From a bacterium (GTDB taxonomy: Bacteria > Patescibacteriota > Minisyncoccia > Phycocordibacterales > UBA2100), in assembly GCA_016789445.1 (NCBI GenBank), contig JAEUQT010000001.1, forward strand, positions 1,308 through 65,307: a stretch of DNA of 64,000 bases, given 5' to 3'. This document shows positions 1 to 64,000 of the stretch, piece after piece; positions within the stretch are counted from its first letter, which is position 1; each line of letters starts with the position of its first letter. The notes below the pieces were generated by a model that saw only the letters and a program-made list of their open reading frames with translations, made no database searches and was not told the DNA's origin. Both the position numbers and the translations under genes were made by a program.

Positions 1-1
1 C

Positions 2-847
2 AAAGAACTCGAGAAGCGCGGTATCGGTCGCCCGTCCACCTACGCATCCATCATCTCCACGCTCGAAACGCGCGGTTATGTTGAGAAGCAGGGCCGCACG
101 CTCATCCCGACGCACACGGGAGACGTCGTCTCCTCATTCATTGAGGAGCATTTCGGCGATTACATCTCCGACACCTTCACTGCAGAAATGGAGAACGAAC
201 TTGACGAGATCGCGGAAGGTAAGCGCGAATACGCGAAAACGCTCAAGGATTTCTACGGCCCGTTCACGAAAGCCGTGAAGTCAAAGAACAAGATCGAGAA
301 ACTCACCAACATGGGCCCGGCACCGGAAGAATTCAAGTGCCCGACCTGTGACTCGCCGATGGTCTACAAACTCTCGAAGACCGGTCGCTTTATGTCGTGC
401 TCTCGCTTCCCTGACTGCATGGGTGCTCGCAAGGAAGATGGCTCGATCATCGAACCGCCGAAAGAGTTGGAAGAACCGTGCCCACAGTGTGGCAACAAAC
501 TCATCGAGCGCGAAGGCCGCTTCGGTCGCTTCATCGCGTGCTCCACGTATCCGAAATGTAAATTCGTTAAGAAAGATCCTGCTGAAGAAGCACGTGCGAA
601 GACCGGCGTCGCCTGCCCAGTATGTAAGACCGGCGAAATGGTGGAACGCCGCGGCCGCTTCGGACTCTTCTACTCCTGCTCCAACTACCCTGACTGCAAA
701 CACGCCATCAAAGCCAAGCCGACCGGCGCTGTCTGCAAAGAATGCGGAAGCTTGATGATGGAAGGCACTAAAACGATCCCTGAACGCTGCAGCAATAAGA
801 GCTGTCCAATGCATAACCCCCATAAGTTGGGAGGTAAAAAGAAGTAG
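2..847 (+). CDS. topA: DNA topoisomerase I, C-terminal portion (5' end lies outside the window)
   Basis: Frame 2 translates KELEKRGIGRPSTYASIIS...EMENELDEIAEG (Toprim/topo IA core), followed by three to four C4 zinc-ribbon repeats (CPTCDS...CSRFPDC; CPQCG...CSTYPKC; CPVCK...CSNYPDC). Stop TAG at 845-847. Confidence 0.9.
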   Translation, partial: KELEKRGIGRPSTYASIISTLETRGYVEKQGRTLIPTHTGDVVSSFIEEHFGDYISDTFTAEMENELDEIAEGKREYAKTLKDFYGPFTKAVKSKNKIEKLTNMGPAPEEFKCPTCDSPMVYKLSKTGRFMSCSRFPDCMGARKEDGSIIEPPKELEEPCPQCGNKLIEREGRFGRFIACSTYPKCKFVKKDPAEEARAKTGVACPVCKTGEMVERRGRFGLFYSCSNYPDCKHAIKAKPTGAVCKECGSLMMEGTKTIPERCSNKSCPMHNPHKLGGKKK

Positions 848-1025
848 CACGCGACCTTCGTCGCCTGCGCAGCTAGTTTTAGTGAGACGGAAGCATATTT
901 CCTTCAGCAGAAGGAAATGCTGAGTCGGGGTGGCGCAAAAATTTTTGCGACGGGAAAAATTTTATGCGTGACCGAAAACGACCATACAAAGAATGAGCCC
1001 ACCGGAAGTTGGTGGGCTCTGTAAG

Positions 1026-1289
1026 TCAGAGACGAATGCCACAGCTGGGACAATGCAGCGCATGTGCCATACAGCCCTCGAAGCGGCAATGGTGACAGGT
1101 GATCACTGCGTCAGCCGGATCCGGTTTTTCAGGTGACTGCGTCGAGACCATGCCGTGAGTCGCAGGGTCGAATTCGCGCATCTGTTCAGCCATCGAACGA
1201 CGGACCTTTTTCAGTCCCTCTTCTGCCGCGGTACGGATTCCTTCGGCGGCGTCTTGTGAACAGGCAGACGAACCGAAATATCGTGACAT
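1026..1289 (-). CDS. Hypothetical small Cys/His-rich (zinc-ribbon-like) protein
   Basis: ATG at 1289 with GGAGG 6 nt upstream, about 88 aa ending ...CHHCRFEGCMAHALHCPSCGIRL. It is divergent from the relA-like gene. Confidence 0.5.
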   Translation of the reverse strand: MSRYFGSSACSQDAAEGIRTAAEEGLKKVRRSMAEQMREFDPATHGMVSTQSPEKPDPADAVITCHHCRFEGCMAHALHCPSCGIRL

Positions 1290-1302
1290 CTCTTCCTCCG
1301 TG

Positions 1303-1331
1303 TTGGCTAGGTAGCTGCCGAGGAGTATGAT
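1303..1331 (+). promoter_or_regulatory. Sigma70-like promoter (TTGGCT-17-TATGAT) for the relA/spoT-like gene
   Basis: -35 TTGGCT, 17-nt spacer, -10 TATGAT that overlaps the first ATG of the ORF. The mRNA may be leaderless or very short-leadered, with the real start at ATG 1339. Confidence 0.45.
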
Positions 1332-2874
1332 ACACGGTATGACCCCCGTCAAATCCCTCCCCGAGATCCTGAGCGCCATGCAGAGCAAGAGCGAGGCCGA
1401 CGTCGCCTTGGTCACCAAGGCCTACCACTTCGCTGAGAAGGCCCACGAGCCGCAGAAGCGCTATTCCGGGGAGCCCTACTTCATCCACATCGCCCATGTC
1501 GGCCATTCCATCGCGGAGATCGGCATGGATGCCCAGACCATCGCCGCGGGACTCCTCCACGACACCGTCGAAGACGCGCACGTTTCCGAAGACACCATCG
1601 AGCAGGAATTCGGTACCGAAGTGCGTCACATCGTCCACGGCGTCACCAAGCTCGGCGCACTCAAATACCGCGGTATGGAACGCCATACGGAATCGCTGCG
1701 CAAACTCTTCGCCGCGACGGCGGAAGATATCCGCGTCCTCATCGTGAAGCTCCTCGATCGGTTGCATAACGCCCAGACGCTCGAACACGTCCCTGTCGAG
1801 AAGCGCGAACGCATCGCGATGGAAACGCTCGAGATCTACGCACCGATCGCCGATCGCCTCGGTATGAGCGTCATCAAGACCGAGCTCGAAGATGCCGCAT
1901 TCCCCCACGCCTATCCTGAAGAATATGAGAAGACCGTCGAGCTCCTGAAAGAACGCAAGAACGAGAACGAAAAGCGCTTGGAGAAACTGGAAAAGGACGC
2001 GAAGCGCGAACTCGCTGCCGCAGGCATGCGCGAGTTCCGCGCCGATGCACGCGTGAAAGGCATCTACTCTCTCTTCCGCAAACTGGAGCGTAAGGATTGG
2101 GACATCACGAAGATCTACGACATCTTGGCGCTGCGCATCATCGTCCCCAGCGTCGCCGACTGCTACAGCGCGCTGGGCGTCGTCCATAAGCATTGGCGCC
2201 CAGTCCCAGGCAAGATCAAGGACTACATCGCCTTCCCGAAGCCCAACGGCTACCAATCGATCCACACGACCGTGTACACGGGTGACGGCGGTGCAATGGA
2301 GATCCAGATCCGCACCGAGGCGCAGCATCGCGAAGCGCAGTTCGGCATCGCCTCACACCTCACCTACAAGGAAGTGCAGGGCTATGTCGAAGGCAAGCGC
2401 GGTGGCGGTCTCGAATGGATACGCCAATTCATCCCGCTCGGCCGCAAGACGTCTCCCGCGATCTCTCCGGAACCCGCAGAAGGCAAGAGCACCGTTCCTG
2501 ACTGGGTGAAAGATCTTGCACTAGCACACGGCGAAAGCACCGAGTATCTCGAGACCATCAAATCCGATTTCTTCACGCACCGCGTCTTCGTCTTCACGCC
2601 GAAGGCCGACGTCATCGATCTCCCACTGGGGGCTACACCTATCGATTTCGCGTACGCCATCCACTCCGAGATCGCGAATCGCATGTCGGGAGCGAAAGTG
2701 AACGGCAAGATGGTGTCGCTGGACACTCCGCTGCGCAACGGTGACATCGTCGAGATCGTCACGAAACCTGCAGGAAAGCCCTCACGTAAATGGCACGACA
2801 TCGCGAAGACGACGCTCGCGAAAAAAATGATCCGCCAAGCGCTGGCGGCACAGAATCTAAGACATCAAAAATAG
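1327..2874 (+). CDS. relA: Bifunctional (p)ppGpp synthetase/hydrolase, RelA/SpoT homolog (short form with HD + synthetase + TGS domains)
   Basis: HD motif HVGHSIAEIG...LLHDTVED, synthetase motif DILALRIIV...YQSIHTTV and a TGS domain (VFVFTPKADVIDLPLGATPIDFAY). Only 515 aa, with no ACT domain. Confidence 0.9.
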   Translation: MIHGMTPVKSLPEILSAMQSKSEADVALVTKAYHFAEKAHEPQKRYSGEPYFIHIAHVGHSIAEIGMDAQTIAAGLLHDTVEDAHVSEDTIEQEFGTEVRHIVHGVTKLGALKYRGMERHTESLRKLFAATAEDIRVLIVKLLDRLHNAQTLEHVPVEKRERIAMETLEIYAPIADRLGMSVIKTELEDAAFPHAYPEEYEKTVELLKERKNENEKRLEKLEKDAKRELAAAGMREFRADARVKGIYSLFRKLERKDWDITKIYDILALRIIVPSVADCYSALGVVHKHWRPVPGKIKDYIAFPKPNGYQSIHTTVYTGDGGAMEIQIRTEAQHREAQFGIASHLTYKEVQGYVEGKRGGGLEWIRQFIPLGRKTSPAISPEPAEGKSTVPDWVKDLALAHGESTEYLETIKSDFFTHRVFVFTPKADVIDLPLGATPIDFAYAIHSEIANRMSGAKVNGKMVSLDTPLRNGDIVEIVTKPAGKPSRKWHDIAKTTLAKKMIRQALAAQNLRHQK

Positions 2875-2910
2875 CACCCTCGTCATAAACGAGGGTGCCG
2901 AGGATTACGA

Positions 2911-3378
2911 TCAGGCCGCGTTTTTCGCTTGCTGAAGCGAGTCGAGCCAGATCTTCGCGATATTCTTCTCCATAGTAAAGAACACGTCCTCATTCAGTGC
3001 CCACCACGCGACAGGCAACCGCGAGAACTCTTCTGCGATAAGGGCTGTACCGCGCCGACCCTTCCGGGTAATCACGGCATCAAGACGTGACACTTCCTTG
3101 GTCCGGCAATTCCTGTCGAACCACTTTTGGAGACGCAGTCCCACGGAGTCGATCATCTTCATCGGAGCGACGATGTGGAACGTGGCTTCCGTGTCGAACG
3201 CTTTTATGACGACGCTCGACATGGTTGGATTCGATGCTGACATACTCTGCCGAGCCCGAGGCAGCGCGCCGAATTCGAACTCGGCGGCACCCATGTAATC
3301 GAAACTGAGATGCTCGAGTTTCGTTACCTGAGTATGACCAGCAGCGAGCTCGAGACGTTGTACAAGCCAGAATTCCAT
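2911..3378 (-). CDS. Hypothetical protein
   Basis: 155-aa ORF in the typical coding frame, with no motif I can recognise. Confidence 0.45.
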   Translation of the reverse strand: MEFWLVQRLELAAGHTQVTKLEHLSFDYMGAAEFEFGALPRARQSMSASNPTMSSVVIKAFDTEATFHIVAPMKMIDSVGLRLQKWFDRNCRTKEVSRLDAVITRKGRRGTALIAEEFSRLPVAWWALNEDVFFTMEKNIAKIWLDSLQQAKNAA

Positions 3379-3461
3379 TCAAGCCTCCTGTATTCGAGGT
3401 TGCGATTTCAACCTCTGTTTATATTATACACTATATAAATTAATTGTCAATTCACTGGAAC

Positions 3462-4433
3462 TTAAACGGTGAAATTTCGAGCTGAGTATAGATCGTCAGC
3501 AGGTTCTTCGGGAGGCAGCAGTTCCGCCGCTATCTCCGGCGGTGTCGCTTCCTGCATCGCTTCTGCGGGCGTAAGGTCAGAGGTAACAGAAGCTTCGCGC
3601 TTCGCAATCAAATCACGCAGGTGTGCGAGATCCTCCGCAGAAAAGAATTCCACGATAAGCTTCCCCGCACCCTTCTCCTTCTTCTCGATGCGCACGCGCG
3701 TACCGAGCGAATCCGAAAGCTCCCGCTCGAGCGTGAGTAATTCCGGTGTCAGGTCGCCCTTGCGGGTCTTCTCCGTCGCGATGCGGCGCGCAAGCTGCTC
3801 GGTGTCGCGCACATTCAATCGTTTCAATTTGATGTCTTCAAAGAGCACGCGCTGCTCTTCCGGACGCTCCTGGAGCATAAGGAGCGGACGCGTATGACCC
3901 TCGGTGATCTCACCGGAGACGACCGCATCTTGGATATCCTGCGGCAGAAGGAGGATGCGGAGCGAGTTCGAGACGTATTCGCGGCTCTTACCGACCTTCT
4001 TGCCGATCTCCGCATGCTTCAGGCTGAACTGATCGACAAGCTGTTTGAATGCCTTCGCGCGATCCACCGCATTGAGATCCTCGCGCTGGAGGTTCTCGAT
4101 GATCGCGAGTTCGAGCTTCATCTGGTCACTGTCTTCCGCGCGACGGATGACGACCGGCACCTGGTAGAGACCCGCCAGTTTCGATGCGCGCAGACGGCGT
4201 TCGCCAGCGATGAGTTCGTACTCGACACGGATTCCCTCACCCGGAATCTCGGTCTCCTTACGCGTCACGGTGAGCGGCTGCAAGACGCCGTACTGACGGA
4301 TGCTCTCCGCAAGCGATGCAAGCGCCATCTGGTCGAATTCCTTACGCGGCTGGTACGGATTCGGCTTGATGCGATCCACCTCTACCCAGTAGATGGAATT
4401 GTCGTACAGCGCCTTTCCTGGAATTTCCTCCAT
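3462..4433 (-). CDS. parB: Chromosome partitioning protein ParB/Spo0J
   Basis: ParB N-terminal box KPNPYQPRKEF...GVLQPLTV...LIAGERRLRASKLAG, an HTH region and an acidic C-terminal tail. Confidence 0.9.
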   Translation of the reverse strand: MEEIPGKALYDNSIYWVEVDRIKPNPYQPRKEFDQMALASLAESIRQYGVLQPLTVTRKETEIPGEGIRVEYELIAGERRLRASKLAGLYQVPVVIRRAEDSDQMKLELAIIENLQREDLNAVDRAKAFKQLVDQFSLKHAEIGKKVGKSREYVSNSLRILLLPQDIQDAVVSGEITEGHTRPLLMLQERPEEQRVLFEDIKLKRLNVRDTEQLARRIATEKTRKGDLTPELLTLERELSDSLGTRVRIEKKEKGAGKLIVEFFSAEDLAHLRDLIAKREASVTSDLTPAEAMQEATPPEIAAELLPPEEPADDLYSARNFTV

Positions 4434-4465
4434 ATCGAGAGGATTATATCACGGTGCCGGAAGAA

Positions 4466-4624
4466 GCTCGGTCACGGATAATTTCCTCGCCGACGCTCGG
4501 GAATTTCCGCGACCCCGGCTCGCGGTCCTGCCTGCTAGCGGGACATCGCTCCGCCTTTCGAGTCTCTCACAGACAGCGCATTGGCGCTGTCTTTTCCGGC
4601 ACCGCTTTCGCGATGCTCAATCGG
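4466..4624 (-). repeat. Type-A composite structured repeat, immediately downstream of tRNA-Leu(CAA)
   Basis: Contains GACTCGAAAGGCGGAGCGATGT...CCGCGAGCCGGGGTCGCGGAAATT...ATTATCCGTGACCGAGC and the hairpin GACAGCGCcaatGCGCTGTC. It is near-identical in architecture to 19041-19196. Confidence 0.75.
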
Positions 4625-4707
4625 TGCCGGAAGAGAGACTCGAACTCTCAAGGGGTTGCCCCCGCACGATTTTGAGTCGTGTGCGTATACCATTCCGCCA
4701 TTCCGGC
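4625..4707 (-). tRNA. tRNA-Leu (anticodon CAA)
   Basis: Reverse complement reads GCCGGAATGGCGGAATGGTATACGC-ACACGACTCAAAATCGTGC-long variable arm-GAGAGTTCGAGTCTCTCTTCCGGCA, with acceptor GCCGGAA/TTCCGGC and anticodon loop cuCAAaa. Confidence 0.85.
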
Positions 4708-4800
4708 TTGTATGAAGCCAAACATCAGGATTCTAGCCTTTCTAGGCTCATTCTGCTAGGCTGCCCGAAGCCAATAGTGGCTCAAAAAGAGGTGAATAGG

Positions 4801-5544
4801 ATGCTGAAACTCGAATCGTTCCAGCGCATACTCCCCGCCTTCGACAAGAGCTCGATGCTCGTCAAAGACTACGAGCTTCTCGAGATGCTCTATCCGTTCA
4901 TCGGCGGCGTGAAGATCGGTCTGGAGGCCATCAACGCTCCGATGCCGGATCACTCGATGCATGTCGGTGACAATCTGCGGAAGTTCGTGCAGACCCGCGC
5001 CGTACCCGTGATGTGGGACGTCAAACTGAACGACATCCCCAATACGGTCGGCGGCGCAGTTGCCAACATTACGCGTAAGCGGGTGTGGGGTATCACGGTC
5101 ATGGCGAGCGCCGGTATCGACGCAGTACGGGCAGCGGTCGCTAAGCGTGCGGATGCGAATATCATCGGCGTCACGGTTCTGACGTCGATGTCACCCGAGG
5201 AGTGCAAAGCCATCTACGGTCGCATTCCAACCGCGCAGGTTTCGTATTTCGCGGAGACTCTCTTCGAAGCTGGCGCGCAGGCAATCGTCTGTTCCCCGCT
5301 CGAGCTTGAAGTCGTCCGGAAAACGATCGGCGACAAGCTGTTCTGCATCACACCGGGAATCCGTCGAAAAGACGCTCCGGCTGACGACCAGAACCGCACG
5401 ATGTCTGCAGGAGACGCCATCAAGGCGGGTGCGGATTACCTCGTCATCGGCCGCCCTATCATGGGCGCGGAGGATCCGGCGGGAGCGGCACGCGCCTTCT
5501 GCGACGAAATCGCAGCGGCAAGCGCTAACCTCTCGATGGTCTAG
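4801..5544 (+). CDS. pyrF: Orotidine 5'-phosphate decarboxylase
   Basis: AGGTGA RBS then ATG at 4801. Product MLKLESFQ...KDAPADDQNRTMSAGDAIKAGADYLVIGRPI matches OMP decarboxylase signatures. The ORF-track start at 4393 would run through the antisense of tRNA-Leu and is not credible. Confidence 0.85.
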   Translation: MLKLESFQRILPAFDKSSMLVKDYELLEMLYPFIGGVKIGLEAINAPMPDHSMHVGDNLRKFVQTRAVPVMWDVKLNDIPNTVGGAVANITRKRVWGITVMASAGIDAVRAAVAKRADANIIGVTVLTSMSPEECKAIYGRIPTAQVSYFAETLFEAGAQAIVCSPLELEVVRKTIGDKLFCITPGIRRKDAPADDQNRTMSAGDAIKAGADYLVIGRPIMGAEDPAGAARAFCDEIAAASANLSMV

Positions 5545-5640
5545 TTCTTTCAACTTCACAGGCGGCCGCAAGGTCGCCTGTTTCTTTTTGCGCATGCACG
5601 CGGTATGCTCGCTGAGGTCAATAGAAACAGGAGTCAGACC

Positions 5641-6309
5641 ATGAGTGAACAATCCGTCTGGGATACGCTCCGAGATATGGGAGCAATCCTCAAGGACGAC
5701 CACTTCGTCTACACTAAGGGCGGCCACGGCAGCGAGTACGTCAACAAGGACGCACTTTTCATGCATCCCGCGGGCTTCTCGAAACTCTGCAGCATGATCG
5801 CTGACGAGTTCCGGGATATGTTCGGGACTCCGCTTCCTGATGTGGTCCTCGGACCAGCGGTTGGCGGCGCGCTTGTCGCGCAGCAGGTCGCATACCATCT
5901 CGGCGCGAACTCTCGATCGAAGCCATTGGCTATTTACGCCGACAAGGAAGGTGATGGATTCGTCCTAAAGCGCGGATACGATGAAAAAGTGCCGGGCAAG
6001 AAGATCCTTATCGTCGAGGATATCCTCAACACCGGAGGTTCCGTGAAGCAGGTTGTCGAACTTGCACGTACGCATGGCGGCGACGTCATCGGCGTCGGCG
6101 CCATCTGCAATCGTGGCGATGTGCGCATCGTCGACATCGGCAAGCCACCGAAATTATTCAGCGTCGTCTCGACGCGGATGGTCATGTACGATTCCAGCCA
6201 ATGTCCGCTCTGTGCGGAAGGGCGACCGATCAATACCAAGATCGGCAAAGGCAAGGAATACGTCGAGAAACACGGCCAGCCTAAGGTTCCTGATTACGAA
6301 GATTCCTAA
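5641..6309 (+). CDS. pyrE: Orotate phosphoribosyltransferase-like (type I PRTase)
   Basis: AGGAG RBS then ATG 5641. PRPP-binding motif ILIVEDILNTGGSVKQVVE. It is adjacent to pyrF. Confidence 0.75.
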   Translation: MSEQSVWDTLRDMGAILKDDHFVYTKGGHGSEYVNKDALFMHPAGFSKLCSMIADEFRDMFGTPLPDVVLGPAVGGALVAQQVAYHLGANSRSKPLAIYADKEGDGFVLKRGYDEKVPGKKILIVEDILNTGGSVKQVVELARTHGGDVIGVGAICNRGDVRIVDIGKPPKLFSVVSTRMVMYDSSQCPLCAEGRPINTKIGKGKEYVEKHGQPKVPDYEDS

Positions 6310-6312
6310 TGA

Positions 6313-6348
6313 CCGCGGACGGCATCCTTGCCGTCCGCTTTTCTTTTA
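6313..6348 (+). terminator. Rho-independent terminator after pyrE
   Basis: GCGGACGGCATCCTTGCCGTCCGC followed by TTTTCTTTT. Confidence 0.7.
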
Positions 6349-6363
6349 TGCAGTATGCGGTGG

Positions 6364-7200
6364 ATGCAGAAGATAATAGTCATAGTCGGTCCTACCGCCT
6401 CGGGCAAAAGTTCCCTTGCGGTCAAGCTCGCCAAGAAACTGAAAGGCGAAGTCATTTCTGCTGATTCGCGACAGGTCTACAAAGGACTGGACATCGGCAC
6501 CGGCAAGATCACGAAAAAAGAGATGCAGGGTGTGCCGCACCACCTGCTCGATGTCGCTTCGCCCAAGAAAGTGTTCACCGCCAACGAATTCGTGGAACTC
6601 GGCCGTAAAGCGATCGACGACATCATCTCCCGCGGCAAAATGCCCATCATCTGCGGCGGCACCGGTTTTTATATCGACGCCCTTCTCGGCCGCATCGCAC
6701 TCCCTGCCGTACCACCGAATCCGAAACTTCGCGCGCAGCTCGCAAAGAAAACCGCCGCTCAGCTTTTCGCAATGCTCACAAAGCTCGACCCGCGCCGCGC
6801 AAAAGATATTGATGCACAGAATCCCGTACGCCTTATCCGTGCCATCGAGATCGCCAAAGCACTCGGTAACGTCCCCGCCTCGAAACCCGAGCCGCTTCCC
6901 TACGCAATCGAATGGATCGGCCTCAAGCCTGATGAAAAGAAACTCCGCACGAAGATACACAAACGTCTCCACGACCGCATGAAATCCGGCATGCTCCGCG
7001 AAGCAGGGCGCCTACATAACGCCGGACTCTCCTACAAGCGAATGGATCAGCTCGGTCTCGAATATCGTTACCTCGCGCTCCGTATGCAGAAGAAGATCGA
7101 CAAGGCAGCAATGCTCGAAAAGCTCGAGAACGAGATCTGGCAGTACGCGAAACGGCAGCTCACCTACTTCAAGAAGAATCCGGAAATCGAATGGCGCTAG
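6364..7200 (+). CDS. miaA: tRNA dimethylallyltransferase
   Basis: P-loop IIVIVGPTASGKSSLA..., ISADSRQVYKGLDIGT, typical MiaA length. Confidence 0.85.
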   Translation: MQKIIVIVGPTASGKSSLAVKLAKKLKGEVISADSRQVYKGLDIGTGKITKKEMQGVPHHLLDVASPKKVFTANEFVELGRKAIDDIISRGKMPIICGGTGFYIDALLGRIALPAVPPNPKLRAQLAKKTAAQLFAMLTKLDPRRAKDIDAQNPVRLIRAIEIAKALGNVPASKPEPLPYAIEWIGLKPDEKKLRTKIHKRLHDRMKSGMLREAGRLHNAGLSYKRMDQLGLEYRYLALRMQKKIDKAAMLEKLENEIWQYAKRQLTYFKKNPEIEWR

Positions 7201-7278
7201 AATCCATGCAACTATCCATGCTTTACAACGTACTGTAGTGTGATATAATACTTACAGGATTTGAGAGAGGAGGTTTCG

Positions 7279-7476
7279 ATGAAGAAACGCAGACCGATCA
7301 AGCAGAAGAAGAAGCCGGTTCAGAAACAAATTCAGCTGCCGGCTCAAGCTGCATCCAATCCTGCTACCCCAAACACGTTCTCGCTCCACCGCACGAACGG
7401 CAGAGAGCGTCAACATCGAGATCGAGGGCACGCCTTCGGTACCGATCGCTGGCATCAAATTAGTGCCGGAAACTAG
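7279..7476 (+). CDS. Hypothetical small, highly basic protein (65 aa)
   Basis: TATAAT at 7244-7249, GGAGG RBS 5 nt before ATG 7279, product MKKRRPIKQKKKPVQKQ..., and a clean terminator right after it. Confidence 0.45.
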   Translation: MKKRRPIKQKKKPVQKQIQLPAQAASNPATPNTFSLHRTNGRERQHRDRGHAFGTDRWHQISAGN

Positions 7477-7486
7477 GACCTTTTTG

Positions 7487-7520
7487 AAAGCCGCGCGAAT
7501 TACTTCGCGCGGCTTTTTTT
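7487..7520 (+). terminator. Rho-independent terminator
   Basis: AAAGCCGCGCGAATTACTTCGCGCGGCTTTTTTT. Confidence 0.8.
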
Positions 7521-7530
7521 GGATCGTTGC

Positions 7531-7672
7531 GGTCACAACTCTCACTCTCGCCGTAGCTCGAGTTCGGTCGCGACCCCGCCTCGTCCGTTTCGCCTACTGG
7601 CGAAACATACCTCCGGCTCCCGCAAAAGCACAAAGACAGCACGCAGGTGCTGTCTTGTGTGTATTTTGCGGG
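7531..7672 (-). repeat. Type-A structured repeat (reverse orientation) in the 3' region of the AOX-like gene
   Basis: Reverse complement reads CAAAA-ACACACAAGACAGCACctgcGTGCTGTCTTTGTGCTTTTG...ATGTTTCGCCagtagGCGAAAC-GGACGAGGCGGGGTCGCGACC...GTGACC. The same modules occur at 19684-19890. Confidence 0.7.
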
Positions 7673-7757
7673 GACACCAGGAACCTAACCGTCCGCAGCG
7701 CCTCGGCGAGATGCAGAGAAGCACTCCCTGTGCCGGAGCCCCGTTTGGATGTCTCCG

Positions 7758-8456
7758 TTAATCCTTAACTATCTCCCGTATCGAGGTATTGCGATGGATT
7801 ATCTCGTCGTTGCGTATGGAACGGAAGAATTCATACTGGTTACGCGGATTGCGCCCGTACCATGTTAAAAATTCTGATTCTATCGATTTCCCCTTCAATT
7901 TCTCTCCCCACGTTTCAAGAAAGCGGCTATATTGCTCGAACGCGTGGTTCTCGAACATATAGTTGAGCTCATACGACCATTTCGGATTCAGTAGGTAGAG
8001 GATGTAGGACCACCAGAAGTAGAAAAACGCGAAAAGCATCGGGATGAGGGTGTGGAGGATATACCCTGCCTTCTCGCCCTCTTTCCGTGCGATATGTGAG
8101 ATGACGACGACATGCATCGTTTCATTGTCCTGCGCGATACGTGCGTACTTAGCGATATTCGAAAGCTTCATCGCTTTCTGTTCGTCGGTATAGGTGGCGG
8201 TAAGCATAGTGAAGGCCGCCGACGCCCACGAATGATATGGGACGCGTGCAATCACCTCGACGGCGCGGAATTTGAGATACGACGGTTCGTGTCCGTAGAA
8301 CGTGTTACCGAGGATCACAAGCCACTTACCGAGAAGTTTCGGCAGGAACGCGGGTTTATAGTCGTCGTAGGGTCGCTTGTATTCCGCCAACTGATCGGGA
8401 TCATTCAGCTGCTGATTCAATGCCTCGAGATCGGTATCACCTCTTTGGAGCTCCAT
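7758..8456 (-). CDS. Alternative oxidase/plastoquinol terminal oxidase-like di-iron carboxylate protein
   Basis: Four helix motifs in AOX order: AVEVIARVP, DNETMHVVV (E-x-x-H), MFENHAFEQY (E..H) and RNDEIIHRN (D-E-x-x-H). Length 232 aa. Confidence 0.65.
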   Translation of the reverse strand: MELQRGDTDLEALNQQLNDPDQLAEYKRPYDDYKPAFLPKLLGKWLVILGNTFYGHEPSYLKFRAVEVIARVPYHSWASAAFTMLTATYTDEQKAMKLSNIAKYARIAQDNETMHVVVISHIARKEGEKAGYILHTLIPMLFAFFYFWWSYILYLLNPKWSYELNYMFENHAFEQYSRFLETWGEKLKGKSIESEFLTWYGRNPRNQYEFFRSIRNDEIIHRNTSIREIVKD

Positions 8457-8617
8457 GGTTGGGATTGTATACGCTTATGAAGAAACGTTCTAGACGCCGA
8501 TTTCTAATTCACCTGGGTTCGAATCCCTTTCGGGTACGAACCCCTCCGGGAATAGAACTAGCTGAATAGTGGCTTAAAACCATGCATCAGCATACCTCCG
8601 ATACTTTTTGCTTTGAG

Positions 8618-8688
8618 CGGGCCCACTAGGAATCGAACCTAGGCTAACGGTTTTGGAGACCGATGTACTACCATTATACGATGGACCC
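8618..8688 (-). tRNA. tRNA-Trp (anticodon CCA)
   Basis: Reverse complement reads GGGTCCA-TC-GTATAATGGTAGTAC-A-TCGGTCTCCAAAACCGT-TAGCC-TAGGTTCGATTCCTA-GTGGGCCC-G, with anticodon loop cuCCAaa. Confidence 0.8.
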
Positions 8689-8828
8689 TAACGAGGATCG
8701 GAAGAGAAAGCTTGCTTTCTCTTTCTCCGAGTGACGGGTTCATACGATCCTCTAGTATGGACCCTTCGGGACTGAGTATAGAACCTGGAATGCTAAGCGC
8801 CAATACGCACCACGTGCACCACTAGCAG

Positions 8829-8910
8829 ACTTTGGAAACCCTCGGTTTTCCAACGCTCGCTTCTCGCTGCCTTCCGACACGGGGAACTCCCGTTCCCCGA
8901 CCCCCTCCCG
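8829..8910 (-). repeat. Type-B structured repeat (copy B1) between rpmG and tRNA-Trp
   Basis: Reverse complement reads GGAGGGGGTCGGGGAACgggaGTTCCCC-GTGTCGGAAGGCAGCGAGAAGCGAGCG-TTGGAAAACCGAGGGTTTCCAAAG. It is paralogous to 16126-16273, 55682-55803 and 61916-62003. Confidence 0.75.
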
Positions 8911-8951
8911 CTGCAAATGGTGAGTGCACCATTCGAGCAAGCGGCAAGATA

Positions 8952-9110
8952 TTACTTTTTGACTTCCTTGTGTGGTGTAGATTTCTTACACCATTTGCAG
9001 AACTTCTTGAGCTCGATCTTCTTGGTGACGAGCTTCTTGTTCTTGCGCGTCCAATAGTTCGTCCGCTTGCAGACGGAGCACTGGAGCTTGATGAGTTGGT
9101 CCTGCGACAT
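8952..9110 (-). CDS. rpmG: 50S ribosomal protein L33 (zinc-ribbon form)
   Basis: 52-aa ORF, below the ORF-track cutoff: MSQDQLIKLQCSVCKRTNYWTRKNKKLVTKKIELKKFCKWCKKSTPHKEVKK, a CxxC...CxxC L33 signature. Confidence 0.8.
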   Translation of the reverse strand: MSQDQLIKLQCSVCKRTNYWTRKNKKLVTKKIELKKFCKWCKKSTPHKEVKK

Positions 9111-9280
9111 ATGTGGGCCGAAATATACCCTATATAGCGAAAGTGCGCAACTCGAAGAAAGCCAGAAAAGGGCTCAGATGCTAGGCGCTGGACAAGGGGC
9201 AGCTGAGACGTACCGAGCGTACGGTGAGGCTGAGCCGATGGCCAGCAACAACGCAGATGGGCCCTTTTCGGGCTTTCAGG

Positions 9281-9715
9281 CTAGAGGCCCAGATTGGTGC
9301 AGATATTGTTCCAAACAACATTATCCTTCAGGAGGCTGCTCATGAGGGTATCCACCACCAGCCACGCCACCATGATGACGATGAGGCCGATGGCCACGTT
9401 CCCGAAGAGCTTTTTAGCCTTATCCTTCTGGCCGATGGCCTCGTTGGAGAGGTACAACCAGCCGGCATACGCGAAAAGGAGCGCCGCGAGGAATACCGAG
9501 AGGAAGATGCCACCGTTGATGAGATTCTGCGCCAACTGGATGAGATGCTCGCATTTACAGTCCAAGCCATTGCACGGGACGATTTTGTCCGGCAAACCAC
9601 CGCCTCCCTGCTGCGCAAACGCGAAGTACGGCAGAAGGGCCACTACGGCCGGAATGAACGCGAAGATGCGCTGAAGCAACATGGCGTAAGTGTAGCATCG
9701 CCACTCTCTCCCCAT
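9281..9715 (-). CDS. TrbC/VirB2-like pilin-family small membrane protein (paralog 6, isolated)
   Basis: Signal-peptide-like N-terminus (LLQRIFAFIPAVVALLPYFAFAQQ), two hydrophobic helices and a Cys-rich loop CNGLDCKCEHL. Its architecture matches the tandem paralogs at 20580-22355. The overlapping + strand ORF 9224-9883 is taken as spurious. Confidence 0.6.
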   Translation of the reverse strand: MGREWRCYTYAMLLQRIFAFIPAVVALLPYFAFAQQGGGGLPDKIVPCNGLDCKCEHLIQLAQNLINGGIFLSVFLAALLFAYAGWLYLSNEAIGQKDKAKKLFGNVAIGLIVIMVAWLVVDTLMSSLLKDNVVWNNICTNLGL

Positions 9716-9821
9716 TCCTCTTTTGGGGAAAAGATTCGCCTTGCGACGAACGAAATACCATTTGACGAATACATAATTAATTATATAATGTTTTCAGTTT
9801 CAATCGTGAAAGGACTTGTTC

Positions 9822-10208
9822 ATGCAGGATCTGTTTACGGAAAGACCGAAATCGGCTTCGGCGTTCAAGCAGCCGCTTCTTGAAGTGACCGTCAAAGGAG
9901 ACGGCGTGAAGAAAGCCGCAGGAGCCGCCGAATCAAGCGTATGGTTCATTGATGTTGATGGTCAGATCGACCAGTTCATCAGCAAGAACAACACGCCGAA
10001 AAAACCGTTCATCGAACTATGCAAGAAACTCGCGCGGTCCGGCGTCGTCGTTACGGGGTTCCAGCCCTACAAGGGCAGCGGCGGCCCGAACTTCCTTCTG
10101 CGCAACGGTGAGCTCTTCCATCGTTTGAGCGATCTCGGCACACGTTCCGATACGATTCTCTCGTACGAGTATCGGGTCCCGGTCTACCGCGGCCCGCCGA
10201 AATCCTGA
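9822..10208 (+). CDS. Hypothetical protein
   Basis: TATAAT at 9783-9788, GAAAGGA RBS, ATG 9822, and a terminator follows. Confidence 0.5.
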   Translation: MQDLFTERPKSASAFKQPLLEVTVKGDGVKKAAGAAESSVWFIDVDGQIDQFISKNNTPKKPFIELCKKLARSGVVVTGFQPYKGSGGPNFLLRNGELFHRLSDLGTRSDTILSYEYRVPVYRGPPKS

Positions 10209-10214
10209 TCCTAT

Positions 10215-10246
10215 CCAGCCGGCTTCTCGCGAAGCCGGCTTTTTAT
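10215..10246 (+). terminator. Rho-independent terminator
   Basis: CCAGCCGGCTTCTCGCGAAGCCGGCTTTTTAT. Confidence 0.75.
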
Positions 10247-10311
10247 ATCCTCTTCACCCTTGGGAAATCTGTGCTTCTTTGCTAGAATCGCTCTGTTCGG
10301 CCCTTAGACGG

Positions 10312-10394
10312 GCGTCGATACCCAAGTGGTCAAAGGGGGTGCGCTGTAGACGCATTGACTTCGGTCTTCGTTGGTTCGAATCCAACTCGGCGCA
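10312..10394 (+). tRNA. tRNA-Tyr (anticodon GTA), type II with long variable arm
   Basis: Acceptor GCGTCGA/TCGGCGC with one G-U pair, D-arm CCC...GGG as in bacterial tRNA-Tyr, anticodon loop CTGTAGA, long variable arm, T-arm GTTGGTTCGAATCCAAC. TAGAAT -10 at 10282-10287. Confidence 0.75.
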
Positions 10395-10404
10395 CAAATA
10401 AAGT

Positions 10405-10438
10405 AAACCGGTCAGTTCCAAAAGGGACTGACCGGTTT
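10405..10438. terminator. Bidirectional terminator hairpin between tRNA-Tyr and a convergent gene
   Basis: AAACCGGTCAGTTCCAAAAGGGACTGACCGGTTT. Confidence 0.7.
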
Positions 10439-10452
10439 GCGTTTGCAGGTTC

Positions 10453-10809
10453 TTATGTAACCACTTTGAGCTTTGGTCCTTTCTTCGCTGGCCCAGGGGA
10501 AGGACCCATGTCAATGAGATTGAGCGACTTACCTGTTCGTACGCCCCGCTTATCGAGTTCATGCGCGATTTTTGGCGTAGAAAGATCATAGGCATATTTA
10601 CGACCGTCGCCACCGGTCAAATGCATAGTGAATCCAAGCCGACGTGCATTATTGAGCGCCGTCGCCACCGTAACGCCCATTCTTGCTCCAAGCTGGACAT
10701 CATCGAGCTTAAGATCTCTCGCAAGTTGCGAGGCTCCGGCCCATTCACGCGGACCCAGCTTAACTAGACGCTTAGTATCTGGAATATCCTTCGACATTTC
10801 AAACTCCAT
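10453..10809 (-). CDS. Hypothetical protein
   Basis: 118-aa ORF with no confident family assignment. Confidence 0.45.
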   Translation of the reverse strand: MEFEMSKDIPDTKRLVKLGPREWAGASQLARDLKLDDVQLGARMGVTVATALNNARRLGFTMHLTGGDGRKYAYDLSTPKIAHELDKRGVRTGKSLNLIDMGPSPGPAKKGPKLKVVT

Positions 10810-11020
10810 GCATATAGCCAGTTCAGTGCTGGGCTGAGAATATAGCCCTGCAGCCTTAAGTCAATATGATCCCATCAGAACTGTTCCGATTTCGTTCCAT
10901 ACGCTGCACAAAATGAAAACACCTCCCTCGCGGAGGTTGTTTTCGTTTAATCTCTGCGATACTTGACATTTTATCGCTTCATTGATTTATTTATTTCAGT
11001 TCAATCTAAAAGGAAGAGCC

Positions 11021-11308
11021 ATGGCCGAACCAAGCGACGAAGATCTTGCGGCTTTGCTGCAAGAACTCCATGACAAGCAGTTATTGGATGTTGATCACAT
11101 GGATGAGCTTCGATTTGAGCTCGCGAACAACAAAGAGTTTGGATGTATTCGCATACTGGCAATTCTTGATGCGAAAGTTGAAAAAAACGAGCTCACCCGC
11201 GAAGCGGCTGATCGGTATATCGACAAGCTCGGTTTCTCGGAACACTATATCGAGGACCGGCGCAAGGGATTGCGAGAGAAACAGTTTCAACAGAAGAAAC
11301 TGAACTAG
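11021..11308 (+). CDS. Hypothetical acidic protein
   Basis: AAAGGAAGAG RBS then ATG 11021, 95 aa, followed by a convergent terminator. Confidence 0.45.
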   Translation: MAEPSDEDLAALLQELHDKQLLDVDHMDELRFELANNKEFGCIRILAILDAKVEKNELTREAADRYIDKLGFSEHYIEDRRKGLREKQFQQKKLN

Positions 11309-11313
11309 CAGCA

Positions 11314-11350
11314 CAGGCCGAGCGGAAAGCTCGGCCTGTTTTCTTTTTTG
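11314..11350. terminator. Bidirectional rho-independent terminator (convergent genes)
   Basis: CAGGCCGAGCGGAAAGCTCGGCCTG followed by TTTTCTTTTTTG. Confidence 0.75.
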
Positions 11351-11351
11351 C

Positions 11352-14036
<2,685 letters not shown>

Positions 14037-14077
14037 GGTTATTCAGTATTAGACGAATAAGGGGGAATATCTTTCGT

Positions 14078-14911
14078 TTATGGGGCACCTGCGCCTCCCT
14101 CCGTACTAGTATTTTGCAACACGATGGCCAAGGATGCAAGAAATCCTCCAGGAGCGGCGGCGCGGCTTTCTCTCGTGGCAATACCGATGACCGCTCCGTC
14201 GGCATCGATCAGCGGACTCCCTGCTGCGAACGAGTCCGCAGGGATATCCGTCTCGATGATCCCTGATGGATTATCGTTCCCGTACGCTGAAGTCCCGATG
14301 ATGACGCCCTTACCGATTTTCACGGAAGTGCGCCCGCCGATGGTGACGATGCTCGCTCCCAGCGATGCATCCTTCCGCGCGAAGGCGACCGGTTTCCAGT
14401 CGATCTTCTCATTTTTCTCATTCGTCGTAGCTGCCTGCAAGCGGATCAGGTTGGAGCCTGAGGGTCGTGCGATGACATTGACCGGAACCGAGACGCCATC
14501 GCTGCGAAGCGCGGTAAGCGCACCATCCGGCGTACCTGCATCGGCGATAAGCACGCCGTTCGCATCCGCGACGATCGCAAGACCGATGAAGAGATTGGCG
14601 TTATTCCCCGCCTCATCCCTGCCGGGCGTAAAAAGCCGCACGACCGAAGGAGAAACGCGCTGGATCGCACCCGCGAGGAGATCGGATTCGCGCACGATGA
14701 TTGTCTCCGGTGATGCCGCAGAAGCGACGAGCGATTCAGGAGCGACTTTCTCGATGGTGCGCTCCACGACGCGGTTCACGGTCTGGGTGATTGCCGGCGG
14801 CGCCTGCTCCATAAGCGCGACCGTCACGATGCCGGTCGCAATGGAAGTGACGAAGCTGACGAGAAGCGTGAGAAGGACAACCTGTGATTTGTTCAGCTTC
14901 TCGAGATCCAT
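14078..14911 (-). CDS. Membrane-anchored trypsin-like serine protease domain protein (HtrA-like, no PDZ domain; catalytic triad not clearly intact)
   Basis: N-terminal TM helix, then a chymotrypsin-fold-like region (GRDEAGNNANLFIGLAIV...; ...AAGSPLIDADGAVIGIAT). Confidence 0.55.
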   Translation of the reverse strand: MDLEKLNKSQVVLLTLLVSFVTSIATGIVTVALMEQAPPAITQTVNRVVERTIEKVAPESLVASAASPETIIVRESDLLAGAIQRVSPSVVRLFTPGRDEAGNNANLFIGLAIVADANGVLIADAGTPDGALTALRSDGVSVPVNVIARPSGSNLIRLQAATTNEKNEKIDWKPVAFARKDASLGASIVTIGGRTSVKIGKGVIIGTSAYGNDNPSGIIETDIPADSFAAGSPLIDADGAVIGIATRESRAAAPGGFLASLAIVLQNTSTEGGAGAP

Positions 14912-14923
14912 ATATCAATAGTA

Positions 14924-16096
14924 TCACGTTTCGGATTTCGCGATGCAACGCACCAATTCATCGAGAACTCTCTCCAATTCTTTTGTCGACGTCGCGTTTC
15001 CGAGCGAGAATCGCAGCGTGTTTTCCGCGCGCCATGATGGCCCGCCGAGCGCTTCCACCACATGCGAGCGACGATTCCCCCCTTCGCGACACGCGCTCTT
15101 CGTCGAAATGGAAATCCCCTTCGCATCCAATTGCAGCGTCACGTATTCGCTCTGGATATCCGGCAAGGAGATGTTGAGCATGTTCGGCAGCGCGCGTTTG
15201 ATATCGCCGTTCACCACCACATCGGGAATACGCGCAACGAGCTTTTTCACGAACGTGTCGCGCAGTATCTGCAGACGCTGTGCTTCGGCTTTTCGTTCAA
15301 TGCCCGCGAGCGCGAATGCTTCCGCAAAGCCGGCAATGAGCCCGACATTCTCCGTCCCCGGCCGAAGCCCTCTCTCTTGGCCGCCACCAAGGTACACTGA
15401 CGATGCATCCACGCGGTTCGATATATAGAGTGCTCCCACACCGCGCGGTCCGTACACTTTTCCGGAATCGAGTGTCATCAGATCCACGCCGAGCGTGTGC
15501 ACGTGCGGCGCAAGATAGAGTGGCGCCTGTCCTGCATCGGTATGCATGAGGGTTTTCGGATGCTTTTCCACCAACGCGCGTGCGATCTCACGGATCGGCT
15601 GCACGGTGCCGATCTCGCTGTTCGCCCAGCCGATGGAGACGAGGACCGTATTCTTCTTTACCGCCGCAAGCACCGCATCAGCGGTGATGGTACCGCGCTC
15701 ATCCGGATCAACGTGCGTCACCTGGCCGCCCAAGCGCTCGATTTCCCCAAAGCATTCCAGAACCGATGGATGCTCGATCGAACTCACTACCCAGTGTGTT
15801 TTCGAAAAATCATCCTGACGCTTCAAAAGGTTCCGCGCGACGCCGAGGATCGCGATATTGTTCCCCTCCGTGCCGCCGGAGGTGAAGATCACCTCGCGCG
15901 CCTTGCAGGCCAGTTCGAGTGCCACCTTATCGCGCGCCGCTTCGAGCGCCTTGTCCGCCGCGACACCATCAGCATGGATGCCGCCCGGATTCCCGAAGGT
16001 GTCCCAGAGCTTCTCCACCGCTTTGCGTGCCTCAGCGCGCACCGGCGTCGCGCTCGCGTAGTCTAAATAGATGCGTTTCGGTCGCGAGAACCACAT
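14924..16096 (-). CDS. Cysteine desulfurase (class V aminotransferase, IscS/NifS-like)
   Basis: TSGGTEGNNIAI and PLP-lysine region SGHKVYGPRGVGALYI. Confidence 0.9.
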   Translation of the reverse strand: MWFSRPKRIYLDYASATPVRAEARKAVEKLWDTFGNPGGIHADGVAADKALEAARDKVALELACKAREVIFTSGGTEGNNIAILGVARNLLKRQDDFSKTHWVVSSIEHPSVLECFGEIERLGGQVTHVDPDERGTITADAVLAAVKKNTVLVSIGWANSEIGTVQPIREIARALVEKHPKTLMHTDAGQAPLYLAPHVHTLGVDLMTLDSGKVYGPRGVGALYISNRVDASSVYLGGGQERGLRPGTENVGLIAGFAEAFALAGIERKAEAQRLQILRDTFVKKLVARIPDVVVNGDIKRALPNMLNISLPDIQSEYVTLQLDAKGISISTKSACREGGNRRSHVVEALGGPSWRAENTLRFSLGNATSTKELERVLDELVRCIAKSET

Positions 16097-16125
16097 TCCG
16101 GCATCCTAGCACGACCCCTCGATAA

Positions 16126-16273
16126 CGTGCGCAGCAGCGCACGGGCGGAGGGGGTCGGGGAACCGCCATCGGTTCCCCGTGTCGGAGAGCAGGGCGGCGA
16201 GCGAAGCGCTGCCGTCCGTTGAGAACCGAGGGTTCTCAAAACGAACCGCCGGACTGGCCGGACGGTTCGTTTC
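16126..16273 (+). repeat. Type-B structured repeat (copy B2) in the divergent intergenic region upstream of infB
   Basis: GTGCGCagcagCGCAC hairpin, then GGAGGGGGTCGGGGAACCgccatcGGTTCCCC-GTGTCGGAGAGCAGGGCGGCGAGCGAAGCGCTGCCGTCCG-TTGAGAACCgaggGTTCTCAAAA. Confidence 0.75.
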
Positions 16274-16315
16274 GTTGTATGATTGCGCGGTCATTTATGA
16301 CTCCCACCCCCACCT

Positions 16316-17809
16316 ATGTCCTCCGCTTCTACCACAACCGAACGTCCGCCAATCGTAGCCGTTCTCGGTCACGTCGATCACGGTAAGTCGACGCTGCTCG
16401 ACTACATCCGCAAGGCCAACACCGTCGCCAAGGAAGCAGGCGGCATCACCCAGCACGTCGCTGCCTACGAGGTCGTCCACGAGCGTGAGGGCAAGCTCAA
16501 GAAGATCACCTTTATCGATACGCCGGGCCATGCGGCATTCCAGGCTATCCGCGCACGCGGTGCGAAGATCGCCGACATCGCCATCCTCGTCGTCGCGGCG
16601 GATGACGGCGTGAAGGCACAGACCCTCGAAGCACTGGAGAGCATCAAGGCATCGAACACGCCGTTCGTTGTCGCTATCAACAAGATCGACAAGCCGAACG
16701 CGGATATGAGCCGCACACAGGCATCGCTTTTGGAGAATCACGTCTATCTCGAGAAGCTCGGCGGGGATATCCCATGGACAGCAATCTCCGCAAAGAGCGG
16801 TCAGGGCGTCGATGAACTCCTTGATCTCATCCTTCTCGTCGCCGAACTCTCTGAATTCAAAGCAGATCCGGATGTTCTTGCAAAAGGCTACGTCGTCGAA
16901 GCGCATCGCGATGAGAAGCGCGGCATCGCGGCAACACTCATCATCACCGAAGGCACGCTCTCGAGCGGTCAGGCGGTGCGCGCTGGCCGCGCGGTCGTTC
17001 CGGTCCGCATCATGACCGACCACAACGGGAAAGCGATCAAGGAAGCGACGTTCTCCTCTCCGGTCACGCTCTACGGTTTCGACGAACTTCCGGAAGTCGG
17101 TTCCGAATTCGTCACGTACAAGAAGAAAGGCGAAGCGGAAGCTGATAAGCCGGAAGTCGTCCGCGCTGCAAACGTCCTCGCCGAAGAAGAATCCTCGAAG
17201 TTCTTCCTCCCCGTCATCATCCGCGCCGACGTCACGGGCTCGCTTGAAGGCATCCAGCATGAACTCGCGAAGATCGGCGACGAATTCACCGGCATCCGCA
17301 TCGTACAGACCGGTATCGGCGCGGTTTCCGAAGCAGATGTGAAGGCGGCGATCGCAAGCGCCGCGACTCCCGCCGTCATCGTCGGTTTTGATGTACCGGT
17401 AGATGCGACGGCACGCGAGAGTGCGCGCCAGCACAACGTCCGCATCGAAACCTACGACATCATCTACAAACTCGCTGAGAGCCTCACCGAGATCCTCAAG
17501 GAAAGCGCCCCGAAGCGCCAGGTCGAGGAATCGATCGGTAAAGCACGCATCCTCAAGCTCTTCTCGAGCGGCAAGGGCAAGCAGACCCTCGGCGGCACCG
17601 TCTTCGAGGGCCGCTTCGAGAAGCGCACGAGCGTACGCGTCACCCGCAAGGGCGAGGAGATCGGCATCGGCTGGGTTGATAGCCTCCAGTCGCACCGCCA
17701 GAGCGCGGAACGCATCGAGACCGGCAGTGAATTCGGTGCCGAGATCGAGGCGGAGTTTGATCTCGCCCAAGGAGACGTGTTAGAAAGCTTCCGTACCAAA
17801 ACCGTATGA
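16316..17809 (+). CDS. infB: Translation initiation factor IF-2 (short form lacking the long N-terminal region)
   Basis: G-domain VAVLGHVDHGKSTLLD...FIDTPGHAAF...INKIDK, then IF2 domains II to IV. 497 aa. Confidence 0.9.
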   Translation: MSSASTTTERPPIVAVLGHVDHGKSTLLDYIRKANTVAKEAGGITQHVAAYEVVHEREGKLKKITFIDTPGHAAFQAIRARGAKIADIAILVVAADDGVKAQTLEALESIKASNTPFVVAINKIDKPNADMSRTQASLLENHVYLEKLGGDIPWTAISAKSGQGVDELLDLILLVAELSEFKADPDVLAKGYVVEAHRDEKRGIAATLIITEGTLSSGQAVRAGRAVVPVRIMTDHNGKAIKEATFSSPVTLYGFDELPEVGSEFVTYKKKGEAEADKPEVVRAANVLAEEESSKFFLPVIIRADVTGSLEGIQHELAKIGDEFTGIRIVQTGIGAVSEADVKAAIASAATPAVIVGFDVPVDATARESARQHNVRIETYDIIYKLAESLTEILKESAPKRQVEESIGKARILKLFSSGKGKQTLGGTVFEGRFEKRTSVRVTRKGEEIGIGWVDSLQSHRQSAERIETGSEFGAEIEAEFDLAQGDVLESFRTKTV

Positions 17810-18135
17810 TGAACGAATCACGCCGTCAGAATAAGGTCGCCGAAGAGATCGCGCACCGCGCGGGCGAATTCCTCGCACGCAGCATCAAGGCAGGCGGCTC
17901 GCTCGTTACCGTCACCCATGCAGATATCGCACCGGATCTGAAGAACGTCACCATCTTCGTATCCGTCCTCCCGAAATCGCACGAAGAGGAAATGCTGGTG
18001 AGCCTGAAGCGTCTGCGCACCGATTTCCATGATTTCCTGAAGTCGAAGACGGTGCTGCGCAACGTCCCGACGGTCGATTTCGCGATCGATTTCGGCGAAG
18101 CGAATCGTCAGCGAATCGACGAACTGACGCGCTAA
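17806..18135 (+). CDS. rbfA: Ribosome-binding factor A
   Basis: Directly follows infB in canonical synteny. 109-aa KH-like RbfA pattern (RRQNKVAEEIAHRAGEF...VTVTHADIAPDLKNVTIFVSVL). Confidence 0.8.
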   Translation: MMNESRRQNKVAEEIAHRAGEFLARSIKAGGSLVTVTHADIAPDLKNVTIFVSVLPKSHEEEMLVSLKRLRTDFHDFLKSKTVLRNVPTVDFAIDFGEANRQRIDELTR

Positions 18136-18160
18136 AGACCGCGTGCTATATTAGCGCAAC

Positions 18161-18195
18161 GGCCACGTGGTGAAGGGGTACGAGTCTGCACAATC
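18161..18195 (+). pseudogene. Partial 5' copy of tRNA-Cys (pseudo-tRNA fragment)
   Basis: GGCCACGTGGTGAAGGGGTA-C-GAGTCTGCAcaatc matches the first ~40 nt of the intact tRNA-Cys 83 nt downstream, with a 6-nt deletion. It has no 3' half. Confidence 0.7.
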
Positions 18196-18243
18196 TTCTC
18201 CTTTGTCTTACCGCGTGAGTCGTAGATAAAACTGTTTTCTAAA

Positions 18244-18316
18244 GGCCACGTGGTGAAGGGGTAACACGGGAGTCTGCAAAACTCTTACTGCGCGGGTTCG
18301 AGTCCCGCCGTGGCCT
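18244..18316 (+). tRNA. tRNA-Cys (anticodon GCA)
   Basis: Acceptor GGCCACG/CGTGGCC, anticodon loop CTGCAAA, T-arm GCGGGTTCGAGTCCCGC, discriminator U73 typical of tRNA-Cys. Confidence 0.85.
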
Positions 18317-18372
18317 CCGTTTTTGCAAAACCGCTACTGGATGGGTGAGACGGGGTTGGGGCCCCGTCGCAA

Positions 18373-18436
18373 GGCCGGAGACGCTCGGCGTCGAGGCGGG
18401 GTCGCGGAAATTTTCAGCAGAAAATTATCCGTGACC
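18373..18436 (+). repeat. Type-A structured repeat (minimal module)
   Basis: GGCCGGAGacgcTCGGcgtCGAGGCGGGGTCGCGGAAATTTTCagcaGAAAATTATCCGTGACC. Confidence 0.75.
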
Positions 18437-18503
18437 AACTCCACCGCCTCCCCAACCATACAATTGACTAATCCTCATCCTCATTGCAGGATTCCCCTAT
18501 CCT

Positions 18504-18935
18504 ATGAAAAAAGGCTTCACCGCGGGCGCATTCGACCTCTGCCATGCAGGTCATTTCCTCATGTTTGAGGAGGCAAAATCCCAGTGCGATTACCTCATCG
18601 TCGGCCTCCATACCGACCCGACACTCGACCGACCGGACACCAAGAACAAGCCGATCATGTCGGTCGAGGAGCGCATGATCATCCTCAAGGGCATCAAGTA
18701 CATCGACGAGGTCGTCACCTACGAGACCGAGGCGGATCTCTACAATATCCTCAAGGAGAACAAACTCGGCATCAATATCCGCATCCTCGGTGTCGAATAC
18801 AAGGACAAACCGTACACCGGTCGCGACCTCCCTCTTGAGGTCTACTACAACACCCGCGGCCATAACTTCTCGACGACTGAATTACGCAACCGCGTGTACG
18901 AGGCAGAGAAGGCAAAGCGCGAGAAGGCGGCCTAG
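18504..18935 (+). CDS. Cytidylyltransferase-family protein (glycerol-3-phosphate cytidylyltransferase TagD-like)
   Basis: FDLCHAGH nucleotidyltransferase motif. 143 aa and collinear with TagD. Confidence 0.8.
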   Translation: MKKGFTAGAFDLCHAGHFLMFEEAKSQCDYLIVGLHTDPTLDRPDTKNKPIMSVEERMIILKGIKYIDEVVTYETEADLYNILKENKLGINIRILGVEYKDKPYTGRDLPLEVYYNTRGHNFSTTELRNRVYEAEKAKREKAA

Positions 18936-18956
18936 TCCGTGATATAAATCTCGTAC

Positions 18957-19037
18957 GCCGGGGTGGCGGAATGGTTTACGCAGACGACTTAAAATCGTTC
19001 ACCGAAAGGTTTGTGGGTTCGAGTCCCACCCCCGGCA
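18957..19037 (+). tRNA. tRNA-Leu (anticodon TAA)
   Basis: Acceptor GCCGGGG/CCCCGGC, D-arm GCGGAATGGTTTACGC, anticodon loop CTTAAAA, long variable arm, T-arm GTGGGTTCGAGTCCCAC. Confidence 0.85.
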
Positions 19038-19040
19038 CAG

Positions 19041-19196
19041 ATTGAGCAGAGCGAAGCTGTGTCGGGGAGAACAGTGCCGACGCACTGTTCGGGTGGGACT
19101 CGAAAGGCGGAGCGATGTTTCGTCAGCAGACGAAACCGCGAGCCGGGGTCGCGAAAAAGTCTGCACGACGGTGCAGACTTTATTCGTGACCGAGCC
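19041..19196 (+). repeat. Type-A composite structured repeat, immediately downstream of tRNA-Leu(TAA)
   Basis: GATTGAGCA...GTGTCGGGGAGAACAGTGCcgacGCACTGTTcggg-GACTCGAAAGGCGGAGCGATGTTTCGTCagcagACGAAACCGCGAGCCGGGGTCGCGAAAAAGTCTGCACgacgGTGCAGACTTTATTCGTGACCGAGCC. Confidence 0.8.
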
Positions 19197-19683
19197 AAAC
19201 GGAATCAAAACGAGCTCTTTGCCGAGTCCTTCTCCCGGCAGCGAAAATTGTTTACACAAGATTCTTGAATCGCTCTTTCAGGAGTCGATATCTACGAATC
19301 GTATCGGGTTGCGAAAGAACACGCCCACTGTCTCTCTCTTCTCCTTCAAGTTGTTGAAACGTGAGGTCTGAATATTGGTCCTTTGTAAAATCAATCTGCG
19401 TTCCGTCTGCGAGAGCGTTCCAGTAATGTGAGCGCAAATGCGCATATTTAGATATATGTGCCAGTGAACCGCACATCAACTTACCACCCAAGTATTCCTG
19501 CGCTAAAACAGAAGCAACTGCACAATGTCCCCACAATGGATTGTGTTCTGTCCAATGTTTCGGATCTGCAGATGTGTCGCGCTGCGCGACATTTCTCAGT
19601 ATTCGTGAGAATGTGTCTCGATCGACTGTCATATCTAGCACTAATTAGCTTGATAATATCATTCCTTATCTTCACGGATATTT
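19197..19683. other. Low-GC islet between tRNA-Leu(TAA) and tRNA-Lys, flanked by type-A repeats
   Basis: GC visibly about 45% versus about 60% for flanking DNA. One hypothetical gene (19252-19641). Confidence 0.5.
19252..19641 (-). CDS. Hypothetical protein in a lower-GC islet between tRNA-Leu(TAA) and tRNA-Lys
   Basis: 129-aa ORF. The local GC (~45%) is clearly below the window average. Confidence 0.5.
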   Translation of the reverse strand: MLDMTVDRDTFSRILRNVAQRDTSADPKHWTEHNPLWGHCAVASVLAQEYLGGKLMCGSLAHISKYAHLRSHYWNALADGTQIDFTKDQYSDLTFQQLEGEERDSGRVLSQPDTIRRYRLLKERFKNLV

Positions 19684-19890
19684 CTTGCCCGACGGTGCAA
19701 TAAATTCCGCGACCCCGACTCGCCGCTCCGGCAGCTGCCGGAACATCGCTGCGGCTCGGACGAGTCCTCAAAGATAATGTTCTCGCCGTCGCTCGAAAAT
19801 TTCCCCGAGCCTGGCTCGCGGTTTTGCGTGCTCGCAAAACATCGCTCCGCCTCGGACAAAAGCACAAAACCTCCCACAGGGGAGGTTGTT
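19684..19890 (-). repeat. Tandem type-A structured repeat modules immediately downstream of tRNA-Lys
   Basis: Reverse complement reads CAAAAGACACAACAACCTCCCctgtGGGAGGTTTTGTGCTTTTG-TCCGAGGCGGAGCGATGTTTTGCGagcacGCAAAACCGCGAGCC...ATTATC...GAGCCGCAGCGATGTTCCGGCagctGCCGGAG...GTCGGGGTCGCGGAATTTATTGCACC. Confidence 0.75.
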
Positions 19891-19963
19891 GTGTCTTTTG
19901 TCCGCCCAGTAGGGATCGAACCTACGACCTGCCGATTAAGAGTCGGATGCTCTACCAGCTGAG
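19891..19963 (-). tRNA. tRNA-Lys (anticodon CTT)
   Basis: Reverse complement reads CCGCCTA-TA-GCTCAGCTGGTAGAGC-A-TCCGACTCTTAATCGGC-AGGTC-GTAGGTTCGATCCCTAC-TGGGCGG-A, with anticodon loop cuCTTaa and a C1:G72 first pair. Confidence 0.8.
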
Positions 19964-20065
19964 CTATAGGCGGATTGCCGATAATATACCATGTCTCATC
20001 AAATTGTCAGCTCTATAACAAAGAAACCAGGACCGAAAGGTCCTGGTTAGTAGATAGGGAGATGA

Positions 20066-20338
20066 TTAGTGGCCGCCGCGATCGTCCCGATCTTCGTCGT
20101 AATCTTCGAAGTCGCGATAATCAACCTGGACGATCTCGAATAGCTCGAACGCCTTCACGCCCGCTGCCGGCTTCGTCAGTCCCATCGCAAGAAACTTGTC
20201 TTGAGTCTCCTTGATGGCAGCGACGACGTCGCTGGCGAGCTTGATGCGTTGGGCGATAGTGAAATCCTCGATTTTCGGCTTATCATCACCGCGGAACGAG
20301 ACTTCGTCTTTTCCACGACGGGATTCGTGTCGGCCCAT
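20066..20338 (-). CDS. Hypothetical protein with acidic C-terminus
   Basis: GGAGG RBS 6 nt before ATG 20338, 90 aa. Confidence 0.45.
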   Translation of the reverse strand: MGRHESRRGKDEVSFRGDDKPKIEDFTIAQRIKLASDVVAAIKETQDKFLAMGLTKPAAGVKAFELFEIVQVDYRDFEDYDEDRDDRGGH

Positions 20339-20443
20339 GTATACCTCCAAGAACATCCATCAGCCTTTCTGATGGGATTATAATTATATCATATATATTT
20401 TGAATTGCAAGTCCCCAGACTCTCGTGCTATAGTCCCCCTGTC

Positions 20444-20525
20444 GGGCAGGTGGCGAAATTGGTAGACGTACCGCGCTTAGGACGCGGCGCCGCAAGGCAT
20501 GGAGGTTCGAGTCCTCTCCTGCCCA
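20444..20525 (+). tRNA. tRNA-Leu (anticodon TAG)
   Basis: Acceptor GGGCAGG/CCTGCCC, D-arm GCGAAATTGGTAGACG, anticodon loop CTTAGGA, long variable arm, T-arm GGAGGTTCGAGTCCTCT. TATAGT -10 at 20429-20434. Confidence 0.85.
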
Positions 20526-20528
20526 CAT

Positions 20529-20561
20529 AAAACCAAAACCGGAGCGTGCTCCGGTTTTGTT
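20529..20561 (+). terminator. Rho-independent terminator after tRNA-Leu(TAG)
   Basis: AAAACCGGAGCGTGCTCCGGTTTTGTT. Confidence 0.8.
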
Positions 20562-20579
20562 ATTAGAAACGAAAATAGG

Positions 20580-20882
20580 TTAGAACGGACTCGCCGGCAG
20601 GGAGTTCTGCACACGGCTCACATCGGTGGATGCGACATCCAAGCCGAAGGAGTTCACGATGAGCGCGATGATGCCGTAGACGGAAACCATGATGAGCATG
20701 CCGAGGAGGCCGTACACCATATGGTCCTTCCCCTTCTGTGAGGCTTCTCCGTTTTTCACGCCCCACAAAAACTCGACGATTCCCCAGATGAAGAGGAAGA
20801 GGCCGAGGGTGAATATGACGCGAAGACCAGGATCGATCACGTTCGTGATGATCCGCTGTAGGATCTCTTCGCCGGCTTGCAT
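20580..20882 (-). CDS. TrbC/VirB2-like pilin-family small membrane protein (tandem paralog 5)
   Basis: Two hydrophobic helices, RVIFTLGLFLFIWGIV and VYGLLGMLIMVSVYGIIALIV, flanking a charged loop. Last gene of the tandem array. Confidence 0.6.
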   Translation of the reverse strand: MQAGEEILQRIITNVIDPGLRVIFTLGLFLFIWGIVEFLWGVKNGEASQKGKDHMVYGLLGMLIMVSVYGIIALIVNSFGLDVASTDVSRVQNSLPASPF

Positions 20883-20899
20883 ACACGCTTACGCTGATG

Positions 20900-21265
20900 C
20901 TACTGCATCATGCGCGTATCGATCTGGATCGTCTTCGGGATGACCGGATCGGTCGAAGTAACGCGGAAGGTCGACTGGAGGAGACGGATGATGCCCCAGA
21001 TGGAGACCATGACGAAGATCGTGATGACACCCATCATCATGACCTTGAGACCTTCGGTCTTGCCTTCAGCACCGTCGTTGAGAAGGTACTTGATGAGACC
21101 GTAGAAGAAGACCACGATCGCGAGCGTGATGAAAAGATAGACCAGCGAGTTGAGGAACTGCGAGACCATCGCGAGCGTGTTGAGAAGCGTCTGCGCCGAT
21201 GCGAGCATCGGGAGAAAGAGCGATCCTGCCGAGAGTGCTGAAACTACTGATAGTCTGGTACGCAT
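20900..21265 (-). CDS. TrbC/VirB2-like pilin-family small membrane protein (tandem paralog 4)
   Basis: Signal peptide MRTRLSVVSALSAGSLFLPMLASAQ, two TM helices and a C-terminal motif shared with paralog 5 (TSTDPV / STDVS). Confidence 0.65.
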   Translation of the reverse strand: MRTRLSVVSALSAGSLFLPMLASAQTLLNTLAMVSQFLNSLVYLFITLAIVVFFYGLIKYLLNDGAEGKTEGLKVMMMGVITIFVMVSIWGIIRLLQSTFRVTSTDPVIPKTIQIDTRMMQ

Positions 21266-21349
21266 ACTGAATCGCTAAAAGGTTAACCCGTCTAAGTGCA
21301 TCAATCGTACCGCGCCCTCGGGGCGGAGCAATCAACCCCGTGTGGATAT

Positions 21350-21625
21350 CTACTTCTCCAGCCAGTACAAAGCCGCGGTCGCGAAGACGACGACCATGAG
21401 GATCGTCATCCCTTTTTCCATGATCTTGATGCCGTCTTCGCGGCGCTCGGTGCCGAGACGCGTGATGTACATGATGAACCCCGTGAAAAAGACACCGAGC
21501 GCGACCGCACCGAAGAATCCGATTGCCGCATAGAGACCGAACTCAACCGTGACTGATTGTGATACGGCCTCTTGTGCCGCGAGCGGGAGTGGCACGAGCA
21601 GAAACGGTAGGATGCGACGCCACAT
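21350..21625 (-). CDS. TrbC/VirB2-like pilin-family small membrane protein (tandem paralog 3)
   Basis: Signal peptide MWRRILPFLLVPLPLAAQEA plus two TM helices. Confidence 0.65.
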   Translation of the reverse strand: MWRRILPFLLVPLPLAAQEAVSQSVTVEFGLYAAIGFFGAVALGVFFTGFIMYITRLGTERREDGIKIMEKGMTILMVVVFATAALYWLEK

Positions 21626-21628
21626 ACA

Positions 21629-22000
21629 TCAATTGAGACATTCCGCCGCGATACAATCGAATTCCTGCGGACCTCCGCCGCCGAAATCCCCGCCGCCACC
21701 GCCACCGCCGAAGAGCGAATTACGTACGAGACCGACGATCCCCCACACGGAAACCATGACGAAGAGCGCGATGAGTCCCCACACGATGCGGCGGCTTAAT
21801 TCTTCAGAGCCGCCCTTGCTTAAGGAGACAAGTCCGGTCGCGACGCCATAGAAGTAGACGACGAGACCGAGGATGATCGCCGTACCGATGCCGGCATTGA
21901 GGAACTGCACGACGGTCTCCGCGAGCTCGGAGAACGTACGCGGTGCGGCTGCGGCCACCGCCGGTAGTGCGAGTATCGCGACAAGGAGAGCAAGGCGCAT
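21629..22000 (-). CDS. TrbC/VirB2-like pilin-family small membrane protein (tandem paralog 2) with Gly-rich tail
   Basis: Signal peptide MRLALLVAILALPAVAAAAP, two TM helices and a GGGGGGDFGGGGPQEFDC tail. Confidence 0.65.
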   Translation of the reverse strand: MRLALLVAILALPAVAAAAPRTFSELAETVVQFLNAGIGTAIILGLVVYFYGVATGLVSLSKGGSEELSRRIVWGLIALFVMVSVWGIVGLVRNSLFGGGGGGGDFGGGGPQEFDCIAAECLN

Positions 22001-22001
22001 A

Positions 22002-22355
22002 TCAGCCGAGGAGCTGGCGGATCGTACCGCCGATCATCGTCGCAAGGACCCACGCGCTGAGGATGAGGATCGCGCCCATGATGACGTAGGTGATATTGCG
22101 CTTCGCGTCGTTGAGTCCTTCCGGATTTCCGCGCGCCGCGATGAACTTGAAGCCGGCGTAGACGATAAAGACGGTGATCAAAGGAAGGGCGATGATGACG
22201 ATAGCGCGCAAAAATCCTTCCACGAATTTCTCGACGGATGAGAACTTGAGCGGATTCTCGAGACCGCCTTGCACGCCCTGCGCGAAAACCGGCAATGCCG
22301 CCGCCCACAGGAGGATGGCGAGTGTCGTCAGGCGTGCGAGATATCGATGCGTCAT
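22002..22355 (-). CDS. TrbC/VirB2-like pilin-family small membrane protein (tandem paralog 1)
   Basis: Signal peptide ...LAILLWAAALPVFAQ, TM1 AIVIIALPLITVFIVYAGF, loop RGNPEGLNDAKRN, TM2 ITYVIMGAILILSAWVLATMIG. Confidence 0.7.
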   Translation of the reverse strand: MTHRYLARLTTLAILLWAAALPVFAQGVQGGLENPLKFSSVEKFVEGFLRAIVIIALPLITVFIVYAGFKFIAARGNPEGLNDAKRNITYVIMGAILILSAWVLATMIGGTIRQLLG

Positions 22356-22357
22356 AT

Positions 22358-23662
22358 CTATTGCGTGGTCAGCGTCCTCATCGCCTGTTCGGCACGCTGC
22401 ACCGCTTCTAGCGTACGCGCCGCACCCGAGGTGACGCTTTCAATCATATCCTTGAAGATGCGTTCTGTCTCTTGGGGATTCGGGTCTTCCCAGGTACGCA
22501 CCAGGAGCGCCATCTTATTGAAGACCGCATCGTTCCCCTGCGCCGGCTCGGCAAGCACGTCGCGACGCGCCGATGCCAGACCGAATGCGAGCGAGAGGAG
22601 CTTGGATCCTTCCGGCCCCGCAAGGATGTACGCTGCCGTGAGCGCGCCCTGAGGATTCTGCGATGCACGTGGGATCGCGAACGCATACGCGTACCCCGCA
22701 TCCACGGTACGCTCGGCACCTTTCACCTGCGGCACGCTCGTCGCGATCGCGAAGTTGAGATTCGGATTAAGGCGGCGGATGAGCGGCTCTTCGCTCGCCG
22801 GTCCGAGATAGATCGCCAGATCCCCCTGCGCAAACGCAGTGCGCGCTTCCGGCATGGAACGATTCCAGCTGTAATCCGGACTGGATGGATTCGAGAACTG
22901 CGTAAAGAAGCGCAGCGCACTGTCCCCCGGCTGCGAAGTCTCATTCACGCGCGCCGTGAGAGATGGCATGAGCGTACCCGCGCTATCCCTTCCGGTGATC
23001 CTGCCTCCTGCCTGCATGATGAGCATGCTGAGGATCGCTTTCGCGTGGTTCACGTTGGCGTATTCACCGAACGCGATCGCGCTCTTGGTGATCGAACCCG
23101 CATCGCTCTTACGCGTCGCGGTACGCGTGAGGTCGTACACCTCATCCCAATACACCGGCGGCTTCGCGATGCCTGCGGTCGAGAGCATGTCGCGATTCCA
23201 ATAGAGGACGAACGGGTCCACGGCAAACGGGATACCGAGGGATCCTTCAGCGCCCAAGAACGGATCCGCCGCTTCAGCCCAGAGGTTGCGGAAGGTATCG
23301 CGCGGAAGCTGTTCGTACGGTATCGGGAAGATCTTCGCCCCTTCGGTGATGGTTTCGTCTTGGCGGAGGATGAACAGATCAGGCCCCGTACCGGATGCGA
23401 GCGCATTCGCGAGCTCGGCGCGGAACGTCGTCGGATCTTTCTGCACGTAGCTCACTTGTCGCAAACGGCTTTCGGTTTCAACCATCTGACGGATGACCGT
23501 CGAGAATGCGCTCTCATCGAACGTTCCCCACACCACGACCGGCCCTGTCGACGAACTCGAATTCGTACCGATGAAGAACGAGAAGATGAGCACGCTCGCC
23601 ACCGCGAAGGTGCCGAATACCGCGAGGAGCACCATCTGGAATGTCGACATGCCGGGCTTCAT
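22358..23662 (-). CDS. Membrane-anchored extracytoplasmic protein, possibly solute-binding-protein-like
   Basis: N-terminal TM or signal anchor followed by a 400-aa soluble domain. Its stop is 3 nt before the first pilin-like gene, so it is probably the first gene of that operon. Family assignment is uncertain. Confidence 0.55.
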   Translation of the reverse strand: MKPGMSTFQMVLLAVFGTFAVASVLIFSFFIGTNSSSSTGPVVVWGTFDESAFSTVIRQMVETESRLRQVSYVQKDPTTFRAELANALASGTGPDLFILRQDETITEGAKIFPIPYEQLPRDTFRNLWAEAADPFLGAEGSLGIPFAVDPFVLYWNRDMLSTAGIAKPPVYWDEVYDLTRTATRKSDAGSITKSAIAFGEYANVNHAKAILSMLIMQAGGRITGRDSAGTLMPSLTARVNETSQPGDSALRFFTQFSNPSSPDYSWNRSMPEARTAFAQGDLAIYLGPASEEPLIRRLNPNLNFAIATSVPQVKGAERTVDAGYAYAFAIPRASQNPQGALTAAYILAGPEGSKLLSLAFGLASARRDVLAEPAQGNDAVFNKMALLVRTWEDPNPQETERIFKDMIESVTSGAARTLEAVQRAEQAMRTLTTQ

Positions 23663-23689
23663 ACGGATATGGTACTACGCGCGAGCGTG

Positions 23690-24259
23690 TTATTGGGAAG
23701 TTTTCCGGAAGATAAGCCCGTAATGATGCGCGCCGGCATTGAATTCACGCACGAAGGTGAGTCCTGCCTTTCGTGCATGCTCGTATGCCTGCTCTTTGGT
23801 GACCACATGATCTTCCGTCGGTCCCATGCCGCGGAACGATTCCGACCAATCGATGATGATGACTCTTCCCCCATGCTTCAGCGTTCGCTCCGCCTCGATA
23901 AGGACGCCCGTCTTGTCGCGTACCTGGAACAGGAGATTCGAGACAAGGACGATATCCAACACGCTGCCGAGTTTCGAACCGCCGTCTTCCTCGACATCCC
24001 CCCAGATGACATCGACATTTGTGTGGCCATGCTTCACGGCATCATTCTTGATGCGTCGCAGGAGATCCTTCTGGATATCGATCGCATAGACCGTACCGCT
24101 TCCGAGAAGCTCCTTGGCGATGAGATTCACATACGCGCCGGAACCGGCGCCGAAGTCGGCAACCTTCATGCCCGGCTCGATACCGAACGCGCTCACCGTG
24201 CGCGCGGGATGCGCGAAACGACGCTTCTCATGCGTAGAACCTCCCTGGTGAGGGTACAT
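23690..24259 (-). CDS. Class I SAM-dependent methyltransferase
   Basis: Motif I VADFGAGSGAY, motif II AIDIQ, small Rossmann MTase. Confidence 0.75.
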   Translation of the reverse strand: MYPHQGGSTHEKRRFAHPARTVSAFGIEPGMKVADFGAGSGAYVNLIAKELLGSGTVYAIDIQKDLLRRIKNDAVKHGHTNVDVIWGDVEEDGGSKLGSVLDIVLVSNLLFQVRDKTGVLIEAERTLKHGGRVIIIDWSESFRGMGPTEDHVVTKEQAYEHARKAGLTFVREFNAGAHHYGLIFRKTSQ

Positions 24260-24361
24260 TGGAATCAGTATATATGCTTTTCTGCGCGCACCGGATCACG
24301 TAGGTGTAAAACTAAAACCGCGACGCACTGCGTCGCGGTTTGGATAGAAACGGAATTTTCG

Positions 24362-24448
24362 TCACCCGTAGATGACGACGAAAACACCGGCTCCGATGAC
24401 AGTCACGCCCATAAGGACGATCGTTGCGCTCCTGAAAAAATCCGCCAT
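24362..24448 (-). CDS. Possible 28-aa hydrophobic micropeptide
   Basis: GGAGG RBS 7 nt before ATG 24448. Product MADFFRSATIVLMGVTVIGAGVFVVIYG is a single TM helix. Not in the ORF track because it is under 60 aa. Confidence 0.3.
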   Translation of the reverse strand: MADFFRSATIVLMGVTVIGAGVFVVIYG

Positions 24449-24525
24449 TACCGGCCTCCTTTTCTTGATGCAACCCTAACCCTGTTCTGGTTATACGCCC
24501 CTTCAGGGGAGTGTCAACCTGTTGA

Positions 24526-27024
24526 TTACTCGGCCTTCCCTTCAAGAATGACGCAGGCAGCGATCTTGTCGCCGTCGCGCAATCGCATCACGCGCACACC
24601 CTGCGTCTGGCGACCGCTCGAGCGGATCTCCGTGAGGTCGGTACGGATGACCTGACTCTTCTGCGACATCGCGATGAGTTCCCCGTGTTCGTCGACGATA
24701 AGACCCGCGATCACTGGTCCCGTCTTTGCCGTAACGGCAGACGTCTTGATGCCGGAGCCGCCACGTCCCTGTACTTTGTATTCCTTGAGCGGCGTCTTCT
24801 TGCCGAAACCGAGCGATGAGAGGACGAGGAGTTCCTTGTTGGACCCCTTCTCGACGACGTCTGCGCCGATGACCTCATCGGAAGATGGGATCTTGATACC
24901 GCGGACTCCGCCGGCCTGGCGACCCATCTCGCGCACATCGCTCTCCGCGAAGCGGATCGATTGGCCCTTCGCGGTCACGAGGAAGACCGTATCCCCCTTG
25001 CGCGCAAATCGTGCGGAAATAAGCGCATCGCCCTTGTCGAGTCCGATCGCGATGAGGCCCGAGCGGCGCACCTCCTTGAAACTCTCGGCGGACGTCTTTT
25101 TCACCGTACCGTTCTTGGTCGCCATCACCAGCATGAGGCCTTCCATCGCCTTGGTTTCCTTCGGCATCGGCAGGATCGAAGTGATCTTCTCATCCTGTTC
25201 GAGCGAGATGAAATTCATGATGGACTTACCCTTCGTCGCGCGCTTACCTTCCGGCAATTCGTACATCTTGATCTGGTACGCCTTACCCTTGTCGGAGAAG
25301 AAAAGGAGATCCGAGTGCGCACTCGCCGTAAGGAGGTGCGTCACGAAATCCTCTTCCTTGGTATCGAGATCGATGACACCCACACCGCCGCGCTTCTGGC
25401 GACGATACTCGGCCGGATTCGTGCGCTTGATGTAGCCGCCTTGTGTCAAGACGAGTGCGAAATCCTCATCAGCGACGAGATCCTCCGGATTCAAGAGTTT
25501 CGCGGCACGCTTCACGATCTTCGTACGACGATCGTCACCGTATTTCTCCGCGATCTCCGTCAATTCCTTCTTGATGAGGTCCATCATCTTCTTCTCGCTC
25601 TTGAGGAGCGATTCGAGGTACGCGATGGTCGCCTGTACGGCATTCAATTCGTCTTCGATCTTCTTGCGCTCGAGGCCGGAGAGCTTCTGGAGGCGCATGT
25701 CGAGGATCGCGTTCGCCTGGATCTCGGAGAACTTGAACTTCGTCATGAGCCCCTTGCGGGCATCATCGGTGTCCTTCGACTTCTTGATGAGCTGGATGAT
25801 CTCGTCGATATGATCGAGCGCCTTCGAAAGGCCGAGGAGGATGTGCTCACGCGCCTTCGCGACACCCAAGTCGTATTTCGTGCGGCGCGTGACGACCTCC
25901 TTGCGGTGGAGGATGAACTGCTCCAAGACGACCTTAAGGGAAAGCGTCTGCGGCACGCCGTCGACGAGCGCGACGACGTTGTAGTGGAAGGTCTCCTCGA
26001 GCTGCGTGTGCTTGTAGAGGAAATTCAGCACCGTCTGCGGATTCGCGTTGTTCTTGAGATCGATCGCGATGCGGATATCCTTCGCCGATTCGTCGCGGAT
26101 GTCCTTGATGCCTTCGAGTTTCTTCTCGTGCACGAGATCCGCGATCCTCGTGAGGAGGTCGGACTTGTTCACGCGGTACGGGATGGAGGTGACGATGATC
26201 TGGTAGTCGCCCTTCTTGTTCTCCGTGATCTCCGCCTCGCCGCGCACCACGACCCCGCCGCGGCCGCTCGAGTACGCATGCTTGATATCGGTCTGGTTGA
26301 ACGCGATGCATCCCGTCGGGAAATCCGGACCCTGTACGAACTGCAGGAGATCCTCCGTCGTGGCATCCGGAGCATCGATGAGGTGCACCGTCGCTGCGGT
26401 TACTTCGCGGAGGTTGTGCGGCGGGATGTTCGATGCCATACCCACGGCGATACCGAGCGTACCGTTGAGGAGGAGGTTCGGGACCGCCGCCGGAAGGACC
26501 ACCGGTTCCATCTTCGTGTTGTCGTAGTTCGGACGGAAATCGACGGTATCCTTGTCGATATCACGCATCATCTCGCCCGCGAGACGCGACATCTTCGCTT
26601 CGGTATAGCGGTATGCTGCGGCGCCATCGCCATCGATCGAACCGAAGTTTCCTTGGCCGATGATCATCGGATAGCGCATCGAGAAATCCTGCGCCAATTT
26701 CACCATCGCGTCGTACACGGACGCATCGCCGTGCGGGTGGTACTTACCGAGCACATCTCCCACGATGGTCGCGGACTTCTTCGTCTTCGCGCTCGCCGTA
26801 AGGCCGTTCTCGTTCATCGAGAAGAGGATGCGGCGGTGCACCGGCTTGAAGCCGTCACGCACATCCGGAAGCGCGCGGGCGGTGATGACCGACATCGCGT
26901 AGTCGAGGTACGACTCGCGCATCTCGGTCGTGATCGAGCGCGGCACGATGCGCACCGCGGTATCTACCGAATTCCCGTCGTTTTGAGGAGCTTCTTCAGC
27001 CTTTTTCGCACGCGCCATATTCAC
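24526..27024 (-). CDS. gyrA: DNA gyrase subunit A
   Basis: N-terminal ...[26 protein letters not shown]..., active-site region, and C-terminal beta-pinwheel repeats. 832 aa. Confidence 0.95.
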
Positions 27025-27057
27025 TGGATTATATCAAAAAAGAGGTCTTTCAGCTAT

Positions 27058-27414
27058 CTAGAAACCGCCTGAATTCCCGAAGTCATCAGTGGTCCCCGGC
27101 GCGACACTCCCTCCGCCTGACGCACTGACATCGTCCTGCGAAGTGTTGTTGCGGAGATTGCGGATGTCGTCGGTCGGATCGTACTGTGCCTGATTACGCT
27201 CATTCGGCCGGATGAGGTTCATATCGAACTGATCCGTCGGCACGGCGCCGTTCTCAAGCGTCTTGAGATCCGTGCGCTGTACTTTCTTCAGAAAGAGAAA
27301 GCCCCACGCAATCATGAGGATGATGACGACAAAGACCGCGATGCTCGTCGCGACGGTTTTCTTGTCGTCGTGCGATGCATCTTTGAGGTCGTTGAATTTC
27401 TGCTGGACTACCAT
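27058..27414 (-). CDS. Hypothetical membrane-anchored protein
   Basis: One TM helix (VATSIAVFVVIILMIAWGFLFL) and a low-complexity C-terminus. Confidence 0.5.
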   Translation of the reverse strand: MVVQQKFNDLKDASHDDKKTVATSIAVFVVIILMIAWGFLFLKKVQRTDLKTLENGAVPTDQFDMNLIRPNERNQAQYDPTDDIRNLRNNTSQDDVSASGGGSVAPGTTDDFGNSGGF

Positions 27415-27442
27415 CGATACCTATTGTATCGCATCAGAAGCA

Positions 27443-28093
27443 CTACGCTTTCAACACCACCACCTCGCCTTCCTTTCCGGCGACATCCTTCTTCTTCAGC
27501 GTAAGCTTCTCTTCCGGCACCACGCCTTCAGCGCCCGCTTCCTTGAGGAATACCTTCAGAGCTGCTGCATCGTAGCCGACCGGGATGACGATCTTCGCTT
27601 CCAGAGATACCGCGAGCTTCTGCGCTTCGGCAGGAGTAAGCGCGCCTTCGCCGCCGATCGGGACGATAAGGATATCCGGCGAGTCCATCTCTTCGACATC
27701 TTTCGGAAGGGTCGGCGTACTCACCGCTCCGGCATAGAAGACCGAAAGCCCATCGAAGGTCACCGAGTAAAGCGTGTTGATACGGTGCTCTTTGCCGTAT
27801 TCGGATTCAGAAGGAAAACCGAACGCAGTGATATCCTTGATCTCGTATTCGCCCGGCCCTTGGATGACGAACGGCTGCTTCTCACCGCGACCTGCCTCCT
27901 CGGCGCCATTCATATCCGGATGGTTGAGCGAGATGAAGGCGACGTCGGCGCCGAAATTGGTCGGTTTGAAATTCTTAGACTGCTTGGAAATCGGCCCGAA
28001 GACTACGGTCGTATCCCCCGCGCTCGCGCGCACACAAAACCCGTCATGGTACGTGAGAATCATGGCGGAAGTATACCAATAGTATATGCACAC
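27443..28093 (-). CDS. Metal-dependent hydrolase, beta-lactamase-fold (UlaG-like)
   Basis: GTG start at 28093, or ATG at 28063. ...ILTYHDGFCV...DVAFISLNHPDMNG pattern of MBL-fold hydrolases. Confidence 0.6.
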   Translation of the reverse strand: MCIYYWYTSAMILTYHDGFCVRASAGDTTVVFGPISKQSKNFKPTNFGADVAFISLNHPDMNGAEEAGRGEKQPFVIQGPGEYEIKDITAFGFPSESEYGKEHRINTLYSVTFDGLSVFYAGAVSTPTLPKDVEEMDSPDILIVPIGGEGALTPAEAQKLAVSLEAKIVIPVGYDAAALKVFLKEAGAEGVVPEEKLTLKKKDVAGKEGEVVVLKA

Positions 28094-28111
28094 GCCTATC
28101 CTTGACGCCCG

Positions 28112-28330
28112 AAGCGTCGATTGCTATCTTCTCGTGAGCACTGAGCCACTGAGGTTCAGCTGCCCCCTACTTGGAGGACCACGAATGAGACCACCATTCC
28201 GTTAGCGACTCGGTAAAGCCGGTTCGTGTCGAAATGACTCTCACTCAGGACCATGAGGCCGTAATGGAACCACCCAAGTAAGTTGAACACCCCCAGAGAC
28301 CTGATCCCCACGATCAGGTCTCTTTTCTCT
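28112..28330 (+). ncRNA. Candidate small RNA or independent transcription unit upstream of rpsA
   Basis: Promoter-like TTGACG-17-TATCTT near 28114-28142 and a strong intrinsic terminator AGAGACCTGATCcccacGATCAGGTCTCTTTTCTC at 28297-28330, with no credible ORF on the + strand in between. Confidence 0.3.
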
Positions 28331-28345
28331 ATATCCCCACCCCTT

Positions 28346-28374
28346 TTGACACCCCGCCCGTTCATATATATAGT
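28346..28374 (+). promoter_or_regulatory. Sigma70-like promoter of rpsA (TTGACA-17-TATAGT) with ~90-nt leader
   Basis: TTGACAccccgcccgttcatataTATAGT. Confidence 0.6.
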
Positions 28375-28469
28375 GCCGGCACGCCTTATAAGTTCTGCGG
28401 AAGGGCTAATCCTCGCCTCCTCTCAAAGGTACGGAAGCAAAGGAGGGAGAACCCGGACGTATATACACA

Positions 28470-29603
28470 ATGGCTACAGCTACTAAGGCTGCCGAGGTCG
28501 AAGTCCTCGACAGCGAAAAAGAGGAAGCGGTGCAGGTCCCGACGGGGCCGATGGCAGAGTTCCTCGAATCGACACCGAAGCGTCCGATGAACGACGATGT
28601 CGTCGAAGGTCCGGTCATCGCGATCGGCCGCGCACGCGTCTTCGTCGACCTCCACCCGTTCGGTACGGGTATCATCTACGGCCGCGAATACCTCTCAGCT
28701 CGCGAGGCTCTTAAGAACACCAACGTCGGCGATACCATCACCGCGAAGGTCGTCGGCATCGAGAAGAAGGAAGGCTACATCGAGCTCTCGCTCCGCGAGG
28801 CTCGCCAGGCGCTCATCTGGGGCGAGGCGGAGCAGGCGATGCAGAAGAAGACCGTCTTCCAGCTTCCGGTCACCGACGCCAACAAGGGCGGCCTCATCAT
28901 CAACTGGCAGGGCATCCAGGGCTTCCTCCCGGCATCGCAACTCGCACCGGCACACTATCCGCGCGTTCCGGATGGCGACAAGGAGAAGATCTTCGGCGAA
29001 CTGAAGAAGCTCGTCGGCACCAATCTCGAACTCCTCGTCATCACCGCGAATCCGAAGGAGCAGAAGCTCATCTTCTCCGAGAAGGGTGCAGGCTCGTCTG
29101 AGCGCTCATCGCTCGTCGAGAAGTACCATGTCGGCGATGCAGTCGAAGGCGTTGTCACCGGCGCTACGGAATTCGGCGTCTTCGTGAAGCTCGAGGAAGG
29201 TCTCGAAGGCCTCGTCCACATCTCTGAGATGGACTGGGCGCTCGTCGAGAACCCGAAGAGCCGCTACAAGGTAGGAGAGAGCGTGAAGGTGAAGGTCATC
29301 GAGATCAAGGACGACAAGGTCTCCCTCTCGATCAAGGCTCTCAAGGACGATCCATGGAAGGCAGCTGCCGCGAAGTACAAGAAGGACCAGAAGGTGGAAG
29401 CCGTGGTCATCAAGTACAACAAGCACGGCGCGCTCGCATCCATCGAGGAAGGTGTCGCAGGTCTCGTTCACATCAGCGAGTTCAAGGATGAGAACGATCT
29501 CCGCGCATCGCTCGAGCTCGGCAAGGTCTACCCGTTCGTCATCAAGCTCTTCGAGCCGAAGGAACGCCGTATGACGCTTTCGTTTGCTGGTGAGAAGCGA
29601 TAA
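28470..29603 (+). CDS. rpsA: 30S ribosomal protein S1 (four S1 domains)
   Basis: Repeated S1-fold motifs (GxV, ...GLVHISE...) four times. 377 aa. Confidence 0.85.
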   Translation: MATATKAAEVEVLDSEKEEAVQVPTGPMAEFLESTPKRPMNDDVVEGPVIAIGRARVFVDLHPFGTGIIYGREYLSAREALKNTNVGDTITAKVVGIEKKEGYIELSLREARQALIWGEAEQAMQKKTVFQLPVTDANKGGLIINWQGIQGFLPASQLAPAHYPRVPDGDKEKIFGELKKLVGTNLELLVITANPKEQKLIFSEKGAGSSERSSLVEKYHVGDAVEGVVTGATEFGVFVKLEEGLEGLVHISEMDWALVENPKSRYKVGESVKVKVIEIKDDKVSLSIKALKDDPWKAAAAKYKKDQKVEAVVIKYNKHGALASIEEGVAGLVHISEFKDENDLRASLELGKVYPFVIKLFEPKERRMTLSFAGEKR

Positions 29604-29619
29604 TAGTTGAGCTTCGCAA

Positions 29620-29683
29620 GGCCGGAGGCGCTTGGCGCCGAGGCGGGGTCGCGCAAAATCGCAGTAGCGATTTATGCGTGACA
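29620..29683 (+). repeat. Type-A structured repeat (minimal module) after rpsA
   Basis: GGCCGGAGGCGCttgGCGCCGAGGCGGGGTCGCGCAAAATCGCagtaGCGATTTATGCGTGAC. Confidence 0.75.
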
Positions 29684-29820
29684 TCAGTAATCCCAACCGG
29701 CAATTCAAATGCGCCCCAGAGAGGGGCGCATTTGACATATGTGTAAACGCATGTTAAAGAGAATCCTCCTCAAACGTGCTCCACGTGAAAGGCTTTAGAT
29801 ACGTTTACGTCAATCCAGGT

Positions 29821-30102
29821 ATGAAGACTATGAAAGAATTCGCGCAGGAATTCCTGAACGCATCCGACCGCGAGACGGCACTCACCTTCGTGAGCCTCCT
29901 TGCTGCTGCGTATGCATGGATCGTCGCTGAGGAACTCTTTCTCGGCATCGCCATGGGCCTCGCCATGCACGCCATCCAGGTAGTCGCCTACGAATATCTC
30001 GCAGAGCGCAACGGATGGAAGACCCTCGAAGTCACCAAGGCATTCCGTACCCATGCGCTTCCCCGCCTTCGCCACATCCTCGCCAAGGTCCAGCGCGCCT
30101 AA
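29821..30102 (+). CDS. Hypothetical protein
   Basis: 93-aa ORF followed by a terminator. Confidence 0.4.
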   Translation: MKTMKEFAQEFLNASDRETALTFVSLLAAAYAWIVAEELFLGIAMGLAMHAIQVVAYEYLAERNGWKTLEVTKAFRTHALPRLRHILAKVQRA

Positions 30103-30103
30103 C

Positions 30104-30132
30104 GAAAAATCCCGCCTCTCGGCGGGATTTTT
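30104..30132 (+). terminator. Rho-independent terminator
   Basis: AAAAATCCCGCCTCTCGGCGGGATTTTTT. Confidence 0.8.
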
Positions 30133-30145
30133 TGCCTTACCTTTC

Positions 30146-31867
30146 TTAATTTGCCACTCCAGGAGAAGGAGTTTCGTCGTCGATCCAATCAGCTGCCGTT
30201 CCTGTATCAACAGTAAGATTTGAACGCACGAGCGAATGTCCCGGCAATACATCTACCGCTCCATTGCCTGAAACGAACCCATCGGTATTTGCTCCCCATG
30301 AGAGGGAGTCGACCGTAGTTGTCGCTGCATCCCGCAAGAAGAGCGATTCGCTGGAATTGTTAAGGCCGCTACCGAGCGCACTCTCGAAGGCAACAACCTG
30401 CGTACCGCCAGGAATATTCCAGAAACTACTGAAGGTTGTCGATGCGTTCGTTAGAAGAATGAATCCGCCTGCAGCAATCGTCGTTCCTGCTGGGATACGA
30501 TCGAAATTCGTCGTTGCATCCTTAATCGTCCAATTAGAGAGATCGACTATTGAATTCGTCGGATTATACAGCTCGATCCATTCGTTAGCCGTATCTGCTC
30601 CATGTGATACATCAGGCTGGTCATACACTTCACTAATAATGATGTGATCAAGACTTGGCTCCGGCTCAGCTTCCGGCACGAAATTCACCGTCACACTGTC
30701 CGTCGATGTGCCCGCTTCATTGCTGCACTCAAGTGAGTACGTAGTTGTCGCGTTCGGTTCGACGATCTGATTTCCATTTAATGCCTTTGCGCCACTCCAA
30801 CCTCCGGTTGCAAGACATTGATCCGCATCAGTCGTCGTCCATGTAAGAGTGGAAGTCGCGCTACCTGCACCCGGCGTCACACTGGTCGGGTTCGCGCTGA
30901 TGGAAACATCCGGAGCGTCCTGCGCTTCGTTCACGGTAACCGTCACCGAATCCTGTGCCGTTCCACCGGGTCCGGTGCATTCGATCGCATAGGTTGTCGT
31001 TACCGTCGGCGAGACATCCGCCGTGCCATCAAGGTCCTTCGAGCCGCTCCATCCATTCGACGCCGTGCAGCTCGTCGCATTCTCCGAGTTCCACGTAAGT
31101 TCCGAGGAACCGCCTTCGGTGATGGTCGTCGGATCAGCACTGATATCCACGCTCACGCTCGGTTGCGCGACGACATTCACCGTCACACTCTCGGTCGACG
31201 TGCTGACGCCATTACCGCATGCAAGCGTGTACGTCGTTGTCGCATTCACCGTCACGACCTGGGAACCATCAAGCGATTTCGTACCGCTCCAACCATTCGA
31301 TGCAACACACGCCGTCGCATTCGTTGAATCCCAGCTCAGCGTGGAAGTACCACCCGCGGTTACGTTCGTCGGATTCGCATCGAAATCGAGAGTCGGTGTC
31401 GGAAGCGGTTCTTCCTCATCAACGGAAACCGTTACCGACTTAGATACGCTTCCTCCTGCGCCTGAGCAGTTGAGCGTATATGTCGTATCTTCGTCCGGCG
31501 AAACACTCTGAGAGCCCGACGTATTCTTGCCACCACTCCATCCGCCCGATGCGGTACAGCTGGTCGCATTCGTCGTACTCCACGAGAGCGTCGAGCTCTC
31601 TCCCTCGCCTATTTCAGCAGGGTTCGCCGTAAAGGTAAGTGTCGGTTTCGGTGTCGGATTCGGCGCATCCTCGCAGAGCGATGGATTGATAAGCGCGCGG
31701 GCAAGACGGCCCGCAAGACGATCCTGACGATCGCACAATCGCTTCTTCACCTGATCAGTGAGCGATGCCGCATCCGCTGCACCCGGCAGCATGAATGCGA
31801 ACGAAGCGATAAGAAGGAGAACACTGATAATCTGACCTGACCGCAGTACGTGCCCGTTATTCCCCAT
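30146..31867 (-). CDS. Secreted protein with five tandem ~90-aa Ig-like repeats and a C-terminal lamin-tail-domain-like module
   Basis: Signal peptide. Repeats of the form L(T/S)F(T/D)ANP..(G/E)G.S.L.W.(S/T)(T/E)NAT.C(T/V)ASGGWSG.K...GSQ.V.P...TTY.L.C.G.GG. C-terminus IISEVYDQP...NEWIELYNPT...DLSNWTI...LRD resembles the LTD signature. Confidence 0.75.
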   Translation of the reverse strand: MGNNGHVLRSGQIISVLLLIASFAFMLPGAADAASLTDQVKKRLCDRQDRLAGRLARALINPSLCEDAPNPTPKPTLTFTANPAEIGEGESSTLSWSTTNATSCTASGGWSGGKNTSGSQSVSPDEDTTYTLNCSGAGGSVSKSVTVSVDEEEPLPTPTLDFDANPTNVTAGGTSTLSWDSTNATACVASNGWSGTKSLDGSQVVTVNATTTYTLACGNGVSTSTESVTVNVVAQPSVSVDISADPTTITEGGSSELTWNSENATSCTASNGWSGSKDLDGTADVSPTVTTTYAIECTGPGGTAQDSVTVTVNEAQDAPDVSISANPTSVTPGAGSATSTLTWTTTDADQCLATGGWSGAKALNGNQIVEPNATTTYSLECSNEAGTSTDSVTVNFVPEAEPEPSLDHIIISEVYDQPDVSHGADTANEWIELYNPTNSIVDLSNWTIKDATTNFDRIPAGTTIAAGGFILLTNASTTFSSFWNIPGGTQVVAFESALGSGLNNSSESLFLRDAATTTVDSLSWGANTDGFVSGNGAVDVLPGHSLVRSNLTVDTGTAADWIDDETPSPGVAN

Positions 31868-31985
31868 AACGTTTTCAGTTACGCACGATCCCCCGCTCGT
31901 GCGGTCCGGATAAATAGGTATGCGTACTATACTCCCGCACTACCGCTGAAGCGCAGATGAAGAGGTGCGCATGTGCATAACCGCA

Positions 31986-32103
31986 TCGGGATATTTTTCG
32001 TTTGCATTCCGAGGGTTTTCGCAGGCCCGACGGGGCCGAGACTGAGCGCTGCGCCAGCAGGCGCAGATAGCGACCCGAGGGAGGCAAGCGGAAAATATCC
32101 CGA
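31986..32103. repeat. Type-C MITE-like structured repeat with terminal inverted repeats
   Basis: Termini CGGGATATTTTTCG ... GCGGAAAATATCCCG. Core TTCGCAGGCCCGACGGGGCCGAGACTGAGCGCTGCGCCagcagGCGCAGATAGCGACC. Paralog at 54226-54326. Confidence 0.75.
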
Positions 32104-32106
32104 AGA

Positions 32107-32712
32107 TTAGTTGAACTTATTCATCGCGATCTCGCGTCCGTCGCTGACGATCAGCTCCAACGCCTCCCCTGCTTTCTTGAAAACGCTCTTCAGCGCCTGC
32201 ATTTCATCCGCCTTGAACTCGCCGAGGATGAATTTCTCCACTTCAGCCTCTCCCTGCGGCTTCTTCGCGACGCCATCCTTGTTCTCCTTTGAGATTCCGA
32301 GACGTATTCGTACGAATCGCTTCGTCTTCACGGCAGCAGCGATCGAATCGATCCCTTTATGTCCTCCGGAACCGCGATCGAAGGAGATTTTTATCGTTCC
32401 GAGCGGTAGATCGAGATCGTCATAGACGACAACGAGCTTCTCGGCGGCTTTCACGCTCTTTATATAGTGCAGAGCGGCGAGTCCGCTCTTATTCATATAG
32501 GTATTCGGCAGGACCGCGACCGCGATACTCTTACCGATCATGCCGCGCGCGATGAATGATCTCGCACGTGACTCCTCTTTCCACTCGGAGAAGCCGTGTT
32601 TCTCGGCGAATTTCTGCACCATCATGCGTCCGGCGTTATGCCGCGTACGCGCGTACTCTTCGTCGGGGTTTCCTAAGCCGATAACGACCCATGTCATGCG
32701 CATATCGTACAT
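32107..32712 (-). CDS. pth: Peptidyl-tRNA hydrolase
   Basis: VVIGLGNPDEEYARTRHNAG... Confidence 0.9.
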   Translation of the reverse strand: MYDMRMTWVVIGLGNPDEEYARTRHNAGRMMVQKFAEKHGFSEWKEESRARSFIARGMIGKSIAVAVLPNTYMNKSGLAALHYIKSVKAAEKLVVVYDDLDLPLGTIKISFDRGSGGHKGIDSIAAAVKTKRFVRIRLGISKENKDGVAKKPQGEAEVEKFILGEFKADEMQALKSVFKKAGEALELIVSDGREIAMNKFN

Positions 32713-32837
32713 GAAAGAAGAAGAAGTGAGAAAACTTTTTGCACATCGCGCGAAAAAAATTCAAAAAAGCAAAAAAATCCACACGCGACACTCGATTCGC
32801 TTTGTGTCAATGCATTCAATGAAGTATACTTGCGCGC

Positions 32838-33515
32838 ATGAATGATCCAGTGATGCAGGGAAACACATCACCGGAGATCCGAAGCAAGAACGAATCATCA
32901 CCAGGAGCATTTGCGACCTACGTGATGATCGCTCTCGGCCTCGCGCTCTTCATCCGCTTCTTTATCGCAGCGCCGTATGTCGTTTCGGGCGCTTCGATGG
33001 AACCCACCTTTGATAATTGGGACTATCTCATCACCGACCGCCTCTCGTATCGCCTCAGCGATCCGCAGCGCGGCGATGTCGTCGTCTTCTGCCTCCCCGG
33101 AAGCGGCGAATGCTCGCTTATAGAACGTCTCAAGAACCGCGAATTGCAGGCACCGCGCACGCTCATCAAGCGCGTGATCGGTCTTCCGGGAGAAACGGTC
33201 TCCGTTTCCGAAGAAGGCGTACGTATCTCGAGCGCAGAGAACCCTGAAGGCTTCCTTCTCGACGAACCATACCTCTCTCCGAGCAATCTCGGCGGTCCAT
33301 CCGGCATGGAATTGAAGCTCGATACCGATGAATACTTCGTCATGGGAGACAACCGCCGCGTCTCATCTGATTCCCGCATCTGGGGAGTACTGCCGAAGGA
33401 GGACATCCTCGGTCACGTGCTCGTCCGTCTCTTCCCGGTCTCATCCGTCGGCGTGTTGCCGGGGGACGCGGACTATCCTTCTCAAGATTCTGGCGCAGAG
33501 GATTCGGGGCAATAA
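32838..33515 (+). CDS. lepB: Signal peptidase I
   Basis: TM anchor, catalytic VSGASMEPTF, box GDVVVF, C-terminal GDNRRVSSDSRIWG. Confidence 0.9.
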   Translation: MNDPVMQGNTSPEIRSKNESSPGAFATYVMIALGLALFIRFFIAAPYVVSGASMEPTFDNWDYLITDRLSYRLSDPQRGDVVVFCLPGSGECSLIERLKNRELQAPRTLIKRVIGLPGETVSVSEEGVRISSAENPEGFLLDEPYLSPSNLGGPSGMELKLDTDEYFVMGDNRRVSSDSRIWGVLPKEDILGHVLVRLFPVSSVGVLPGDADYPSQDSGAEDSGQ

Positions 33516-33518
33516 CCC

Positions 33519-34697
33519 ATGATCCAACTCAAACACACACGACACCAATCTACCGCAGCACTCGTCGAGCGTGCGATACGCACCGCCGAGTATTACGGCT
33601 TCACGTCGCTTGATGCGCGCCTCACCAAGGGTAGGAATTCGCTGCCGCAACAGAAGACCGACACCCTTCAGATTGCACGTAAGGACGAGAAGATGCTTCT
33701 GCAGAGCGCGAAGCTCTCCTTGAGCGCTAATCGTCAGCAGGGTGAGATCCCGCTCTACTGGCGCGTCGTAAAGAATCAGCCGGGAACTCGCGGACCGGTT
33801 GCGTCTCTTACCTTCGAACTCCATGTCGTCGGTGCTCCGGCTGCAATCGCCGAAGCGCTTCTCATCACCGTCGTGAATGCGGTCGCCGATGAAGCAGGCA
33901 TCGCCAACCGCGCGCTTTCCATCAACTCGATCGGCTCCATCGAATCGTCGAATCGCTTCGTGCGCGACGTGGGCCACTTCCTCCGCAAGCATATCGATAG
34001 CATCGCACCGGCGCTCCGACCGCGCGCAGCGCAGGATCCACTCGGCACGCTCATCCAATTGTTCGAGAAAGGTCATCCGGCCATGCCGCGCTCGCCGCAG
34101 AGCGTCGAATATCTCACCGAAGAAGAACGTCGTCGCTTCTGGGATCTTCTTGAATACCTCGAGATGTCCGACATCCCGTACGAATTGCATGCGGGAGTCC
34201 TCGGCAGCCGCGATTTCTGGGCACACACGTTGTTCGAAGTGTCCGCCCAGGATCCGGAAACGAATTCACGTGTCGTCTTTGCAAGCGGCGGTCGGTACGA
34301 TCCGCTCGCCACGCGCCTCATGGGCCATCCGGCTACCGCGGCAGTCGCAACCATCACCTGCGAGATCCGCGGCAAGAGCGCGGTCCCCGCGGTACGCAAG
34401 ACAGCGCCCGCGCTCTACTTCGCCCACCTCGGCGCCGAAGCGCGCCGCCGCGCGCTCCCCATCCTCGAAGCGTTGCGCCGCGAAGGCATCGCCGTCGAGC
34501 AATCACTCATGTATGACCGATTGCAGGAACAGATGGATCGCGCCAAGAGCATGAAGGTCTCGCACCTCCTCATCATGGGCCACAAGGAAGCGATGGAGGG
34601 CACCGTCCTCGTCCGCGAAGTCGCGACCAACAGCCAGGAAGCCATTTTGATTCCGGACCTCCCGAGTTATCTTCGTCGTCAGAAAGTGCGAGTATAG
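33519..34697 (+). CDS. Histidyl-tRNA synthetase-like protein (class II core with degenerate motif 2 and histidine-binding residues; anticodon-binding domain present)
   Basis: LSINSIGSIES... aligns with HisRS LELNSIGSLEA; GGRYD motif 3 region; C-terminal HLLIMGHKEAMEGTVLVREV resembles the HisRS anticodon-binding domain. Catalytic arginines and the GLDYY box are not conserved. Confidence 0.55.
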   Translation: MIQLKHTRHQSTAALVERAIRTAEYYGFTSLDARLTKGRNSLPQQKTDTLQIARKDEKMLLQSAKLSLSANRQQGEIPLYWRVVKNQPGTRGPVASLTFELHVVGAPAAIAEALLITVVNAVADEAGIANRALSINSIGSIESSNRFVRDVGHFLRKHIDSIAPALRPRAAQDPLGTLIQLFEKGHPAMPRSPQSVEYLTEEERRRFWDLLEYLEMSDIPYELHAGVLGSRDFWAHTLFEVSAQDPETNSRVVFASGGRYDPLATRLMGHPATAAVATITCEIRGKSAVPAVRKTAPALYFAHLGAEARRRALPILEALRREGIAVEQSLMYDRLQEQMDRAKSMKVSHLLIMGHKEAMEGTVLVREVATNSQEAILIPDLPSYLRRQKVRV

Positions 34698-34746
34698 AAA
34701 ACACCCGACGAGGTTTTCGTCGGGTGTCTATATTGAAGATAAGAGG

Positions 34747-35184
34747 CTAATGCATCGTCAGGGCGGACAACGCGGTGTGCATGATGACCACCGATACCCA
34801 TCCGAGCATGCCGGCGGTAATCATTGTTCGGCATGCTACTGAGTACCTGTCCTCCATGGCTATAAACACATAACCAAGGAACATGGTCACACTGGAAATC
34901 GCTACAAGGACGGTCTGGCCAGTCTTATCGAGCACGATAAAGCGCCAGCACACTAATCCTATTGCAAGCATAGCGAGACCCTTGAGAGCGGAACGAATAT
35001 TCCGATCCCTCCCCCTACGCAGCCAGCCTTCCTGCCTCGCTTTCTCGAACCACGACGGCCACATGCCCCAACTCTCGTCGTATGTCCCAGGCTTAAGTTG
35101 CCTGCTGAACATGACCACTTTCTGCGAAGCAGTGAGAAAGAGCGTTGCCCCGAAAAGAGCGAGAATAAAACCGAGAGTTGCCAT
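34747..35184 (-). CDS. Hypothetical integral membrane protein
   Basis: 145 aa with about four predicted TM helices. Confidence 0.5.
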   Translation of the reverse strand: MATLGFILALFGATLFLTASQKVVMFSRQLKPGTYDESWGMWPSWFEKARQEGWLRRGRDRNIRSALKGLAMLAIGLVCWRFIVLDKTGQTVLVAISSVTMFLGYVFIAMEDRYSVACRTMITAGMLGWVSVVIMHTALSALTMH

Positions 35185-35306
35185 CTGGATCTCCTATTCC
35201 CTGATTCGGTTTCTATATTAAATTATAGTACAAATATAAATAAAGTCAATATCCCCGTTTTAGCTCTATTGCGCCCCTCTATACCCCGTGGTAGTATCCC
35301 CAGCAC

Positions 35307-35648
35307 ATGATAAACGCAGAAGTACAGAAGACCGGTGCCGAGAGCGCCCTTTCGGTCATCCGAAAGTTCTCCCGCCGCGTCCAGGGTACGGGCCTCATCC
35401 AGACCGTCCGCAAGCGCCGTTACTACGAGCGCGATATGTCCAAGACCGTTTCCAAGAAGCGCGCACTCAAGCGTATCCAGCGTCACCAGAGTCGCCAGGA
35501 ACTCATCAAGGAGGGCAAGCTCGTCGAAGAAGTCCGCCGCGGCCGTCGTCCGGCGACCGGCTCGATGAGCCGCGAGAATGCTCAGGCTCCGGCACCTGCA
35601 GCCGGCCGCTCGTCCGGGTTGGGCGAAAACACCCCGATCGCACGTTAG
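35307..35648 (+). CDS. rpsU: 30S ribosomal protein S21 with C-terminal extension
   Basis: ALSVIRKFSRRVQGTGLIQTVRKRRYYERDMSK...KRALKRIQRH pattern of bS21. Confidence 0.65.
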   Translation: MINAEVQKTGAESALSVIRKFSRRVQGTGLIQTVRKRRYYERDMSKTVSKKRALKRIQRHQSRQELIKEGKLVEEVRRGRRPATGSMSRENAQAPAPAAGRSSGLGENTPIAR

Positions 35649-35777
35649 GCCGTGTGTATAAGCCTCATCTGCATCGTTGCGGGGCCCCTACAATTTCCTC
35701 ATCGTACCTAAAAGTACGACTCGAAAATTGTCTTCCCCGCGTCTCACATCTGAAGCTTCTCCACACCGCCTAATTTC

Positions 35778-36179
35778 ATGAGCCAATCTCCCCATATCGA
35801 TATCAAACGCACGGTACGTGATTCCGTGCGACTTCCATTTGAAGCCATGGCCAAGGTCATCCTCCCCGCCGGTTACCAGCTTTCCCTCGTCATCTGCGGC
35901 GACGATCTCGCGCAGCGCATGAACGCCACCTACCGCAAGAAAACCTACAAGCCGAACGTCCTTTCCTTCCCTATTTCGAAATATGAAGGCGAGATCTTCC
36001 TCAATGTCCGCAAAGCCGAGCGCGAAGCGCGTGCCATGAAGGTCTCCCGCGACTGGCGCTTGGCCCACCTCTTCATCCACGGCTGCGCACACCTCACCGG
36101 CCACGACCATAGCGACAAGATGGATGCTTTGGAGACCAAGGTCCTGAAAAAGTTCGGTTTCAAGGGGATTCCACAGTAA
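35778..36179 (+). CDS. ybeY: rRNA maturation endoribonuclease YbeY
   Basis: H-x-x-x-H-x-x-x-x-x-H motif in LFIHGCAHLTGHDHSD. Confidence 0.85.
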   Translation: MSQSPHIDIKRTVRDSVRLPFEAMAKVILPAGYQLSLVICGDDLAQRMNATYRKKTYKPNVLSFPISKYEGEIFLNVRKAEREARAMKVSRDWRLAHLFIHGCAHLTGHDHSDKMDALETKVLKKFGFKGIPQ

Positions 36180-36232
36180 TCCGAGCAACAAAGCCATAAA
36201 AATGAGGCAGTCATGCGCTACAATGTGCTGAC

Positions 36233-37402
36233 ATGCAGAAGTTCTATGCGGGAATCGATGTCGGCACGCACTACATAAAAGTAGTGGTTGCTACACCGCC
36301 CGAGAACAGCGACGCGCCGATGCAGATCCTCGCCACCGCGACCTCACCTTCAAAGGGGGTCCGGCACGGCTACATCGTGGATCAGAAAGAAGCGACGCGT
36401 GCGATCTACGACGCGGTGCAACGCGCGTCCCAAGCAGCGCGCATCCCGATCAAACACGCACGTGTCGCCATGGGCGGCATCTCGCTTGAAGAGGTGCGCT
36501 CAAGCGCCGACATCACACTCACCGCATCAGGTGGCGTCGTCAAGCCGCATGAAATGGAACGCGTGCTCGCTGAGAGCGAGAAGCGCGCATCGTCACGTCT
36601 TTCCAATCGCACCGTCGTCCACGTCATCCCCCTCGAATATCGTCTTGATGGGATTCCCGTGCAGGGACGCCCGCTTGGTCTGCAGGGCACGAAACTTTCC
36701 GCCGACACGCTGCTCATCACGATGCTCGCGCAGCATCACGACGATCTCATCGAAGCAGTCGAAGCCGCCGGCGTCGAAGTAGAAGGCATCATGGCCTCTC
36801 CGCTTGCGGCGAGTTTAGTGACGCTCACCAAAGCACAGAAGACCGCCGGCGTCGTCCTCGCGAACATCGGTGCGGAAACACTTTCGATCGTCGTCTTCGA
36901 CGAAGACACGCCGATCTCCCTCAAAGTTTTTCCCACGGGCTCATCAGAAATCACCGACGCGCTCGCACTCTCCTTCCAGCTCCCGCTCTCCGAGGCTGAG
37001 CAATTGAAACGTGGCGCGATCACCGGCAGTACGGTTTCTCCGTCAAAGGCCGCGACGGTCACCAATGCACAATTGAAGAAGATGTTCGCGCTCATCAGCA
37101 CGCACCTGAAGGCGATCAAACGCGATCGCCTGCTTCCCGCAGGCATCGTACTCACCGGCGGCGGTGCAAGCCTTACTGCAGCAGCTGATGTCGCGAAGAC
37201 GGCGCTCAAACTCCCGTCCCAGATCGGTCTCCCCGTCATGTCCGCACGCGTCTCTAGCCTCGATGCGACGTGGGCAGTCTCGCTGGGTCTTTGTCGCTGG
37301 GGTTTCGCGGAAGATCGCATCGGCCGCCATCATCAATTGGGCGATATCGTCGAACGCATGCTCGACGCCGTGAAGAACGCGTTCCGCTCGCTCCTACCGT
37401 AG
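36233..37402 (+). CDS. ftsA: Cell division protein FtsA-like (actin-fold ATPase)
   Basis: N-terminal FYAGIDVGTHYIKVVV phosphate-1 motif, 389 aa, immediately upstream of ftsZ. Confidence 0.8.
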   Translation: MQKFYAGIDVGTHYIKVVVATPPENSDAPMQILATATSPSKGVRHGYIVDQKEATRAIYDAVQRASQAARIPIKHARVAMGGISLEEVRSSADITLTASGGVVKPHEMERVLAESEKRASSRLSNRTVVHVIPLEYRLDGIPVQGRPLGLQGTKLSADTLLITMLAQHHDDLIEAVEAAGVEVEGIMASPLAASLVTLTKAQKTAGVVLANIGAETLSIVVFDEDTPISLKVFPTGSSEITDALALSFQLPLSEAEQLKRGAITGSTVSPSKAATVTNAQLKKMFALISTHLKAIKRDRLLPAGIVLTGGGASLTAAADVAKTALKLPSQIGLPVMSARVSSLDATWAVSLGLCRWGFAEDRIGRHHQLGDIVERMLDAVKNAFRSLLP

Positions 37403-37487
37403 TCCCGCATATGGCTCTGTTAAGCCGTGAAAGACGACTCGAAATCATGCACGCGTCAAGGATTACAAGAAATCCTCGTGTGCTATC

Positions 37488-38768
37488 ATGACCCAACAAG
37501 ATTTTCTTTCTATGGCAAAACAAGTACGACCTGAAGTTGAATCGTTTGCACGCATCCGGGTCGTCGGTGTAGGAGGTTCAGGAGGCAACACCATCAATCA
37601 CATGGTTTCTTCCCACGTCGTCGGCGTGGATTTCCTCGCGGTCAACACCGATGCGCAGGATCTCCAGAAGTCGAAGGCGAAGCGCAAGATCCACATCGGC
37701 CGCAACCTCACGCGCGGTCTCGGTACCGGCATGGATCCGGATTTGGGAAAGCAGGCGGCTGAAGAGACGCGCGAAGAAATCCAAGAAGCACTCAAAGGCT
37801 CCGACATGGTGTTCGTCACCTGTGGTATGGGGGGAGGCACCGGCACCGGTGCAGCTCCGGCGGTCGCGAAGATCGCGCGCGAATTGGGCGCACTCACCGT
37901 CGGCGTCGTTACGAAACCGTTTTCATTCGAAGGCGCGCAGCGCATGCGCTTGGCCGACAACGGCATCATGGAATTGCGCAAGTCCGTCGACGCGATCATC
38001 ATCATCCCGAACGACAAGCTCATGCAGATCGTCTCGCGTGAGACCGGCATCAAGAACGCGTTCCAGATGTGCGATGACATCCTGAAGCAGGCGGTCGAAG
38101 GCATCTCCGACCTCATCACCACCACCGGCATCATCAACGTCGACTTCGCGGATGTGCGCACCATCATGCACAACGCAGGCTCAGCACTCATGGGTATCGG
38201 TACGGCGATCGGCGAGAAGCGCGCAGAAACGGCAGCTCGCCTCGCGATCAACTCTCCGCTCCTCGAAGTTTCCATCAACGGTGCGAAGGGCGTGCTCTTC
38301 TCTGTTGCCGGTGGCGACGACCTCTCCATGCTCGAAGTGCAGGAAGCGGCGAACGTCATCACCGAAGCGATCGATCCGGAAGCGAAGGTCATCTTCGGTG
38401 CCGTCACCGACGAGAATCTCAAGAAGGGTCAGGTCAAGGTTACCGTCATCGCGACCGGCTTCCCGGAGAGCCTCGGCGGCGGCAAAGTCGGCTATCCGAC
38501 GACACCAATCGCCGTTCCGCAGCGCCTTTCCCGCAAGGAGCCTGAAATGACCCCGATCCGCAAAATGGAACCATCCCCGATCATCGAGAAGTCCGTCGTC
38601 CCACCATCCCGTGAGAAGAAGGAAGAATCCCCGATCATCAAGCGGGACGAGAAGAAGGACGAGGCCCCGAAAGAGCCACCGCGCCCGCAGGAAATCCAAC
38701 CCATCCAAGGCACGAGCGACGATGACGATGTCTGGGGCGGATTCCCTTCCTTCCTTCGCCGCAAGTAA
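37488..38768 (+). CDS. ftsZ: Cell division protein FtsZ
   Basis: Tubulin signature GGGTGTG, T7 loop, and a disordered C-terminal tail ending DDDDVWGGFPSFLRRK. Confidence 0.95.
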   Translation: MTQQDFLSMAKQVRPEVESFARIRVVGVGGSGGNTINHMVSSHVVGVDFLAVNTDAQDLQKSKAKRKIHIGRNLTRGLGTGMDPDLGKQAAEETREEIQEALKGSDMVFVTCGMGGGTGTGAAPAVAKIARELGALTVGVVTKPFSFEGAQRMRLADNGIMELRKSVDAIIIIPNDKLMQIVSRETGIKNAFQMCDDILKQAVEGISDLITTTGIINVDFADVRTIMHNAGSALMGIGTAIGEKRAETAARLAINSPLLEVSINGAKGVLFSVAGGDDLSMLEVQEAANVITEAIDPEAKVIFGAVTDENLKKGQVKVTVIATGFPESLGGGKVGYPTTPIAVPQRLSRKEPEMTPIRKMEPSPIIEKSVVPPSREKKEESPIIKRDEKKDEAPKEPPRPQEIQPIQGTSDDDDVWGGFPSFLRRK

Positions 38769-38804
38769 TCCCTCAAAGAGATGGATTGACATGCCACTTT
38801 TTCG

Positions 38805-39164
38805 ATGGCATCATCCATTCGGTTGTTAATCCTATTCATTAGAAGGAGGAGGCAGGTGGAACCACCGATCGATCAAGTGAAGCTAGGTCTGCAGATGCTA
38901 TTCACGGCAGTTACGTGGATGACATATCGATACCTCTATTACGGACGGCCACTCTCGTTCCTCGATTTCATGGGGACTGTTGCTATCGGAGCGTTCGCTG
39001 CGTCAGGGCTTTTTTGGCTCATGCAGCGTCCCTCCCTGAAGCAGCTCTTTGCGGACATCAGCTTCTGGCCAGCAGTTGCCGTTTCAACATTCGTGGCAAT
39101 GTGCTTTCTCGTTCTCTACGGACTGTACTATCGCATCATAAAAGGCCGTCCTGTTGAAGGATGA
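38805..39164 (+). CDS. Hypothetical membrane protein
   Basis: 119 aa with about three TM helices. Confidence 0.45.
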   Translation: MASSIRLLILFIRRRRQVEPPIDQVKLGLQMLFTAVTWMTYRYLYYGRPLSFLDFMGTVAIGAFAASGLFWLMQRPSLKQLFADISFWPAVAVSTFVAMCFLVLYGLYYRIIKGRPVEG

Positions 39165-39218
39165 GCCGGAAACGACTCACTTCGGTGAGTCGTTTTACTT
39201 TGATATACTGTCCTTCCT

Positions 39219-40184
39219 ATGTATGACCTCGCAATCGTCGGTGGCGGCCCCGCAGGGGTAGCAGCAGCCGTATACGCAGCGCGCAAGCGCCTGAAGACCA
39301 TCCTCATCACCGATGATTGGGGCGGCCAGAGCACCGTTTCTCCGGAAATCCAGAACTGGATCGGCGATCAGGCCATCAGTGGCGCCGATCTCGCGAAGAA
39401 ACTCCGCGCACATGTCGAAGCCTATAAGGGCGAATGGCTCACCATCGTCTCTCCGCACCGCGCAAAGACGACGGTCGATAACGGCACGCACATCACCATC
39501 ACCTGTTCCGACAGTTCCACCCACGAAGCACGCACCCTTCTCATCGCCACCGGCTCCAACCGCCGCAAACTCGAAATCCCGGGCGCGGCGGAATACGACA
39601 ATAAAGGCCTCACCTACTGCGCCTCGTGCGATGGACCCCTGTTCGCTGACATGGACGTCGCCGTCATCGGCGGCGGCAACGCCGCGTTCGAAACCGCGAT
39701 GCAGCTCCTCGCGTACTGCAAGACCGTCACCCTTTTCAATCGCTCCGAGACGTTCCGCGCCGACGAACTCACTGTCGAGAAAGTACTCGCACACCCGAAG
39801 ATGCGCGTCGAGAAGAATTCCACGCTTCTGGAAGTCACCGGCGAGAAATTCGTGAACGGTCTGCGCTTCAAGAATGCTGCCGGCGAAGAGAAGAAGCTTG
39901 ATGTCGCGGGTATCTTCGTCGAGATCGGCCTTGTCCCGAACACCGACTGGGTGAAGGACGTCGTGAAGATGAACGAGATCGGCCAGATCATCGCCGATCC
40001 GTACACCCAGCGCACCTCCAACGCCCGCATCTGGGCGGCGGGTGATTGCACCGACGGCAAGTACCACCAGAACAACATCGCCGCAGGAGACGCCGTGAAG
40101 GCGCTCGAAGACATCTACGCCTACGTCCACATGGAAAAGGACCACCAGCCCGCGACTGCCAGCATATCCGAAATCGTAGTCTAA
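39219..40184 (+). CDS. trxB: Thioredoxin-disulfide reductase
   Basis: FAD motif AIVGGGPAG, redox CASCDG, NAD(P) motif VAVIGGGNAAFE. Confidence 0.9.
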   Translation: MYDLAIVGGGPAGVAAAVYAARKRLKTILITDDWGGQSTVSPEIQNWIGDQAISGADLAKKLRAHVEAYKGEWLTIVSPHRAKTTVDNGTHITITCSDSSTHEARTLLIATGSNRRKLEIPGAAEYDNKGLTYCASCDGPLFADMDVAVIGGGNAAFETAMQLLAYCKTVTLFNRSETFRADELTVEKVLAHPKMRVEKNSTLLEVTGEKFVNGLRFKNAAGEEKKLDVAGIFVEIGLVPNTDWVKDVVKMNEIGQIIADPYTQRTSNARIWAAGDCTDGKYHQNNIAAGDAVKALEDIYAYVHMEKDHQPATASISEIVV

Positions 40185-40308
40185 ACGCGATCTGACGCAG
40201 GAATGCGGTAGATGCGAGGCGCGGGGAAAGCGGCGACGGAGACGTACCTGCGCGCACGATGACGTCGACGCAGGGGTCCCGCAACGATGCAGATGGCGTA
40301 TTCCCGCG

Positions 40309-40506
40309 TCAGATAGTGCCGTCCTCCATTATTACGCCCTCTGGAATTTCCTTTTTCGGGTCATCCTCCGACATGCGGGTCTTCACCTCTGCCTGTATCT
40401 GCGTCGCCGGTTTTCTCTCACCACGCGTCGAGAAGTGTGATTCCTGCCAGAAGTAGTACATCGCCCCCGCGATGATAACGACGACGATCGCGATTCCCCA
40501 TTTCAT
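40309..40506 (-). CDS. Hypothetical small membrane protein
   Basis: 65 aa with an N-terminal TM helix. Confidence 0.35.
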   Translation of the reverse strand: MKWGIAIVVVIIAGAMYYFWQESHFSTRGERKPATQIQAEVKTRMSEDDPKKEIPEGVIMEDGTI

Positions 40507-40518
40507 ATATAAAGTATA

Positions 40519-41430
40519 TCACTGCACAAAAGATCTTGTATTTTCTAAATGGAACGCGAGAAAGTATGAGGGTAGTTTCTTGAATCCGAAGCGGCTGTAT
40601 ACATACCGCTCCCCTACTGCAATCCGAGCAAGGCGGATGCGTACTCCTGGAAACTCTCTTTGCTTGAACCATTCGCTAACGAGTAAAATATCCTCCCAGT
40701 GCTTCTGACCTCTCGTCACTGCAGGAGATCTCATAAAAGCCACGAGTTCGGCGGGAGGACGTACTGGGAATAATCCCTCAATTACGATCAATCCCCCCGG
40801 CTTTGTCACACGAATCGCCTCCTTGAAGGTCGACGCCTGATCAAGGTCATAATCAATGAAGTAACTTAAGAAAGTAAGGTCGAATGATCCGGCAGGATAT
40901 CCAACGGATTCAAGACGCCCCACGCTACCGTTAAATCCCTCATTCTTAAGCAATGAGACACTCACACCACTTACATCGACACCGTACAGCTGTTGAGGAG
41001 GAACGCGCAATCTCGATGCAAAGAACTTAAGTGTCTCTCCACTTCCAGCACCAACATCTACAATTGAAAGATGAGACGCTCTATCGATAGTACAATTAGT
41101 CACCAGTTCGAATCCTCGTTCCGTATGGAGAGGGCTCAGATATCGATACCGGGTCTCTGTCCCTCGATATTCAGCGTCGTATATTCCACCTATTACCGCA
41201 TCGCCTGAAATGGTCTCGCGACCATACACCACACTCGCACCCTGCATAACGCCAGCGTGTGCCGTCTTGGTCGGTATATTCTGCCGAAAATAACGCGCAC
41301 AGGATTGATAGTGGTTCATAAACCCGGGGTCCAGATTGAGATCAATCATTTCCGCTCCGATCCTTCGCGCCAATTCACGCAAGCGATAGAGACGGAAGGA
41401 TCGAAGAGGGTTTGGTAGCGTCGGGATCAT
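40519..41430 (-). CDS. Class I SAM-dependent methyltransferase
   Basis: Motif I IVDVGAGSGETL, 303 aa. Confidence 0.7.
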   Translation of the reverse strand: MIPTLPNPLRSFRLYRLRELARRIGAEMIDLNLDPGFMNHYQSCARYFRQNIPTKTAHAGVMQGASVVYGRETISGDAVIGGIYDAEYRGTETRYRYLSPLHTERGFELVTNCTIDRASHLSIVDVGAGSGETLKFFASRLRVPPQQLYGVDVSGVSVSLLKNEGFNGSVGRLESVGYPAGSFDLTFLSYFIDYDLDQASTFKEAIRVTKPGGLIVIEGLFPVRPPAELVAFMRSPAVTRGQKHWEDILLVSEWFKQREFPGVRIRLARIAVGERYVYSRFGFKKLPSYFLAFHLENTRSFVQ

Positions 41431-41483
41431 GAATATGCTAGGTTTGCCACGGATTTACTCAGCATAACAGAAAGGAGTACAAG

Positions 41484-41690
41484 GTGGCTAAGAATGAATA
41501 TACATCCGAAGCACGCCACTGTGCATGCAAACACGGATGTCCCGTATATGCTGATATTCGACGATGGGATTGTGGCTGCGTGACGGTTATTATTCATAAT
41601 AATCGCGAACGCGGCAGCGACTGCACTAATTTTTCAGCAATGAAGCACCAGTGTGGCCAGAGAGGACATCCAAGCGCTCATCGTGGATAA
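41484..41690 (+). CDS. Hypothetical small Cys/His-rich protein (GTG start)
   Basis: AAAGGAG RBS 5 nt before GTG 41484. 68 aa with HCACKHGCP...CGC...DC...HQCGQRGH. Confidence 0.4.
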   Translation: MAKNEYTSEARHCACKHGCPVYADIRRWDCGCVTVIIHNNRERGSDCTNFSAMKHQCGQRGHPSAHRG

Positions 41691-41724
41691 TCTAATAACC
41701 GACCTTCTCAGGTCGGTTATTTTT

Positions 41725-42657
41725 CTACTTACCCATCTGGATGCTCTGCGCGATACGGTCGATGACGGCGTCGAGGTTGTAGTTCTCCTGCTCGCTCACG
41801 CACGCCTGTTGCTGCGGACCTTCGATATTGAGGCACTGCGGATAGCGGAGCTGGAAGAACAGACGGTACGTCGCATCGCCGAACGCGAACGCGTATTCAT
41901 AGGCACGCACATCACCCTCAGCCGTCCCCTGTGCCCGCGACGTGACGCAGTACTCACGATCGCCGATCGTGCGCTTCTCGACGGTCTGCATCGGCCCGTC
42001 TGCGGCAGTTATCGGTCCTGAATTACAGGAATACTGATTCACGACTCTCTCAACGACCGGCGGCCACTGTGCGGCTTGGATATACGTCGTCGGAAGCTCC
42101 ACCGGATACATGAAGCTGATATTCTGCGCATTTGCCGATGAACGCAGCCACTGTCCCTCGTTTGGAGCCGGTGCCATGATGAATTCCGTAATCCGCCAGC
42201 CATCTTCAAGCTGCTCGACGGTGATAGTAACCGGGCGTCGGAGCGCTTCGGTCGGCTCTTCGTTGATACCACCTCCTTCGTTCGTTACTTCCACGATATC
42301 ACCTTCGACGCGGTACCGTGTGTCAGTCTCCTTTGTCAGAGTGCGGATATCGATGCGATCCGGCCACGGACTCGACGTCAGTCTTCCTGGCGCATTCGCC
42401 GGGTCGATTGCCCACTCCTGAACGAGCACATCCAAGACGTACGGACTGTAATTTGCCCGCATAGCAGCTTCCACATCGGCCGACGGTGCAAGAAGCGATA
42501 CATCCTTGAGCTGCGACCCGAAATCTTCCACAACGCGACGCACGGCCGCCTCTTGATCCACCTGAAACGGCGTCACTGAAATAAGGTAGGCACCACCAAT
42601 GACCAAAAGAAGGACGATAGCCGCCAGCCAGGGCCAGAAGCGATTCATGAATTCCAT
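41725..42657 (-). CDS. Hypothetical membrane-anchored extracytoplasmic protein
   Basis: N-terminal TM helix, 310 aa. Confidence 0.55.
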   Translation of the reverse strand: MEFMNRFWPWLAAIVLLLVIGGAYLISVTPFQVDQEAAVRRVVEDFGSQLKDVSLLAPSADVEAAMRANYSPYVLDVLVQEWAIDPANAPGRLTSSPWPDRIDIRTLTKETDTRYRVEGDIVEVTNEGGGINEEPTEALRRPVTITVEQLEDGWRITEFIMAPAPNEGQWLRSSANAQNISFMYPVELPTTYIQAAQWPPVVERVVNQYSCNSGPITAADGPMQTVEKRTIGDREYCVTSRAQGTAEGDVRAYEYAFAFGDATYRLFFQLRYPQCLNIEGPQQQACVSEQENYNLDAVIDRIAQSIQMGK

Positions 42658-42788
42658 TGTATCAATAAGACGGCTTGGCTTCCTTATGCTTACGTGTCGT
42701 AAGGGAATCGGTGGAAAAGCCGAGGTATTTGACTTAATTATTTATTTAATGTATAATTACACCAGTCGTTCAGTACAGGAGGATTCCC

Positions 42789-43541
42789 ATGTCAACGACA
42801 TCGACCACTCTCTTCCTTACGGCCCTCGTCACCGGCGCCGGTTCCCTCTGCCTCGATGCGAACAAGCAGGTGGTCTACAACGGCGCGTCAGACAGCTGCC
42901 TCTCCTCGACGCGCGACACGAAGGAGGAAATCAATCCCCTCGTGACCGAAGCTCTCGAGCAGGTCCTCGCGCTCAACCCGGTCTCCTTCAGATACAAGCA
43001 TGGCGACGGCCGCACCCGATACGGCTTCATCGCCGAAGACGCGGCCGACGTGGACGCTCATCTCGCCACCTATGATGCCCAATTGAATATCTCCGGCATC
43101 GACGACCGCGCCATCCTCGCCATCCTCGTCGGCGCCATCCAGGACCTCGCCCGTAAACTCGCGGACCTGGCGGAACACCTCGTCACGAAGGAACTGGCAT
43201 TCCAGCGCGCCGTCGGCGAAAGCCTGACGCTCACGCGCGAACTCTGCATCGCCGAGGGCGCGAACGACGCTTCCCCGCTCTGCCTTACCAAATCCCAGCT
43301 CAACGCCCTGCTAAACCAGATCGGCGCCGCCGTGCTCCCCTCATCCGTGCCGCCTCCAGCGGCTAATGACGACGTCCCGGACCTCCCCGATGCTTCGGCA
43401 TCGCCCGACGATAATGGGACACCCCAACAGCAACAAGAGCCAGCGTACGAGAACCCGGAGCCGGGCTTGGGGACTGAAGCACTCGGTCCTAGCCCTGCGG
43501 ATGCCGAACCTGCACCCGCGATGGAAACCACGGGCAGCTAA
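42789..43541 (+). CDS. Protein with a tail-fibre/endosialidase intramolecular-chaperone (peptidase S74-like) domain
   Basis: N-terminal hydrophobic segment, then LNPVSFRYKHGDGRTRYGFIAEDAADVDAH...AILAILVGAIQDLARKLADL, which matches the C-terminal chaperone domain of phage tail fibres. Pro/Asp-rich tail. Confidence 0.55.
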   Translation: MSTTSTTLFLTALVTGAGSLCLDANKQVVYNGASDSCLSSTRDTKEEINPLVTEALEQVLALNPVSFRYKHGDGRTRYGFIAEDAADVDAHLATYDAQLNISGIDDRAILAILVGAIQDLARKLADLAEHLVTKELAFQRAVGESLTLTRELCIAEGANDASPLCLTKSQLNALLNQIGAAVLPSSVPPPAANDDVPDLPDASASPDDNGTPQQQQEPAYENPEPGLGTEALGPSPADAEPAPAMETTGS

Positions 43542-43589
43542 TCCTCACGCTTCTACGCAAGCCGACCACGGCTTGGTACAATCATCTGC

Positions 43590-44306
43590 ATGATGCAGAG
43601 ACTTCAGCGAGGCCTCGAGATGATAGCCGCTGGGTTTGTCGGCGCGGTCTTCACCTCAGTGGTCGTCGTCGCCTGGGCAGGCCCGACGTCCGCACCACCC
43701 AACGGCAACGCCGCCGCGCCGATCAACATCGGAGCGACCGCGCAAGTCAAAAACGGCGGTCTCTCGGTGAACACGCTCGCTGTTTTCGGGAACGGTACGC
43801 TGACCGGCAATTTCGGCATCAACAACACTGCGCCCACCTATCGCCTCGACGTGAGCGGCAGCAGCCGCGTCGACGGCAACCTCCTCCTCTCCGGCGCGTC
43901 GCGCTACCTCAATTTCGGCGCCGCTACGGGCACGAGTGGTTATGGCATCCGCGACAATGCCGGCACGTTGCAGTTCAAGAACAGCAGCGGCAGCTGGAGC
44001 AGCTTCCTTCCGAGCAGCGGCGTGGTGAGCATTACTTTCATCGATGGCACGGTACAGACGACGGCAGCCGTGGCTGTCAGTCCTGTGCAAACCACGGTTT
44101 CGTGCACAACTGCTTCCACCGGAGGCTCGCGCTGCACGACCGCCAACTGTCCTTCGGGGTACGTCCGCACCGGATGCAGCGCGTATCGCTCAGGCGATGC
44201 GGTTACGGCCGGAGCAAGGCCGATCGGGACAGCGGCCTGTGAGTGCGCAAACCAGTACGTCGGTTCGCCAGGGACTTCGTGTTATACCTACTGCCTGAAG
44301 TTCTAG
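43590..44306 (+). CDS. Secreted beta-rich fibre-like protein with Cys-rich C-terminus
   Basis: Signal peptide, Gly/Asn/Thr-rich repeats (NIGATAQVKNGGLSVNTLAVFGNGTLTGNFGINNTAPTYRLDVSGSS...), then nine Cys in the last 60 aa. Confidence 0.55.
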   Translation: MMQRLQRGLEMIAAGFVGAVFTSVVVVAWAGPTSAPPNGNAAAPINIGATAQVKNGGLSVNTLAVFGNGTLTGNFGINNTAPTYRLDVSGSSRVDGNLLLSGASRYLNFGAATGTSGYGIRDNAGTLQFKNSSGSWSSFLPSSGVVSITFIDGTVQTTAAVAVSPVQTTVSCTTASTGGSRCTTANCPSGYVRTGCSAYRSGDAVTAGARPIGTAACECANQYVGSPGTSCYTYCLKF

Positions 44307-44377
44307 GCGGCGTTGGCGGAGTTCTGGAGCGAGCCGCCTGCCCCAAAAGGCCTCGCGCTGCGCGCGAGGCCTCCCAC

Positions 44378-44644
44378 TCAGTACTCATCCGCGAGCATGA
44401 TCGTGAGTACCCGCGTCGTGATACCCGCGTCAGCCGGATTCTCAGACCCGAACTCGAGATCCTTGGCGTAATAGTCAATCTTCCAGAACAGCATCTCGCC
44501 GACATGCTCGAAGCTGCCGAAGTCATGTTCACCCTGAGGGTCATTGTCTGGGGTGAAATCTTCAAAGCGCTTCACCTGTTCGTGGACTAGCACGACGCCG
44601 AGGGGCCACACCGCGACCAACTCCCGAACGCCGGCCGTGATCAT
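44378..44644 (-). CDS. Hypothetical protein
   Basis: 88-aa ORF. Confidence 0.35.
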   Translation of the reverse strand: MITAGVRELVAVWPLGVVLVHEQVKRFEDFTPDNDPQGEHDFGSFEHVGEMLFWKIDYYAKDLEFGSENPADAGITTRVLTIMLADEY

Positions 44645-44830
44645 GATCTGCCTTGTTCAGGTGCGACTCCGGCGTATGGACATGGGGATCCCACTTTCTA
44701 AAAATCGAGCCGTAGGGGGGGTAATTTGCCATAGAGAATCCATACTGCGCTTTCTGAACCTCAAGCTCAACTAAGCCTCAGCGGCGTATCGGAGCGGTAT
44801 GCACTCGCATACCTCCGATAAAAAATACTC

Positions 44831-44920
44831 TTGGCGGAGAGGGAGAGATTCGAACTCTCGAGACCGTTTCCAGTCTGCCGCATTTCGAGTGCGGTGCTTT
44901 CGACCACTCAGCCACCTCTC
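44831..44920 (-). tRNA. tRNA-Ser (anticodon CGA), CCA encoded
   Basis: Reverse complement reads GGAGAGG-TG-GCTGAGTGGTCGAAAGC-A-CCGCACTCGAAATGCGG-long variable arm-GAGAGTTCGAATCTCTC-CCTCTCC-G-CCA. Confidence 0.85.
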
Positions 44921-45069
44921 CAAGTCGATTGTGCGTTTTGCACGTTTAATCCTCGAGCACGTGCGGAGTTCGCTTCCTCCTGAAATCGGTGCGCCGAATT
45001 TCAATCGGCTCACATCGATTTCTCCTCGCGGAGCTCGGACCGGATGAAAAGCCGTCAACGGCATTTCAT

Positions 45070-45087
45070 CCACTCAGCCACCTCTCC
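45070..45087 (-). pseudogene. Partial 5' copy of tRNA-Ser (first 18 nt) followed by a strong hairpin
   Basis: Reverse complement reads GGAGAGGTGGCTGAGTGG, then GGATGAAATGCCGTTGACGGCTTTTCATCC. It lies 150 nt upstream of the intact tRNA-Ser on the same strand. Confidence 0.65.
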
Positions 45088-45357
45088 AGTCGGGCAGATA
45101 GTACCAGAATTAGCCCTTTTTGGCACGCTGAGCCTTGGTTTCTGCCTCTCGCTCAGCGACGTCATTAGCAAGCACTCGGGCAAGGGTCTGGCGCAGCTCA
45201 GCACGAGCCTTTTCGGGCAATTCGGAGGTATGCTCGCCTTCAGGGCGAGGAGTATGTGCGGGGAACTTCTCCACGCCGATAAGGATAGCATGCACGAGGA
45301 CACGAAAAGGACCACCCCTTCAAGTTTTGGGGAAAATGCGCTATATTGGCCCCCGTA

Positions 45358-45429
45358 GGCCTCATCGTCTAATGGTTAGGACAGCGCCTTTTCAAGGCGT
45401 TAATCGGGGTTCGATTCCCCGTGAGGTCA
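45358..45429 (+). tRNA. tRNA-Glu (anticodon TTC)
   Basis: GGCCTCA-TC-GTCTAATGGTTAGGAC-A-GCGCCTTTTCAAGGCGT-TAAT-CGGGGTTCGATTCCCCG-TGAGGTC-A. TATATT -10 at 45343-45348. Confidence 0.85.
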
Positions 45430-45430
45430 C

Positions 45431-46225
45431 ATGTATTCCCGGCTTACACTCAAAGAGTTCGCCAGGGACTTCGTAGTGTTCGGCATTAAGGAAGCTCGAT
45501 CCTGCATATTCGCAGGTTCGTTCTTCGTGCTTCTTTTCCTTTCCAATCACATTCCCCTCTTTGGTCTTGCCCGCTACGATTTTCTCTTTTTGAGCGCGAT
45601 AGCGCTGCAGATCATCCTCTTTCTCACGAAAGTAGAAACCTGGGACGAGATAAAGACTATCTTCCTCTTCCACATCGTCGGCACGGTACTTGAACTCTAT
45701 AAGACGAGTGCATTTGTCGGCTCATGGAGCTACCCGGAGGAAGCTTTTTTCAAGATCGCGACCGTTCCGCTCTTTTCCGGATTCATGTACGCAGCCGTCG
45801 GCAGCTACATCTCACAGGCATGGCGATTGCTGAAGCTCGAACTGCGCGGATACCCGCCGTACTGGATGACGGTCGTCCTCTGTTTTTTCATCTACCTCAA
45901 TTTCTTCACCAATCGTTTTGTACCGGATTTCCGCATCATCCTCATCCCGGCGGTCTTCGTCCTCTTCGCACGCACCTTCATCACGTTCGTACCAACGAAA
46001 CGCCGGTATTCCATGCCGCTCTCGCTCGGCTTCTGTCTCACCGCATTCTTTATCTGGATTGCCGAAAATCTCTCCACGCTCTGGGGCGCATGGCAGTATC
46101 CCGATCAGGTCCACGTCTGGAACGTCGTCAGCACCAACAAGATCACCTCATGGTTCCTCATGGTGATCATCAGCTTTATCATCGTGGCGTACCTCAAGCA
46201 CCACAAAGAGCGCTATAATCGGTAA
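45431..46225 (+). CDS. Hypothetical polytopic membrane protein
   Basis: 264 aa with about eight TM helices. The ATG is 2 nt after tRNA-Glu, so the real start may be further downstream. Confidence 0.5.
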   Translation: MYSRLTLKEFARDFVVFGIKEARSCIFAGSFFVLLFLSNHIPLFGLARYDFLFLSAIALQIILFLTKVETWDEIKTIFLFHIVGTVLELYKTSAFVGSWSYPEEAFFKIATVPLFSGFMYAAVGSYISQAWRLLKLELRGYPPYWMTVVLCFFIYLNFFTNRFVPDFRIILIPAVFVLFARTFITFVPTKRRYSMPLSLGFCLTAFFIWIAENLSTLWGAWQYPDQVHVWNVVSTNKITSWFLMVIISFIIVAYLKHHKERYNR

Positions 46226-46255
46226 CATATACGCATCAGACGCGTCTACATTTTC

Positions 46256-46630
46256 ATGAACAAAATCGCACTTCTCGCACTCGTTATCATCGCGGTCGGT
46301 ATCGGCGGCTATTTCGCGTACACGCCGAAGGATCAGGAAGCCGAACTCGTCCCGACGCCGCAGCCGCAGGAACAGACGCCGACCACCAGCGCACCTCAGG
46401 GCAAATTGATGAGCGTCGAGGCCTACGTGACCCAGAACATCTCCGCGCTCTCCCCCATCAAGGAGACCATGGGAGGTACGTTCTACGTGACCGAAATCGA
46501 AGTAGAGCCGGAAGAAAACAAAGGCAAAGTAAAATACGAAGACGGCCACAATGCGTACGAGGCGGAGTTTACCTATACCTCGAACGACCGCACCGGTCAC
46601 ACGATCACCTCGTTCGTCGTCAGAGAGTAA
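46256..46630 (+). CDS. Hypothetical secreted or lipoprotein-like protein
   Basis: N-terminal signal anchor MNKIALLALVIIAVGIGGYFA, 124 aa. Confidence 0.5.
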   Translation: MNKIALLALVIIAVGIGGYFAYTPKDQEAELVPTPQPQEQTPTTSAPQGKLMSVEAYVTQNISALSPIKETMGGTFYVTEIEVEPEENKGKVKYEDGHNAYEAEFTYTSNDRTGHTITSFVVRE

Positions 46631-47252
46631 GTTCCGCGCGGGAGATCGCTCCTTCCCGCTCGATGACCGCGTCGGCGGTACTCACGTTCACGATGGTGGA
46701 TGGTTTCCGCTCCGGCAACTCTCCCGCATCGATCACGAGATCGATCAAGGATGCCTTCTCACCTAATTGTTCGAGGATCTCCCGCACCGATCGCCCCGTC
46801 GTCCCTCCTGCACGATTGGCACTGGTCGTCGTATAGGGCTTACCGAATGCTCGTGCGAGTTCGATACAGAACCGGTTATCCGGAATACGGATACAGAACG
46901 TATCCATATTCTTCCCGATGCCGGTATCGACGCCTGCACGTTTCTTTAATATGAGGGAGAGCGGCCCGGGCATATACGCACAGGCGAGCGCGAATCCTTT
47001 TTCCCCGAACTCCACGTACTGATTCGCCATCTCGACATCCGCGACGATCGCATGGATAGGCTTTGCCGCATCGCGACCTTTGATTTCCTTCACCTTCGCC
47101 ACCGCCTCATCTGAAAGCGCATCCGCCCCGAGTCCGTAGAGGGTGTCGGTCGGATACAGTATGACGCCGCCTGCACGAAGTACCCGTGCGGCTTTTTCGA
47201 TTATTTCTGGCTCATCATTTGAAAGTAGTTCCATAACAGAAAACGGTCTCAC
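46620..47252 (-). CDS. tsaC: L-threonylcarbamoyladenylate synthase (YrdC/Sua5 family)
   Basis: VILYPTDTLYGLGADALSDEAVAKV...KGRDAAKPIHAIVAD, which are YrdC signature blocks. Confidence 0.85.
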   Translation of the reverse strand: MRPFSVMELLSNDEPEIIEKAARVLRAGGVILYPTDTLYGLGADALSDEAVAKVKEIKGRDAAKPIHAIVADVEMANQYVEFGEKGFALACAYMPGPLSLILKKRAGVDTGIGKNMDTFCIRIPDNRFCIELARAFGKPYTTTSANRAGGTTGRSVREILEQLGEKASLIDLVIDAGELPERKPSTIVNVSTADAVIEREGAISRAELTL

Positions 47253-47267
47253 CTGATGCGAGACCGT

Positions 47268-47465
47268 CTAGATTCGTATGTAGATATGGACCTCCTGGCC
47301 ATCTACATTTTCAGAGAACATATATCCGTAACCGGCCGCTTGCTGCTTCGTCCGTGAGACGAAGTACATGCCCATATTCGGGAGCGGAAAGAAACCGTCA
47401 GAGGATGTACCGCTCGCAAAAGCGGCTTTGATTTCCTTTACCATCTCTTCAGTGACGCCTAGCAT
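47268..47465 (-). CDS. Hypothetical small protein
   Basis: 65-aa ORF immediately downstream of the kinase-like gene. Confidence 0.35.
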   Translation of the reverse strand: MLGVTEEMVKEIKAAFASGTSSDGFFPLPNMGMYFVSRTKQQAAGYGYMFSENVDGQEVHIYIRI

Positions 47466-47467
47466 AG

Positions 47468-48349
47468 TTATGAACGCTCCTGTTGGATTTCACGCCGGTG
47501 TTCCAGCATTTCTTTAACTTTCTTTAGTATAACATTATCTCGCGGCGCGTCAAGTCTTCGATATGCCTCCTCTTCACTCCACGCTCGCGCGCAATATCCC
47601 ATATCGATGACATATGCCAAAGGTTCATCTCCATCGGGATTCGGATCAAGGTTCACCATGATATTCCCCTCCCGCAGATCCCGATGATAGAAACCGTTCG
47701 CGTGCATCAGATCGACGAAGCGCTGCACTTCCGCGAATATCGTATCGATATCAAGCCCCGCTGGAATCGGAATATCCTGATCGATGATATCTTTAACCGC
47801 GATACAGCTGGTGACTTCTTCCTGCGCGATCGTATCGATACCAAGCTTGCTTGCGAAGAAGAAGGGCCGCGGCACCGCGACACGGATCTCAGGATGATCG
47901 AGCGAAAGCCGGTGGACGTCGGCCTGAAAAGCGGCCTCCGACCTCAATGAATTATGCGGATGCATCGGCGGGTGGAGCAGGACCTTGTACACGACCGCCG
48001 GACGGGTCGGATCCTGTTGCAGACAACGGATGATACGCCCGTTCTGGCCACGATTGATCTCCTCTGAATGACGATCGATATCGCGCATACGTGCGATGAG
48101 CTCTCGCGGCAATTCCTTCGCGATGCGCAGATATTCTGAGTGGTGATCAGCGGGTTTTACCGCTTCAGCGCGTCGTTGGATTCCATTGCGCAGGATCGCC
48201 TTCTGCTCCTGCACCTCCTTGCCCGCGATCTTCTGCACCCAGGTGTCATGGTGCTCTTCGGGCAGCAGATCGAGCAGATCATCGACGGAATGTGTATCTT
48301 CAGCCGGGCTTTCAGGCTGCTGTACGCGACGCATCCGCTCAAGGGACAT
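47468..48349 (-). CDS. Protein-kinase-like (APH/Kdo kinase/RIO-type) fold protein
   Basis: Catalytic-loop-like GFYHRDLREGNIMVN and a metal-binding IDMGY (DxG) motif. Confidence 0.55.
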   Translation of the reverse strand: MSLERMRRVQQPESPAEDTHSVDDLLDLLPEEHHDTWVQKIAGKEVQEQKAILRNGIQRRAEAVKPADHHSEYLRIAKELPRELIARMRDIDRHSEEINRGQNGRIIRCLQQDPTRPAVVYKVLLHPPMHPHNSLRSEAAFQADVHRLSLDHPEIRVAVPRPFFFASKLGIDTIAQEEVTSCIAVKDIIDQDIPIPAGLDIDTIFAEVQRFVDLMHANGFYHRDLREGNIMVNLDPNPDGDEPLAYVIDMGYCARAWSEEEAYRRLDAPRDNVILKKVKEMLEHRREIQQERS

Positions 48350-48488
48350 ATATATTGAAGATTCTACCGCTTTGGACTATACTGCGCCACACGATTCCTA
48401 GGGGAATCAAGCTTAGCGCGCTTAGCTCCGGCGGATGACGCTGATATGCCAGGCTGGGCGAGCACGAGACTGAAAGTGAGAAAATAAC

Positions 48489-48560
48489 GCGCGCTTAGCT
48501 CAGTGGTAGAGCATCGTCTTGACGTGACGAGGGCCGTGGGTTCGATCCCCTCAGCGCGCA
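48489..48560 (+). tRNA. tRNA-Val (anticodon GAC)
   Basis: GCGCGCT-TA-GCTCAGTGGTAGAGC-A-TCGTCTTGACGTGACGA-GGGCC-GTGGGTTCGATCCCCTC-AGCGCGC-A, with one U-U mismatch in the T-stem. Confidence 0.7.
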
Positions 48561-48605
48561 CATGAGACACAAAACCTGCCCTGCGGCAGGTTTTGTGCCA
48601 TGTGC

Positions 48606-48762
48606 GAGCCGGAGCGATGTTCCGCCAGCAGGCGGAACCGCGAGGCCGGGTCGGGCGGCAGTTTGCGCGACGGCGCAAGCTGAATGCCTGACCACACATG
48701 AAAGACCGGCGAGACGGGGTCGCGAAAAAATTCGCCTGACGAGGCGGATTTTATTCGTGACC
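48606..48762 (+). repeat. Two tandem type-A structured repeat modules downstream of tRNA-Val
   Basis: GAGCCGGAGCGATGTTCCGCCagcagGCGGAACCGCGAGGCCGGGTCGGGCGG..., then GAGACGGGGTCGCGAAAAAATTCGCCtgacgAGGCGGATTTTATTCGTGACCGATCC. A 15-bp direct repeat TGAATGCCTGACCAC at 48681 and 48818 brackets the second module. Confidence 0.75.
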
Positions 48763-48844
48763 GATCCTTTCTGCTCCATCGCGACGGCGACGGGAATCTC
48801 TGTGACCACTGAGAATTTGAATGCCTGACCACGAGCAACTCTTT

Positions 48845-49825
48845 TCAACCCACCCTCACCACCTTCGCCGGCCGATACGCCAAAAGCCGTAGGTCCTTGA
48901 GATTGATAAGCACGACGAAGAGATTGAGCGCTACGAGCATGACACCGAAGAGCGCGATGAGATCGACTCCGACATTCGAACCAAGGTAGAGAAGGAACTG
49001 CACGAGCGGAGCGTCAGGATCTTCCGCCAATTCCTTAGCGAAGACCTCGCGGACGAATGAGACCGGTCCCGCATAGCTTGCGAATATGATGACACTGCCT
49101 ATGACCGCGCCTGCAGCTGCAGCAACAATGTTGCGCAGCGCCACCCTCCCCGCCTTCATCGTCTGCGGCACATTGAGAAGCTGCAACCGTGCTTGCGCGA
49201 GGAAGACTTCGCCGAACATGATCATCCGTCGCGCGAATCCGCGCCAGAGTCCGAACTTCCGCTCCTTCGGCACCTGTCGCAAATCAGGACACACCCGATA
49301 CAGGAATCCGTTACCCCAATACCGCGCATAGAAATTAAGCGCGATCTCGATCATGAATCGTTCCTTGTAGATGCTCGGGACTTTCTCCCACAACCCGCGC
49401 GTCAGCGCACGCTGTCCGCCGAGCATGGGGATGACGGATACGATGGAACCCACGTAATACATCCGCCAGTTACGCATGGCGATCACCATCTCGCTTTTCC
49501 CCTCTCTCACCGCCGCAAGAATCCCCTCAAGCATCGGAGCATCGATACCGTACATATCGGCATCACAGAAGAAGAGTATGTCAGCGTCCGTCGCGGCAGC
49601 ACCAGTAGCCATCGCACGACCTTTACCTTGATTCTCCGCATGACGAATGAGTCGAATCGGGTACGTCGTCGCGACCGCTGATGTTCCATCATCGGAGCCA
49701 TCATCCACCACGATGACCTGATCGAAACCGGGATACCGGGTGAGCGATTCCAATACGCGGTGAATGTTCCCCGCTTCGTTATACGCTGCAACGATAGCTG
49801 CTATGCGTTTCGTCTTTCCATCCAT
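48845..49825 (-). CDS. Family 2 glycosyltransferase
   Basis: N-terminal AAIVAAYNEAGNI...VVDDGSDDGT and a DxD region, with C-terminal TM helices. Confidence 0.8.
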   Translation of the reverse strand: MDGKTKRIAAIVAAYNEAGNIHRVLESLTRYPGFDQVIVVDDGSDDGTSAVATTYPIRLIRHAENQGKGRAMATGAAATDADILFFCDADMYGIDAPMLEGILAAVREGKSEMVIAMRNWRMYYVGSIVSVIPMLGGQRALTRGLWEKVPSIYKERFMIEIALNFYARYWGNGFLYRVCPDLRQVPKERKFGLWRGFARRMIMFGEVFLAQARLQLLNVPQTMKAGRVALRNIVAAAAGAVIGSVIIFASYAGPVSFVREVFAKELAEDPDAPLVQFLLYLGSNVGVDLIALFGVMLVALNLFVVLINLKDLRLLAYRPAKVVRVG

Positions 49826-50394
49826 ATCGTGATTACGCGGAACGCGATGATACTGAGGACCAATACCGCAAGCGCAGCGGGAACGACACTGACATAGGGG
49901 AATGCCGTCCCGACGCCTTTACCGGCGAAATACCCGAGCGGAATAAATACGAGAAGCCAGATGATTGAGCCGATGGCATTGAAGAAGGAGAACGTCGTGA
50001 AGGACATGCCCCGCGATGCGACGAAGAGGATCATCGCGACGCGACTCCCATACAGGAATTTGACCATGATGAGCGCGGGAAGCGGTCGTTCCCCCACTAA
50101 TCGCTGTACGAATCCCGACATCTTTTCGCGCTCCTTCTTGAGGAATTTGGCATCATTGAATCGACTGAGCAGCTTTGCGCCGAAGAGAAACCACAATGTA
50201 TCCGAGAGAACCGTCCCGAGAAGCGCGGCAAGGAAAAGCGGGATCGGCGACCACGAGAGCTGCCCCGCCACATACGCAGCGGTCAGGATGACACTGTCTC
50301 CGAAAAAGAATGCGCCAGCGAAGACGCTCGGGATCTGGTACGCGGTGAGAAGCGCCGTCAGCGGCTCCATCGAGCGAGCATACCAATGCCTCAC
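49801..50394 (-). CDS. DedA/VTT-domain family membrane protein
   Basis: ...FFFGDSVILTAAYVAGQ...G..L.D.LWF..G... signature of the DedA family. 197 aa. Confidence 0.7.
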   Translation of the reverse strand: MRHWYARSMEPLTALLTAYQIPSVFAGAFFFGDSVILTAAYVAGQLSWSPIPLFLAALLGTVLSDTLWFLFGAKLLSRFNDAKFLKKEREKMSGFVQRLVGERPLPALIMVKFLYGSRVAMILFVASRGMSFTTFSFFNAIGSIIWLLVFIPLGYFAGKGVGTAFPYVSVVPAALAVLVLSIIAFRVITIWMERRNA

Positions 50395-50404
50395 GGAAAT
50401 TTAG

Positions 50405-50662
50405 ATGAAGAGCCTCTGTCCACAGTCCACTGTTCCCTCTCGAGGGTTTGCCACGCATACTCAGGACATGAAGCATCATGATCGGTACGCCATCGCGGCG
50501 TCGTTCCTTATGGGCTCCTTCCTCTTGAATGCATTGAAGGATATGGGCTGGACATCATCCATCGCGGAAGCAGGTCTCCTCGATTGGATGTCATGGATTT
50601 TCGGCACTGCCGGCATCCTCTTCTTCTCTATCGCCATCCATGAGCATAGGAAGCGCCACTAG
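50405..50662 (+). CDS. Hypothetical small membrane protein
   Basis: Two TM helices. The start may be the internal ATG (MKHHDRY). Confidence 0.4.
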   Translation: MKSLCPQSTVPSRGFATHTQDMKHHDRYAIAASFLMGSFLLNALKDMGWTSSIAEAGLLDWMSWIFGTAGILFFSIAIHEHRKRH

Positions 50663-50694
50663 CTTCAAGATGCACTCTCGGCTAGTCTAGGCAG

Positions 50695-51855
50695 ATGCGC
50701 ATACTCGCAATAGAAACCAGCTGCGACGAGACGGGCATTTCCATCATCGAAGCAGACGGCTCGTTCGGGCCGGATTTCTCGTATTCGCTTCTCGGCAACT
50801 CCCTCCTCTCGCAGGTAGAGACCCATGCCCCCTACGGCGGCGTATTCCCGAATCTCGCCCGACGCGAACACGAAAAGAATCTCGTGCCTCTTTTCGCACA
50901 AGCACTTGAAGAAGCGAAGCTTTCCGCCTCCGGAACCACACCTCTCGATGGCCTCGATGACATCCTCACCCGCGAACAGGAATTGCTTCCGCAACTGAAA
51001 GAATTCCTCGCGTCGCACGCGAAGCCGGACATCGACTGCATCGCCGTCACGCACGGCCCCGGGCTTGAGCCCGCGCTCTGGGTCGGGGTGAATTTCGCGC
51101 GCGCGCTCGCACATGCGTGGCAGCTGCCGCTCGTTCCGGTCAATCACATGGAGGGCCACATCATATTGAGCGCGATGGCAGAAGGAAGATTCGCTCCCTT
51201 CAAATTCCCTCTTCTCTCCCTCTTGGTATCCGGTGGCCACACGGAGCTCGTACTCTCACGAGAGCCGATGCGGTACGAACTGGTAGGACAGACGCGCGAC
51301 GATGCGGTCGGCGAAGCATTCGACAAAGTCGCACGACTCATGGATCTTCCCTATCCCGGCGGTCCTGAGATCGCGAAACTCGCTGAGATGGCGCGCGAGA
51401 AGCAACTGCCTTCCACCGTACAGCTTCCGCGCCCGATGATGGATTCAAAGGATTACGATTTCTCATTCTCGGGTATCAAGACGGCGGTGCGCCGCGTCGT
51501 CGAAGCTCACCAGCCGCTCTCGGACTCCTTGAAAATGGAAATCGCACGCGAATTCGAAGACGCAGTGACCGACGTCCTCGTCGCAAAGACCATCCGTGCC
51601 GTCGAGGAACACGGAGCGCACGCGGTTCTCATCGGCGGGGGCGTCTCCGCGAATCAATACCTCCGCGAGCGCATGCAGGAGGGAATCAAGGAATACGGAC
51701 TCGACGCAAAACTCCTTATCCCGCCCCGCGCCCTCTCCACCGACAACGCCCTCATGATCGCGCTCGCCGGTTATTTCCGGGCCCAGGCGGGTCAGTTCGC
51801 GGATATCAGCACGCTCCGTGCAAACGGAAATCTGCGCTTGAGCGGCAACGCATAA
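50695..51855 (+). CDS. tsaD: tRNA N6-adenosine threonylcarbamoyltransferase
   Basis: MRILAIETSCDETGISII..., HMEGHI metal-binding motif, Kae1/TsaD family. Confidence 0.9.
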   Translation: MRILAIETSCDETGISIIEADGSFGPDFSYSLLGNSLLSQVETHAPYGGVFPNLARREHEKNLVPLFAQALEEAKLSASGTTPLDGLDDILTREQELLPQLKEFLASHAKPDIDCIAVTHGPGLEPALWVGVNFARALAHAWQLPLVPVNHMEGHIILSAMAEGRFAPFKFPLLSLLVSGGHTELVLSREPMRYELVGQTRDDAVGEAFDKVARLMDLPYPGGPEIAKLAEMAREKQLPSTVQLPRPMMDSKDYDFSFSGIKTAVRRVVEAHQPLSDSLKMEIAREFEDAVTDVLVAKTIRAVEEHGAHAVLIGGGVSANQYLRERMQEGIKEYGLDAKLLIPPRALSTDNALMIALAGYFRAQAGQFADISTLRANGNLRLSGNA

Positions 51856-51962
51856 GAAAAAGGGCTTCGCGAGTGACTAGTCACAAGCAAAGCCCTCTAC
51901 CCCGCTGCCGAAACTAGTCCGGCGTTGGGGCTGTCTTTATAGCGTAGCCAGTTAAAGAGGGC

Positions 51963-54200
51963 GTGAAGCGTCAGCAACTTAATGCTAGGATGCCTTTTAT
52001 GCCTGAAAACAGGGCCGGAATCCCCGAAGAATTCCTCAGACCCTATAACCCCGTCGACCGGGAGCCGGAAACCCTCAAACTCTGGGACGAAAGCGGCTAT
52101 GCCAATCCGGATACCATGATCAAGGCCGGCCTCACCGCCCCCGATGCCGAGTCCTACACCATCGTCCTCCCTCCGCCGAACGTGACCGGCACCCTGCACA
52201 TCGGTCATGCCGCGATGCTCGCCATCGAAGACATCCTCATCCGTTACGCGCGCATGAACGGCAAGAAGACGCTTTGGATCCCCGGAACCGACAGCGCCGC
52301 CATCGCGACGCAGGCGAAAGTCGAGACCGACATCTATAAGAAGGAGAAGAAGACGCGCTACGATCTGGGCCGTGAGGAATTGATGCAGCGCATCGACGCG
52401 TTCACCGAAGAGAGCAAGAACACCATCATCAATCAGGTGAAGGTAATGGGCGCATCCCTCGATTGGAGCCGCTACGCGTATACGCTCGACGAAGCACGCT
52501 ACAAGGCAGTCATGACGGCGTTCGTGAGCATGTTCGACGCGGGACTCATCTATCGGGGAAACCGCATCGTGAACTGGGATCCGAAACTGCAGACTACGGT
52601 CTCCGACGATGAGATCGAGTATGTCGAGCAGAAAGACCCGTTCTTCTATTTCAAATACGGCCCGTTCGTCATCGGCACCGTCCGACCGGAGACCAAATTC
52701 GGCGACAAATACGTCGTCATGCATCCGGATGATGAGCGCTACGCCGGCTTCACACACGGCGAGAAGATCGATCTCGAATGGATCAACGGACCGCTTACGG
52801 CGACCGTCATCAAGGACGAAGCAGCGGACATGAGCGTCGGCTCGGGCGTCATGACCATCACTCCGGCGCATTCCGGCGTCGACTTCGAGATCGCGCAGCG
52901 TCACGGCTTGGATATCGAGCCGGTCATCGATGAGCGCGGCATTCTCCTCCCCATCGCCGGTGAATTCGCCGGTCAGCACATCAAGAAAGCCCGCCCGCGT
53001 ATCGTCGAGAAACTCAAGGAAAAGGGGTTGGTGATGAAAATCGACGAGAACTACGTCCACAATGTCGCGACGAACAGCCGCGGCGGCGGGGTCATCGAGC
53101 CGCAGATCAAGAAGCAGTGGTTCGTCGGCGTGAACAAGGAATTCACGATGCCGCATTCCCACATCGAAGGAATCCCGACGAGCAGTATGACGACACTGAA
53201 GCAGCTCATGCGCCATGTCGTTGAGAGCGGTCAGGTCAAAATCGCTCCCGAGCGCTTCGAGAAGACCTACTACCACTGGATCGATAATCTTCGCGACTGG
53301 AACATCTCGCGCCAGATCTGGTTCGGCCATCGCATCCCCGTGTGGTATCGCGGCGAGGAGATCTACTGTGGCGTCGAAGCACCAGGCGGCGAAGGATGGG
53401 AACAAGACCCCGACGTGCTCGATACGTGGTTCTCGTCAGGCCTGTGGACCATTTCCACACTCGGCTGGCCTGAAGAAACCGCCGATCTGAAGACCTATCA
53501 CCCGACCGCAGTCCTTGAGACCGGTTACGACATCCTTTTCTTCTGGGTTGCACGCATGATCCTCATGACCGGCTTCCTCGTCGGCCAAGTTCCCTTCCGC
53601 AACGTCTATCTGCACGGCCTCGTGCGCGATGGCCAAGGCCGAAAGATGTCGAAATCGCTCGGCAACATCATCGATCCCTTGGACATGGTCAATAAATACG
53701 GTGCCGATGCGACGCGCCTCAGCCTCATCATCGGCGCTGCCCCAGGCACTGATACCAAACTCGCGGAAGACCGCATTCGCGGCTACAAGCACTTCGCGAA
53801 CAAGCTCTGGAACATCACGCGCTTCGTCCTCGAGAACATCGCGGACATGGAACCAGAGGCGACACTCAACGATACGGATGCGAAACTCCTCGCTGAGGCG
53901 CAGGATCTTGCAAAGAGCGTGTCCGAGAATATCGAGAAGTTCCGTCTCGACCTTGCGGCGGATAGTGTCTATCACTTCGTCTGGGACCGCTTTGCGGCGG
54001 AGATACTCGAAGAATCAAAGCCGATCCTGAAAGAGGGCGGTGCAGCCAAGGCCTCGCGCCAGAAAATGCTGGCCGAGACCCTGATGATCTCTCTCAAACT
54101 TCTCCACCCGTTCATGCCGTTCGTGACCGAAGCCATCTGGCAGAAGCTCCCGCAGAAAGATAGCGCTCTCCTCATGGTCGCCAAGTGGCCTGTTAAATAA
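51963..54200 (+). CDS. valS: Valyl-tRNA synthetase (short form)
   Basis: HIGH region PPPNVTGTLHIGHA, KMSKS region KMSKSLGN, editing domain. 745 aa. Confidence 0.85.
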   Translation: MKRQQLNARMPFMPENRAGIPEEFLRPYNPVDREPETLKLWDESGYANPDTMIKAGLTAPDAESYTIVLPPPNVTGTLHIGHAAMLAIEDILIRYARMNGKKTLWIPGTDSAAIATQAKVETDIYKKEKKTRYDLGREELMQRIDAFTEESKNTIINQVKVMGASLDWSRYAYTLDEARYKAVMTAFVSMFDAGLIYRGNRIVNWDPKLQTTVSDDEIEYVEQKDPFFYFKYGPFVIGTVRPETKFGDKYVVMHPDDERYAGFTHGEKIDLEWINGPLTATVIKDEAADMSVGSGVMTITPAHSGVDFEIAQRHGLDIEPVIDERGILLPIAGEFAGQHIKKARPRIVEKLKEKGLVMKIDENYVHNVATNSRGGGVIEPQIKKQWFVGVNKEFTMPHSHIEGIPTSSMTTLKQLMRHVVESGQVKIAPERFEKTYYHWIDNLRDWNISRQIWFGHRIPVWYRGEEIYCGVEAPGGEGWEQDPDVLDTWFSSGLWTISTLGWPEETADLKTYHPTAVLETGYDILFFWVARMILMTGFLVGQVPFRNVYLHGLVRDGQGRKMSKSLGNIIDPLDMVNKYGADATRLSLIIGAAPGTDTKLAEDRIRGYKHFANKLWNITRFVLENIADMEPEATLNDTDAKLLAEAQDLAKSVSENIEKFRLDLAADSVYHFVWDRFAAEILEESKPILKEGGAAKASRQKMLAETLMISLKLLHPFMPFVTEAIWQKLPQKDSALLMVAKWPVK

Positions 54201-54225
54201 ACATCCTTTATCAAAAACAGAGCGA

Positions 54226-54326
54226 GGCGGGTATGTTTCTATTGCGGTCTTCGCAGCGCCGACGGGCGCGAGACTGAGCGCTGGGCCAGCAGGCCCAGAT
54301 AGCGACCGCAATTGGAACATATCCGC
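54226..54326. repeat. Type-C MITE-like structured repeat with terminal inverted repeats
   Basis: Termini GCGGGTATGTTTCTATTGCGG ... CCGCAATTGGAACATATCCGC. Core TTCGCAGCGCCGACGGGCGCGAGACTGAGCGCTGGGCCagcagGCCCAGATAGCGACC. Stems covary relative to copy C1. Confidence 0.75.
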
Positions 54327-54347
54327 GAGCGGCGGTGCTAGAATAGC

Positions 54348-55049
54348 GTGATGTCAGGACTCGAGTCCTATGCGATCGCGATCGCCGGCGGCATTTTCCC
54401 TGCCCTCGCGTGGTTGTGGTTCTGGTTGAAGGAAGACTCCCGCAATCCGGAACCTCGCCGTCTCATCGCGCTCGCTTTCATCACCGGCATGCTGACGGTG
54501 ATGATCGTCATCCCCATCCAGAAATTCGTCGCCGGATATCTTGTCACCCAGACTGCCATCTTCGCCGCATGGTCCACCATAGAGGAGTTCACGAAATACA
54601 TCATGGCGTGGCTCTTAGTACTCCATCGACGCGAGAACGATGAGCCGGTCGACGCCGTCATCTACATGGTCGCCGTCGCCCTCGGCTTCGCCGGATTGGA
54701 AAACGCCCTCTTCCTCCTCTCACCGCTTGCGGGAGACACGGTCATGCAGACGGTGATGACGGGAAACCTGCGCTTCATCGGGGCCACCCTCCTCCACGTC
54801 TTCTCATCGGCCACCGTCGGCATCTTCCTGGCCTTTTCATTCTATCGTTCTAGACTGACGAAAGAATGGTACGCCGCCTGCGGAGTTATCCTAGCGTCCC
54901 TTTTGCACATCGGTTTCAACTTCCTTATACTCAACACGGCGGACGAGCACCTCCTGAGGGCTTTCGCTGGCGTCTGGGTCGGCGTAATCGCAGTCTTATT
55001 CGCCCTCGAGTTCGTCAAACGTATCAAACCCCGCCCCTCGCGGCGCTAA
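54348..55049 (+). CDS. PrsW-family intramembrane protease-like protein
   Basis: Polytopic with an E-E-x-x-K motif (TIEEFTKYI) and F-x-x-x-H (HVFSSATVG) plus a second His, as in PrsW. Confidence 0.6.
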   Translation: MMSGLESYAIAIAGGIFPALAWLWFWLKEDSRNPEPRRLIALAFITGMLTVMIVIPIQKFVAGYLVTQTAIFAAWSTIEEFTKYIMAWLLVLHRRENDEPVDAVIYMVAVALGFAGLENALFLLSPLAGDTVMQTVMTGNLRFIGATLLHVFSSATVGIFLAFSFYRSRLTKEWYAACGVILASLLHIGFNFLILNTADEHLLRAFAGVWVGVIAVLFALEFVKRIKPRPSRR

Positions 55050-55064
55050 ACAATTCGTTTTTCC

Positions 55065-55565
55065 ATGAATAAGTTCTTCTCGCGCCTTACCGGTTCCAAC
55101 GATGACCAATACGATGATTTCCTCGATGACCCTCGCGGAAACCACATCTCTTTTTCAACCAAGGGCCCTGAGCGCCATGCGAGCGTACCGGTACGCCAAG
55201 AAACACGCTCCATCCAGCCGGTGCAGGAAGACACCGAAGGCGAATTGGCAGTCGATGTCTACCAGACGCCTGATCATATCGTCGTCAAAGCGCTCGTCGC
55301 CGGCGTCCAGCCGGCAACTATCGATATCTCTCTTACCCGCGAGATGCTCACCATCTCAGGTGTACGCGCAGACGAACGCGAAGTCGATGAGGACAACTAC
55401 TACCAGCGCGAGCTCTATTGGGGTTCGTTCTCCCGCACCATCCTGCTGCCTGAAGAGATCGATGTCGATGGCGCAGAAGCGAGCGAGAAGCACGGCATCC
55501 TCATGATCCGACTCCCGAAGATCAATAAGAAACGCGAGACCAAGCTCAAAGTCCGCGCCCGCTAA
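55065..55565 (+). CDS. Hsp20/alpha-crystallin family small heat-shock protein
   Basis: ACD core ELAVDVYQTPDHIVVKALVAGV...GVLMIRLPK pattern. Confidence 0.85.
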   Translation: MNKFFSRLTGSNDDQYDDFLDDPRGNHISFSTKGPERHASVPVRQETRSIQPVQEDTEGELAVDVYQTPDHIVVKALVAGVQPATIDISLTREMLTISGVRADEREVDEDNYYQRELYWGSFSRTILLPEEIDVDGAEASEKHGILMIRLPKINKKRETKLKVRAR

Positions 55566-55599
55566 CCAAAACCGCCCCGAAAGGGGCGGTTTTGGTTAG
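55564..55599. terminator. Bidirectional rho-independent terminator
   Basis: AACCAAAACCGCCCCGAAAGGGGCGGTTTTGGTT. Confidence 0.8.
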
Positions 55600-55605
55600 G
55601 TTTTC

Positions 55606-55681
55606 TTGGTGCTTGGGACCGGGGTCGAACCGGTGACCCTTCCCTCTTCAGGGGAATGCTCTACCAACTGAGCTACCCAAG
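55606..55681 (-). tRNA. tRNA-Phe (anticodon GAA), CCA encoded
   Basis: Reverse complement reads GCTTGGG-TA-GCTCAGTTGGTAGAGC-A-TTCCCCTGAAGAGGGAA-GGGTC-ACCGGTTCGACCCCGGT-CCCAAGC-A-CCA. Confidence 0.9.
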
Positions 55682-55803
55682 CAGAATCTCCGAAAGGTTC
55701 CGGAGATTCTTTGAGAACCCTCGGTTCTCAACGGGCTATTTCGCTTCGCTCATAGCCCTGCTCTCCTACACGGGAAAACTACAGTTTTCCCGCCCCCTTT
55801 CGG
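55682..55803 (-). repeat. Type-B structured repeat (copy B3) abutting the 5' end of tRNA-Phe
   Basis: Reverse complement reads GGGGGCGGGAAAACtgtagGTTTTCCC-GTGTAGGAGAGCAGGGCTATgagcgaagcgaaATAGCCCG-TTGAGAACCgaggGTTCTCAAAGAATCTCCggaacctttcGGAGATTCTG. Confidence 0.75.
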
Positions 55804-55820
55804 GCAGACTATACCATTTC

Positions 55821-56132
55821 CTAGTTGCCCTGGAAATACTGCGGGAATTGCGCACGAAGGTTCTGAAGCGCATCGTTCAGGCCGCTCATCTGTGCCGAAG
55901 CACCGGTACGAGCGCCTTCGATCTGCGCCATGGTGTCCAGCATACTGTTCATGACTGGAGCAACGTATTGCAGATACAGCCAGAGCGGTATGACGAGGAA
56001 TGCCGCCCAGATGACGAACTTCACGATGCCGCCCCAGAACGCACTACGGCGCATCGAGCGCAGCATGCGGTTATTCTCTTTCGTGAGTTTCAGCAGCTCA
56101 TCGAGCTTATCTCCCTCGTACTCGATCCCCAT
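55821..56132 (-). CDS. Hypothetical membrane protein
   Basis: 103 aa with a central TM helix. Confidence 0.45.
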   Translation of the reverse strand: MGIEYEGDKLDELLKLTKENNRMLRSMRRSAFWGGIVKFVIWAAFLVIPLWLYLQYVAPVMNSMLDTMAQIEGARTGASAQMSGLNDALQNLRAQFPQYFQGN

Positions 56133-56133
56133 G

Positions 56134-56415
56134 CTACTTCACTTCGCAGGTTGTGCAATCCGGTTCGTGCTTTGCGGAACTTGCGAGAATGCCGAGGATG
56201 AGTGCGTTCCAGAGAAGGAAGAGCGGATCGAACTGTCCGATCGGTGCCTGCATAAGGACACTGACCCACGCGAGGATAAACGAAAGGGCGCTGAGAACCC
56301 AGAGAACCTTCCATGCCCACATTTTAGCGATGTGCATATTCATGAATCTAAACTTATGTAATAAGGGATACGGATAATGATACCCTTCCCTGCCTCTCGT
56401 GAGCGTCCTATCCAC
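56134..56415 (-). CDS. Hypothetical membrane protein
   Basis: Two TM helices. The start is probably internal (MNMHIAKMWAWKV). Confidence 0.4.
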   Translation of the reverse strand: MDRTLTRGREGYHYPYPLLHKFRFMNMHIAKMWAWKVLWVLSALSFILAWVSVLMQAPIGQFDPLFLLWNALILGILASSAKHEPDCTTCEVK

Positions 56416-56420
56416 ACCCC

Positions 56421-57440
56421 CTATTCCACACCCATCAGGCGCCCGACAATACCTTCCGCATGCTCTCCGTGCTCCAAAAGCCGCGGCTGGGCGTAATCAT
56501 GGATCTCTGTCGGGTGATAGGTTATGGCGGATACCCCCTCTTTGGTGAATACGATCTTCAGGACGAGGCCGTCACGAGTCTCTTGCGACCACATCTGATC
56601 GAATATGAAATTCCCGAGGCTGTAGAAGATGTATTTACCCTTGTATTCCTCCCGTGTCTGCACGACATGCGGATGATGGCCGATGACGATCTCCGCTCCC
56701 GCATCGATCGCGGCTCGGGCAAACGAGGTCTGCGAGTCATTCGGGAAGAGCTCATATTCCGTACCGGAATGCATGGAGACTATGACGATGTCGGCGAACT
56801 GTTTCGCTCCTTTCACCGCCGTCTGCATACGGTCGATACGCATGAATGCCGTGCCGAGGCGAGTCTCCCCTGCCTCATACGAGGCGGGAACCACGTCGTC
56901 GTCGTTATAGGCAAGGAACGCGAACCGGATACCGTTAACCGTGACGAATTTAGGCTGATGCGCCTGTATATCGGTACCGGCACCGACATGGACGATTCCT
57001 GCATCATCCAGGTAATGCATCGTGTCCTCTAGCCCCGTTTCGCCGAAATTAGGGGTGTGATTATTGGCGAGCGAAAGGACATCGAATCCGGCATCACGCA
57101 GAGCCTCCGCCGATTCGGGGTCGGCACGGAAGGACATCTCGAATGGCTGGACTTCCGGCCCCGGAGTGACGCTCGTCTCGAGATTGCCGAAGGTTATGTC
57201 TGCGGAACGCAGGAATTCGCTTGTACTCGCAAACGGATAGTCATACCCGTACTGCCGCATACGCTTCGCGACCGCGCGCGAGAGCATCATGTCTCCTACG
57301 GCGATCATCGTGACTTCCGCCGGCGGCTCGGGCTTCACATACTCCATCACCCGCACCGGCAATTCCGGTCCGGTTATGGGGGCAATACCAAGGACGAGTC
57401 CGGCAAGGATGAATGGTATGAAGCGGCGCATTCCGCTCAT
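56421..57440 (-). CDS. CapA/PgsA-family metallophosphatase (poly-gamma-glutamate capsule biosynthesis protein-like)
   Basis: Signal anchor, then ...DITFGNLET...DIVIVSMHSGTEY...VIGHHPHV..., which are CapA family motifs. Confidence 0.75.
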   Translation of the reverse strand: MSGMRRFIPFILAGLVLGIAPITGPELPVRVMEYVKPEPPAEVTMIAVGDMMLSRAVAKRMRQYGYDYPFASTSEFLRSADITFGNLETSVTPGPEVQPFEMSFRADPESAEALRDAGFDVLSLANNHTPNFGETGLEDTMHYLDDAGIVHVGAGTDIQAHQPKFVTVNGIRFAFLAYNDDDVVPASYEAGETRLGTAFMRIDRMQTAVKGAKQFADIVIVSMHSGTEYELFPNDSQTSFARAAIDAGAEIVIGHHPHVVQTREEYKGKYIFYSLGNFIFDQMWSQETRDGLVLKIVFTKEGVSAITYHPTEIHDYAQPRLLEHGEHAEGIVGRLMGVE

Positions 57441-57462
57441 TCAAGCATGAAAATTATGTGTG

Positions 57463-57534
57463 TGCTCCCGGCCAGAATCGAACTGACATCAAACCATTAG
57501 GAACGGTTCGTTCTATCCATTGAACTACGGGAGC
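57463..57534 (-). tRNA. tRNA-Arg (anticodon CCT)
   Basis: Reverse complement reads GCTCCCG-TA-GTTCAATGGATAGAAC-G-AACCGTTCCTAATGGTT-TGATG-TCAGTTCGATTCTGG-CCGGGAGC-A. Confidence 0.8.
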
Positions 57535-58180
57535 TGTGCTCCAGCATCTTATCAGCAATCGTTTTAAAGAGGCAATGAACCAGTTTTAACTGGTACGAGC
57601 CTTTCCGTAACGTGATTCGGCACATCCCATATTGGGTATGGCTCTTATTATGTTTATCGTTATGGTTGATACGTATCTGAGATACCGAGACCTCCGCCAC
57701 AGCGGCCCAATGCTTGCGACAGGATTCCGGATTCATAGGTACACACGTCCGTATCATAAAATCAAGATCGGAATTCTTGACACAAAGAAAGTCCCGAAGC
57801 ATTGAAAGGAAGACTTTTATCATGCGCTCATCCGTATTCGTGAAAACAAAGCTGCTTTTGGTACCCTCTGCCCAATATAGTGCCGCATAGAGCGCTGGCC
57901 ATACCGCAGTCGGCTGTATATTTTTCAGTATTAACTGCGCCTCCTCTTCGGCACGTTTCCACTCTCGCATCTTTTCAGCCTTGCTCCCTCCCAAGTACGC
58001 CCGAATTTCTTTTCTAATCTCCGGCGCTAGCTCGACTTCTCTCACGTGATGCCAAACGTTCGTCTTTGACATCTGGTACTTTGCAACTAATTGCGATAGC
58101 GAATGGCCTTTCGCTCGATCCTGCTTAAGTGAGGCAATAGTTTCAGCAGAATACCTACGCATTATTAAATAATAGAACAA
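57497..58180 (-). CDS. Hypothetical protein with N-terminal helix-turn-helix; the remainder is weakly reminiscent of a LAGLIDADG-type fold (speculative)
   Basis: N-terminal SAETIASLKQDRAKGHSLSQLVAKYQMSKTNVWHHVREV is HTH-like. ALYWAEGTKSSFVFTNTDERMIKVFL loosely resembles LAGLIDADG blocks. GC ~45% versus ~60% for the window. The last 38 nt of the ORF overlap the 5' half of tRNA-Arg on the same strand. Confidence 0.45.
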   Translation of the reverse strand: MFYYLIMRRYSAETIASLKQDRAKGHSLSQLVAKYQMSKTNVWHHVREVELAPEIRKEIRAYLGGSKAEKMREWKRAEEEAQLILKNIQPTAVWPALYAALYWAEGTKSSFVFTNTDERMIKVFLSMLRDFLCVKNSDLDFMIRTCVPMNPESCRKHWAAVAEVSVSQIRINHNDKHNKSHTQYGMCRITLRKGSYQLKLVHCLFKTIADKMLEHSSRSSMDRTNRS

Positions 58181-58231
58181 TCGCGTACATGGACGCGTAT
58201 ACTGTTTTTATATGTGTGGATATCTGCCAAA

Positions 58232-58471
58232 TTAGAGGCTAAGAAGTCGGCGCAGCTCTTCTTCGTCGTACCCGACGATGACGTTCTCACCGATCGTGAT
58301 GACCGGCACGCCCATCTGACCGGACTTCTCGATCATCTCTTTGCGCTTCTCGACGTCTGCGGCGACGTTATGCTCGACATACTCGACGTTGTGCTCCTTG
58401 AAGAACTCTTTCGTCATACCACAGAAGTGGCACGTCGGCGTTGAATAGATGGCTACTGGTGAATTGGTCAT
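58232..58471 (-). CDS. Glutaredoxin-like protein (NrdH/Grx family)
   Basis: 79 aa with a redox CPxC motif (TCHFC) in IYSTPTCHFCGMTKEFF and a thioredoxin fold. Confidence 0.75.
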   Translation of the reverse strand: MTNSPVAIYSTPTCHFCGMTKEFFKEHNVEYVEHNVAADVEKRKEMIEKSGQMGVPVITIGENVIVGYDEEELRRLLSL

Positions 58472-58533
58472 AGAGTCATGCGCTTTACTTTTTAAAGTCG
58501 GATTATTATAGCATTTCAGTTATCCCCAGCCAT

Positions 58534-59124
58534 TTATTCGGACTTCCGAACAATTTTAGCGACCCGGTTACCGAGATGCCGCTCTCGCATCCTTTCCCCC
58601 GTATTCGCATCAGCATAGGTTCGAGTATCGAACGTCATAAAACCTATTTTAGGGACATGCGAGACAGGAATCGTGAATTCGGTCGCATCTCCGGATAGAA
58701 AAGCCAGATATATTGTTCCCTTTGTTTCTTTAATCTCCTTATTGGTCTCGATCTTCCTGCCGGTACCGTCAACGATATATACCTTTTTGCCGTCCTTGCG
58801 AGGATTCTGGACATATTCGAGCAACCTCTCGGTATATATCGCCTCGTTGTCACCTAGTCGATCAAATAAATGCTTCGGCGCATGCGCTTTGAACCAGGTG
58901 TAGTCAGGTACATATACAAGTGCCGATTGGGCATCATATTCTTTCCCCTCCACTTTCTTGTAGCGCTGAGTAGTCCCGTCCGGTAGGTAGCGATATACGG
59001 AACCTTTTACGGTCTCTACCGATGCGATATCATCGAACCCCAAGACCTCGCCCTGTGGTACTTTTTCAGGCTGGCGTTCCTGTTGAGACCTCTCGGCAAC
59101 GATTCTTCGAGGGAAGCTCTCCAT
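58534..59124 (-). CDS. Hypothetical protein (low-GC islet)
   Basis: 196-aa ORF, GC ~47%. Confidence 0.45.
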   Translation of the reverse strand: MESFPRRIVAERSQQERQPEKVPQGEVLGFDDIASVETVKGSVYRYLPDGTTQRYKKVEGKEYDAQSALVYVPDYTWFKAHAPKHLFDRLGDNEAIYTERLLEYVQNPRKDGKKVYIVDGTGRKIETNKEIKETKGTIYLAFLSGDATEFTIPVSHVPKIGFMTFDTRTYADANTGERMRERHLGNRVAKIVRKSE

Positions 59125-59165
59125 TCCGAAAGTATATCCTGAGACCGAAACCCAATCTATTCGGG

Positions 59166-59236
59166 TGCGGGATACGAGAATCGAACTCGTATCTACTGCT
59201 TGGGAAGCAGTCGTTCTACCACTAAACTAATCCCGC
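59166..59236 (-). tRNA. tRNA-Gly (anticodon CCC)
   Basis: Reverse complement reads GCGGGAT-TA-GTTTAGTGGTAGAAC-G-ACTGCTTCCCAAGCAGT-AGAT-ACGAGTTCGATTCTCGT-ATCCCGC-A. Confidence 0.85.
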
Positions 59237-59337
59237 GTTCCTATCGTGCGAATACATCCTGACAACGGCACCCGGCCCTGCTCTCATATCATCCGCCGAA
59301 ACTAATCCCGTTTCGCGCCAACTATAGCAAAGCGGAT

Positions 59338-59706
59338 TTACCACGAAAACCACCCGCGGAACTTCTGAAAACCTGTCGGTCGCGGCTCCGGCGGGGGTGC
59401 CGGCGGCTCGACGATGACCACAACACCCTCATTGTCTTTCGCGAGGTCGTATCGCTCGCGCAACTGTTCCTCCACACCGCGATCAGTGCGTAGTACCGAA
59501 ATGTCGGACCGGAGCTCGGCTTCGCGCTGCTTGAGATCGCTGAGCTTCGCCTCCGCCTCCACGCGAAGCTTCCGGGATTCCACCTCCTTCTTGTAGACCC
59601 CCCAGACACCCCGGACCCCGATCGCGAGCACTACCAAAAGACCGACAGCGGCGAGACGCCGCCACATGAAGCGGGTCGGGTCACGCCGTTGCTCATAGCG
59701 ATACAT
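59338..59706 (-). CDS. FtsB/DivIC-like septum-formation protein (TM + coiled coil)
   Basis: N-terminal TM helix (LAAVGLLVVLAIGVRGVWGV), then a heptad-rich segment (KLRVEAEAKLSDLKQREAELRSDISVLRT) and a Pro-rich tail. Confidence 0.5.
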   Translation of the reverse strand: MYRYEQRRDPTRFMWRRLAAVGLLVVLAIGVRGVWGVYKKEVESRKLRVEAEAKLSDLKQREAELRSDISVLRTDRGVEEQLRERYDLAKDNEGVVVIVEPPAPPPEPRPTGFQKFRGWFSW

Positions 59707-59891
59707 AGCCGTATAATCTTATCACCCTATGAGTTTCCTCTTTCACCGAAAGACCAAGAAGGTCTTGAACGCGATCTGGGCAGTCGTCGCAGTACTCATC
59801 ATCATCAGCATGGTACTGTTCTTCGCTCCAGGCCTCGTCGACCTCATTATCTAGGCTTTCGCCCAAAAATCTCGAATCCGCGTCGTTGCGG

Positions 59892-59990
59892 ATCACGCAT
59901 AAATCGCTGGTGCGATTTTGCGTGACCCCGCCTCGCAGCCGAGCTGCTCCGGCCTTGCGACGGGGTCCCAACCCCGCCTCACCTCTGCGT
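59892..59990 (-). repeat. Type-A structured repeat (reverse orientation) downstream of lepA
   Basis: GTCACGCATAAATCGCtggtGCGATTTTGCGTGACCCCGCCTCGCAGCcgagCTGCTCCGGCC is the reverse complement of the consensus seen at 29620-29683, with a compensatory loop change. Confidence 0.75.
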
Positions 59991-60077
59991 TGCGCTCATC
60001 GTATGCTCAAATACGCTTCGCGCAACGCTTTCTCCGCGCCTAGCGGATTCGACTTTTTGACCGAAATCCGGCAAGGA

Positions 60078-61865
60078 TTACTCTTCACCACCTTTCACGA
60101 CTTTCAGGAAAACATCGTGCGGGATGTCCACCTTGCCGCGCGCGAGCATGCGCTTCTTACCCTTCTTCTGCTTCTCGAGAAGCTTCATCTTGCGGGTGAT
60201 ATCTCCCCCGTAGAGGTAGCCGGTGACATCCTTGCGCATCGCACTCTTGCGGCGCGAAGCGACGATATGGCCATCGGATTTCGCTTGGATCTTGAGCTCG
60301 AACAACTGCTTCGGGAGCAGCTTCTCGAGCTTCTCGACGAGCGACTCCGCTTCGGTACGCACACGACGCTTCGAGACGATTCGTGCAAAGGCGGGAACCA
60401 ATTCGTCCGCAACCAGCACATCGAGACGGACGACATCGGCGGTGCGCAGACCCAACAGTTCGTATGAAAGCGACGCAAAACCGGAAGAGACGCTCTTCAG
60501 GCGGTCGAAGAATCCGCGCATCAACTCACGAAGCGGCATCTCAGCGGAGAGCTTGATCTTGCCGTCGGCCAAGGTCTCGGTCTCACCCACTACGGCTTCG
60601 TGATCGAAAAGGATCTGGGTGATGCCCCCGATATATTCAGACGGCGTGATGAGCGAGATAGCCGCCCATGGCTCACGCACCGATTTGAGCGTTCCATCGT
60701 CCGGGAAACGCGCGGGATTATAGATCTCTTCCACGCCGGTGTTCGTGGTGATCTCGTAGACCGTCGTCGGCATCGTGACGACGAGCGGGAGACTGAATTC
60801 GCGCTTCAAGCGCTCGACGATGATTTCCAAGTGGAGCATGCCGAGGAATCCGCAGCGGAATCCCTTGCCCATGACGCCGCTTGATTCTTCTTCGTAGGAG
60901 AGCGACGAATCCGAAAGTCGCAATCGTTCCAATGCTTGGCGCAACTGCACGAGATCATCTTGGGATTCCGGATACACCGATGCCCAGATGACCGGCGCCG
61001 GCTGGCGGTACCCGCCGAGTGATTCCGCCGACATACGTGCGGCGACCAACGTATCGCCGACACTCGCGATACCCGGCTTCTTGATACCGGTGACGATGTA
61101 TCCGATCTCTCCTTCACTGAGGCTCGCCCGCGGTTCTTCGTCCGGAGAGAGGATGCCGACTTCAAGCGCCGTGAATGTCGCGTTCGCCGCAGCGAGTTTC
61201 AAAGAGTCCCCCTTCGCGACGCTTCCGCCGAAAAGGCGGCAATAGATGATGACGCCGCGATGATCGGAGTACGAGAAATCATAGATGAGCGCCTGCATCT
61301 TGTCTCCTGTCGCCTGTGGTGGCGGTACACGCTTCACCACGGCATCAAGCAGCTCTTTGACGCCGAGACCCGTCTTTCCTGATGTCGCCAGGATCTCGCT
61401 CTCATCGCAATTCAGAAGCAGAGCGATCTCGCTCTTCACATCATCGACGCGCGCATGCGGCGCATCGATCTTGTTCACTACGGGGATGATCACACGATTG
61501 AGCTCTCGGGCCGTCGAAAGGACGGAGAGCGTCTGCGCTTCGATGCCCTGCGTCGCATCGACGAGAAGCACGACGCCCTCGACTGCGGAGAGCGCACGCG
61601 AGACTTCGTAGGCGAAGTCGACGTGACCCGGCGTATCGATGAGATTGAGTACGTACTCGGAGCCGTCCACCTTCCAGTTCATGCGGACCGGCTGCATCTT
61701 GATGGTGATACCGCGCTCGCGCTCAAGATCCATACGATCAAGGACCTGCGCCTTCATCTGGCGCTTCTCGATGGTGCCCGTGAGCTCGAGCATGCGGTCG
61801 GCCAGGGTCGATTTCCCGTGGTCGATGTGCGCTATGATCGAAAAGTTTCTGATATGTGAAGACAT
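60078..61865 (-). CDS. lepA: Elongation factor 4 (LepA)
   Basis: MSSHIRNFSIIAHIDHGKSTLADRMLELTG, G-domain, EF-G-like domains and the LepA C-terminal domain. 595 aa. Confidence 0.95.
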   Translation of the reverse strand: MSSHIRNFSIIAHIDHGKSTLADRMLELTGTIEKRQMKAQVLDRMDLERERGITIKMQPVRMNWKVDGSEYVLNLIDTPGHVDFAYEVSRALSAVEGVVLLVDATQGIEAQTLSVLSTARELNRVIIPVVNKIDAPHARVDDVKSEIALLLNCDESEILATSGKTGLGVKELLDAVVKRVPPPQATGDKMQALIYDFSYSDHRGVIIYCRLFGGSVAKGDSLKLAAANATFTALEVGILSPDEEPRASLSEGEIGYIVTGIKKPGIASVGDTLVAARMSAESLGGYRQPAPVIWASVYPESQDDLVQLRQALERLRLSDSSLSYEEESSGVMGKGFRCGFLGMLHLEIIVERLKREFSLPLVVTMPTTVYEITTNTGVEEIYNPARFPDDGTLKSVREPWAAISLITPSEYIGGITQILFDHEAVVGETETLADGKIKLSAEMPLRELMRGFFDRLKSVSSGFASLSYELLGLRTADVVRLDVLVADELVPAFARIVSKRRVRTEAESLVEKLEKLLPKQLFELKIQAKSDGHIVASRRKSAMRKDVTGYLYGGDITRKMKLLEKQKKGKKRMLARGKVDIPHDVFLKVVKGGEE

Positions 61866-61915
61866 ACATTACGCAGTGTACAGAAGCATGGACTTGAGAG
61901 CGCACATTGTTCGAA

Positions 61916-62003
61916 AGGGGTCGGGAAAACTGTAGTTTTCCCGTGGAGGAAGGCAGGCCGCTGTGCGGCCGTTGGAAACCGTGGGTTTCCAAGGAGCCGT
62001 GGT
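61916..62003 (+). repeat. Type-B structured repeat (copy B4) inserted between the lepA start and a duplicated lepA 5' fragment
   Basis: GAAAGGGGTCGGGAAAACtgtagGTTTTCCC-GTGGAGGAAGGCAGGCCGCtgtGCGGCC-GTTGGAAACCgtggGTTTCCAAGG. Confidence 0.75.
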
Positions 62004-62018
62004 TGCGGCGACGATGGG

Positions 62019-62054
62019 TGCAATGATCGAAAAGTTGCGGATGTGGCTGGACAC
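62019..62054 (-). pseudogene. Duplicated, diverged 5' fragment of lepA (12 codons, GTG start) fused in frame to repeat B4
   Basis: GTGTCCAGCCACATCCGCAACTTTTCGATCATTGCA encodes MSSHIRNFSIIA, identical to the LepA N-terminus, with 9 synonymous nucleotide differences from the current gene. The frame then reads through repeat B4 to a stop at 61869. Confidence 0.65.
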
Positions 62055-62093
62055 GGGCTCAGTGTGCGCTAAAAACCGCTGAAAAACAAGGTT

Positions 62094-63815
62094 TTAAGCC
62101 GTTTGTTCGGCAGAACTGACTGGTTCGACATCGCGCCAGATACGGCGCCGCAGCGCTTGGGCGTTTTCTGCGTATTCCCTGCTGCCGAGGACGAAATAGA
62201 CCAGCGTCGCCGCCATGCAGCCGATGAGGCCCGCAGCTCCGCCCTTCAGCATCACGGAGAGAAGCGTCGAAGAGAGCGTGATGTCGCCGATGATATGCAA
62301 AGTGGCATATGCCGCTGCTCCGGCCGCAAATGCAGCCGCCAGCGATTCCCCGAGTGTCCGTCCGATCTCCGAAAAGAAGGTACCGAAGCGTGCTTGGAAG
62401 TAGAGCGCGAGCGCGAGCGCACCGGCGACGGACGCAATCGCATAGGCCAATGGAAGCATCAGGATCTGGGTACCGACGAGATCTTCGACACGCAAGAATA
62501 CTTCCAGGAAATCATTCGTCCCCCCGTGCTGCACCACACTCAAGAGCTTCACCCCAAGTACGACCGTAAGAACGGCGGAGAACCCTGAGATGACGAACGG
62601 CACCAGGGTCTTTCCCGAGGCATAGCAGGCACGGATAAGAAGGAGCGAGAGACCTTGTGCGGCAAGTGAGATCACGAAGAGCGCGAGCGCCGCCGCAGTC
62701 AGGCGCGTATCGGTCCAATCGAATGCGCCGGAGCCTAGGATGGCGCGTACGATGTGCGCACGCAGCACGACGACGAGCGCGATCGCGGGGAACGACCAGA
62801 AGAGGATCTGGCGGGCCGCGATACTGAGCTGCGCCATGAAGACATCGCTCTTCCCTTTCGAGAACGCATAGGCCAGCGTCGGGAACGCGGCGGTTGCGTA
62901 ACTGGCACCGATGATCGCGAGCGGAACCCCTTGCAGGTTATAGGCGAAGGTAAATACCGAAATCGAGCCCGCAGAGAGCGTCCCCGCTAATGCCAGGAGC
63001 GCGAAGAATGCCATTTGATTCATGGAAAGCGCGAGTGCACGCGGTAGAGAAAGCCTGATCGTCTCAAGAAACGAACGCATCTCGGACAAGACCGGCATAT
63101 GTCGCAGGTAGCCATCGTACGCGATTGAAGGCAGTTGAATCACGAGGTGCGCTGCCGCACCGATGACGACGCCCCACACCAATCCGGTGAGGCCGTACGC
63201 CGGATACAACACCCACGCGCCGAAAATGATACCGAGATTGTAGACCAGAGGAGAGACCGCGTAGAGCGCGTAGCGATGCTTGAATTGTGTCACCGCTGCC
63301 GCTACGTTTGAGAACCCTAAAAGAACCGCCTGCAGCAAGAGGATGCGTGTAAGTGTGACCAATTCATCGAGAGAACCGTTCGCCACGAGGACGGGAAACG
63401 CTTTCGCGAGAAGCCATGGTGCGGCAAGCGATGCGACCGATCCTACCAAAGCGACCAAGAGACCGAATCCTGCGACCACACTGTCGAGGTAGCGACGCTG
63501 TGTCGCGCCGTCACGTCGCGCGAGCTCCGGGATCAGCATGTACGCACTCACCAATGCACCGATACCGATGAAGACCGCGTCCGGTATGCGGAACGCTGCG
63601 TAATAGATATCGAGCTGCGTTCCGGCGCCGAAGAGGTGCGCGAGCAGGCGGTCGCGCAGCAAAGCAAGCAGCGATGAGAGCAGCGATGAAAGCGCGAGGA
63701 TGTACGCGGCTGCTTGGAGGCCGCGCACTTCGGTCGTGAGGAAGGCGAAAGCCTTCCCTGCGCCGGTATAGGTCTTACGGATGGTATCTCGTCCGGAGCG
63801 CCAGAGCATCATCAT
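62094..63815 (-). CDS. murJ: Lipid II flippase MurJ (MviN family)
   Basis: 573 aa with about 14 TM helices. MurJ-like N-terminal block ...LLRDRLLAHLFGAG...DIYYAAFRIPD. Confidence 0.8.
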   Translation of the reverse strand: MMMLWRSGRDTIRKTYTGAGKAFAFLTTEVRGLQAAAYILALSSLLSSLLALLRDRLLAHLFGAGTQLDIYYAAFRIPDAVFIGIGALVSAYMLIPELARRDGATQRRYLDSVVAGFGLLVALVGSVASLAAPWLLAKAFPVLVANGSLDELVTLTRILLLQAVLLGFSNVAAAVTQFKHRYALYAVSPLVYNLGIIFGAWVLYPAYGLTGLVWGVVIGAAAHLVIQLPSIAYDGYLRHMPVLSEMRSFLETIRLSLPRALALSMNQMAFFALLALAGTLSAGSISVFTFAYNLQGVPLAIIGASYATAAFPTLAYAFSKGKSDVFMAQLSIAARQILFWSFPAIALVVVLRAHIVRAILGSGAFDWTDTRLTAAALALFVISLAAQGLSLLLIRACYASGKTLVPFVISGFSAVLTVVLGVKLLSVVQHGGTNDFLEVFLRVEDLVGTQILMLPLAYAIASVAGALALALYFQARFGTFFSEIGRTLGESLAAAFAAGAAAYATLHIIGDITLSSTLLSVMLKGGAAGLIGCMAATLVYFVLGSREYAENAQALRRRIWRDVEPVSSAEQTA

Positions 63816-63859
63816 AGAGCGTTACGATGACGCATTCTCCCATACATCACCCTCGACCG

Positions 63860-64000
63860 CTATTGCTGAGCCTGCTGTATGCCTGCAAACGGATCTTTCT
63901 TCGCCTGCACGTTCGCAACAAGCTGCGGAAGCCAGGTCTCATTCGGATTAAGCTGTGCGACACGAGTGAGGATGAGGACCGCATCTTCGGTTCGACCCAT
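63860..64000 (-). CDS. Hypothetical ORF fragment at the window edge (ATG exactly at the boundary, or 5'-truncated)
   Basis: Reverse strand reads MGRTEDAVLILTRVAQLNPNETWLPQLVANVQAKKDPFAGIQQAQQ*, with stop at 63860-63862. Confidence 0.3.
   Translation of the reverse strand: MGRTEDAVLILTRVAQLNPNETWLPQLVANVQAKKDPFAGIQQAQQ

What the first reader, a model, noticed from the sequence alone, without database searches (positions are those of the whole stretch)
18161..18316. Partial 5' copy of tRNA-Cys directly upstream of the intact tRNA-Cys
The first ~35 nt of tRNA-Cys, covering the acceptor 5' strand, D-arm and anticodon stem-loop up to the anticodon, are repeated 83 nt upstream. The copy has a 6-nt deletion and no 3' half. 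Each copy is preceded by its own -10-like box (TATATT; TAGATAAAA). Elements that integrate into tRNA genes usually leave 3'-end duplicates, so a 5'-half duplicate is unusual. The tRNA-Ser fragment (next finding) and the lepA 5' fragment fit the same pattern, which suggests recombination events that target 5' ends of genes in this genome.
Basis: seen in the sequence. Interest (0 to 1): 0.65.

Follow-up and report, generated by a model that had tools for sequence, protein, structure and literature searches.

The report
Stump of a replaced tRNA-Cys gene
The partial tRNA-Cys copy is real: it is the leftover start of the original gene, still next to the original promoter, after DNA carrying a whole tRNA-Cys gene was inserted into it, a pattern that recurs in this bacterial group and in relatives holds a small nuclease gene.

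Summary
Window 18161-18197 repeats nt 1-43 of the intact tRNA-Cys (18244-18317), 83 nt upstream. The first 20 nt are identical; the rest has three small deletions. No tRNA finder calls it. It is identical in six independent metagenome assemblies.

The window comes from a Patescibacteria (Paceibacterota/Kaiserbacteria-like) genome. In relatives without the fragment, one tRNA-Cys sits 8-10 nt after the same extended -10 promoter behind rbfA. So the fragment is the stump of the ancestral gene, and the working gene now lies downstream with no comparable promoter of its own. Just 3' of the intact gene lies a 3' remnant of a different tRNA-Cys allele.

A simple tandem duplication is not supported. 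A tyrosine-integrase att scar does not fit.

The same layout occurs at tRNA-Ser and tRNA-Val in this window and in at least eight other Patescibacteria loci. In several, an 80-aa GIY-YIG nuclease gene lies between stump and tRNA. 23 of 120 homologues of that nuclease read straight into tRNA-Cys.

My best reading is an ORF-less relic of such an insertion-with-replacement. The nuclease link is inferred for this window, not shown. No published description was found. Interest is moderate.

The parts
17806..18135 (+). rbfA (ribosome-binding factor A), the upstream anchor gene. infB lies before it at 16316-17809.
   Evidence: Pfam RBFA at E 9e-16, and IF-2 domains on the preceding ORF. The order infB-rbfA-tRNA-Cys-tRNA-Leu(taa) is conserved across Paceibacterota loci.
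18124..18152 (+). Ancestral tRNA-Cys promoter. It has a -35-like CTGACG and an extended -10, TGCTATATT (18144-18152), which ends 8 nt before the stub.
   Evidence: It is the only sigma-70-like site found in 17900-19100. The same TGnTATAnT box lies 8-10 nt before the single intact tRNA-Cys in L001, L102, L107, L115 and L121. It also lies before tRNA-Lys, Leu-tag, Glu and Leu-taa of this window.
18161..18197 (+). 5' stub of tRNA-Cys. Nt 1-20 are exact (18161-18180). A decayed tail follows (18181-18197) that matches the anticodon arm up to about tRNA nt 43, with deletions of 3, 2 and 1 nt.
   Evidence: It is not called as a tRNA. It is identical in six independent assemblies.
18198..18243 (+). 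46-nt spacer with no ORF and no other copy in the window.
   Evidence: Its only similarity to the region upstream of the stub is one 8-mer, ACCGCGTG (p = 0.04). It has no other copy in the window or in unrelated loci.
18244..18317 (+). Intact tRNA-Cys(GCA), with discriminator U and no encoded CCA. This is the working gene, displaced 83 nt from the promoter.
   Evidence: ARAGORN and Rfam tRNA at 59.4 bits. No extended -10 box lies at the usual 8-10 nt before it.
18318..18323 (+). 6-nt junction, CGTTTT, between the intact gene and the 3' remnant.
   Evidence: Read from the sequence. In L112 the same tRNA is followed by different DNA.
18324..18347 (+). 3' remnant of a second tRNA-Cys allele, the type that is the working gene in L088, L121 and L122. 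It runs from the anticodon loop to the start of the T stem: TGCAAAACCGCTACTGGATGGGTG.
   Evidence: It matches the tRNA-Cys of L088 and L090 at 23 of 24 bases, with the first 18 exact. The un-rearranged relative L121 has that allele at this place, behind the same promoter.
18344..18436 (+). Copy of a dispersed, hairpin-rich intergenic repeat that cuts off the 3' remnant.
   Evidence: Other copies lie at 59983-59893(-) and 29614-29682(+), and a weaker one at 4522-4470(-). In relatives such repeats sit at the tRNA-Cys 3' end, flanked by a repeat of GGCCTC. The repeat also explains why four independent contigs end at 18372.
18504..18935 (+). Cytidylyltransferase gene (tagD-like), the downstream anchor. 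It is preceded by a TTGACT box at 18464.
   Evidence: Pfam CTP_transf_like at E 1e-14. Relatives L088, L115, L121 and L122 share this gene and its upstream box.

Best explanation
The fragment is the stump of the original tRNA-Cys gene.

**Origin.** The gene originally began 8 nt after an extended -10 promoter just behind rbfA. A stretch of DNA ending in a complete tRNA-Cys gene was then inserted into the old gene near nt 43, the 3' strand of the anticodon stem. The stump kept the promoter. The working gene now lies 83 nt downstream. It is most likely transcribed from the stump's promoter as one precursor, with the tRNA 5' end then cut out by RNase P. This transcription step is inferred.

**More than one round.** A 3' remnant of another tRNA-Cys allele lies just after the working gene. 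So the locus was rebuilt more than once, or by one insertion followed by correction of the stump against the new gene.

**Class.** The layout is promoter, 5' stub of about 41-43 nt, insert, intact tRNA, and sometimes a 3' remnant. It is a recurrent class in Patescibacteria. In other members the insert is an 80-aa GIY-YIG nuclease gene that abuts or reads into the tRNA and so uses the tRNA promoter. I take the window copy to be an ORF-less relic of that kind of insertion-with-replacement.

**Maintenance.** In the sister lineage the first roughly 20 nt of the stub stay identical to the working gene while the flanks drift. That points to gene conversion from the gene, or to selection on the stub.
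For: **Shown**
1. Ancestral position. L121 has the same promoter string, GCAGCGTGCTATATTAGCGCAAC, joined directly to a single tRNA-Cys. L115, L102, L107 and L001 do likewise.
2. Promoter logic. Other tRNAs of this genome have TGnTATAnT 8-10 nt before nt 1. For Cys and Ser this box faces the stub, not the intact gene.
3. No support for tandem duplication. The spacers do not resemble the DNA upstream of the stubs (p = 0.04, 0.45, 0.65 and 0.78).
4. A 3' remnant of another allele lies at 18324-18347 (23 of 24 bases).
5. Recurrence. In 252 tRNAs of 115 sequences, every 5' stub found starts at tRNA nt 1, upstream and in the same orientation. These are window Cys, Ser and Val, and L088, L005, L001, L027 and L070. 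L122, L123 and L126 also have one.
6. A GIY-YIG ORF (Pfam E 1e-14 to 1e-16) lies between stub and intact tRNA-Ser in L027, L070 and L018. One lies between rbfA and tRNA-Cys in L025 and L070. L025 has a 5' stub of nt 1-41, then the ORF, the intact tRNA-Cys and a 3' remnant starting at nt 28.
7. Blind test. A homologue chosen only from the hit list (P0302, 69% identity) sits in the same layout: promoter, stub of nt 1-41 of the host's own tRNA-Cys, ORF, intact tRNA-Cys.
8. 23 of 120 homologues end in G-x-V/I-A-K-W/R. That is the translation of tRNA-Cys nt 1-18.
9. Between L088 and L122 the stub is 21/21 conserved. The homologous spacer is 65% identical and the upstream 40 nt are 50% identical.

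**Inferred**
- The window copy once held, or was made by, such a nuclease element.
- The stub and the gene are co-transcribed.
Against: - No GIY-YIG ORF or recognisable remnant lies in the 46-nt spacer. tblastn finds none anywhere in the 64-kb window.
- No close relative (RbfA or TagD at least 89% identical) was found with an ORF between stub and gene.
- The window spacer has no significant similarity to the spacers of L088, L122 or L005 (p = 0.11-0.34). Common descent of these modules is therefore unproven.
- The stub is of the same allele as the new gene, not of the allele whose 3' remnant lies downstream. One simple insertion therefore does not explain everything.
- The 80-aa protein is only a catalytic domain, closest to UPF0213 and SLX1. 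It has no DNA-binding domain, and site-specific cleavage is untested.
- The stub tail match (18181-18197) is short and gapped.
Confidence: 0.5

Rival explanations
1. Homology-facilitated illegitimate recombination with DNA taken up from related strains, with no dedicated element. A foreign piece carrying its own upstream DNA plus a tRNA-Cys gene was anchored by the conserved tRNA or downstream sequence. Its other end was joined illegitimately inside the resident gene, which left the resident 5' part as a stub.
For: - The lepA case fits well. The intact lepA start differs from its stub at many synonymous sites (AGC/TCA, CGC/AGA), as expected for a diverged donor.
- The gene between tRNA-Cys and tRNA-Leu differs between close relatives: galU in L102 and L107, tagD in the window and L088.
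- tRNA-Cys is inverted in L113, L114, L003 and L090.
- The DNA right after the tRNA differs between the window and L112.
- The spacers are unrelated to local DNA.
Against: - It does not explain why independent cases break the tRNA-Cys gene at about the same place (nt 41-43 in the window, L025 and L128).
- It does not explain why a GIY-YIG gene so often fills the gap.
- It does not explain why the stub is kept identical to the gene while the flanks diverge.
Confidence: 0.2
2. Local tandem duplication of promoter plus tRNA 5' part, by slippage or template switching, followed by decay. This would be a purely mutational relic with no incoming DNA.
For: - The copies are only 83 nt apart and in direct orientation.
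- An 8-mer, ACCGCGTG, occurs both upstream of the stub and in the spacer (p = 0.04).
- L027 has two successive stubs.
Against: - A tandem duplication would make the spacer a copy of the DNA upstream of the stub. That is not seen in any of four cases, even though the first 20 nt of the stub are still perfect.
- It does not explain the 3' remnant of another allele.
- It does not explain why no usual promoter box faces the intact gene.
Confidence: 0.1
3. The stub is a functional part of the tRNA-Cys precursor or a small RNA of its own. For example, it could be a leader that pairs with the tRNA 3' acceptor strand or with the spacer to control processing, kept by selection.
For: - The stub is 21/21 conserved between L088 and L122 while the flanks are 50-65% identical.
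- Stubs always keep nt 1 next to the promoter.
- Hairpins follow many stubs, and some stub-plus-spacer folds are more stable than shuffles (z = -2.3, -3.7 and -4.6).
Against: - Close relatives do well without it (L121, L115, L102, L107).
- The window's own stub plus spacer is not unusually stable (z = -1.5).
- Spacers are not conserved between modules.
- Gene conversion from the adjacent gene explains the conservation equally well.
- No Rfam family matches.
Confidence: 0.1
4. Attachment-site scar of a tyrosine-integrase element (prophage or island) that integrated into tRNA-Cys and was later lost.
For: tRNA genes are the classic integration sites, and partial tRNA copies are their usual scars (PMC9897764). 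The anticodon arm is duplicated on both sides of the intact gene (stub to nt 43, 3' remnant from nt 33), as a crossover in an anticodon-arm identity segment would give.
Against: - The repeat is the 5' part, not the 3' part.
- Only 46 nt lie between the repeats.
- No integrase or recombinase ORF was found among the ORFs scanned between 11352 and 22308.
- Clean excision would remove the duplication rather than leave it.
Confidence: 0.05

Closest known systems
Free-standing GIY-YIG homing endonuclease genes that travel with part of their target gene. Examples are phage T4 SegB in the tRNA gene cluster (PMC2330249, PMC13096335) and, from my own knowledge, mobile GIY-YIG ORFs in fungal mitochondria that bring a replacement gene end and leave the resident end as a pseudogene.
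   Same: In relatives, a small GIY-YIG ORF sits beside a tRNA gene and is flanked by a partial copy of that gene. The gene stays intact because a replacement copy comes with the insert. Close relatives differ in presence or absence.
   Different: The window has no ORF. The Patescibacteria protein is an 80-aa catalytic domain only (UPF0213/SLX1-like), with no DNA-binding domain. The duplicated part is the 5' 40 nt of a tRNA, and the insert takes over the tRNA promoter. Cleavage specificity is untested. Nothing was found in viral contigs.
att-site partial tRNA copies left by integrative elements (Reiter 1989 and Williams 2002, as cited in PMC9897764)
   Same: There is a direct repeat of part of a tRNA gene next to an intact copy. 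The intact gene is preserved despite insertion into it.
   Different: Those scars are 3' parts separated by kilobases that include an integrase gene. Here the 5' part is repeated and only 46 nt separate the copies. No integrase is present.
[quoted passage not shown]
   Same: The host phylum is the same, tRNA genes are the targets of selfish insertions, and the anticodon-arm region is a preferred site.
   Different: No intron is present. The gene is not split and spliced, but replaced by a second complete copy. No group I intron family matched in the Rfam scan.
Homology-facilitated illegitimate recombination during natural transformation (from my own knowledge: de Vries and Wackernagel 2002; Prudhomme et al. 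2002)
   Same: It gives a mosaic locus with one homologous and one illegitimate junction, and foreign DNA next to a conserved anchor.
   Different: It predicts scattered junction positions and no associated nuclease gene. Here the junctions recur near nt 41-43 of tRNA-Cys.

Membership tests
Functional tRNA gene (second tRNA-Cys copy) | A complete cloverleaf scored by tRNA finders | tested here: not met
   ARAGORN calls only 18244-18318. Rfam tRNA gives no hit on 18161-18243 even at E <= 10. There is no 3' half.
Tandem duplication | The DNA between the copies is a copy of the DNA upstream of the first copy | tested here: not met
   Spacer against upstream 80 nt gives only an 8-mer (p = 0.04). 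The three other stubs give p = 0.45-0.78.
Tyrosine-integrase att scar | The repeat is the 3' part of the tRNA | tested here: not met
   The repeat covers tRNA nt 1 to about 43.
Tyrosine-integrase att scar | An integrase gene lies between or next to the repeats | tested here: not met
   The spacer is 46 nt with no ORF. Pfam scans of the larger ORFs between 11352 and 22308 show no integrase or recombinase.
Free-standing GIY-YIG endonuclease cassette | A GIY-YIG ORF lies between the partial and the intact target copy | tested here: not met
   None is in the window (tblastn). The feature is met in relatives L025, L027, L070, L018 and L128-L137.
Free-standing GIY-YIG endonuclease cassette | The same architecture as ORF-bearing members: promoter, 5' stub ending near nt 41-43, intact gene, 3' remnant | tested here: met
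   The window stub ends at about nt 43 and its 3' remnant starts at nt 33. The L025 stub covers nt 1-41 and its remnant starts at nt 28. The L128 stub covers nt 1-41.
Free-standing GIY-YIG endonuclease cassette | Site-specific cleavage of the ORF-less allele | not testable with these tools
   This needs enzyme assays. The protein is a bare catalytic domain, closest to UPF0213 and SLX1.
Free-standing GIY-YIG endonuclease cassette | Presence or absence differs among close relatives | tested here: inconclusive
   Stubs are present in the window, L112, L088 and L122. They are absent in L121 and L115, which have the same flanks. No ORF-bearing allele was found in this clade.
Miniature transposable element with target duplication | Several copies of the inserted sequence in the genome | tested here: not met
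   The 46-nt spacer has no other copy in the window or in unrelated loci.
Group I intron in a tRNA gene | An intron RNA fold between two gene halves that join into one tRNA | tested here: not met
   No intron family appears in the Rfam scans. The stub and the 3' remnant are of different alleles and would not pair.

The most novel reading that the evidence does not exclude
Patescibacteria tRNA genes may be colonised by an undescribed family of minimal (about 80 aa) UPF0213/SLX1-like GIY-YIG nuclease cassettes.

The cassettes would insert either near nt 41-43 of the tRNA (5' type) or at its 3' end (3' type). They place their ORF under the tRNA promoter, so the ORF abuts or even reads into the tRNA. 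They bring or rebuild an intact tRNA, and they leave a stub whose first roughly 20 nt are kept identical to the host gene.

On this reading the window holds three ORF-less derivatives, at tRNA-Cys, tRNA-Ser and tRNA-Val. Its hairpin-rich repeats at tRNA 3' ends would be the non-autonomous 3'-type counterparts.
Probability: 0.35. Interest if true: 0.75.

Novelty: new variant of a known kind. Interest (0 to 1): 0.5.

Why it matters
- **Annotation.** 5' tRNA stubs in these small genomes are scars that mark the ancestral gene start. They should not be called genes or assembly errors.
- **Expression.** In this genome tRNA promoters sit 8-10 nt before the mature 5' end, so transcripts have almost no leader. 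A stub turns that into an 83-166-nt leader, and the gene then depends on 5' processing.
- **Evolution.** If the nuclease link holds, single-copy essential tRNA genes of Patescibacteria are targets of a selfish element that survives by bringing its own replacement gene and borrowing the tRNA promoter. That would add a DNA-level counterpart to the introns already known in this phylum. It would also help explain why tRNA neighbourhoods are rearrangement hot spots here, with inversions, gene swaps and repeat insertions.
- **A possible tool.** The perfect conservation of the stub next to drifting flanks would be a compact natural case for measuring short-tract gene conversion.

Tried and rejected
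1. **Second functional tRNA.** Rejected.
2. **Assembly artefact.** Rejected. The structure is identical in six independent assemblies.
3. **Tandem duplication.** The spacers do not match the DNA upstream of the stubs.
4. **Common origin of the window spacer and the L088, L122 or L005 spacers.** Not significant (p = 0.11-0.34). L088 against L122 is significant.
5. **Spacer as a dispersed repeat.** It has no other copies.
6. **My first reading of window 18441-18456 as the T-loop and acceptor end of the old tRNA.** Withdrawn. Relatives show it is the end of the dispersed repeat plus a short repeat of the tRNA 3' end, GGCCTC(C).
7. **My first reading of the L088 spacer start as a decayed anticodon arm.** It is better described as a conserved hairpin followed by a decayed anticodon and variable region.
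8. **Remnant of a GIY-YIG ORF in the 46-nt spacer.** Nothing recognisable in any frame. tblastn of the window is negative. The spacer is too short to decide.
9. **GIY-YIG cassette on viral contigs.** None found.
10. **The junction CGTTTT|TGCAAAAC as a palindromic fill-in signature.** Near-palindromic only, and not pursued.
11. **Literature.** Four searches found no description of GIY-YIG genes in Patescibacteria tRNA genes. The library is incomplete, so this is weak evidence of novelty.
12. **Exact-match look-up of the window's TagD protein.** It returned nothing, although the homologue search lists a 100%-identical NCBI protein (P0121) on a 328-kb contig.

Full report
**1. What is there**

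The window comes from a Patescibacteria genome. Its IF-2 is at most 70% identical to any species representative, and the best matches are Paceibacterota and Kaiserbacteria-like MAGs. The RbfA and TagD homologues carry the same names.

The local gene order is infB (16316-17809), rbfA (17806-18135), tRNA-Cys, a tagD-like cytidylyltransferase (18504-18935) and tRNA-Leu(taa).

Between rbfA and the intact tRNA-Cys (18244-18317) the sequence reads as follows:
- TGCTATATT (18144-18152), then 8 nt
- GGCCACGTGGTGAAGGGGTA (18161-18180), an exact copy of tRNA nt 1-20
- CGAGTCTGCACAATCTT (18181-18197), the anticodon arm with three small deletions
- a 46-nt spacer (18198-18243)

The alignment scores 52. 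The best of 19,822 random pieces of the window scores 27. Neither ARAGORN nor Rfam sees a tRNA in the upstream copy.

The structure is base-for-base the same in six independent metagenome assemblies. It recurs with one substitution in L112 and in the window-like L119. It is real.

**2. The stub marks the ancestral gene start**

Relatives without a stub have one tRNA-Cys directly behind rbfA, 8-10 nt after an extended -10 box. These are L001, L102 and L107 and, most tellingly, L121 and L115.

L121 carries the same promoter string as the window, GCAGCGTGCTATATTAGCGCAAC, fused to a single tRNA-Cys. Like the window, it has tagD downstream.

Other tRNA genes of the window (Lys, Leu-tag, Glu, Leu-taa) show the same box 8-10 nt before nt 1. 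Transcripts therefore have almost no leader.

For Cys, and also for Ser, this box faces the stub. No comparable box precedes the intact gene. The intact gene has been displaced, and it is probably transcribed through the stub. That last point is an inference.

**3. A second scar**

Right after the intact gene come CGTTTT and then TGCAAAACCGCTACTGGATGGGTG (18324-18347). This matches, at 23 of 24 bases, the anticodon-loop to T-stem part of a different tRNA-Cys allele. That allele is the working gene in L088, L121 and L122.

The remnant is cut off by a dispersed hairpin-rich repeat (18344-18436), which has other copies in the window. So the locus reads: promoter, 5' stub, spacer, intact gene, 3' remnant of another allele.

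The stub is of the same allele as the intact gene. A single simple insertion therefore does not explain everything. Either two events occurred, or the stub was corrected against the new gene.

**4. What it is not**

- *Tandem duplication.* This predicts that the spacer copies the DNA upstream of the stub. It does not, for Cys or for three other stubs.
- *Integrase att scar.* This predicts a 3' repeat, kilobases of element and an integrase gene. None of these is present.
- *Dispersed repeat.* The spacer has no other copies.

**5. The pattern recurs**

I scanned 252 tRNA genes in 115 sequences for exact partial copies of at least 13 nt within 400 nt.

- Every 5'-part copy starts at tRNA nt 1, lies upstream and has the same orientation.
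- The cases are window Cys (83 nt), Ser (166 nt) and Val (73 nt), plus L088 Cys, L005 Cys, L001 Leu-taa, L027 Ser-gct (twice) and L070 Ser-gct.
- L122, L123 and L126 carry the L088-type stub.
- A separate class of 3'-end copies lies 115-180 nt downstream of tRNAs in L094, L096, L010, L012 and L025.

**6. What fills the gap in other members**

In L027, L070 and L018 an 80-81-aa GIY-YIG ORF lies between the stub and the intact tRNA-Ser(gct) (Pfam E 1e-14 to 1e-16).

In L025 and L070 such an ORF lies between rbfA and tRNA-Cys, the same place as the window's stub. Its stop codon falls inside the tRNA.

L025 shows the full architecture:
- promoter
- stub of tRNA nt 1-41, with small hairpin inserts at 11/12 and 34/35
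- ORF
- intact tRNA-Cys
- 3' remnant from nt 28 to the end

As a blind test I took a homologue from the hit list, P0302 (69% identical). In its contigs I found a promoter, a stub of nt 1-41 of that host's own tRNA-Cys with inserts at the same two positions, the ORF and then the intact tRNA-Cys.

Independently, 23 of 120 homologues end in G-x-V/I-A-K-W/R. That is the translation of tRNA-Cys nt 1-18.

3'-type arrangements also exist: tRNA, then ORF, then 3' stub, in L017 and L024.

The protein is a bare catalytic domain. Its closest solved relatives are UPF0213 proteins and the SLX1 nuclease domain.

**7. Link to the window**

The window stub ends at about nt 43 and its 3' remnant starts at nt 33. 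The ORF-bearing loci break at nt 41 and nt 28. The promoter logic is the same.

What is missing is the ORF. The spacer is 46 nt, and tblastn finds no GIY-YIG anywhere in the 64 kb. No close relative with an ORF was found.

The assignment to the nuclease-cassette class therefore rests on architecture only. I put it at roughly even odds. Plain homology-facilitated illegitimate recombination is the main rival. The lepA stub (62018-62054) fits that rival better, because its new 5' end differs at many synonymous sites.

**8. The stub is not drifting freely**

L088 and L122 share one module, and their spacer homology has p < 1e-4. Their coding DNA is 72-77% identical, the spacer 65% and the upstream 40 nt 50%. 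The 21-nt stub is 21/21 identical and equals the tRNA 5' end.

At the spacer's rate, 21 unchanged bases have a probability of about 1e-4. Either the adjacent gene keeps converting the stub, or the stub is under selection. Possible reasons for selection are a role as the first transcribed bases of the promoter or as a homology arm.

For the window's own module no such pair of diverged relatives is available.

**9. Verdict**

- The feature is a relic, the stump of a replaced tRNA-Cys gene. It is of a recurrent, apparently undescribed Patescibacteria class that is often associated with a minimal GIY-YIG nuclease gene.
- Four literature searches found no description. The nearest known cases are T4 SegB (PMC2330249), integrative-element tRNA fragments (PMC9897764) and group I introns in Patescibacteria tRNAs (PMC13011429).

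Noticed in passing
window 45042-45106 (- strand), upstream of tRNA-Ser(cga) 44832-44921: The layout is the same as at tRNA-Cys. An extended -10, TGGTACTAT (45098-45106), is followed 10 nt later by a 5' stub, GGAGAGGTGGCTGAGTGG. Next comes a strong hairpin, GGATGAAATGCCG..CGGCTTTTCATCC (45042-45071), and the rest of a 147-nt spacer, then the intact gene. Stub plus spacer folds with z = -4.6. Stubs of tRNA-Ser(gct) in L027 and L070 also carry a palindrome in the D loop.
   Followed up: partly
window 48416-48428, 73 nt upstream of tRNA-Val 48489-48561: An exact 13-nt copy of tRNA-Val nt 1-13, GCGCGCTTAGCTC, in the same orientation. A promoter-like TGGACTATACT lies at 48373-48383, 32 nt before the stub.
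   Followed up: partly
window 61827-62054 (- strand), lepA start: A 37-nt copy of the lepA start, GTGTCCAGCCACATCCGCAACTTTTCGATCATTGCAC, lies about 190 nt upstream of the real start (ATG at 61865). The two differ at many synonymous sites (AGC/TCA, CGC/AGA), so the present 5' end looks imported from a diverged relative. The spacer holds a dispersed repeat (61912-61957, similar to 55757-55802, and also present in L113).
   Followed up: partly
window 4466-4622, 19039-19195, 19672-19899, 48562-48767, 7546-7634, 18344-18436, 29614-29682, 59893-59983, 55699-55802, 16173-16253: A family or families of hairpin-rich dispersed repeats, most copies lying directly 3' of tRNA genes (Leu-caa, Leu-taa, Lys, Val, Cys). 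In relatives L121, L115 and L122 the copy after tRNA-Cys is flanked by a repeat of the tRNA 3' end, GGCCTC. L088 lacks the repeat. The copies look like small non-autonomous insertions at tRNA 3' ends.
   Followed up: partly
window: upstream of tRNA-Lys 19973, Leu-tag 20444, Glu 45358, Leu-taa 18957: These tRNA genes have an extended -10 box (TGnTATAnT) ending 8-10 nt before the mature 5' end. Primary transcripts would therefore have almost no 5' leader.
   Followed up: partly
L113 673-748, L114 712-786, L003 5873-5945, L090 725-798: In these relatives tRNA-Cys lies inverted between rbfA and the next gene. The gene between tRNA-Cys and tRNA-Leu is galU in some close relatives and tagD in the window, L088 and L121. 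In the window tRNA-Lys (19900-19973) is also inverted relative to L088. The neighbourhood is a rearrangement hot spot.
   Followed up: partly
L094 2345-3700 and L096 2345-3000: In L094, four consecutive tRNA genes (Cys, Leu, Lys, Leu) are each followed 122-151 nt downstream by a 14-22-nt repeat of their own 3' end. L096 shows the same for Cys and Leu. This would fit a small element that inserts at tRNA 3' ends.
   Followed up: no
L017 6800-7101 and L024 7286-7650: A GIY-YIG ORF lies immediately 3' of a tRNA: Gly-gcc in L017, where the start codon overlaps the CCA end, and Arg-cct in L024. GC-rich hairpins and a partial repeat of the tRNA 3' end follow. This is the mirror image of the 5' type.
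   Followed up: partly
L025 5820-6290 and L128 560-700: A double hairpin of about 31 nt (TCATGCCTTCGGCAGATCTCCCGAAGGGAGA and variants) is inserted at the same two positions of tRNA-Cys stubs (11/12 and 34/35) in two distant genomes. The stems differ by paired changes. It also sits in the 3' remnant of L025. Its nature is unknown.
   Followed up: no
L116 1-1201 and L118 1282-1730: L116 and L118 carry a TagD 95% identical to the window's. In L116, tagD is preceded by a Peptidase_S24 gene and a PemK-toxin gene instead of rbfA and tRNA-Cys. In L118 a zinc-ribbon recombinase-like ORF lies downstream. Larger mobile DNA may also use this neighbourhood, or the dispersed repeat may confuse these assemblies.
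   Followed up: no
L005 5833-5920: A distant relative (IF-2 45% identical, low G+C) also has an 18-nt tRNA-Cys 5' stub behind rbfA. Its start-to-start spacing is 83 nt, the same as in the window. The spacers are not alike (p = 0.34), so this may be coincidence.
   Followed up: partly

What the first reader, a model, noticed from the sequence alone, without database searches (positions are those of the whole stretch)
20580..23662. Operon of a membrane-anchored extracytoplasmic protein followed by five tandem, divergent TrbC/VirB2-like pilin paralogs, with no secretion ATPase nearby
Six co-directional genes have 2-85 nt spacers. The first is a 434-aa anchored exported protein; the next five are 91-123-aa proteins with a signal peptide, TM1, a short charged loop and TM2, the VirB2/TrbC pilin architecture. 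The pilins are highly divergent from each other, one has a Gly-rich tail, and the last lacks a signal peptide. A sixth paralog lies alone at 9281-9715. Arrays of such pilin-like genes are a hallmark of Patescibacteria, but their partner machinery and function, whether an episymbiotic attachment pilus, a competence pilus or a T4SS, remain unresolved. No VirB4, VirB6 or PilB-like gene is in this window, so these appear to be orphan pilins. The extracytoplasmic protein could be the pilus tip or adhesin, or a substrate-binding partner.
Basis: partly seen in the sequence, partly recalled or inferred. Interest (0 to 1): 0.6.

Follow-up and report, generated by a model that had tools for sequence, protein, structure and literature searches.

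The report
Sugar-binding protein operon with VirB2-like pilins
This is the Parcubacteria-type version of the already described array of small secretion-system pilin genes of ultrasmall candidate-phyla bacteria, but here it forms a fixed, anciently conserved operon with a membrane-anchored sugar-binding protein, a link I did not find in the literature I could search and which bears on how these bacteria might take nutrients from hosts.

Summary
On the minus strand lie a 434-aa anchored exported protein and five 91-123-aa proteins, each with two membrane helices. A sixth paralog sits at 9281-9715.

**What the parts are**
- The small proteins belong to Pfam T4SS_pilin/TrbC-VirB2. p1 passes both curated cut-offs; the other four are supported through their orthologues or profile comparison.
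- The 434-aa protein is a MalE-like family-1 solute-binding protein (SBP) with an uncleaved membrane anchor.

**What is already known**
- Such pilin arrays are published for Patescibacteria: 441 arrays, and six essential pilins in Southlakia.
- They go with a type IV secretion system (T4SS) resembling that of single-membrane bacteria. Its VirB4 gene is often encoded far from the pilins.
- "Orphan pilins" is therefore not supported.

**What appears new**
- In 81 related loci, down to 38% SBP identity, the unit methyltransferase-SBP-pilins is never interrupted, and its stop and start codons often overlap.
- The paralogs keep a fixed order. Each evolves about as slowly as the SBP.
- The lone paralog is a relocated array member, which gives a set of six.

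This argues for a fixed six-subunit assembly rather than a variable repertoire. It also raises the possibility that the SBP is a working partner. That functional link is inferred, not shown.

The parts
24315..24341 (-). Terminator-like hairpin between gyrA and the methyltransferase gene; the probable upstream boundary of the operon
   Evidence: Stem of 12 pairs followed by a T-run. The gyrA-to-MT distance is variable in related loci: 16 of 41 exceed 500 bp.
23690..24259 (-). 189-aa cytoplasmic class I SAM-dependent methyltransferase, first gene of the unit; its role is unknown
   Evidence: Pfam Methyltransf_31 2e-17. It sits directly upstream of the SBP gene in 56 loci (median gap 3 nt, never above 294 nt). 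A 4-nt overlap occurs in 21 of 57 loci.
22358..23662 (-). 434-aa family-1 extracellular solute-binding protein with an uncleaved N-terminal membrane anchor (MalE-like, oligosaccharide-binding type)
   Evidence: Pfam SBP_bac_1 4.5e-16. AlphaFold model pLDDT 73. Top Foldseek PDB matches are 5ci5, T. maritima MalE2 and TMBP, TM-score 0.68-0.76. The anchor has invariant F8 and F27 and near-invariant Q9 and F16 across 63 sequences.
22002..22355 (-). p1, 117-aa VirB2/TrbC-type pilin-like protein: signal peptide plus alpha-hairpin
   Evidence: T4SS_pilin 45.5 bits and TrbC 37.7 bits, both above cut-off. In loci where the lone-type paralog is not in the array, p1 directly follows the SBP gene. Model.
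21629..22000 (-). p2, 123-aa paralog with a Gly-rich, Cys-containing tail
   Evidence: TrbC 7e-4 and T4SS_pilin 6e-3, both below cut-off. Orthologues at the same position in 36 loci.
21350..21625 (-). p3, 91-aa paralog and the weakest family member. It is truncated here: orthologues outside the window's close relatives have a third membrane helix and a Lys-rich tail
   Evidence: No pilin hit of its own. 9 of 19 orthologues hit T4SS_pilin, best 7.5e-5. The profile comparison with p1 is not significant. Alignment.
20900..21265 (-). p4, 121-aa paralog, the most conserved of the set. The 121-aa start restores a signal peptide that the 102-aa public gene call lacks
   Evidence: T4SS_pilin 24.7 bits, just under the 26.6 cut-off. 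Orthologue identity is at or above that of the SBP. Preceded by the only long spacer, 84 nt.
20580..20882 (-). p5, 100-aa paralog without a signal peptide, always the last gene of the array
   Evidence: 43 of 50 orthologues hit T4SS_pilin, best 3.9e-12. hhalign against the p1 profile: 94.7%, E 5.6e-8. Alignment.
20534..20559 (-). Terminator-like hairpin 21 nt after the p5 stop codon; end of the operon
   Evidence: Stem of 11 pairs followed by a T-run.
9281..9715 (-). Lone sixth paralog, 144 aa, with a Cys-Cys motif before TM1. It is the orthologue of the member that sits between the SBP gene and p1 in more distant lineages
   Evidence: T4SS_pilin 6e-5. It is the best phmmer query for the first array gene in 9 distant loci, and the Cys motif is shared.

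Best explanation
This is a vertically inherited, core-chromosomal operon of a Paceibacteria (Kaiserbacteria-like) Patescibacterium: methyltransferase, membrane-anchored MalE-like solute-binding protein (SBP), and five VirB2/TrbC-type pilin paralogs. It is this lineage's version of the 'pilin array' that belongs to the Patescibacterial T4SS, which resembles the T4SS of single-membrane bacteria.

**Shown**
- Family membership of the parts.
- The operon layout.
- A fixed gene order and position-specific orthology across 81 related loci.
- Each paralog diverges about as slowly as the SBP.

**Inferred mechanism**
- The four paralogs with AxA signal peptides, and the lone one, are cut by signal peptidase I. 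All six insert as alpha-hairpins with the basic loop facing the cytoplasm.
- The five array paralogs and the relocated sixth are non-interchangeable subunits, comparable to major and minor pilins. A VirB4/VirB6 core encoded elsewhere, probably near dnaA, takes them from the membrane and assembles them into a mixed-subunit pilus or conduit.
- The SBP is made in step with p1. Its membrane helix has a conserved face. It therefore acts at the same envelope site, either capturing a host-derived oligosaccharide-like ligand or serving as the receptor-binding component.

My confidence is about 0.85 for the pilin-array part and about 0.45 for a direct working link between the SBP and the pilins.
For: - **Family hits:** Pfam and NCBIfam results are.
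- **p1 model:** it is a hairpin.
- **SBP fold:**
- **Fixed order:** MT-SBP-p1..p5 is kept in every locus long enough to show it, down to 38-40% SBP identity.
- **Unit never interrupted:** MT-to-SBP and SBP-to-pilin distances never exceed 500 bp (0 of 56 and 0 of 66). The gyrA-to-MT distance does so in 16 of 41 loci.
- **Overlapping codons:** 4-nt stop/start overlaps occur in 21 of 57 loci (MT/SBP) and 31 of 67 loci (SBP/pilin).
- **Terminators:** they bracket the unit.
- **Slow divergence:** median orthologue identities are p1 51, p4 59, p5 48 and SBP 53% in the same bin. Paralogs within the array are only 23-35% identical.
- **Distance correlations:** after controlling for gyrA distance, SBP-p1 is 0.58 and SBP-p4 0.54, against MT-p1 0.25.
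- **Conserved anchor:** the SBP anchor has a conserved face.
- **Literature:** six essential PF18895 pilins sit next to the VirB6-like gene in Southlakia (PMC10633639). Arrays and VirB4 are widespread, and VirB4 is often distant from the pilins (PMC12102498). A genome carrying this cassette is VirB4-positive.
Against: - No T4SS core gene lies in the 64-kb window or within about 10 kb of the cassette in the annotated relatives. The link to VirB4 rests on the literature and on one related genome.
- No Patescibacterial VirB2-like protein has been shown to form a filament. The filaments solved in Mycosynbacter are a different, Ig-fold system.
- The fold search with p1 gave no significant match to solved conjugative pilins. 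The PDB sequence profile search found nothing.
- p3 is only weakly tied to the family.
- The whole region is syntenic with housekeeping genes across this clade, so adjacency alone is weak evidence that the SBP and pilins work together.
- In Southlakia the array has no adjacent SBP.
- The distance-correlation test is not corrected for shared ancestry.
Confidence: 0.6

Rival explanations
1. The SBP is an ordinary substrate-binding protein of a sugar ABC importer whose permease and ATPase are encoded elsewhere. It sits beside the pilin array only because this clade's chromosome is highly syntenic. The pilins serve the T4SS independently.
For: The SBP has a full MalE-like fold and many conserved aromatic and polar residues typical of sugar binders. 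Macro-synteny with S1, gyrA, RbfA and IF2 is also conserved. The Southlakia array has no SBP.
Against: No ABC permease or ATPase lies in the window or within about 10 kb in four annotated contexts. Stop/start overlap between the SBP gene and the first pilin gene occurs in 31 of 67 loci and the pair is never interrupted, whereas the gyrA-MT distance often is. The overlap is kept even where a different paralog (the lone type) follows the SBP gene.
Confidence: 0.3
2. The array is a repertoire of interchangeable pilin variants used for antigenic variation or host-range switching. This is the reading suggested in the literature by analogy with Bartonella and Anaplasma.
For: The paralogs are only 23-35% identical to each other. 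The published survey proposes this reading.
Against: Each position has its own orthologue series and keeps its own features: p5 never has a signal peptide, the lone type has its Cys motif, and p3 has a third helix in most lineages. Divergence is about the same as for the SBP and the methyltransferase. There are no recent duplicates. Gene number and order are stable.
Confidence: 0.07
3. The SBP and the small two-helix proteins form a self-contained uptake device that does not depend on any T4SS ATPase. Ten to twelve membrane helices from five or six subunits would replace an ABC permease.
For: The operon contains an SBP but no permease. The SBP anchor has a conserved helix face. Some Kaiserbacteria assemblies are listed as VirB4-negative, but those genomes are incomplete.
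Against: p1 is a bona fide TrbC/VirB2 family member. Homologous arrays lie inside T4SS clusters and are essential there. No energising component is evident.
Confidence: 0.03

Closest known systems
Patescibacterial VirB2-like pilin arrays (Southlakia epibionticum SEML1_0014-0019; 441 arrays surveyed by Quinonero-Coronel et al. 2025)
   Same: Tandem PF18895/PF04956 genes of about 100-185 aa, with roughly 25% identity between paralogs. They are chromosomal, with no relaxase nearby. The total here is six paralogs (five plus the relocated one), the same number as in Southlakia.
   Different: Here the array is not in the T4SS cluster. It is co-transcribed with a membrane-anchored SBP and a methyltransferase downstream of gyrA. 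I show a fixed order and position-specific orthology, which the survey did not address. The survey found arrays mainly in Microgenomatia and Saccharimonadia; this one is in Paceibacteria.
VirB2/TrbC/TraA conjugative pilins of Gram-negative T4SSs (Agrobacterium T-pilus, RP4, F)
   Same: Signal peptide, two hydrophobic helices and a short basic loop. p1 matches the Pfam TrbC model above its cut-off.
   Different: Those systems have a single pilin gene next to virB3/virB4, a double-membrane envelope, and known processing by cyclisation or acetylation. Here there are six paralogs in a single-membrane organism, no adjacent machinery, and no shown filament.
Mycoplasma ICE 'Mbov_0395 family pilin-like conjugal transfer protein' (NCBIfam NF045849)
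   Same: A small two-helix protein of a T4SS from a single-membrane organism. p1 scores 31.9 bits, E 7.6e-8.
   Different: The score is below the family cut-off of 40 bits. That protein is a single gene on a mobile element, not a chromosomal paralog set.
Family-1 oligosaccharide SBPs of ABC importers (MalE, T. litoralis TMBP, Thermotoga MalE1-3)
   Same: Type II periplasmic-binding fold, with a Pfam SBP_bac_1 match and a TM-score of about 0.7.
   Different: Only 14-21% identity. It has a membrane anchor with conserved residues instead of a lipobox or a cleaved signal peptide. No permease or ATPase genes are nearby. It is followed by pilin genes.
PrgZ of plasmid pCF10 (from my own knowledge, not tested here)
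   Same: A substrate-binding protein encoded by a Gram-positive conjugation element that feeds a ligand to an importer encoded elsewhere.
   Different: PrgZ is a family-5 (OppA-like) peptide binder with a signalling role and is not homologous to this SBP.

Membership tests
Pfam T4SS_pilin (PF18895) / TrbC-VirB2 (PF04956) | Match to the family model above the curated cut-off | tested here: met
   p1 scores 45.5 bits (cut-off 26.6) and 37.7 bits (cut-off 27.9). p4 (24.7), p2 (17.1-20.2) and the lone paralog (23.4) fall below cut-off on their own. For p5, 43 of 50 orthologues hit the family and hhalign gives 94.7%. p3 is weak: 9 of 19 orthologues hit, and hhalign is not significant.
Pfam T4SS_pilin (PF18895) / TrbC-VirB2 (PF04956) | Signal peptide, two membrane helices and a short basic loop | tested here: met
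   Sequences, hydropathy and the AlphaFold hairpin. p5 lacks the signal peptide in all lineages.
Pfam T4SS_pilin (PF18895) / TrbC-VirB2 (PF04956) | Structural match to solved conjugative pilins | tested here: inconclusive
   Foldseek against the PDB gave no hit with E <= 0.001. The PDB sequence profile search gave 0 hits. A bare helical hairpin is not diagnostic.
Pfam T4SS_pilin (PF18895) / TrbC-VirB2 (PF04956) | Polymerises into an extracellular pilus in a VirB4/VirB6-dependent way | not testable with these tools
   Needs microscopy or proteomics. It has not been shown for any Patescibacterium in the papers I read.
Patescibacterial VirB2-like pilin array | Two or more tandem pilin-family genes with low identity between paralogs, in a Patescibacterial chromosome | tested here: met
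   Five tandem genes at 23-35% identity. SBP and p1 homologues are named Kaiserbacteria, Paceibacterota or Minisyncoccia. The definition is in PMC12102498.
Patescibacterial VirB2-like pilin array | Genome also encodes the VirB4-type T4SS core | tested here: inconclusive
   None in the 64-kb window. The rest of this genome is not available. A related genome that carries the cassette is VirB4-positive according to Table S1 of PMC12102498.
ABC-importer substrate-binding protein, family 1 | SBP_bac_1 model match and a two-lobed type II binding fold | tested here: met
   60.2 bits against a cut-off of 26. PDB profile hits to sugar SBPs. Foldseek TM-score 0.68-0.76.
ABC-importer substrate-binding protein, family 1 | Encoded with its cognate permease and ATPase genes | tested here: not met
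   No BPD_transp or ABC_tran gene appears in the window's scanned ORFs or within about 10 kb in L001, L002, L087 and L088. The 81 loci contain no conserved large ORF other than housekeeping genes. The genome-wide status is unknown.
Conjugative element (ICE or plasmid T4SS locus) | Relaxase, coupling protein, VirB4, integrase or mobile-element boundaries | tested here: not met
   None found. The locus sits in housekeeping synteny (S1, gyrA, RbfA, IF2, ClpB) that is conserved across the clade.
Type IV pilus / competence pilus pilins | Prepilin (class III) leader with a G|F..E motif, plus PilB/PilC/PilD genes | tested here: not met
   The leaders are of the AxA|Q signal-peptidase-I type. No PilB or PilC is in the window. 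The only related hit is a weak PilM_2 match on the FtsA gene.
Phage holins | Match to a holin or phage family, or a lysis-cassette context | tested here: not met
   PHROGs gave nothing except one weak hit to a family of unknown function for p5. The context is housekeeping.

The most novel reading that the evidence does not exclude
The T4SS of Paceibacteria is an SBP-assisted importer. A membrane-anchored oligosaccharide-binding protein docks, through the conserved face of its anchor helix, onto a conduit built from six distinct VirB2-like subunits. It hands captured host-derived glycans or other solutes to that conduit. This would be a substrate-binding-protein-dependent uptake route with no ABC permease. 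It would give a molecular handle on the published speculation that the Patescibacterial T4SS pilus serves uptake from the host.
Probability: 0.15. Interest if true: 0.85.

Novelty: new variant of a known kind. Interest (0 to 1): 0.45.

Why it matters
The Patescibacterial T4SS and its pilin array are essential for epibiotic growth in the one species that has been tested genetically. What they transport is unknown, and reviews speculate about uptake from the host.

This locus points to three things:
- In the large Paceibacteria class the array is a fixed set of six ancient, non-interchangeable paralogs. That favours a mixed-subunit machine over an antigenic repertoire.
- The array is co-transcribed, often with overlapping codons, with an oligosaccharide-type binding protein that has no transporter genes nearby.
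- This gives a concrete and testable candidate for the substrate-recognition step: find the SBP's ligand, and test whether the SBP contacts the pilins.

If the SBP turns out to be a mere neighbour, what remains is a well-characterised new example of a published gene array.

Tried and rejected
- **Fold search with the p1 model against the PDB** and **p1 profile against PDB sequences**: no significant hit. A helical hairpin is not diagnostic.
- **hhalign of the p3 profile against the p1 profile**: not significant. p3 is kept in the family only through the Pfam hits of its orthologues.
An alignment query would have reached further.
- **Finding VirB4 in the same genome:** not possible. Only the window and about 10 kb of flank around relatives are readable.
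- **Holin or phage reading:** rejected.
- **Type IV or competence pilus reading:** rejected because of the leader type and the absence of PilB/PilC.
- **Mobile conjugative element:** rejected because of the housekeeping synteny.
- **Recent-duplication or antigenic-variation reading:** rejected because of position-specific orthology.
- **Literature search for a link between an SBP and these arrays**: nothing found. The supplement of PMC12102498 is stored truncated.
- **The 2026 'Pam pilus' preprint**: it describes an unrelated Ig-fold system.
- **Distance-correlation test**: suggestive only, because it is not corrected for phylogeny.


Full report
**1. What is in the sequence**

The minus strand of 20580-24259 carries seven co-directional genes:
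- a 189-aa SAM methyltransferase (MT), 23690-24259
- a 434-aa protein, 22358-23662
- five small proteins: p1 22002-22355 (117 aa), p2 21629-22000 (123 aa), p3 21350-21625 (91 aa), p4 20900-21265 (121 aa) and p5 20580-20882 (100 aa)

The spacers are 27, 2, 1, 3, 84 and 17 nt. GC at the third codon position (0.67-0.79) matches the window's housekeeping genes. The longer overlapping ORFs in other frames do not match. Public assemblies of the identical locus call the same genes.

Terminator-like hairpins lie between gyrA and MT (24341-24315) and 21 nt after p5 (20559-20534). The unit is therefore MT-SBP-p1..p5.

p1-p4 have AxA-type signal peptides, then two hydrophobic helices joined by a short basic loop. 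p5 has the two helices but no signal peptide. p2 has a Gly-rich tail.

A sixth paralog lies at 9281-9715 on the minus strand, just upstream of rpmG and tRNA-Trp.

**2. What the parts are**

*p1.* It passes the curated cut-offs of both Pfam T4SS_pilin (45.5 bits) and TrbC/VirB2 (37.7 bits). p2, p4 and the lone paralog hit the same models below cut-off. p3 and p5 have no pilin hit of their own.

*Orthologue sets from related loci.*
- 43 of 50 p5 orthologues hit T4SS_pilin, best 3.9e-12.
- The p5 profile matches the p1 profile at 94.7% probability.
- 9 of 19 p3 orthologues hit T4SS_pilin, best 7.5e-5.
- The p3 profile does not match the p1 profile significantly, so p3 is the weakest member.

*Other family evidence.*
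- NCBIfam relates p1 to the Mycoplasma ICE 'pilin-like conjugal transfer protein' family, below its cut-off.
- PHROGs gives no holin or other phage function.
- The AlphaFold model of p1 (pLDDT 81) is a signal helix plus an alpha-hairpin. Foldseek finds nothing significant in the PDB. This is expected for a bare hairpin, so the fold evidence is neutral.

*The 434-aa protein.* It is a family-1 extracellular solute-binding protein:
- Pfam SBP_bac_1, 60 bits.
- Profile hits to sugar-binding SBPs in the PDB.
- An AlphaFold model (pLDDT 73) whose best structural matches are oligosaccharide binders (5ci5, Thermotoga MalE2, TMBP), with TM-scores of 0.68-0.76.
- An N-terminal single membrane helix with no lipobox and no cleavage site.

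**3. The organism and the window**

Homologues of the SBP and of p1 are named Kaiserbacteria, Paceibacterota, Parcubacteria or Minisyncoccia.

The window is housekeeping chromosome. It encodes RelA, ParB, ClpB, IF2, RbfA, GyrA, S1, FtsA, FtsZ, ValRS, LepA, MurJ and 13 tRNAs.

I scanned 40 further ORFs, including every non-overlapping ORF of 225 aa or more. None is VirB4, VirB6, VirD4, PilB or PilC.

**4. Related loci**

One complete chromosome from a metagenome-assembled genome (L006, 38% SBP identity) and 80 metagenome loci were compared with the window proteins.

*Order.* Every locus long enough to show it has MT-SBP-pilins on one strand downstream of gyrA. p1-type comes first and the signal-peptide-less p5-type comes last.

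*The lone paralog.* In nine of the most distant loci, the first gene after the SBP gene is instead most similar to the window's lone paralog. It shares that paralog's Cys-Cys motif. The lone gene is therefore a relocated array member, and the ancestral set is six. Southlakia also has six pilins.

*Divergence.* Orthologues of each paralog diverge at about the rate of the SBP and MT. In the 50-65% SBP-identity bin the medians are SBP 53, p1 51, p4 59, p5 48 and MT 59%. Paralogs within the array are 23-35% identical.

*Spacing.* MT-to-SBP and SBP-to-first-pilin distances never exceed 500 bp (0 of 56 and 0 of 66; medians 3 and -4 nt). The gyrA-to-MT distance exceeds 500 bp in 16 of 41 loci. ATGA-type 4-nt overlaps occur in 21 of 57 MT/SBP junctions and 31 of 67 SBP/pilin junctions.

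*Caveat.* The wider region (S1, gyrA, RbfA, IF2) is also syntenic across this clade. Adjacency alone is therefore weak evidence. The uninterrupted spacing and the overlapping codons carry the argument.

*Two further hints.*
- The SBP anchor helix has invariant F8 and F27 and near-invariant Q9 and F16. It is as conserved as the globular domain.
- Pairwise distances of the SBP co-vary with those of the pilins after removing gyrA distance (0.42-0.58). This is more than MT does with the pilins (0.16-0.35). The test is not corrected for phylogeny.

**5. What is already known**

- Wang et al. 2023 (PMC10633639) found six PF18895 pilins (SEML1_0014-0019) next to the VirB6-like gene of the Southlakia T4SS. 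All are essential, and there is no SBP beside them.
- Quinonero-Coronel et al. 2025 (PMC12102498) surveyed 3,035 genomes. They found:
  - VirB2-like pilins in 1,948 VirB4-positive assemblies, near virB4 in only 1,135 of them.
  - 441 arrays of 2-11 genes with a mean identity of 25%.
  - virB4 near dnaA/dnaN in Paceibacteria.
  - They proposed antigenic or host-range variation as the reason for the paralogs.
- A 2025 review (PMC12857230) speculates that the pilus is an uptake conduit.
- None of these papers mentions a solute-binding protein, gyrA or this operon.
- Parcubacteria Gr01-1014_8 carries the same cassette (L087). It has no T4SS core gene within 10 kb of the cassette, yet it is listed as VirB4-positive.

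**6. Interpretation**

The 'orphan pilin' reading is not supported. These are the pilin-like subunits of the Patescibacterial T4SS, encoded away from its ATPase core, which is common in this phylum.

The fixed order, the position-specific features and the slow divergence argue against an interchangeable variant repertoire. They favour six distinct subunits of one assembly.

The most likely mechanism has the following steps, all inferred:
1. Signal-peptidase-I processing of the paralogs that have a leader.
2. Insertion into the membrane as hairpins.
3. Extraction and polymerisation by the distant VirB4/VirB6 core.
4. The co-translated, membrane-anchored SBP acts at the same site, as a ligand-capturing or receptor-binding component.

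The main rival is that the SBP serves an unlinked ABC importer. I rate that rival at about 0.3.

**7. Verdict**

- The family assignment is right.
- The claim of novelty for the array itself is overtaken by the 2023-2025 literature.
- The conserved MT-SBP-six-pilin operon of Paceibacteria is a new variant, and it gives a testable lead on what this essential system handles.

Interest: 0.45.

Noticed in passing
window 8952-9110 (-), 8617-8688 (-): A 52-aa ribosomal protein L33 gene (rpmG, identified by reading the sequence) and tRNA-Trp lie directly downstream of the lone pilin paralog. The relocated pilin therefore sits in a housekeeping context.
   Followed up: partly
window 21350-21625 (-); L017, L019, L025 and other loci (alignment A4): p3 is truncated in the window and its close relatives. 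Orthologues elsewhere have a third membrane helix and a Gly/Lys-rich cytoplasmic tail, plus a conserved RLGTWP(S/T)(Y/H)R loop motif.
   Followed up: partly
window 23575-23662 (-) (SBP residues 1-30): The membrane anchor of the SBP has invariant F8 and F27 and near-invariant Q9 and F16 across 63 sequences, down to 38% overall identity. This is unusual for a simple anchor and suggests a specific helix-helix contact within the membrane.
   Followed up: partly
window p1, p3, p4, lone (22002-22355, 21350-21625, 20900-21265, 9281-9715): The predicted mature N-termini begin with Gln straight after the AxA site. A pyroglutamate or other N-terminal modification is possible. The co-transcribed methyltransferase has no assigned substrate.
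   Followed up: no
window 22002-22355 (-): p1 (and weakly p2 and the lone paralog) hits NCBIfam NF045849, the Mycoplasma ICE 'pilin-like conjugal transfer protein'. This suggests that VirB2-like proteins exist in T4SSs of single-membrane organisms, contrary to the statement that the MPF-FATA class lacks them.
   Followed up: no
window 7758-8456 (-): A 232-aa ORF has a Pfam alternative oxidase (AOX) match, E 2.6e-9. This is unexpected in a lineage said to lack a respiratory chain.
   Followed up: no
window 42789-43541 (+): A 250-aa protein carries a Peptidase_S74 domain (the intramolecular chaperone of endosialidase and tail fibres). It may be a surface fibre or a phage-derived gene.
   Followed up: no
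window 30146-31867 (-): A 573-aa protein (546 aa in public gene calls) has a Lamin Tail Domain. It is conserved in several related loci.
   Followed up: no
window 47468-48349 (-), 56421-57440 (-): A weak protein-kinase-domain ORF, below the Pfam cut-off, and a PGA_cap (CapA-like capsule synthesis) gene.
   Followed up: no
L006 8001-9297 (OY969557.1): In this complete MAG chromosome the SBP gene is split into two overlapping ORFs (8001-8264 and 8194-9297). The first pilin also looks split (9322-9597 and 9632-9895). These are either frameshift errors of the assembly or pseudogenes.
   Followed up: no
L031 2125-2835, L021 4238-5074, L075 3251-3868: Some related loci have pilin-family ORFs of 205-278 aa. 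They could be pilin-pilin fusions or long N-terminal extensions.
   Followed up: no
window 18244-20526: Four tRNA genes (Cys, Leu-taa, Lys, Leu-tag) are interspersed with small genes just downstream of the operon. tRNA-Leu(tag) lies on the opposite strand next to the operon's terminator.
   Followed up: no

Follow-up and report, generated by a model that had tools for sequence, protein, structure and literature searches.

Type C hairpins, an apparently undescribed family of mobile or copied structured elements in Patescibacteria

Bacterial genomes harbour several kinds of interspersed structured repeats, such as the ERIC/IRU, BOX, RUP and Correia (NEMIS) elements, which are thought to affect RNA stability or processing and behave like mobile DNA. 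REP/BIME-RAYT systems are recognized by an imperfect palindrome of 20-40 nt, a 5′ GTAG-like tetranucleotide and a RAYT gene. Small self-cleaving ribozymes, such as hammerhead and twister, for their part, combine conservation centred on the junction with covarying stems. The Patescibacteria (CPR), in which the elements described here are found, have genomes that are among the smallest and most streamlined of all bacteria.

The present analysis concerns a 64-kb stretch of DNA, called the window here and taken at its full length, with 56% G+C, 13 scattered tRNA genes and housekeeping genes throughout. Among named organisms, Parcubacteria and Kaiserbacteria MAGs encode the proteins most closely related to its Pth and PrsW. 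An initial annotation of the window had described two copies of an element, type C, as MITE-like units with terminal inverted repeats (TIRs) and covarying internal hairpins. Type C is apparently an undescribed family of small non-coding hairpins in Patescibacteria: no CPR RNA motif, MITE or core sequence corresponding to it was found in the literature. In Rfam 15, the whole window matched only tRNAs at gathering thresholds, and a local search of 300 nt around both copies, at E up to 10, gave nothing relevant, self-cleaving ribozymes included.

Type C copies in the window and the wider family

Both copies are confirmed on the + strand, at 31986-32103 (copy 1) and 54227-54326 (copy 2), and they have a 57-nt core in common. 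Their parts and immediate surroundings are as follows, copy 1 being given before copy 2 where a line holds both.

31982-32106, + strand: copy 1 insert, made up of CGCA, the hairpin and AGA; absent at orthologous pth sites
31986-32017, + strand: 5′ arm of the outer stem P1 of copy 1, the left "TIR" of the initial annotation (inverted repeat, minimum-free-energy fold)
32018-32074, + strand: core of copy 1, a predicted three-way junction (gapless alignment, pair counts, RNAalifold, 94.8 bits)
32072-32103, + strand: 3′ arm of P1 of copy 1, the right "TIR" (inverted repeat, fold)
54222-54226, + strand: GCGAG at the 5′ foot of the copy 2 hairpin (read directly in the flanks)
54227-54249, + strand: 5′ arm of P1 of copy 2 (inverted repeat; homologous to the arms of L015 and L031, with compensatory changes)
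54250-54306, + strand: core of copy 2 (covariance model, 103.8 bits; orthologues in L015 and L031 with identical 30 unpaired columns)
54304-54330, + strand: 3′ arm of P1 of copy 2 with the CGAGC foot (inverted repeat)
32018-32024 and 54250-54256, + strand: TTCGCAG of the shared core; J1 is TTCGCA(G) in copy 1 and 54250-54255 in copy 2
32024-32037 and 54256-54269, + strand: hairpin 1 of the shared core, with a GACG loop
32029-32032 and 54261-54264, + strand: loop of hairpin 1
32038-32048 and 54270-54280, + strand: J2 of the shared core, GAGACTGAGCG
32049-32066 and 54281-54298, + strand: hairpin 2 of the shared core, with an AGCA loop
32056-32059 and 54288-54291, + strand: loop of hairpin 2
32067-32074 and 54299-54306, + strand: J3 (ATAGC) and the closing GAC; J3 itself is 32067-32071 in copy 1 and 54299-54303 in copy 2, where GAC is 54304-54306
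54337-54345: promoter-like TGCTAGAAT of prsW, downstream of the 3′ arm of copy 2 and followed by the prsW start codon

On the + strand, the predicted folding energies of copies 1 and 2 are -72 and -64 kcal/mol (z = -8.0 and -7.5), against -56 and -54 kcal/mol on the - strand (z = -4.3 and -4.8), an advantage of 10-16 kcal/mol for the + strand. Within the window, the 14-mer GAGACTGAGCGCTG is matched exactly by these two copies alone. A covariance model of the family scores copy 1 at 94.8 bits and copy 2 at 103.8 bits, the next match being the antisense of copy 2 at 24 bits; with the filters off, it gives no third copy in the window. Taken together, the folding z-scores, the uniqueness of the 14-mer and the covariance scores indicate that the copies are not due to chance. 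A match with two mismatches at 48920 was considered as a third copy and rejected as a chance match in coding-like sequence.

The internal stems do covary between the two copies, as had been proposed: two base pairs differ in hairpin 1 and one in hairpin 2, and all of these differences are compensatory. Likewise, each copy is bounded by its own inverted repeat, with arms longer than the ~14-20 bp first assigned to them; the inverted-repeat search gave 31 nt in copy 1 (31986-32016 and 32073-32103, 81% complementary) and 23 nt in copy 2 (54227-54249 and 54304-54326, 87% complementary). The two pairs of arms have no sequence relation to each other, again in agreement with the initial annotation.

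In many copies of the family, CGAG faces a second CGAG, within P1 in some and at the hairpin foot in others. For instance, it is found inside P1 in copy 1 (32010-32013 against 32077-32080), while copy 2 has GCGAG (54222-54226) and CGAGC (54326-54330) as feet. These facing motifs could form tandem G·A pairs, which in copy 2 would make up a basal helix. GCGAG...CGAGC feet also flank many other copies and element types (in the flanks of loci L007, L013, L015, L017, L031, L047, L051 and L071). A target-site duplication is the less likely reading of these feet. The motif is missing from the empty sites in L072 and L073, and the feet are therefore more likely to be part of the element.

A scan of one genome per species with an exact pattern returned 14 loci, 13 of which are true and lie in Patescibacteria MAGs without exception; the other one (L008) is a chance pattern match in a coding region of Thermalbibacter. 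Metagenome contigs searched with a looser pattern gave 47 loci, mostly from groundwater. Once duplicates are removed, there are 39 distinct copies, well beyond the two in the window, and all come from Patescibacteria (Kaiserbacteria/Parcubacteria) genomes or groundwater metagenomes. They are non-coding, multicopy and about 95-165 nt in size; the MAG H43-bin093_1 has at least five and the 588-kb contig Ga0082335_1000019 at least six. None was found in the viral contigs scanned. The covariance model built from the 39-copy alignment gave 63 matches of at least 65 bits in 0.48 Mb of fetched loci, the next one being at 22 bits. Both database scans demanded exact J2, loop 2 and J3, so that diverged members would be missed and the invariance of the core is partly by construction.

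The 39 copies align over 93 columns with zero gaps, the lengths of helices and loops being constant. In a model with three helices (P1, hairpin 1 and hairpin 2), 93.7% of the cells are paired, in contrast to 35-47% in controls with shifted 3′ partners. In 22 of the 30 pairs, both sides have changed (14 of 18 in P1, 4 of 5 in hairpin 1 and 4 of 7 in hairpin 2), and RNAalifold independently predicts the identical three helices. By contrast with the stems, only two of the 30 unpaired core columns vary. The loops of the family are GRCG in hairpin 1 and AGCA in hairpin 2. Across the alignment, G·U or U·G occurs 64 times and A·C or C·A eight times. This excess implies that the structure is selected on one strand alone, the core-sense strand, which fits either RNA or single-stranded DNA. 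The alignment thus establishes the predicted three-helix structure and its strand polarity. Since the arms covary as a helix, with G·U in excess on one strand, the "TIRs" of the initial annotation are to be read as the outer stem P1 of the predicted fold and not as conserved protein-binding ends.

Placement, insertion and retention

Not one type C copy is located inside a gene, and nearly every copy adjoins a stop codon, in either orientation. The orientation of the copies relative to their two neighbouring genes is random (opposite/opposite 12, same/same 10, same/opposite 6, opposite/same 4), and with respect to GC skew there is a weak bias, with 24 negative and 12 positive. In the window, copy 1 ends 3 nt from the stop codon of pth, which is on the opposite strand, so that the copy is in antisense orientation; copy 2 begins 21 nt after the valS stop codon, in sense orientation. 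Many copies, copy 1 among them, are antisense to both neighbours, and their sense strand would need a promoter of its own. No promoter-like or terminator-like consensus flanks copy 1 or copy 2. As for intrinsic terminators, the terminator scan has no match at either copy and the sequence after P1 is not U-rich.

In one subfamily, named H43, the terminal TAG...CTA of the hairpin provides the stop codons of the flanking ORFs, which have 112-780 codons and are often convergent. A canonical bidirectional terminator hairpin of the window (55562-55599) likewise has a stop codon in its base, that of hsp20 (CTAA...TTAG), as in the termini of H43-type copies. In L037, a type C copy follows hsp20 at the position of this terminator.

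In the pth-LTD spacer of the window, a conserved TGTGCATAAC box (31972-31981) is separated from the stop codon of pth (32107-32109, - strand) by a 125-nt insert (31982-32106), which holds the hairpin complete with its outer stem. Pth homologues were used to fetch the pth loci of related genomes, which represent six lineages with Pth 73-92% identical to that of the window (L062/63, 91%; L066/67, 92%; L068, 84%; L064/65, 80%; L069, 75%; L070, 73%). In the first five of these, the pth stop codon is followed by 0-7 nt and then by the GTTATGCACA box, and in L070 the position of the insert is taken by 41 nt of unrelated sequence. The covariance model finds type C in none of the pth loci from L062 to L070. 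Copy 1 is thus absent from the orthologous site in all six related lineages. It was also considered whether the core of copy 1 had been inserted into an older terminator hairpin. This idea was rejected, since the empty pth sites are also without the outer stem; the whole hairpin is the apparent unit gained. No direct repeat is present at the edges of the insert, and the check for a target-site duplication at copy 1 was therefore negative.

The box at 31972-31981, which reads GTTATGCACA on the - strand directly after the pth stop codon and is conserved in L062-L070, resembles a DnaA box (TTATNCACA). Copy 1 is inserted exactly between this motif and the stop codon. The DnaA-box-like motif has two matches in the window against 0.58 expected; a cluster marking a replication origin was considered and dismissed, as the window has these two boxes only.

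Copy 2 presents the opposite case to copy 1. Its counterparts in L015 and L031 have the same valS and prsW flanks and homologous P1 arms, and the three are orthologous. Among the window, L015 and L031, identity at four-fold degenerate sites is only 43-55% in valS and prsW, and no alignment is possible for the spacer 5′ of the copy. Nevertheless, all 30 unpaired core columns are identical in each of the three pairwise comparisons, and the stem positions are identical at 16-22 of 24, through compensatory changes. Ten of the 30 unpaired columns (J1 and loop 1) lie outside every search pattern, so that this conservation is no ascertainment artefact. Copy 2 is thus old, having been kept despite near-saturated synonymous divergence. 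The invariant core reflects either purifying selection on the resident copy or repeated repair by gene conversion; short-tract conversion from active copies could mimic selection in place. According to the initial annotation, the same sequence at orthologous loci in relatives, together with no more than these two copies genome-wide, would point to a conserved regulatory element rather than a mobile one; such retention is observed for copy 2 and not for copy 1 at the pth site. As far as genome comparison can tell, both the placement at stop codons and the conservation in place are well established, and type C shows what is generally expected of a structured RNA, namely covariation, a difference between the strands and conservation exceeding the neutral rate.

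There are further signs of mobility. Four pairs of copies are 96-99% identical over 147-157 nt and have unrelated flanks; two of these pairs lie within one MAG. The lepA-murJ spacer holds a type C copy in L007 and consists of 56 nt alone in L015, while in the window (61866-62093) it contains about 160 nt of a different structured sequence, absent from L015. Since the type C copy of L007 is at the site of the structured insert of the window, this spacer is another insertion hotspot. Similarly, the valS-prsW spacer, which carries type C in the window, L015 and L031, is occupied in L071 and L074 by other hairpin elements, again on a GCGAG...CGAGC base; L072 and L073 have an empty spacer, and L037 has an extra gene there. 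Presence/absence polymorphism between related genomes is therefore evident at the compared loci, and type C spreads within and between genomes, that is, it is mobile or at least copied. The claim of mobility is in this way borne out by the insertion of copy 1 and by near-identical copies in unrelated flanks.

Two further arrangements of copies were observed. The copy at 410-502 of L057 has a 5′ half of the H43 type and a 3′ half identical to the L060 copy, and it may have arisen by recombination between copies within the common core, or else be a chimera made at the repeat during metagenome assembly. In L019 (145-237, + strand, and 5351-5443, - strand), and also in L025, two inverted copies 5.1 kb apart bracket genes for an FAD-oxidase, a flavodoxin-like protein and a membrane protein, an arrangement that resembles a composite element or an island boundary.

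Shared blocks and modularity

The window also contains elements named type A, which the initial annotation had linked to type C through an AGCAG-loop hairpin. The link is real and stronger than had been claimed. The sequence GAGNCNNAGCGNTG has five matches in the window (two in type C, three in type A) against 0.29 expected, each followed by a hairpin with an AGCA or AGCU loop. Moreover, hairpins of at least 6 bp with an AGCA loop number nine in the window against 0.57 expected, a sixteen-fold enrichment. Type A also has a hairpin with a GACG loop, and its blocks are in a different order from those of type C. The strict type A motif is limited to the window, being absent from the other loci, and a local search of Rfam around type A, at E up to 10, gave nothing relevant. 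It could be hypothesized, as was initially suggested, that one binding protein is common to both types.

The outer chassis of the H43 subfamily and the GCGAG...CGAGC base each carry different apical modules as well. In L071 (1336-1480), L074 (1312-1490) and L016 (8733-8890), a basal chassis of type C, either the GCGAG...CGAGC feet or the H43 outer stem, is combined with other apical modules, some of which have hairpins with AGCA or AGUA loops.

Elements of type A or B lie on the + strand of the window at ~870-975, 18340-18440, 19091-19190, 29604-29690 and 48600-48780, and on the - strand at 19690-19860 and 59890-59985. Their shared unit is (G)CGAG-N-CGGGGUCGCG...hairpin...CGUGACC, with no Rfam match. 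Most immediately follow a tRNA gene (Cys, Leu, Val, Lys) or a protein gene and share its orientation; L015 lacks the element at the site orthologous to 59890-59985. A 14-nt stretch in the 3′ part of tRNA-Leu(UAA) (19018-19031) recurs 59 nt downstream as its perfect inverted complement (19091-19104), at the 5′ edge of a type A element. Around tRNA-Cys, a 23-nt direct repeat (18158-18180 and 18241-18263, 96% identical, 83 nt apart) has its second copy over the 3 nt before the gene and its first 20 nt; this looks like the att-site remnant of an integration. Finally, tRNA-Phe (55607-55682) and tRNA-Arg (57462-57534) are inverted in place with respect to the otherwise collinear L015, and tRNA-Arg is so with respect to L031 too.

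Interpretation and comparison with known systems

The best explanation, to which about an even chance is given, is that type C is a mobile, modular structured element, most likely RNA, with a junction that docks a putative trans-acting factor. A long stem, free to vary in sequence provided that pairing holds, is capped by a three-way junction of fixed length, about 57 nt, with two hairpins (GRCG and AGCA loops) and ~30 unpaired nucleotides that are almost invariant. The element would act as a folded single strand of one polarity, and this strand is most likely RNA rather than single-stranded DNA. The hairpin lands directly behind stop codons, in the position of a terminator and in either orientation, and spreads within and between genomes; once resident, it can persist over very long periods, probably through purifying selection. 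The junction and loops, being invariant, may form a compact tertiary fold that docks one factor, for which the candidates would be a mobilising enzyme, a protein that binds or processes RNA, or both. The remaining task of the outer stem would be to present this fold and to insulate or terminate neighbouring transcripts. The element is modular, with the block of GAGNCNNAGCGNTG and AGCA hairpin and the GACG-loop hairpin reordered in type A, and with the basal chassis bearing other apical modules.

Two alternatives place the mobile form in DNA. Type C could be a derivative of a single-stranded DNA transposon, similar to IS200/IS605 PATEs or REP-RAYT, in which a Y1/HUH enzyme encoded elsewhere in the genome recognizes the hairpins; the element would be excised and inserted as single-stranded DNA, without duplicating its target, and conservation of the core would stem from its role as the recognition site of the enzyme. 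The strand-specific pairing, which tolerates G·T (G·U 64 against A·C 8), the insertion of copy 1 without a target-site duplication, an orientation independent of transcription, the young near-identical copies and the non-coding length of 95-165 nt all suit this idea, yet the conserved hairpins are central and not subterminal, the ends vary between copies and no GTAG-type REP signature is present. Moreover, the GC-skew bias is not only weak but opposite to the orientation expected, reportedly from work on IS608, for a top strand on the lagging-strand template. The window has no Y1 or RAYT gene, and the conservation of copy 2 in place over near-saturated synonymous divergence would be unexpected for a purely selfish copy. 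This derivation is considered unlikely. A classical MITE, for which a DDE transposase would bind the TIRs of double-stranded DNA and duplicate a short target such as TA, is very unlikely. Its case comes from presence/absence polymorphism and from the H43 subfamily, where the termini (TA)GAGCATGTTTGAAA...TTTCAAACATGCTC(TA) are conserved, copies are 82-99% identical and most are flanked by TA, and whose termini are also found in a second element type. Nevertheless, arms are conserved only within this subfamily; across the whole family, unrelated ends enclose an invariant interior, the reverse of a MITE. Even in H43, terminal positions change compensatorily (TTAGA...TCTAA, TAGT...ACTA) and thus behave as a stem, and TA, which is palindromic with that stem, is not present to the left of L012 or L022; copy 1 has no TA flank. 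The G·U asymmetry also implies a single-stranded form, and the 61 window ORFs of at least 105 aa gave no match to a transposase, RAYT, reverse transcriptase or integrase. From the MITE-like label, what stands is that the elements are small, multicopy and polymorphic for insertion; TIRs conserved family-wide and a transposase in the window do not belong to the picture. Mobility is real, and the label is right only in part; of the features that define a MITE mechanistically, none is established.

Two other explanations take function at the RNA level or in cis as their starting point. In a special case of the RNA reading, type C would be a small self-cleaving ribozyme, or else an RNA that is catalytic in another way or binds a ligand; the junction would be the active site and type A a permuted relative. 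An anatomy resembling that of hammerhead or twister-type ribozymes (a three-way junction, about 30 invariant unpaired nucleotides and variable stems with perfect covariation), the zero length variation in 39 multicopy, intergenic copies of either orientation and the shared blocks reordered in type A are suggestive of it, but no Rfam ribozyme matches even at E up to 10 in the 300-nt search, a cleavage site cannot be inferred and copies that oppose all transcription around them would be silent, which makes it very doubtful. Alternatively, an immobile cis-regulatory or terminator element of the upstream gene might have been inherited vertically, the copies of the window stemming from an ancient duplication. 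Copy 2 would agree with this, as it is conserved at the orthologous 3′ end of valS in sense orientation, and so would the terminator position of copies abutting stop codons, given that the canonical terminator at 55562-55599 likewise has a stop codon within its base. Against it, the empty sites of copy 1 in six related lineages and the young, near-identical copies in unrelated flanks argue strongly, at least as a full account; the random orientation relative to the upstream gene, the lack of a U-tract or a terminator-scan match at either copy and the functionally unrelated neighbouring genes add to this, and such an element is highly improbable as the explanation.

A more far-reaching version of the mobile RNA element, thought quite unlikely, is that the junction constitutes a new catalytic or autonomous class of RNA on a self-copying hairpin, with type A and the other modules as alternative payloads on a shared chassis. 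If true, this catalytic reading would amount to an RNA-centred mobile-element system without a protein gene of its own. In any case, a streamlined lineage still keeps several non-coding copies of 100-160 nt, with a junction more conserved than the neighbouring housekeeping proteins. Type C is a candidate for a new RNA fold, or for the spread of small repeats without conserved ends, and it may be used as a marker of rearrangement and assembly breakpoints in CPR metagenome bins.

With respect to known systems, TIGR arrays consist of tandem alternating repeats of 8-12 nt with ~9-nt spacers beside a Nop-domain gene (PMC12045711). TIGR (Tas) arrays were rejected as a match: type C occurs as dispersed single units, and no Nop-domain protein is encoded in the window. 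Like classical MITEs, type C elements are small, non-coding and multicopy, with inverted-repeat ends and insertion polymorphism; unlike them, the ends vary as a base-paired stem around an invariant interior, copy 1 lacks a target-site duplication and there is no known parent IS. The junction-centred conservation, covarying stems, multiple copies and orientation-independent intergenic placement are reminiscent of hammerhead, twister, twister-sister, hatchet and pistol ribozymes, and small self-cleaving ribozymes, too, have relatives with modules in a different order. In contrast to these, type C has no Rfam match and its core fits none of their consensus motifs.

The REP/BIME elements with RAYT and the PATEs of IS200/IS605 share with type C strand-specific hairpins, the lack of a target-site duplication, as seen at the copy 1 insertion, a position after genes and a non-autonomous nature. 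By contrast, type C has a three-way junction, no GTAG-like motif and hairpins that are central rather than subterminal; it is much larger than a REP (95-165 nt), no RAYT, TnpA or Y1_Tnp gene was found in the window, and, unlike in the PATEs of IS200/IS605, its bias towards a replication-tied orientation is weak.

The ERIC/IRU, BOX, RUP and Correia elements differ from type C in several respects, since in type C the apical three-way junction is conserved, its ~30 unpaired nucleotides being invariant and its helices fixed in length, the terminal stem can vary freely, the hosts are Patescibacteria and there is no sequence similarity; unlike Correia elements, it is also without a demonstrable TA duplication. 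Nevertheless, these elements and type C alike are non-coding, multicopy, imperfect long hairpins of about 100-170 nt, located near gene ends in transcribed intergenic regions, in either orientation and patchily at orthologous sites, and BOX shares a modular composition with type C. Type C unites the traits of such mobile elements (insertion polymorphism, young copies) with those of functional RNAs (covariation, strand polarity, long-term conservation in place), two sets of properties that are usually discussed separately.
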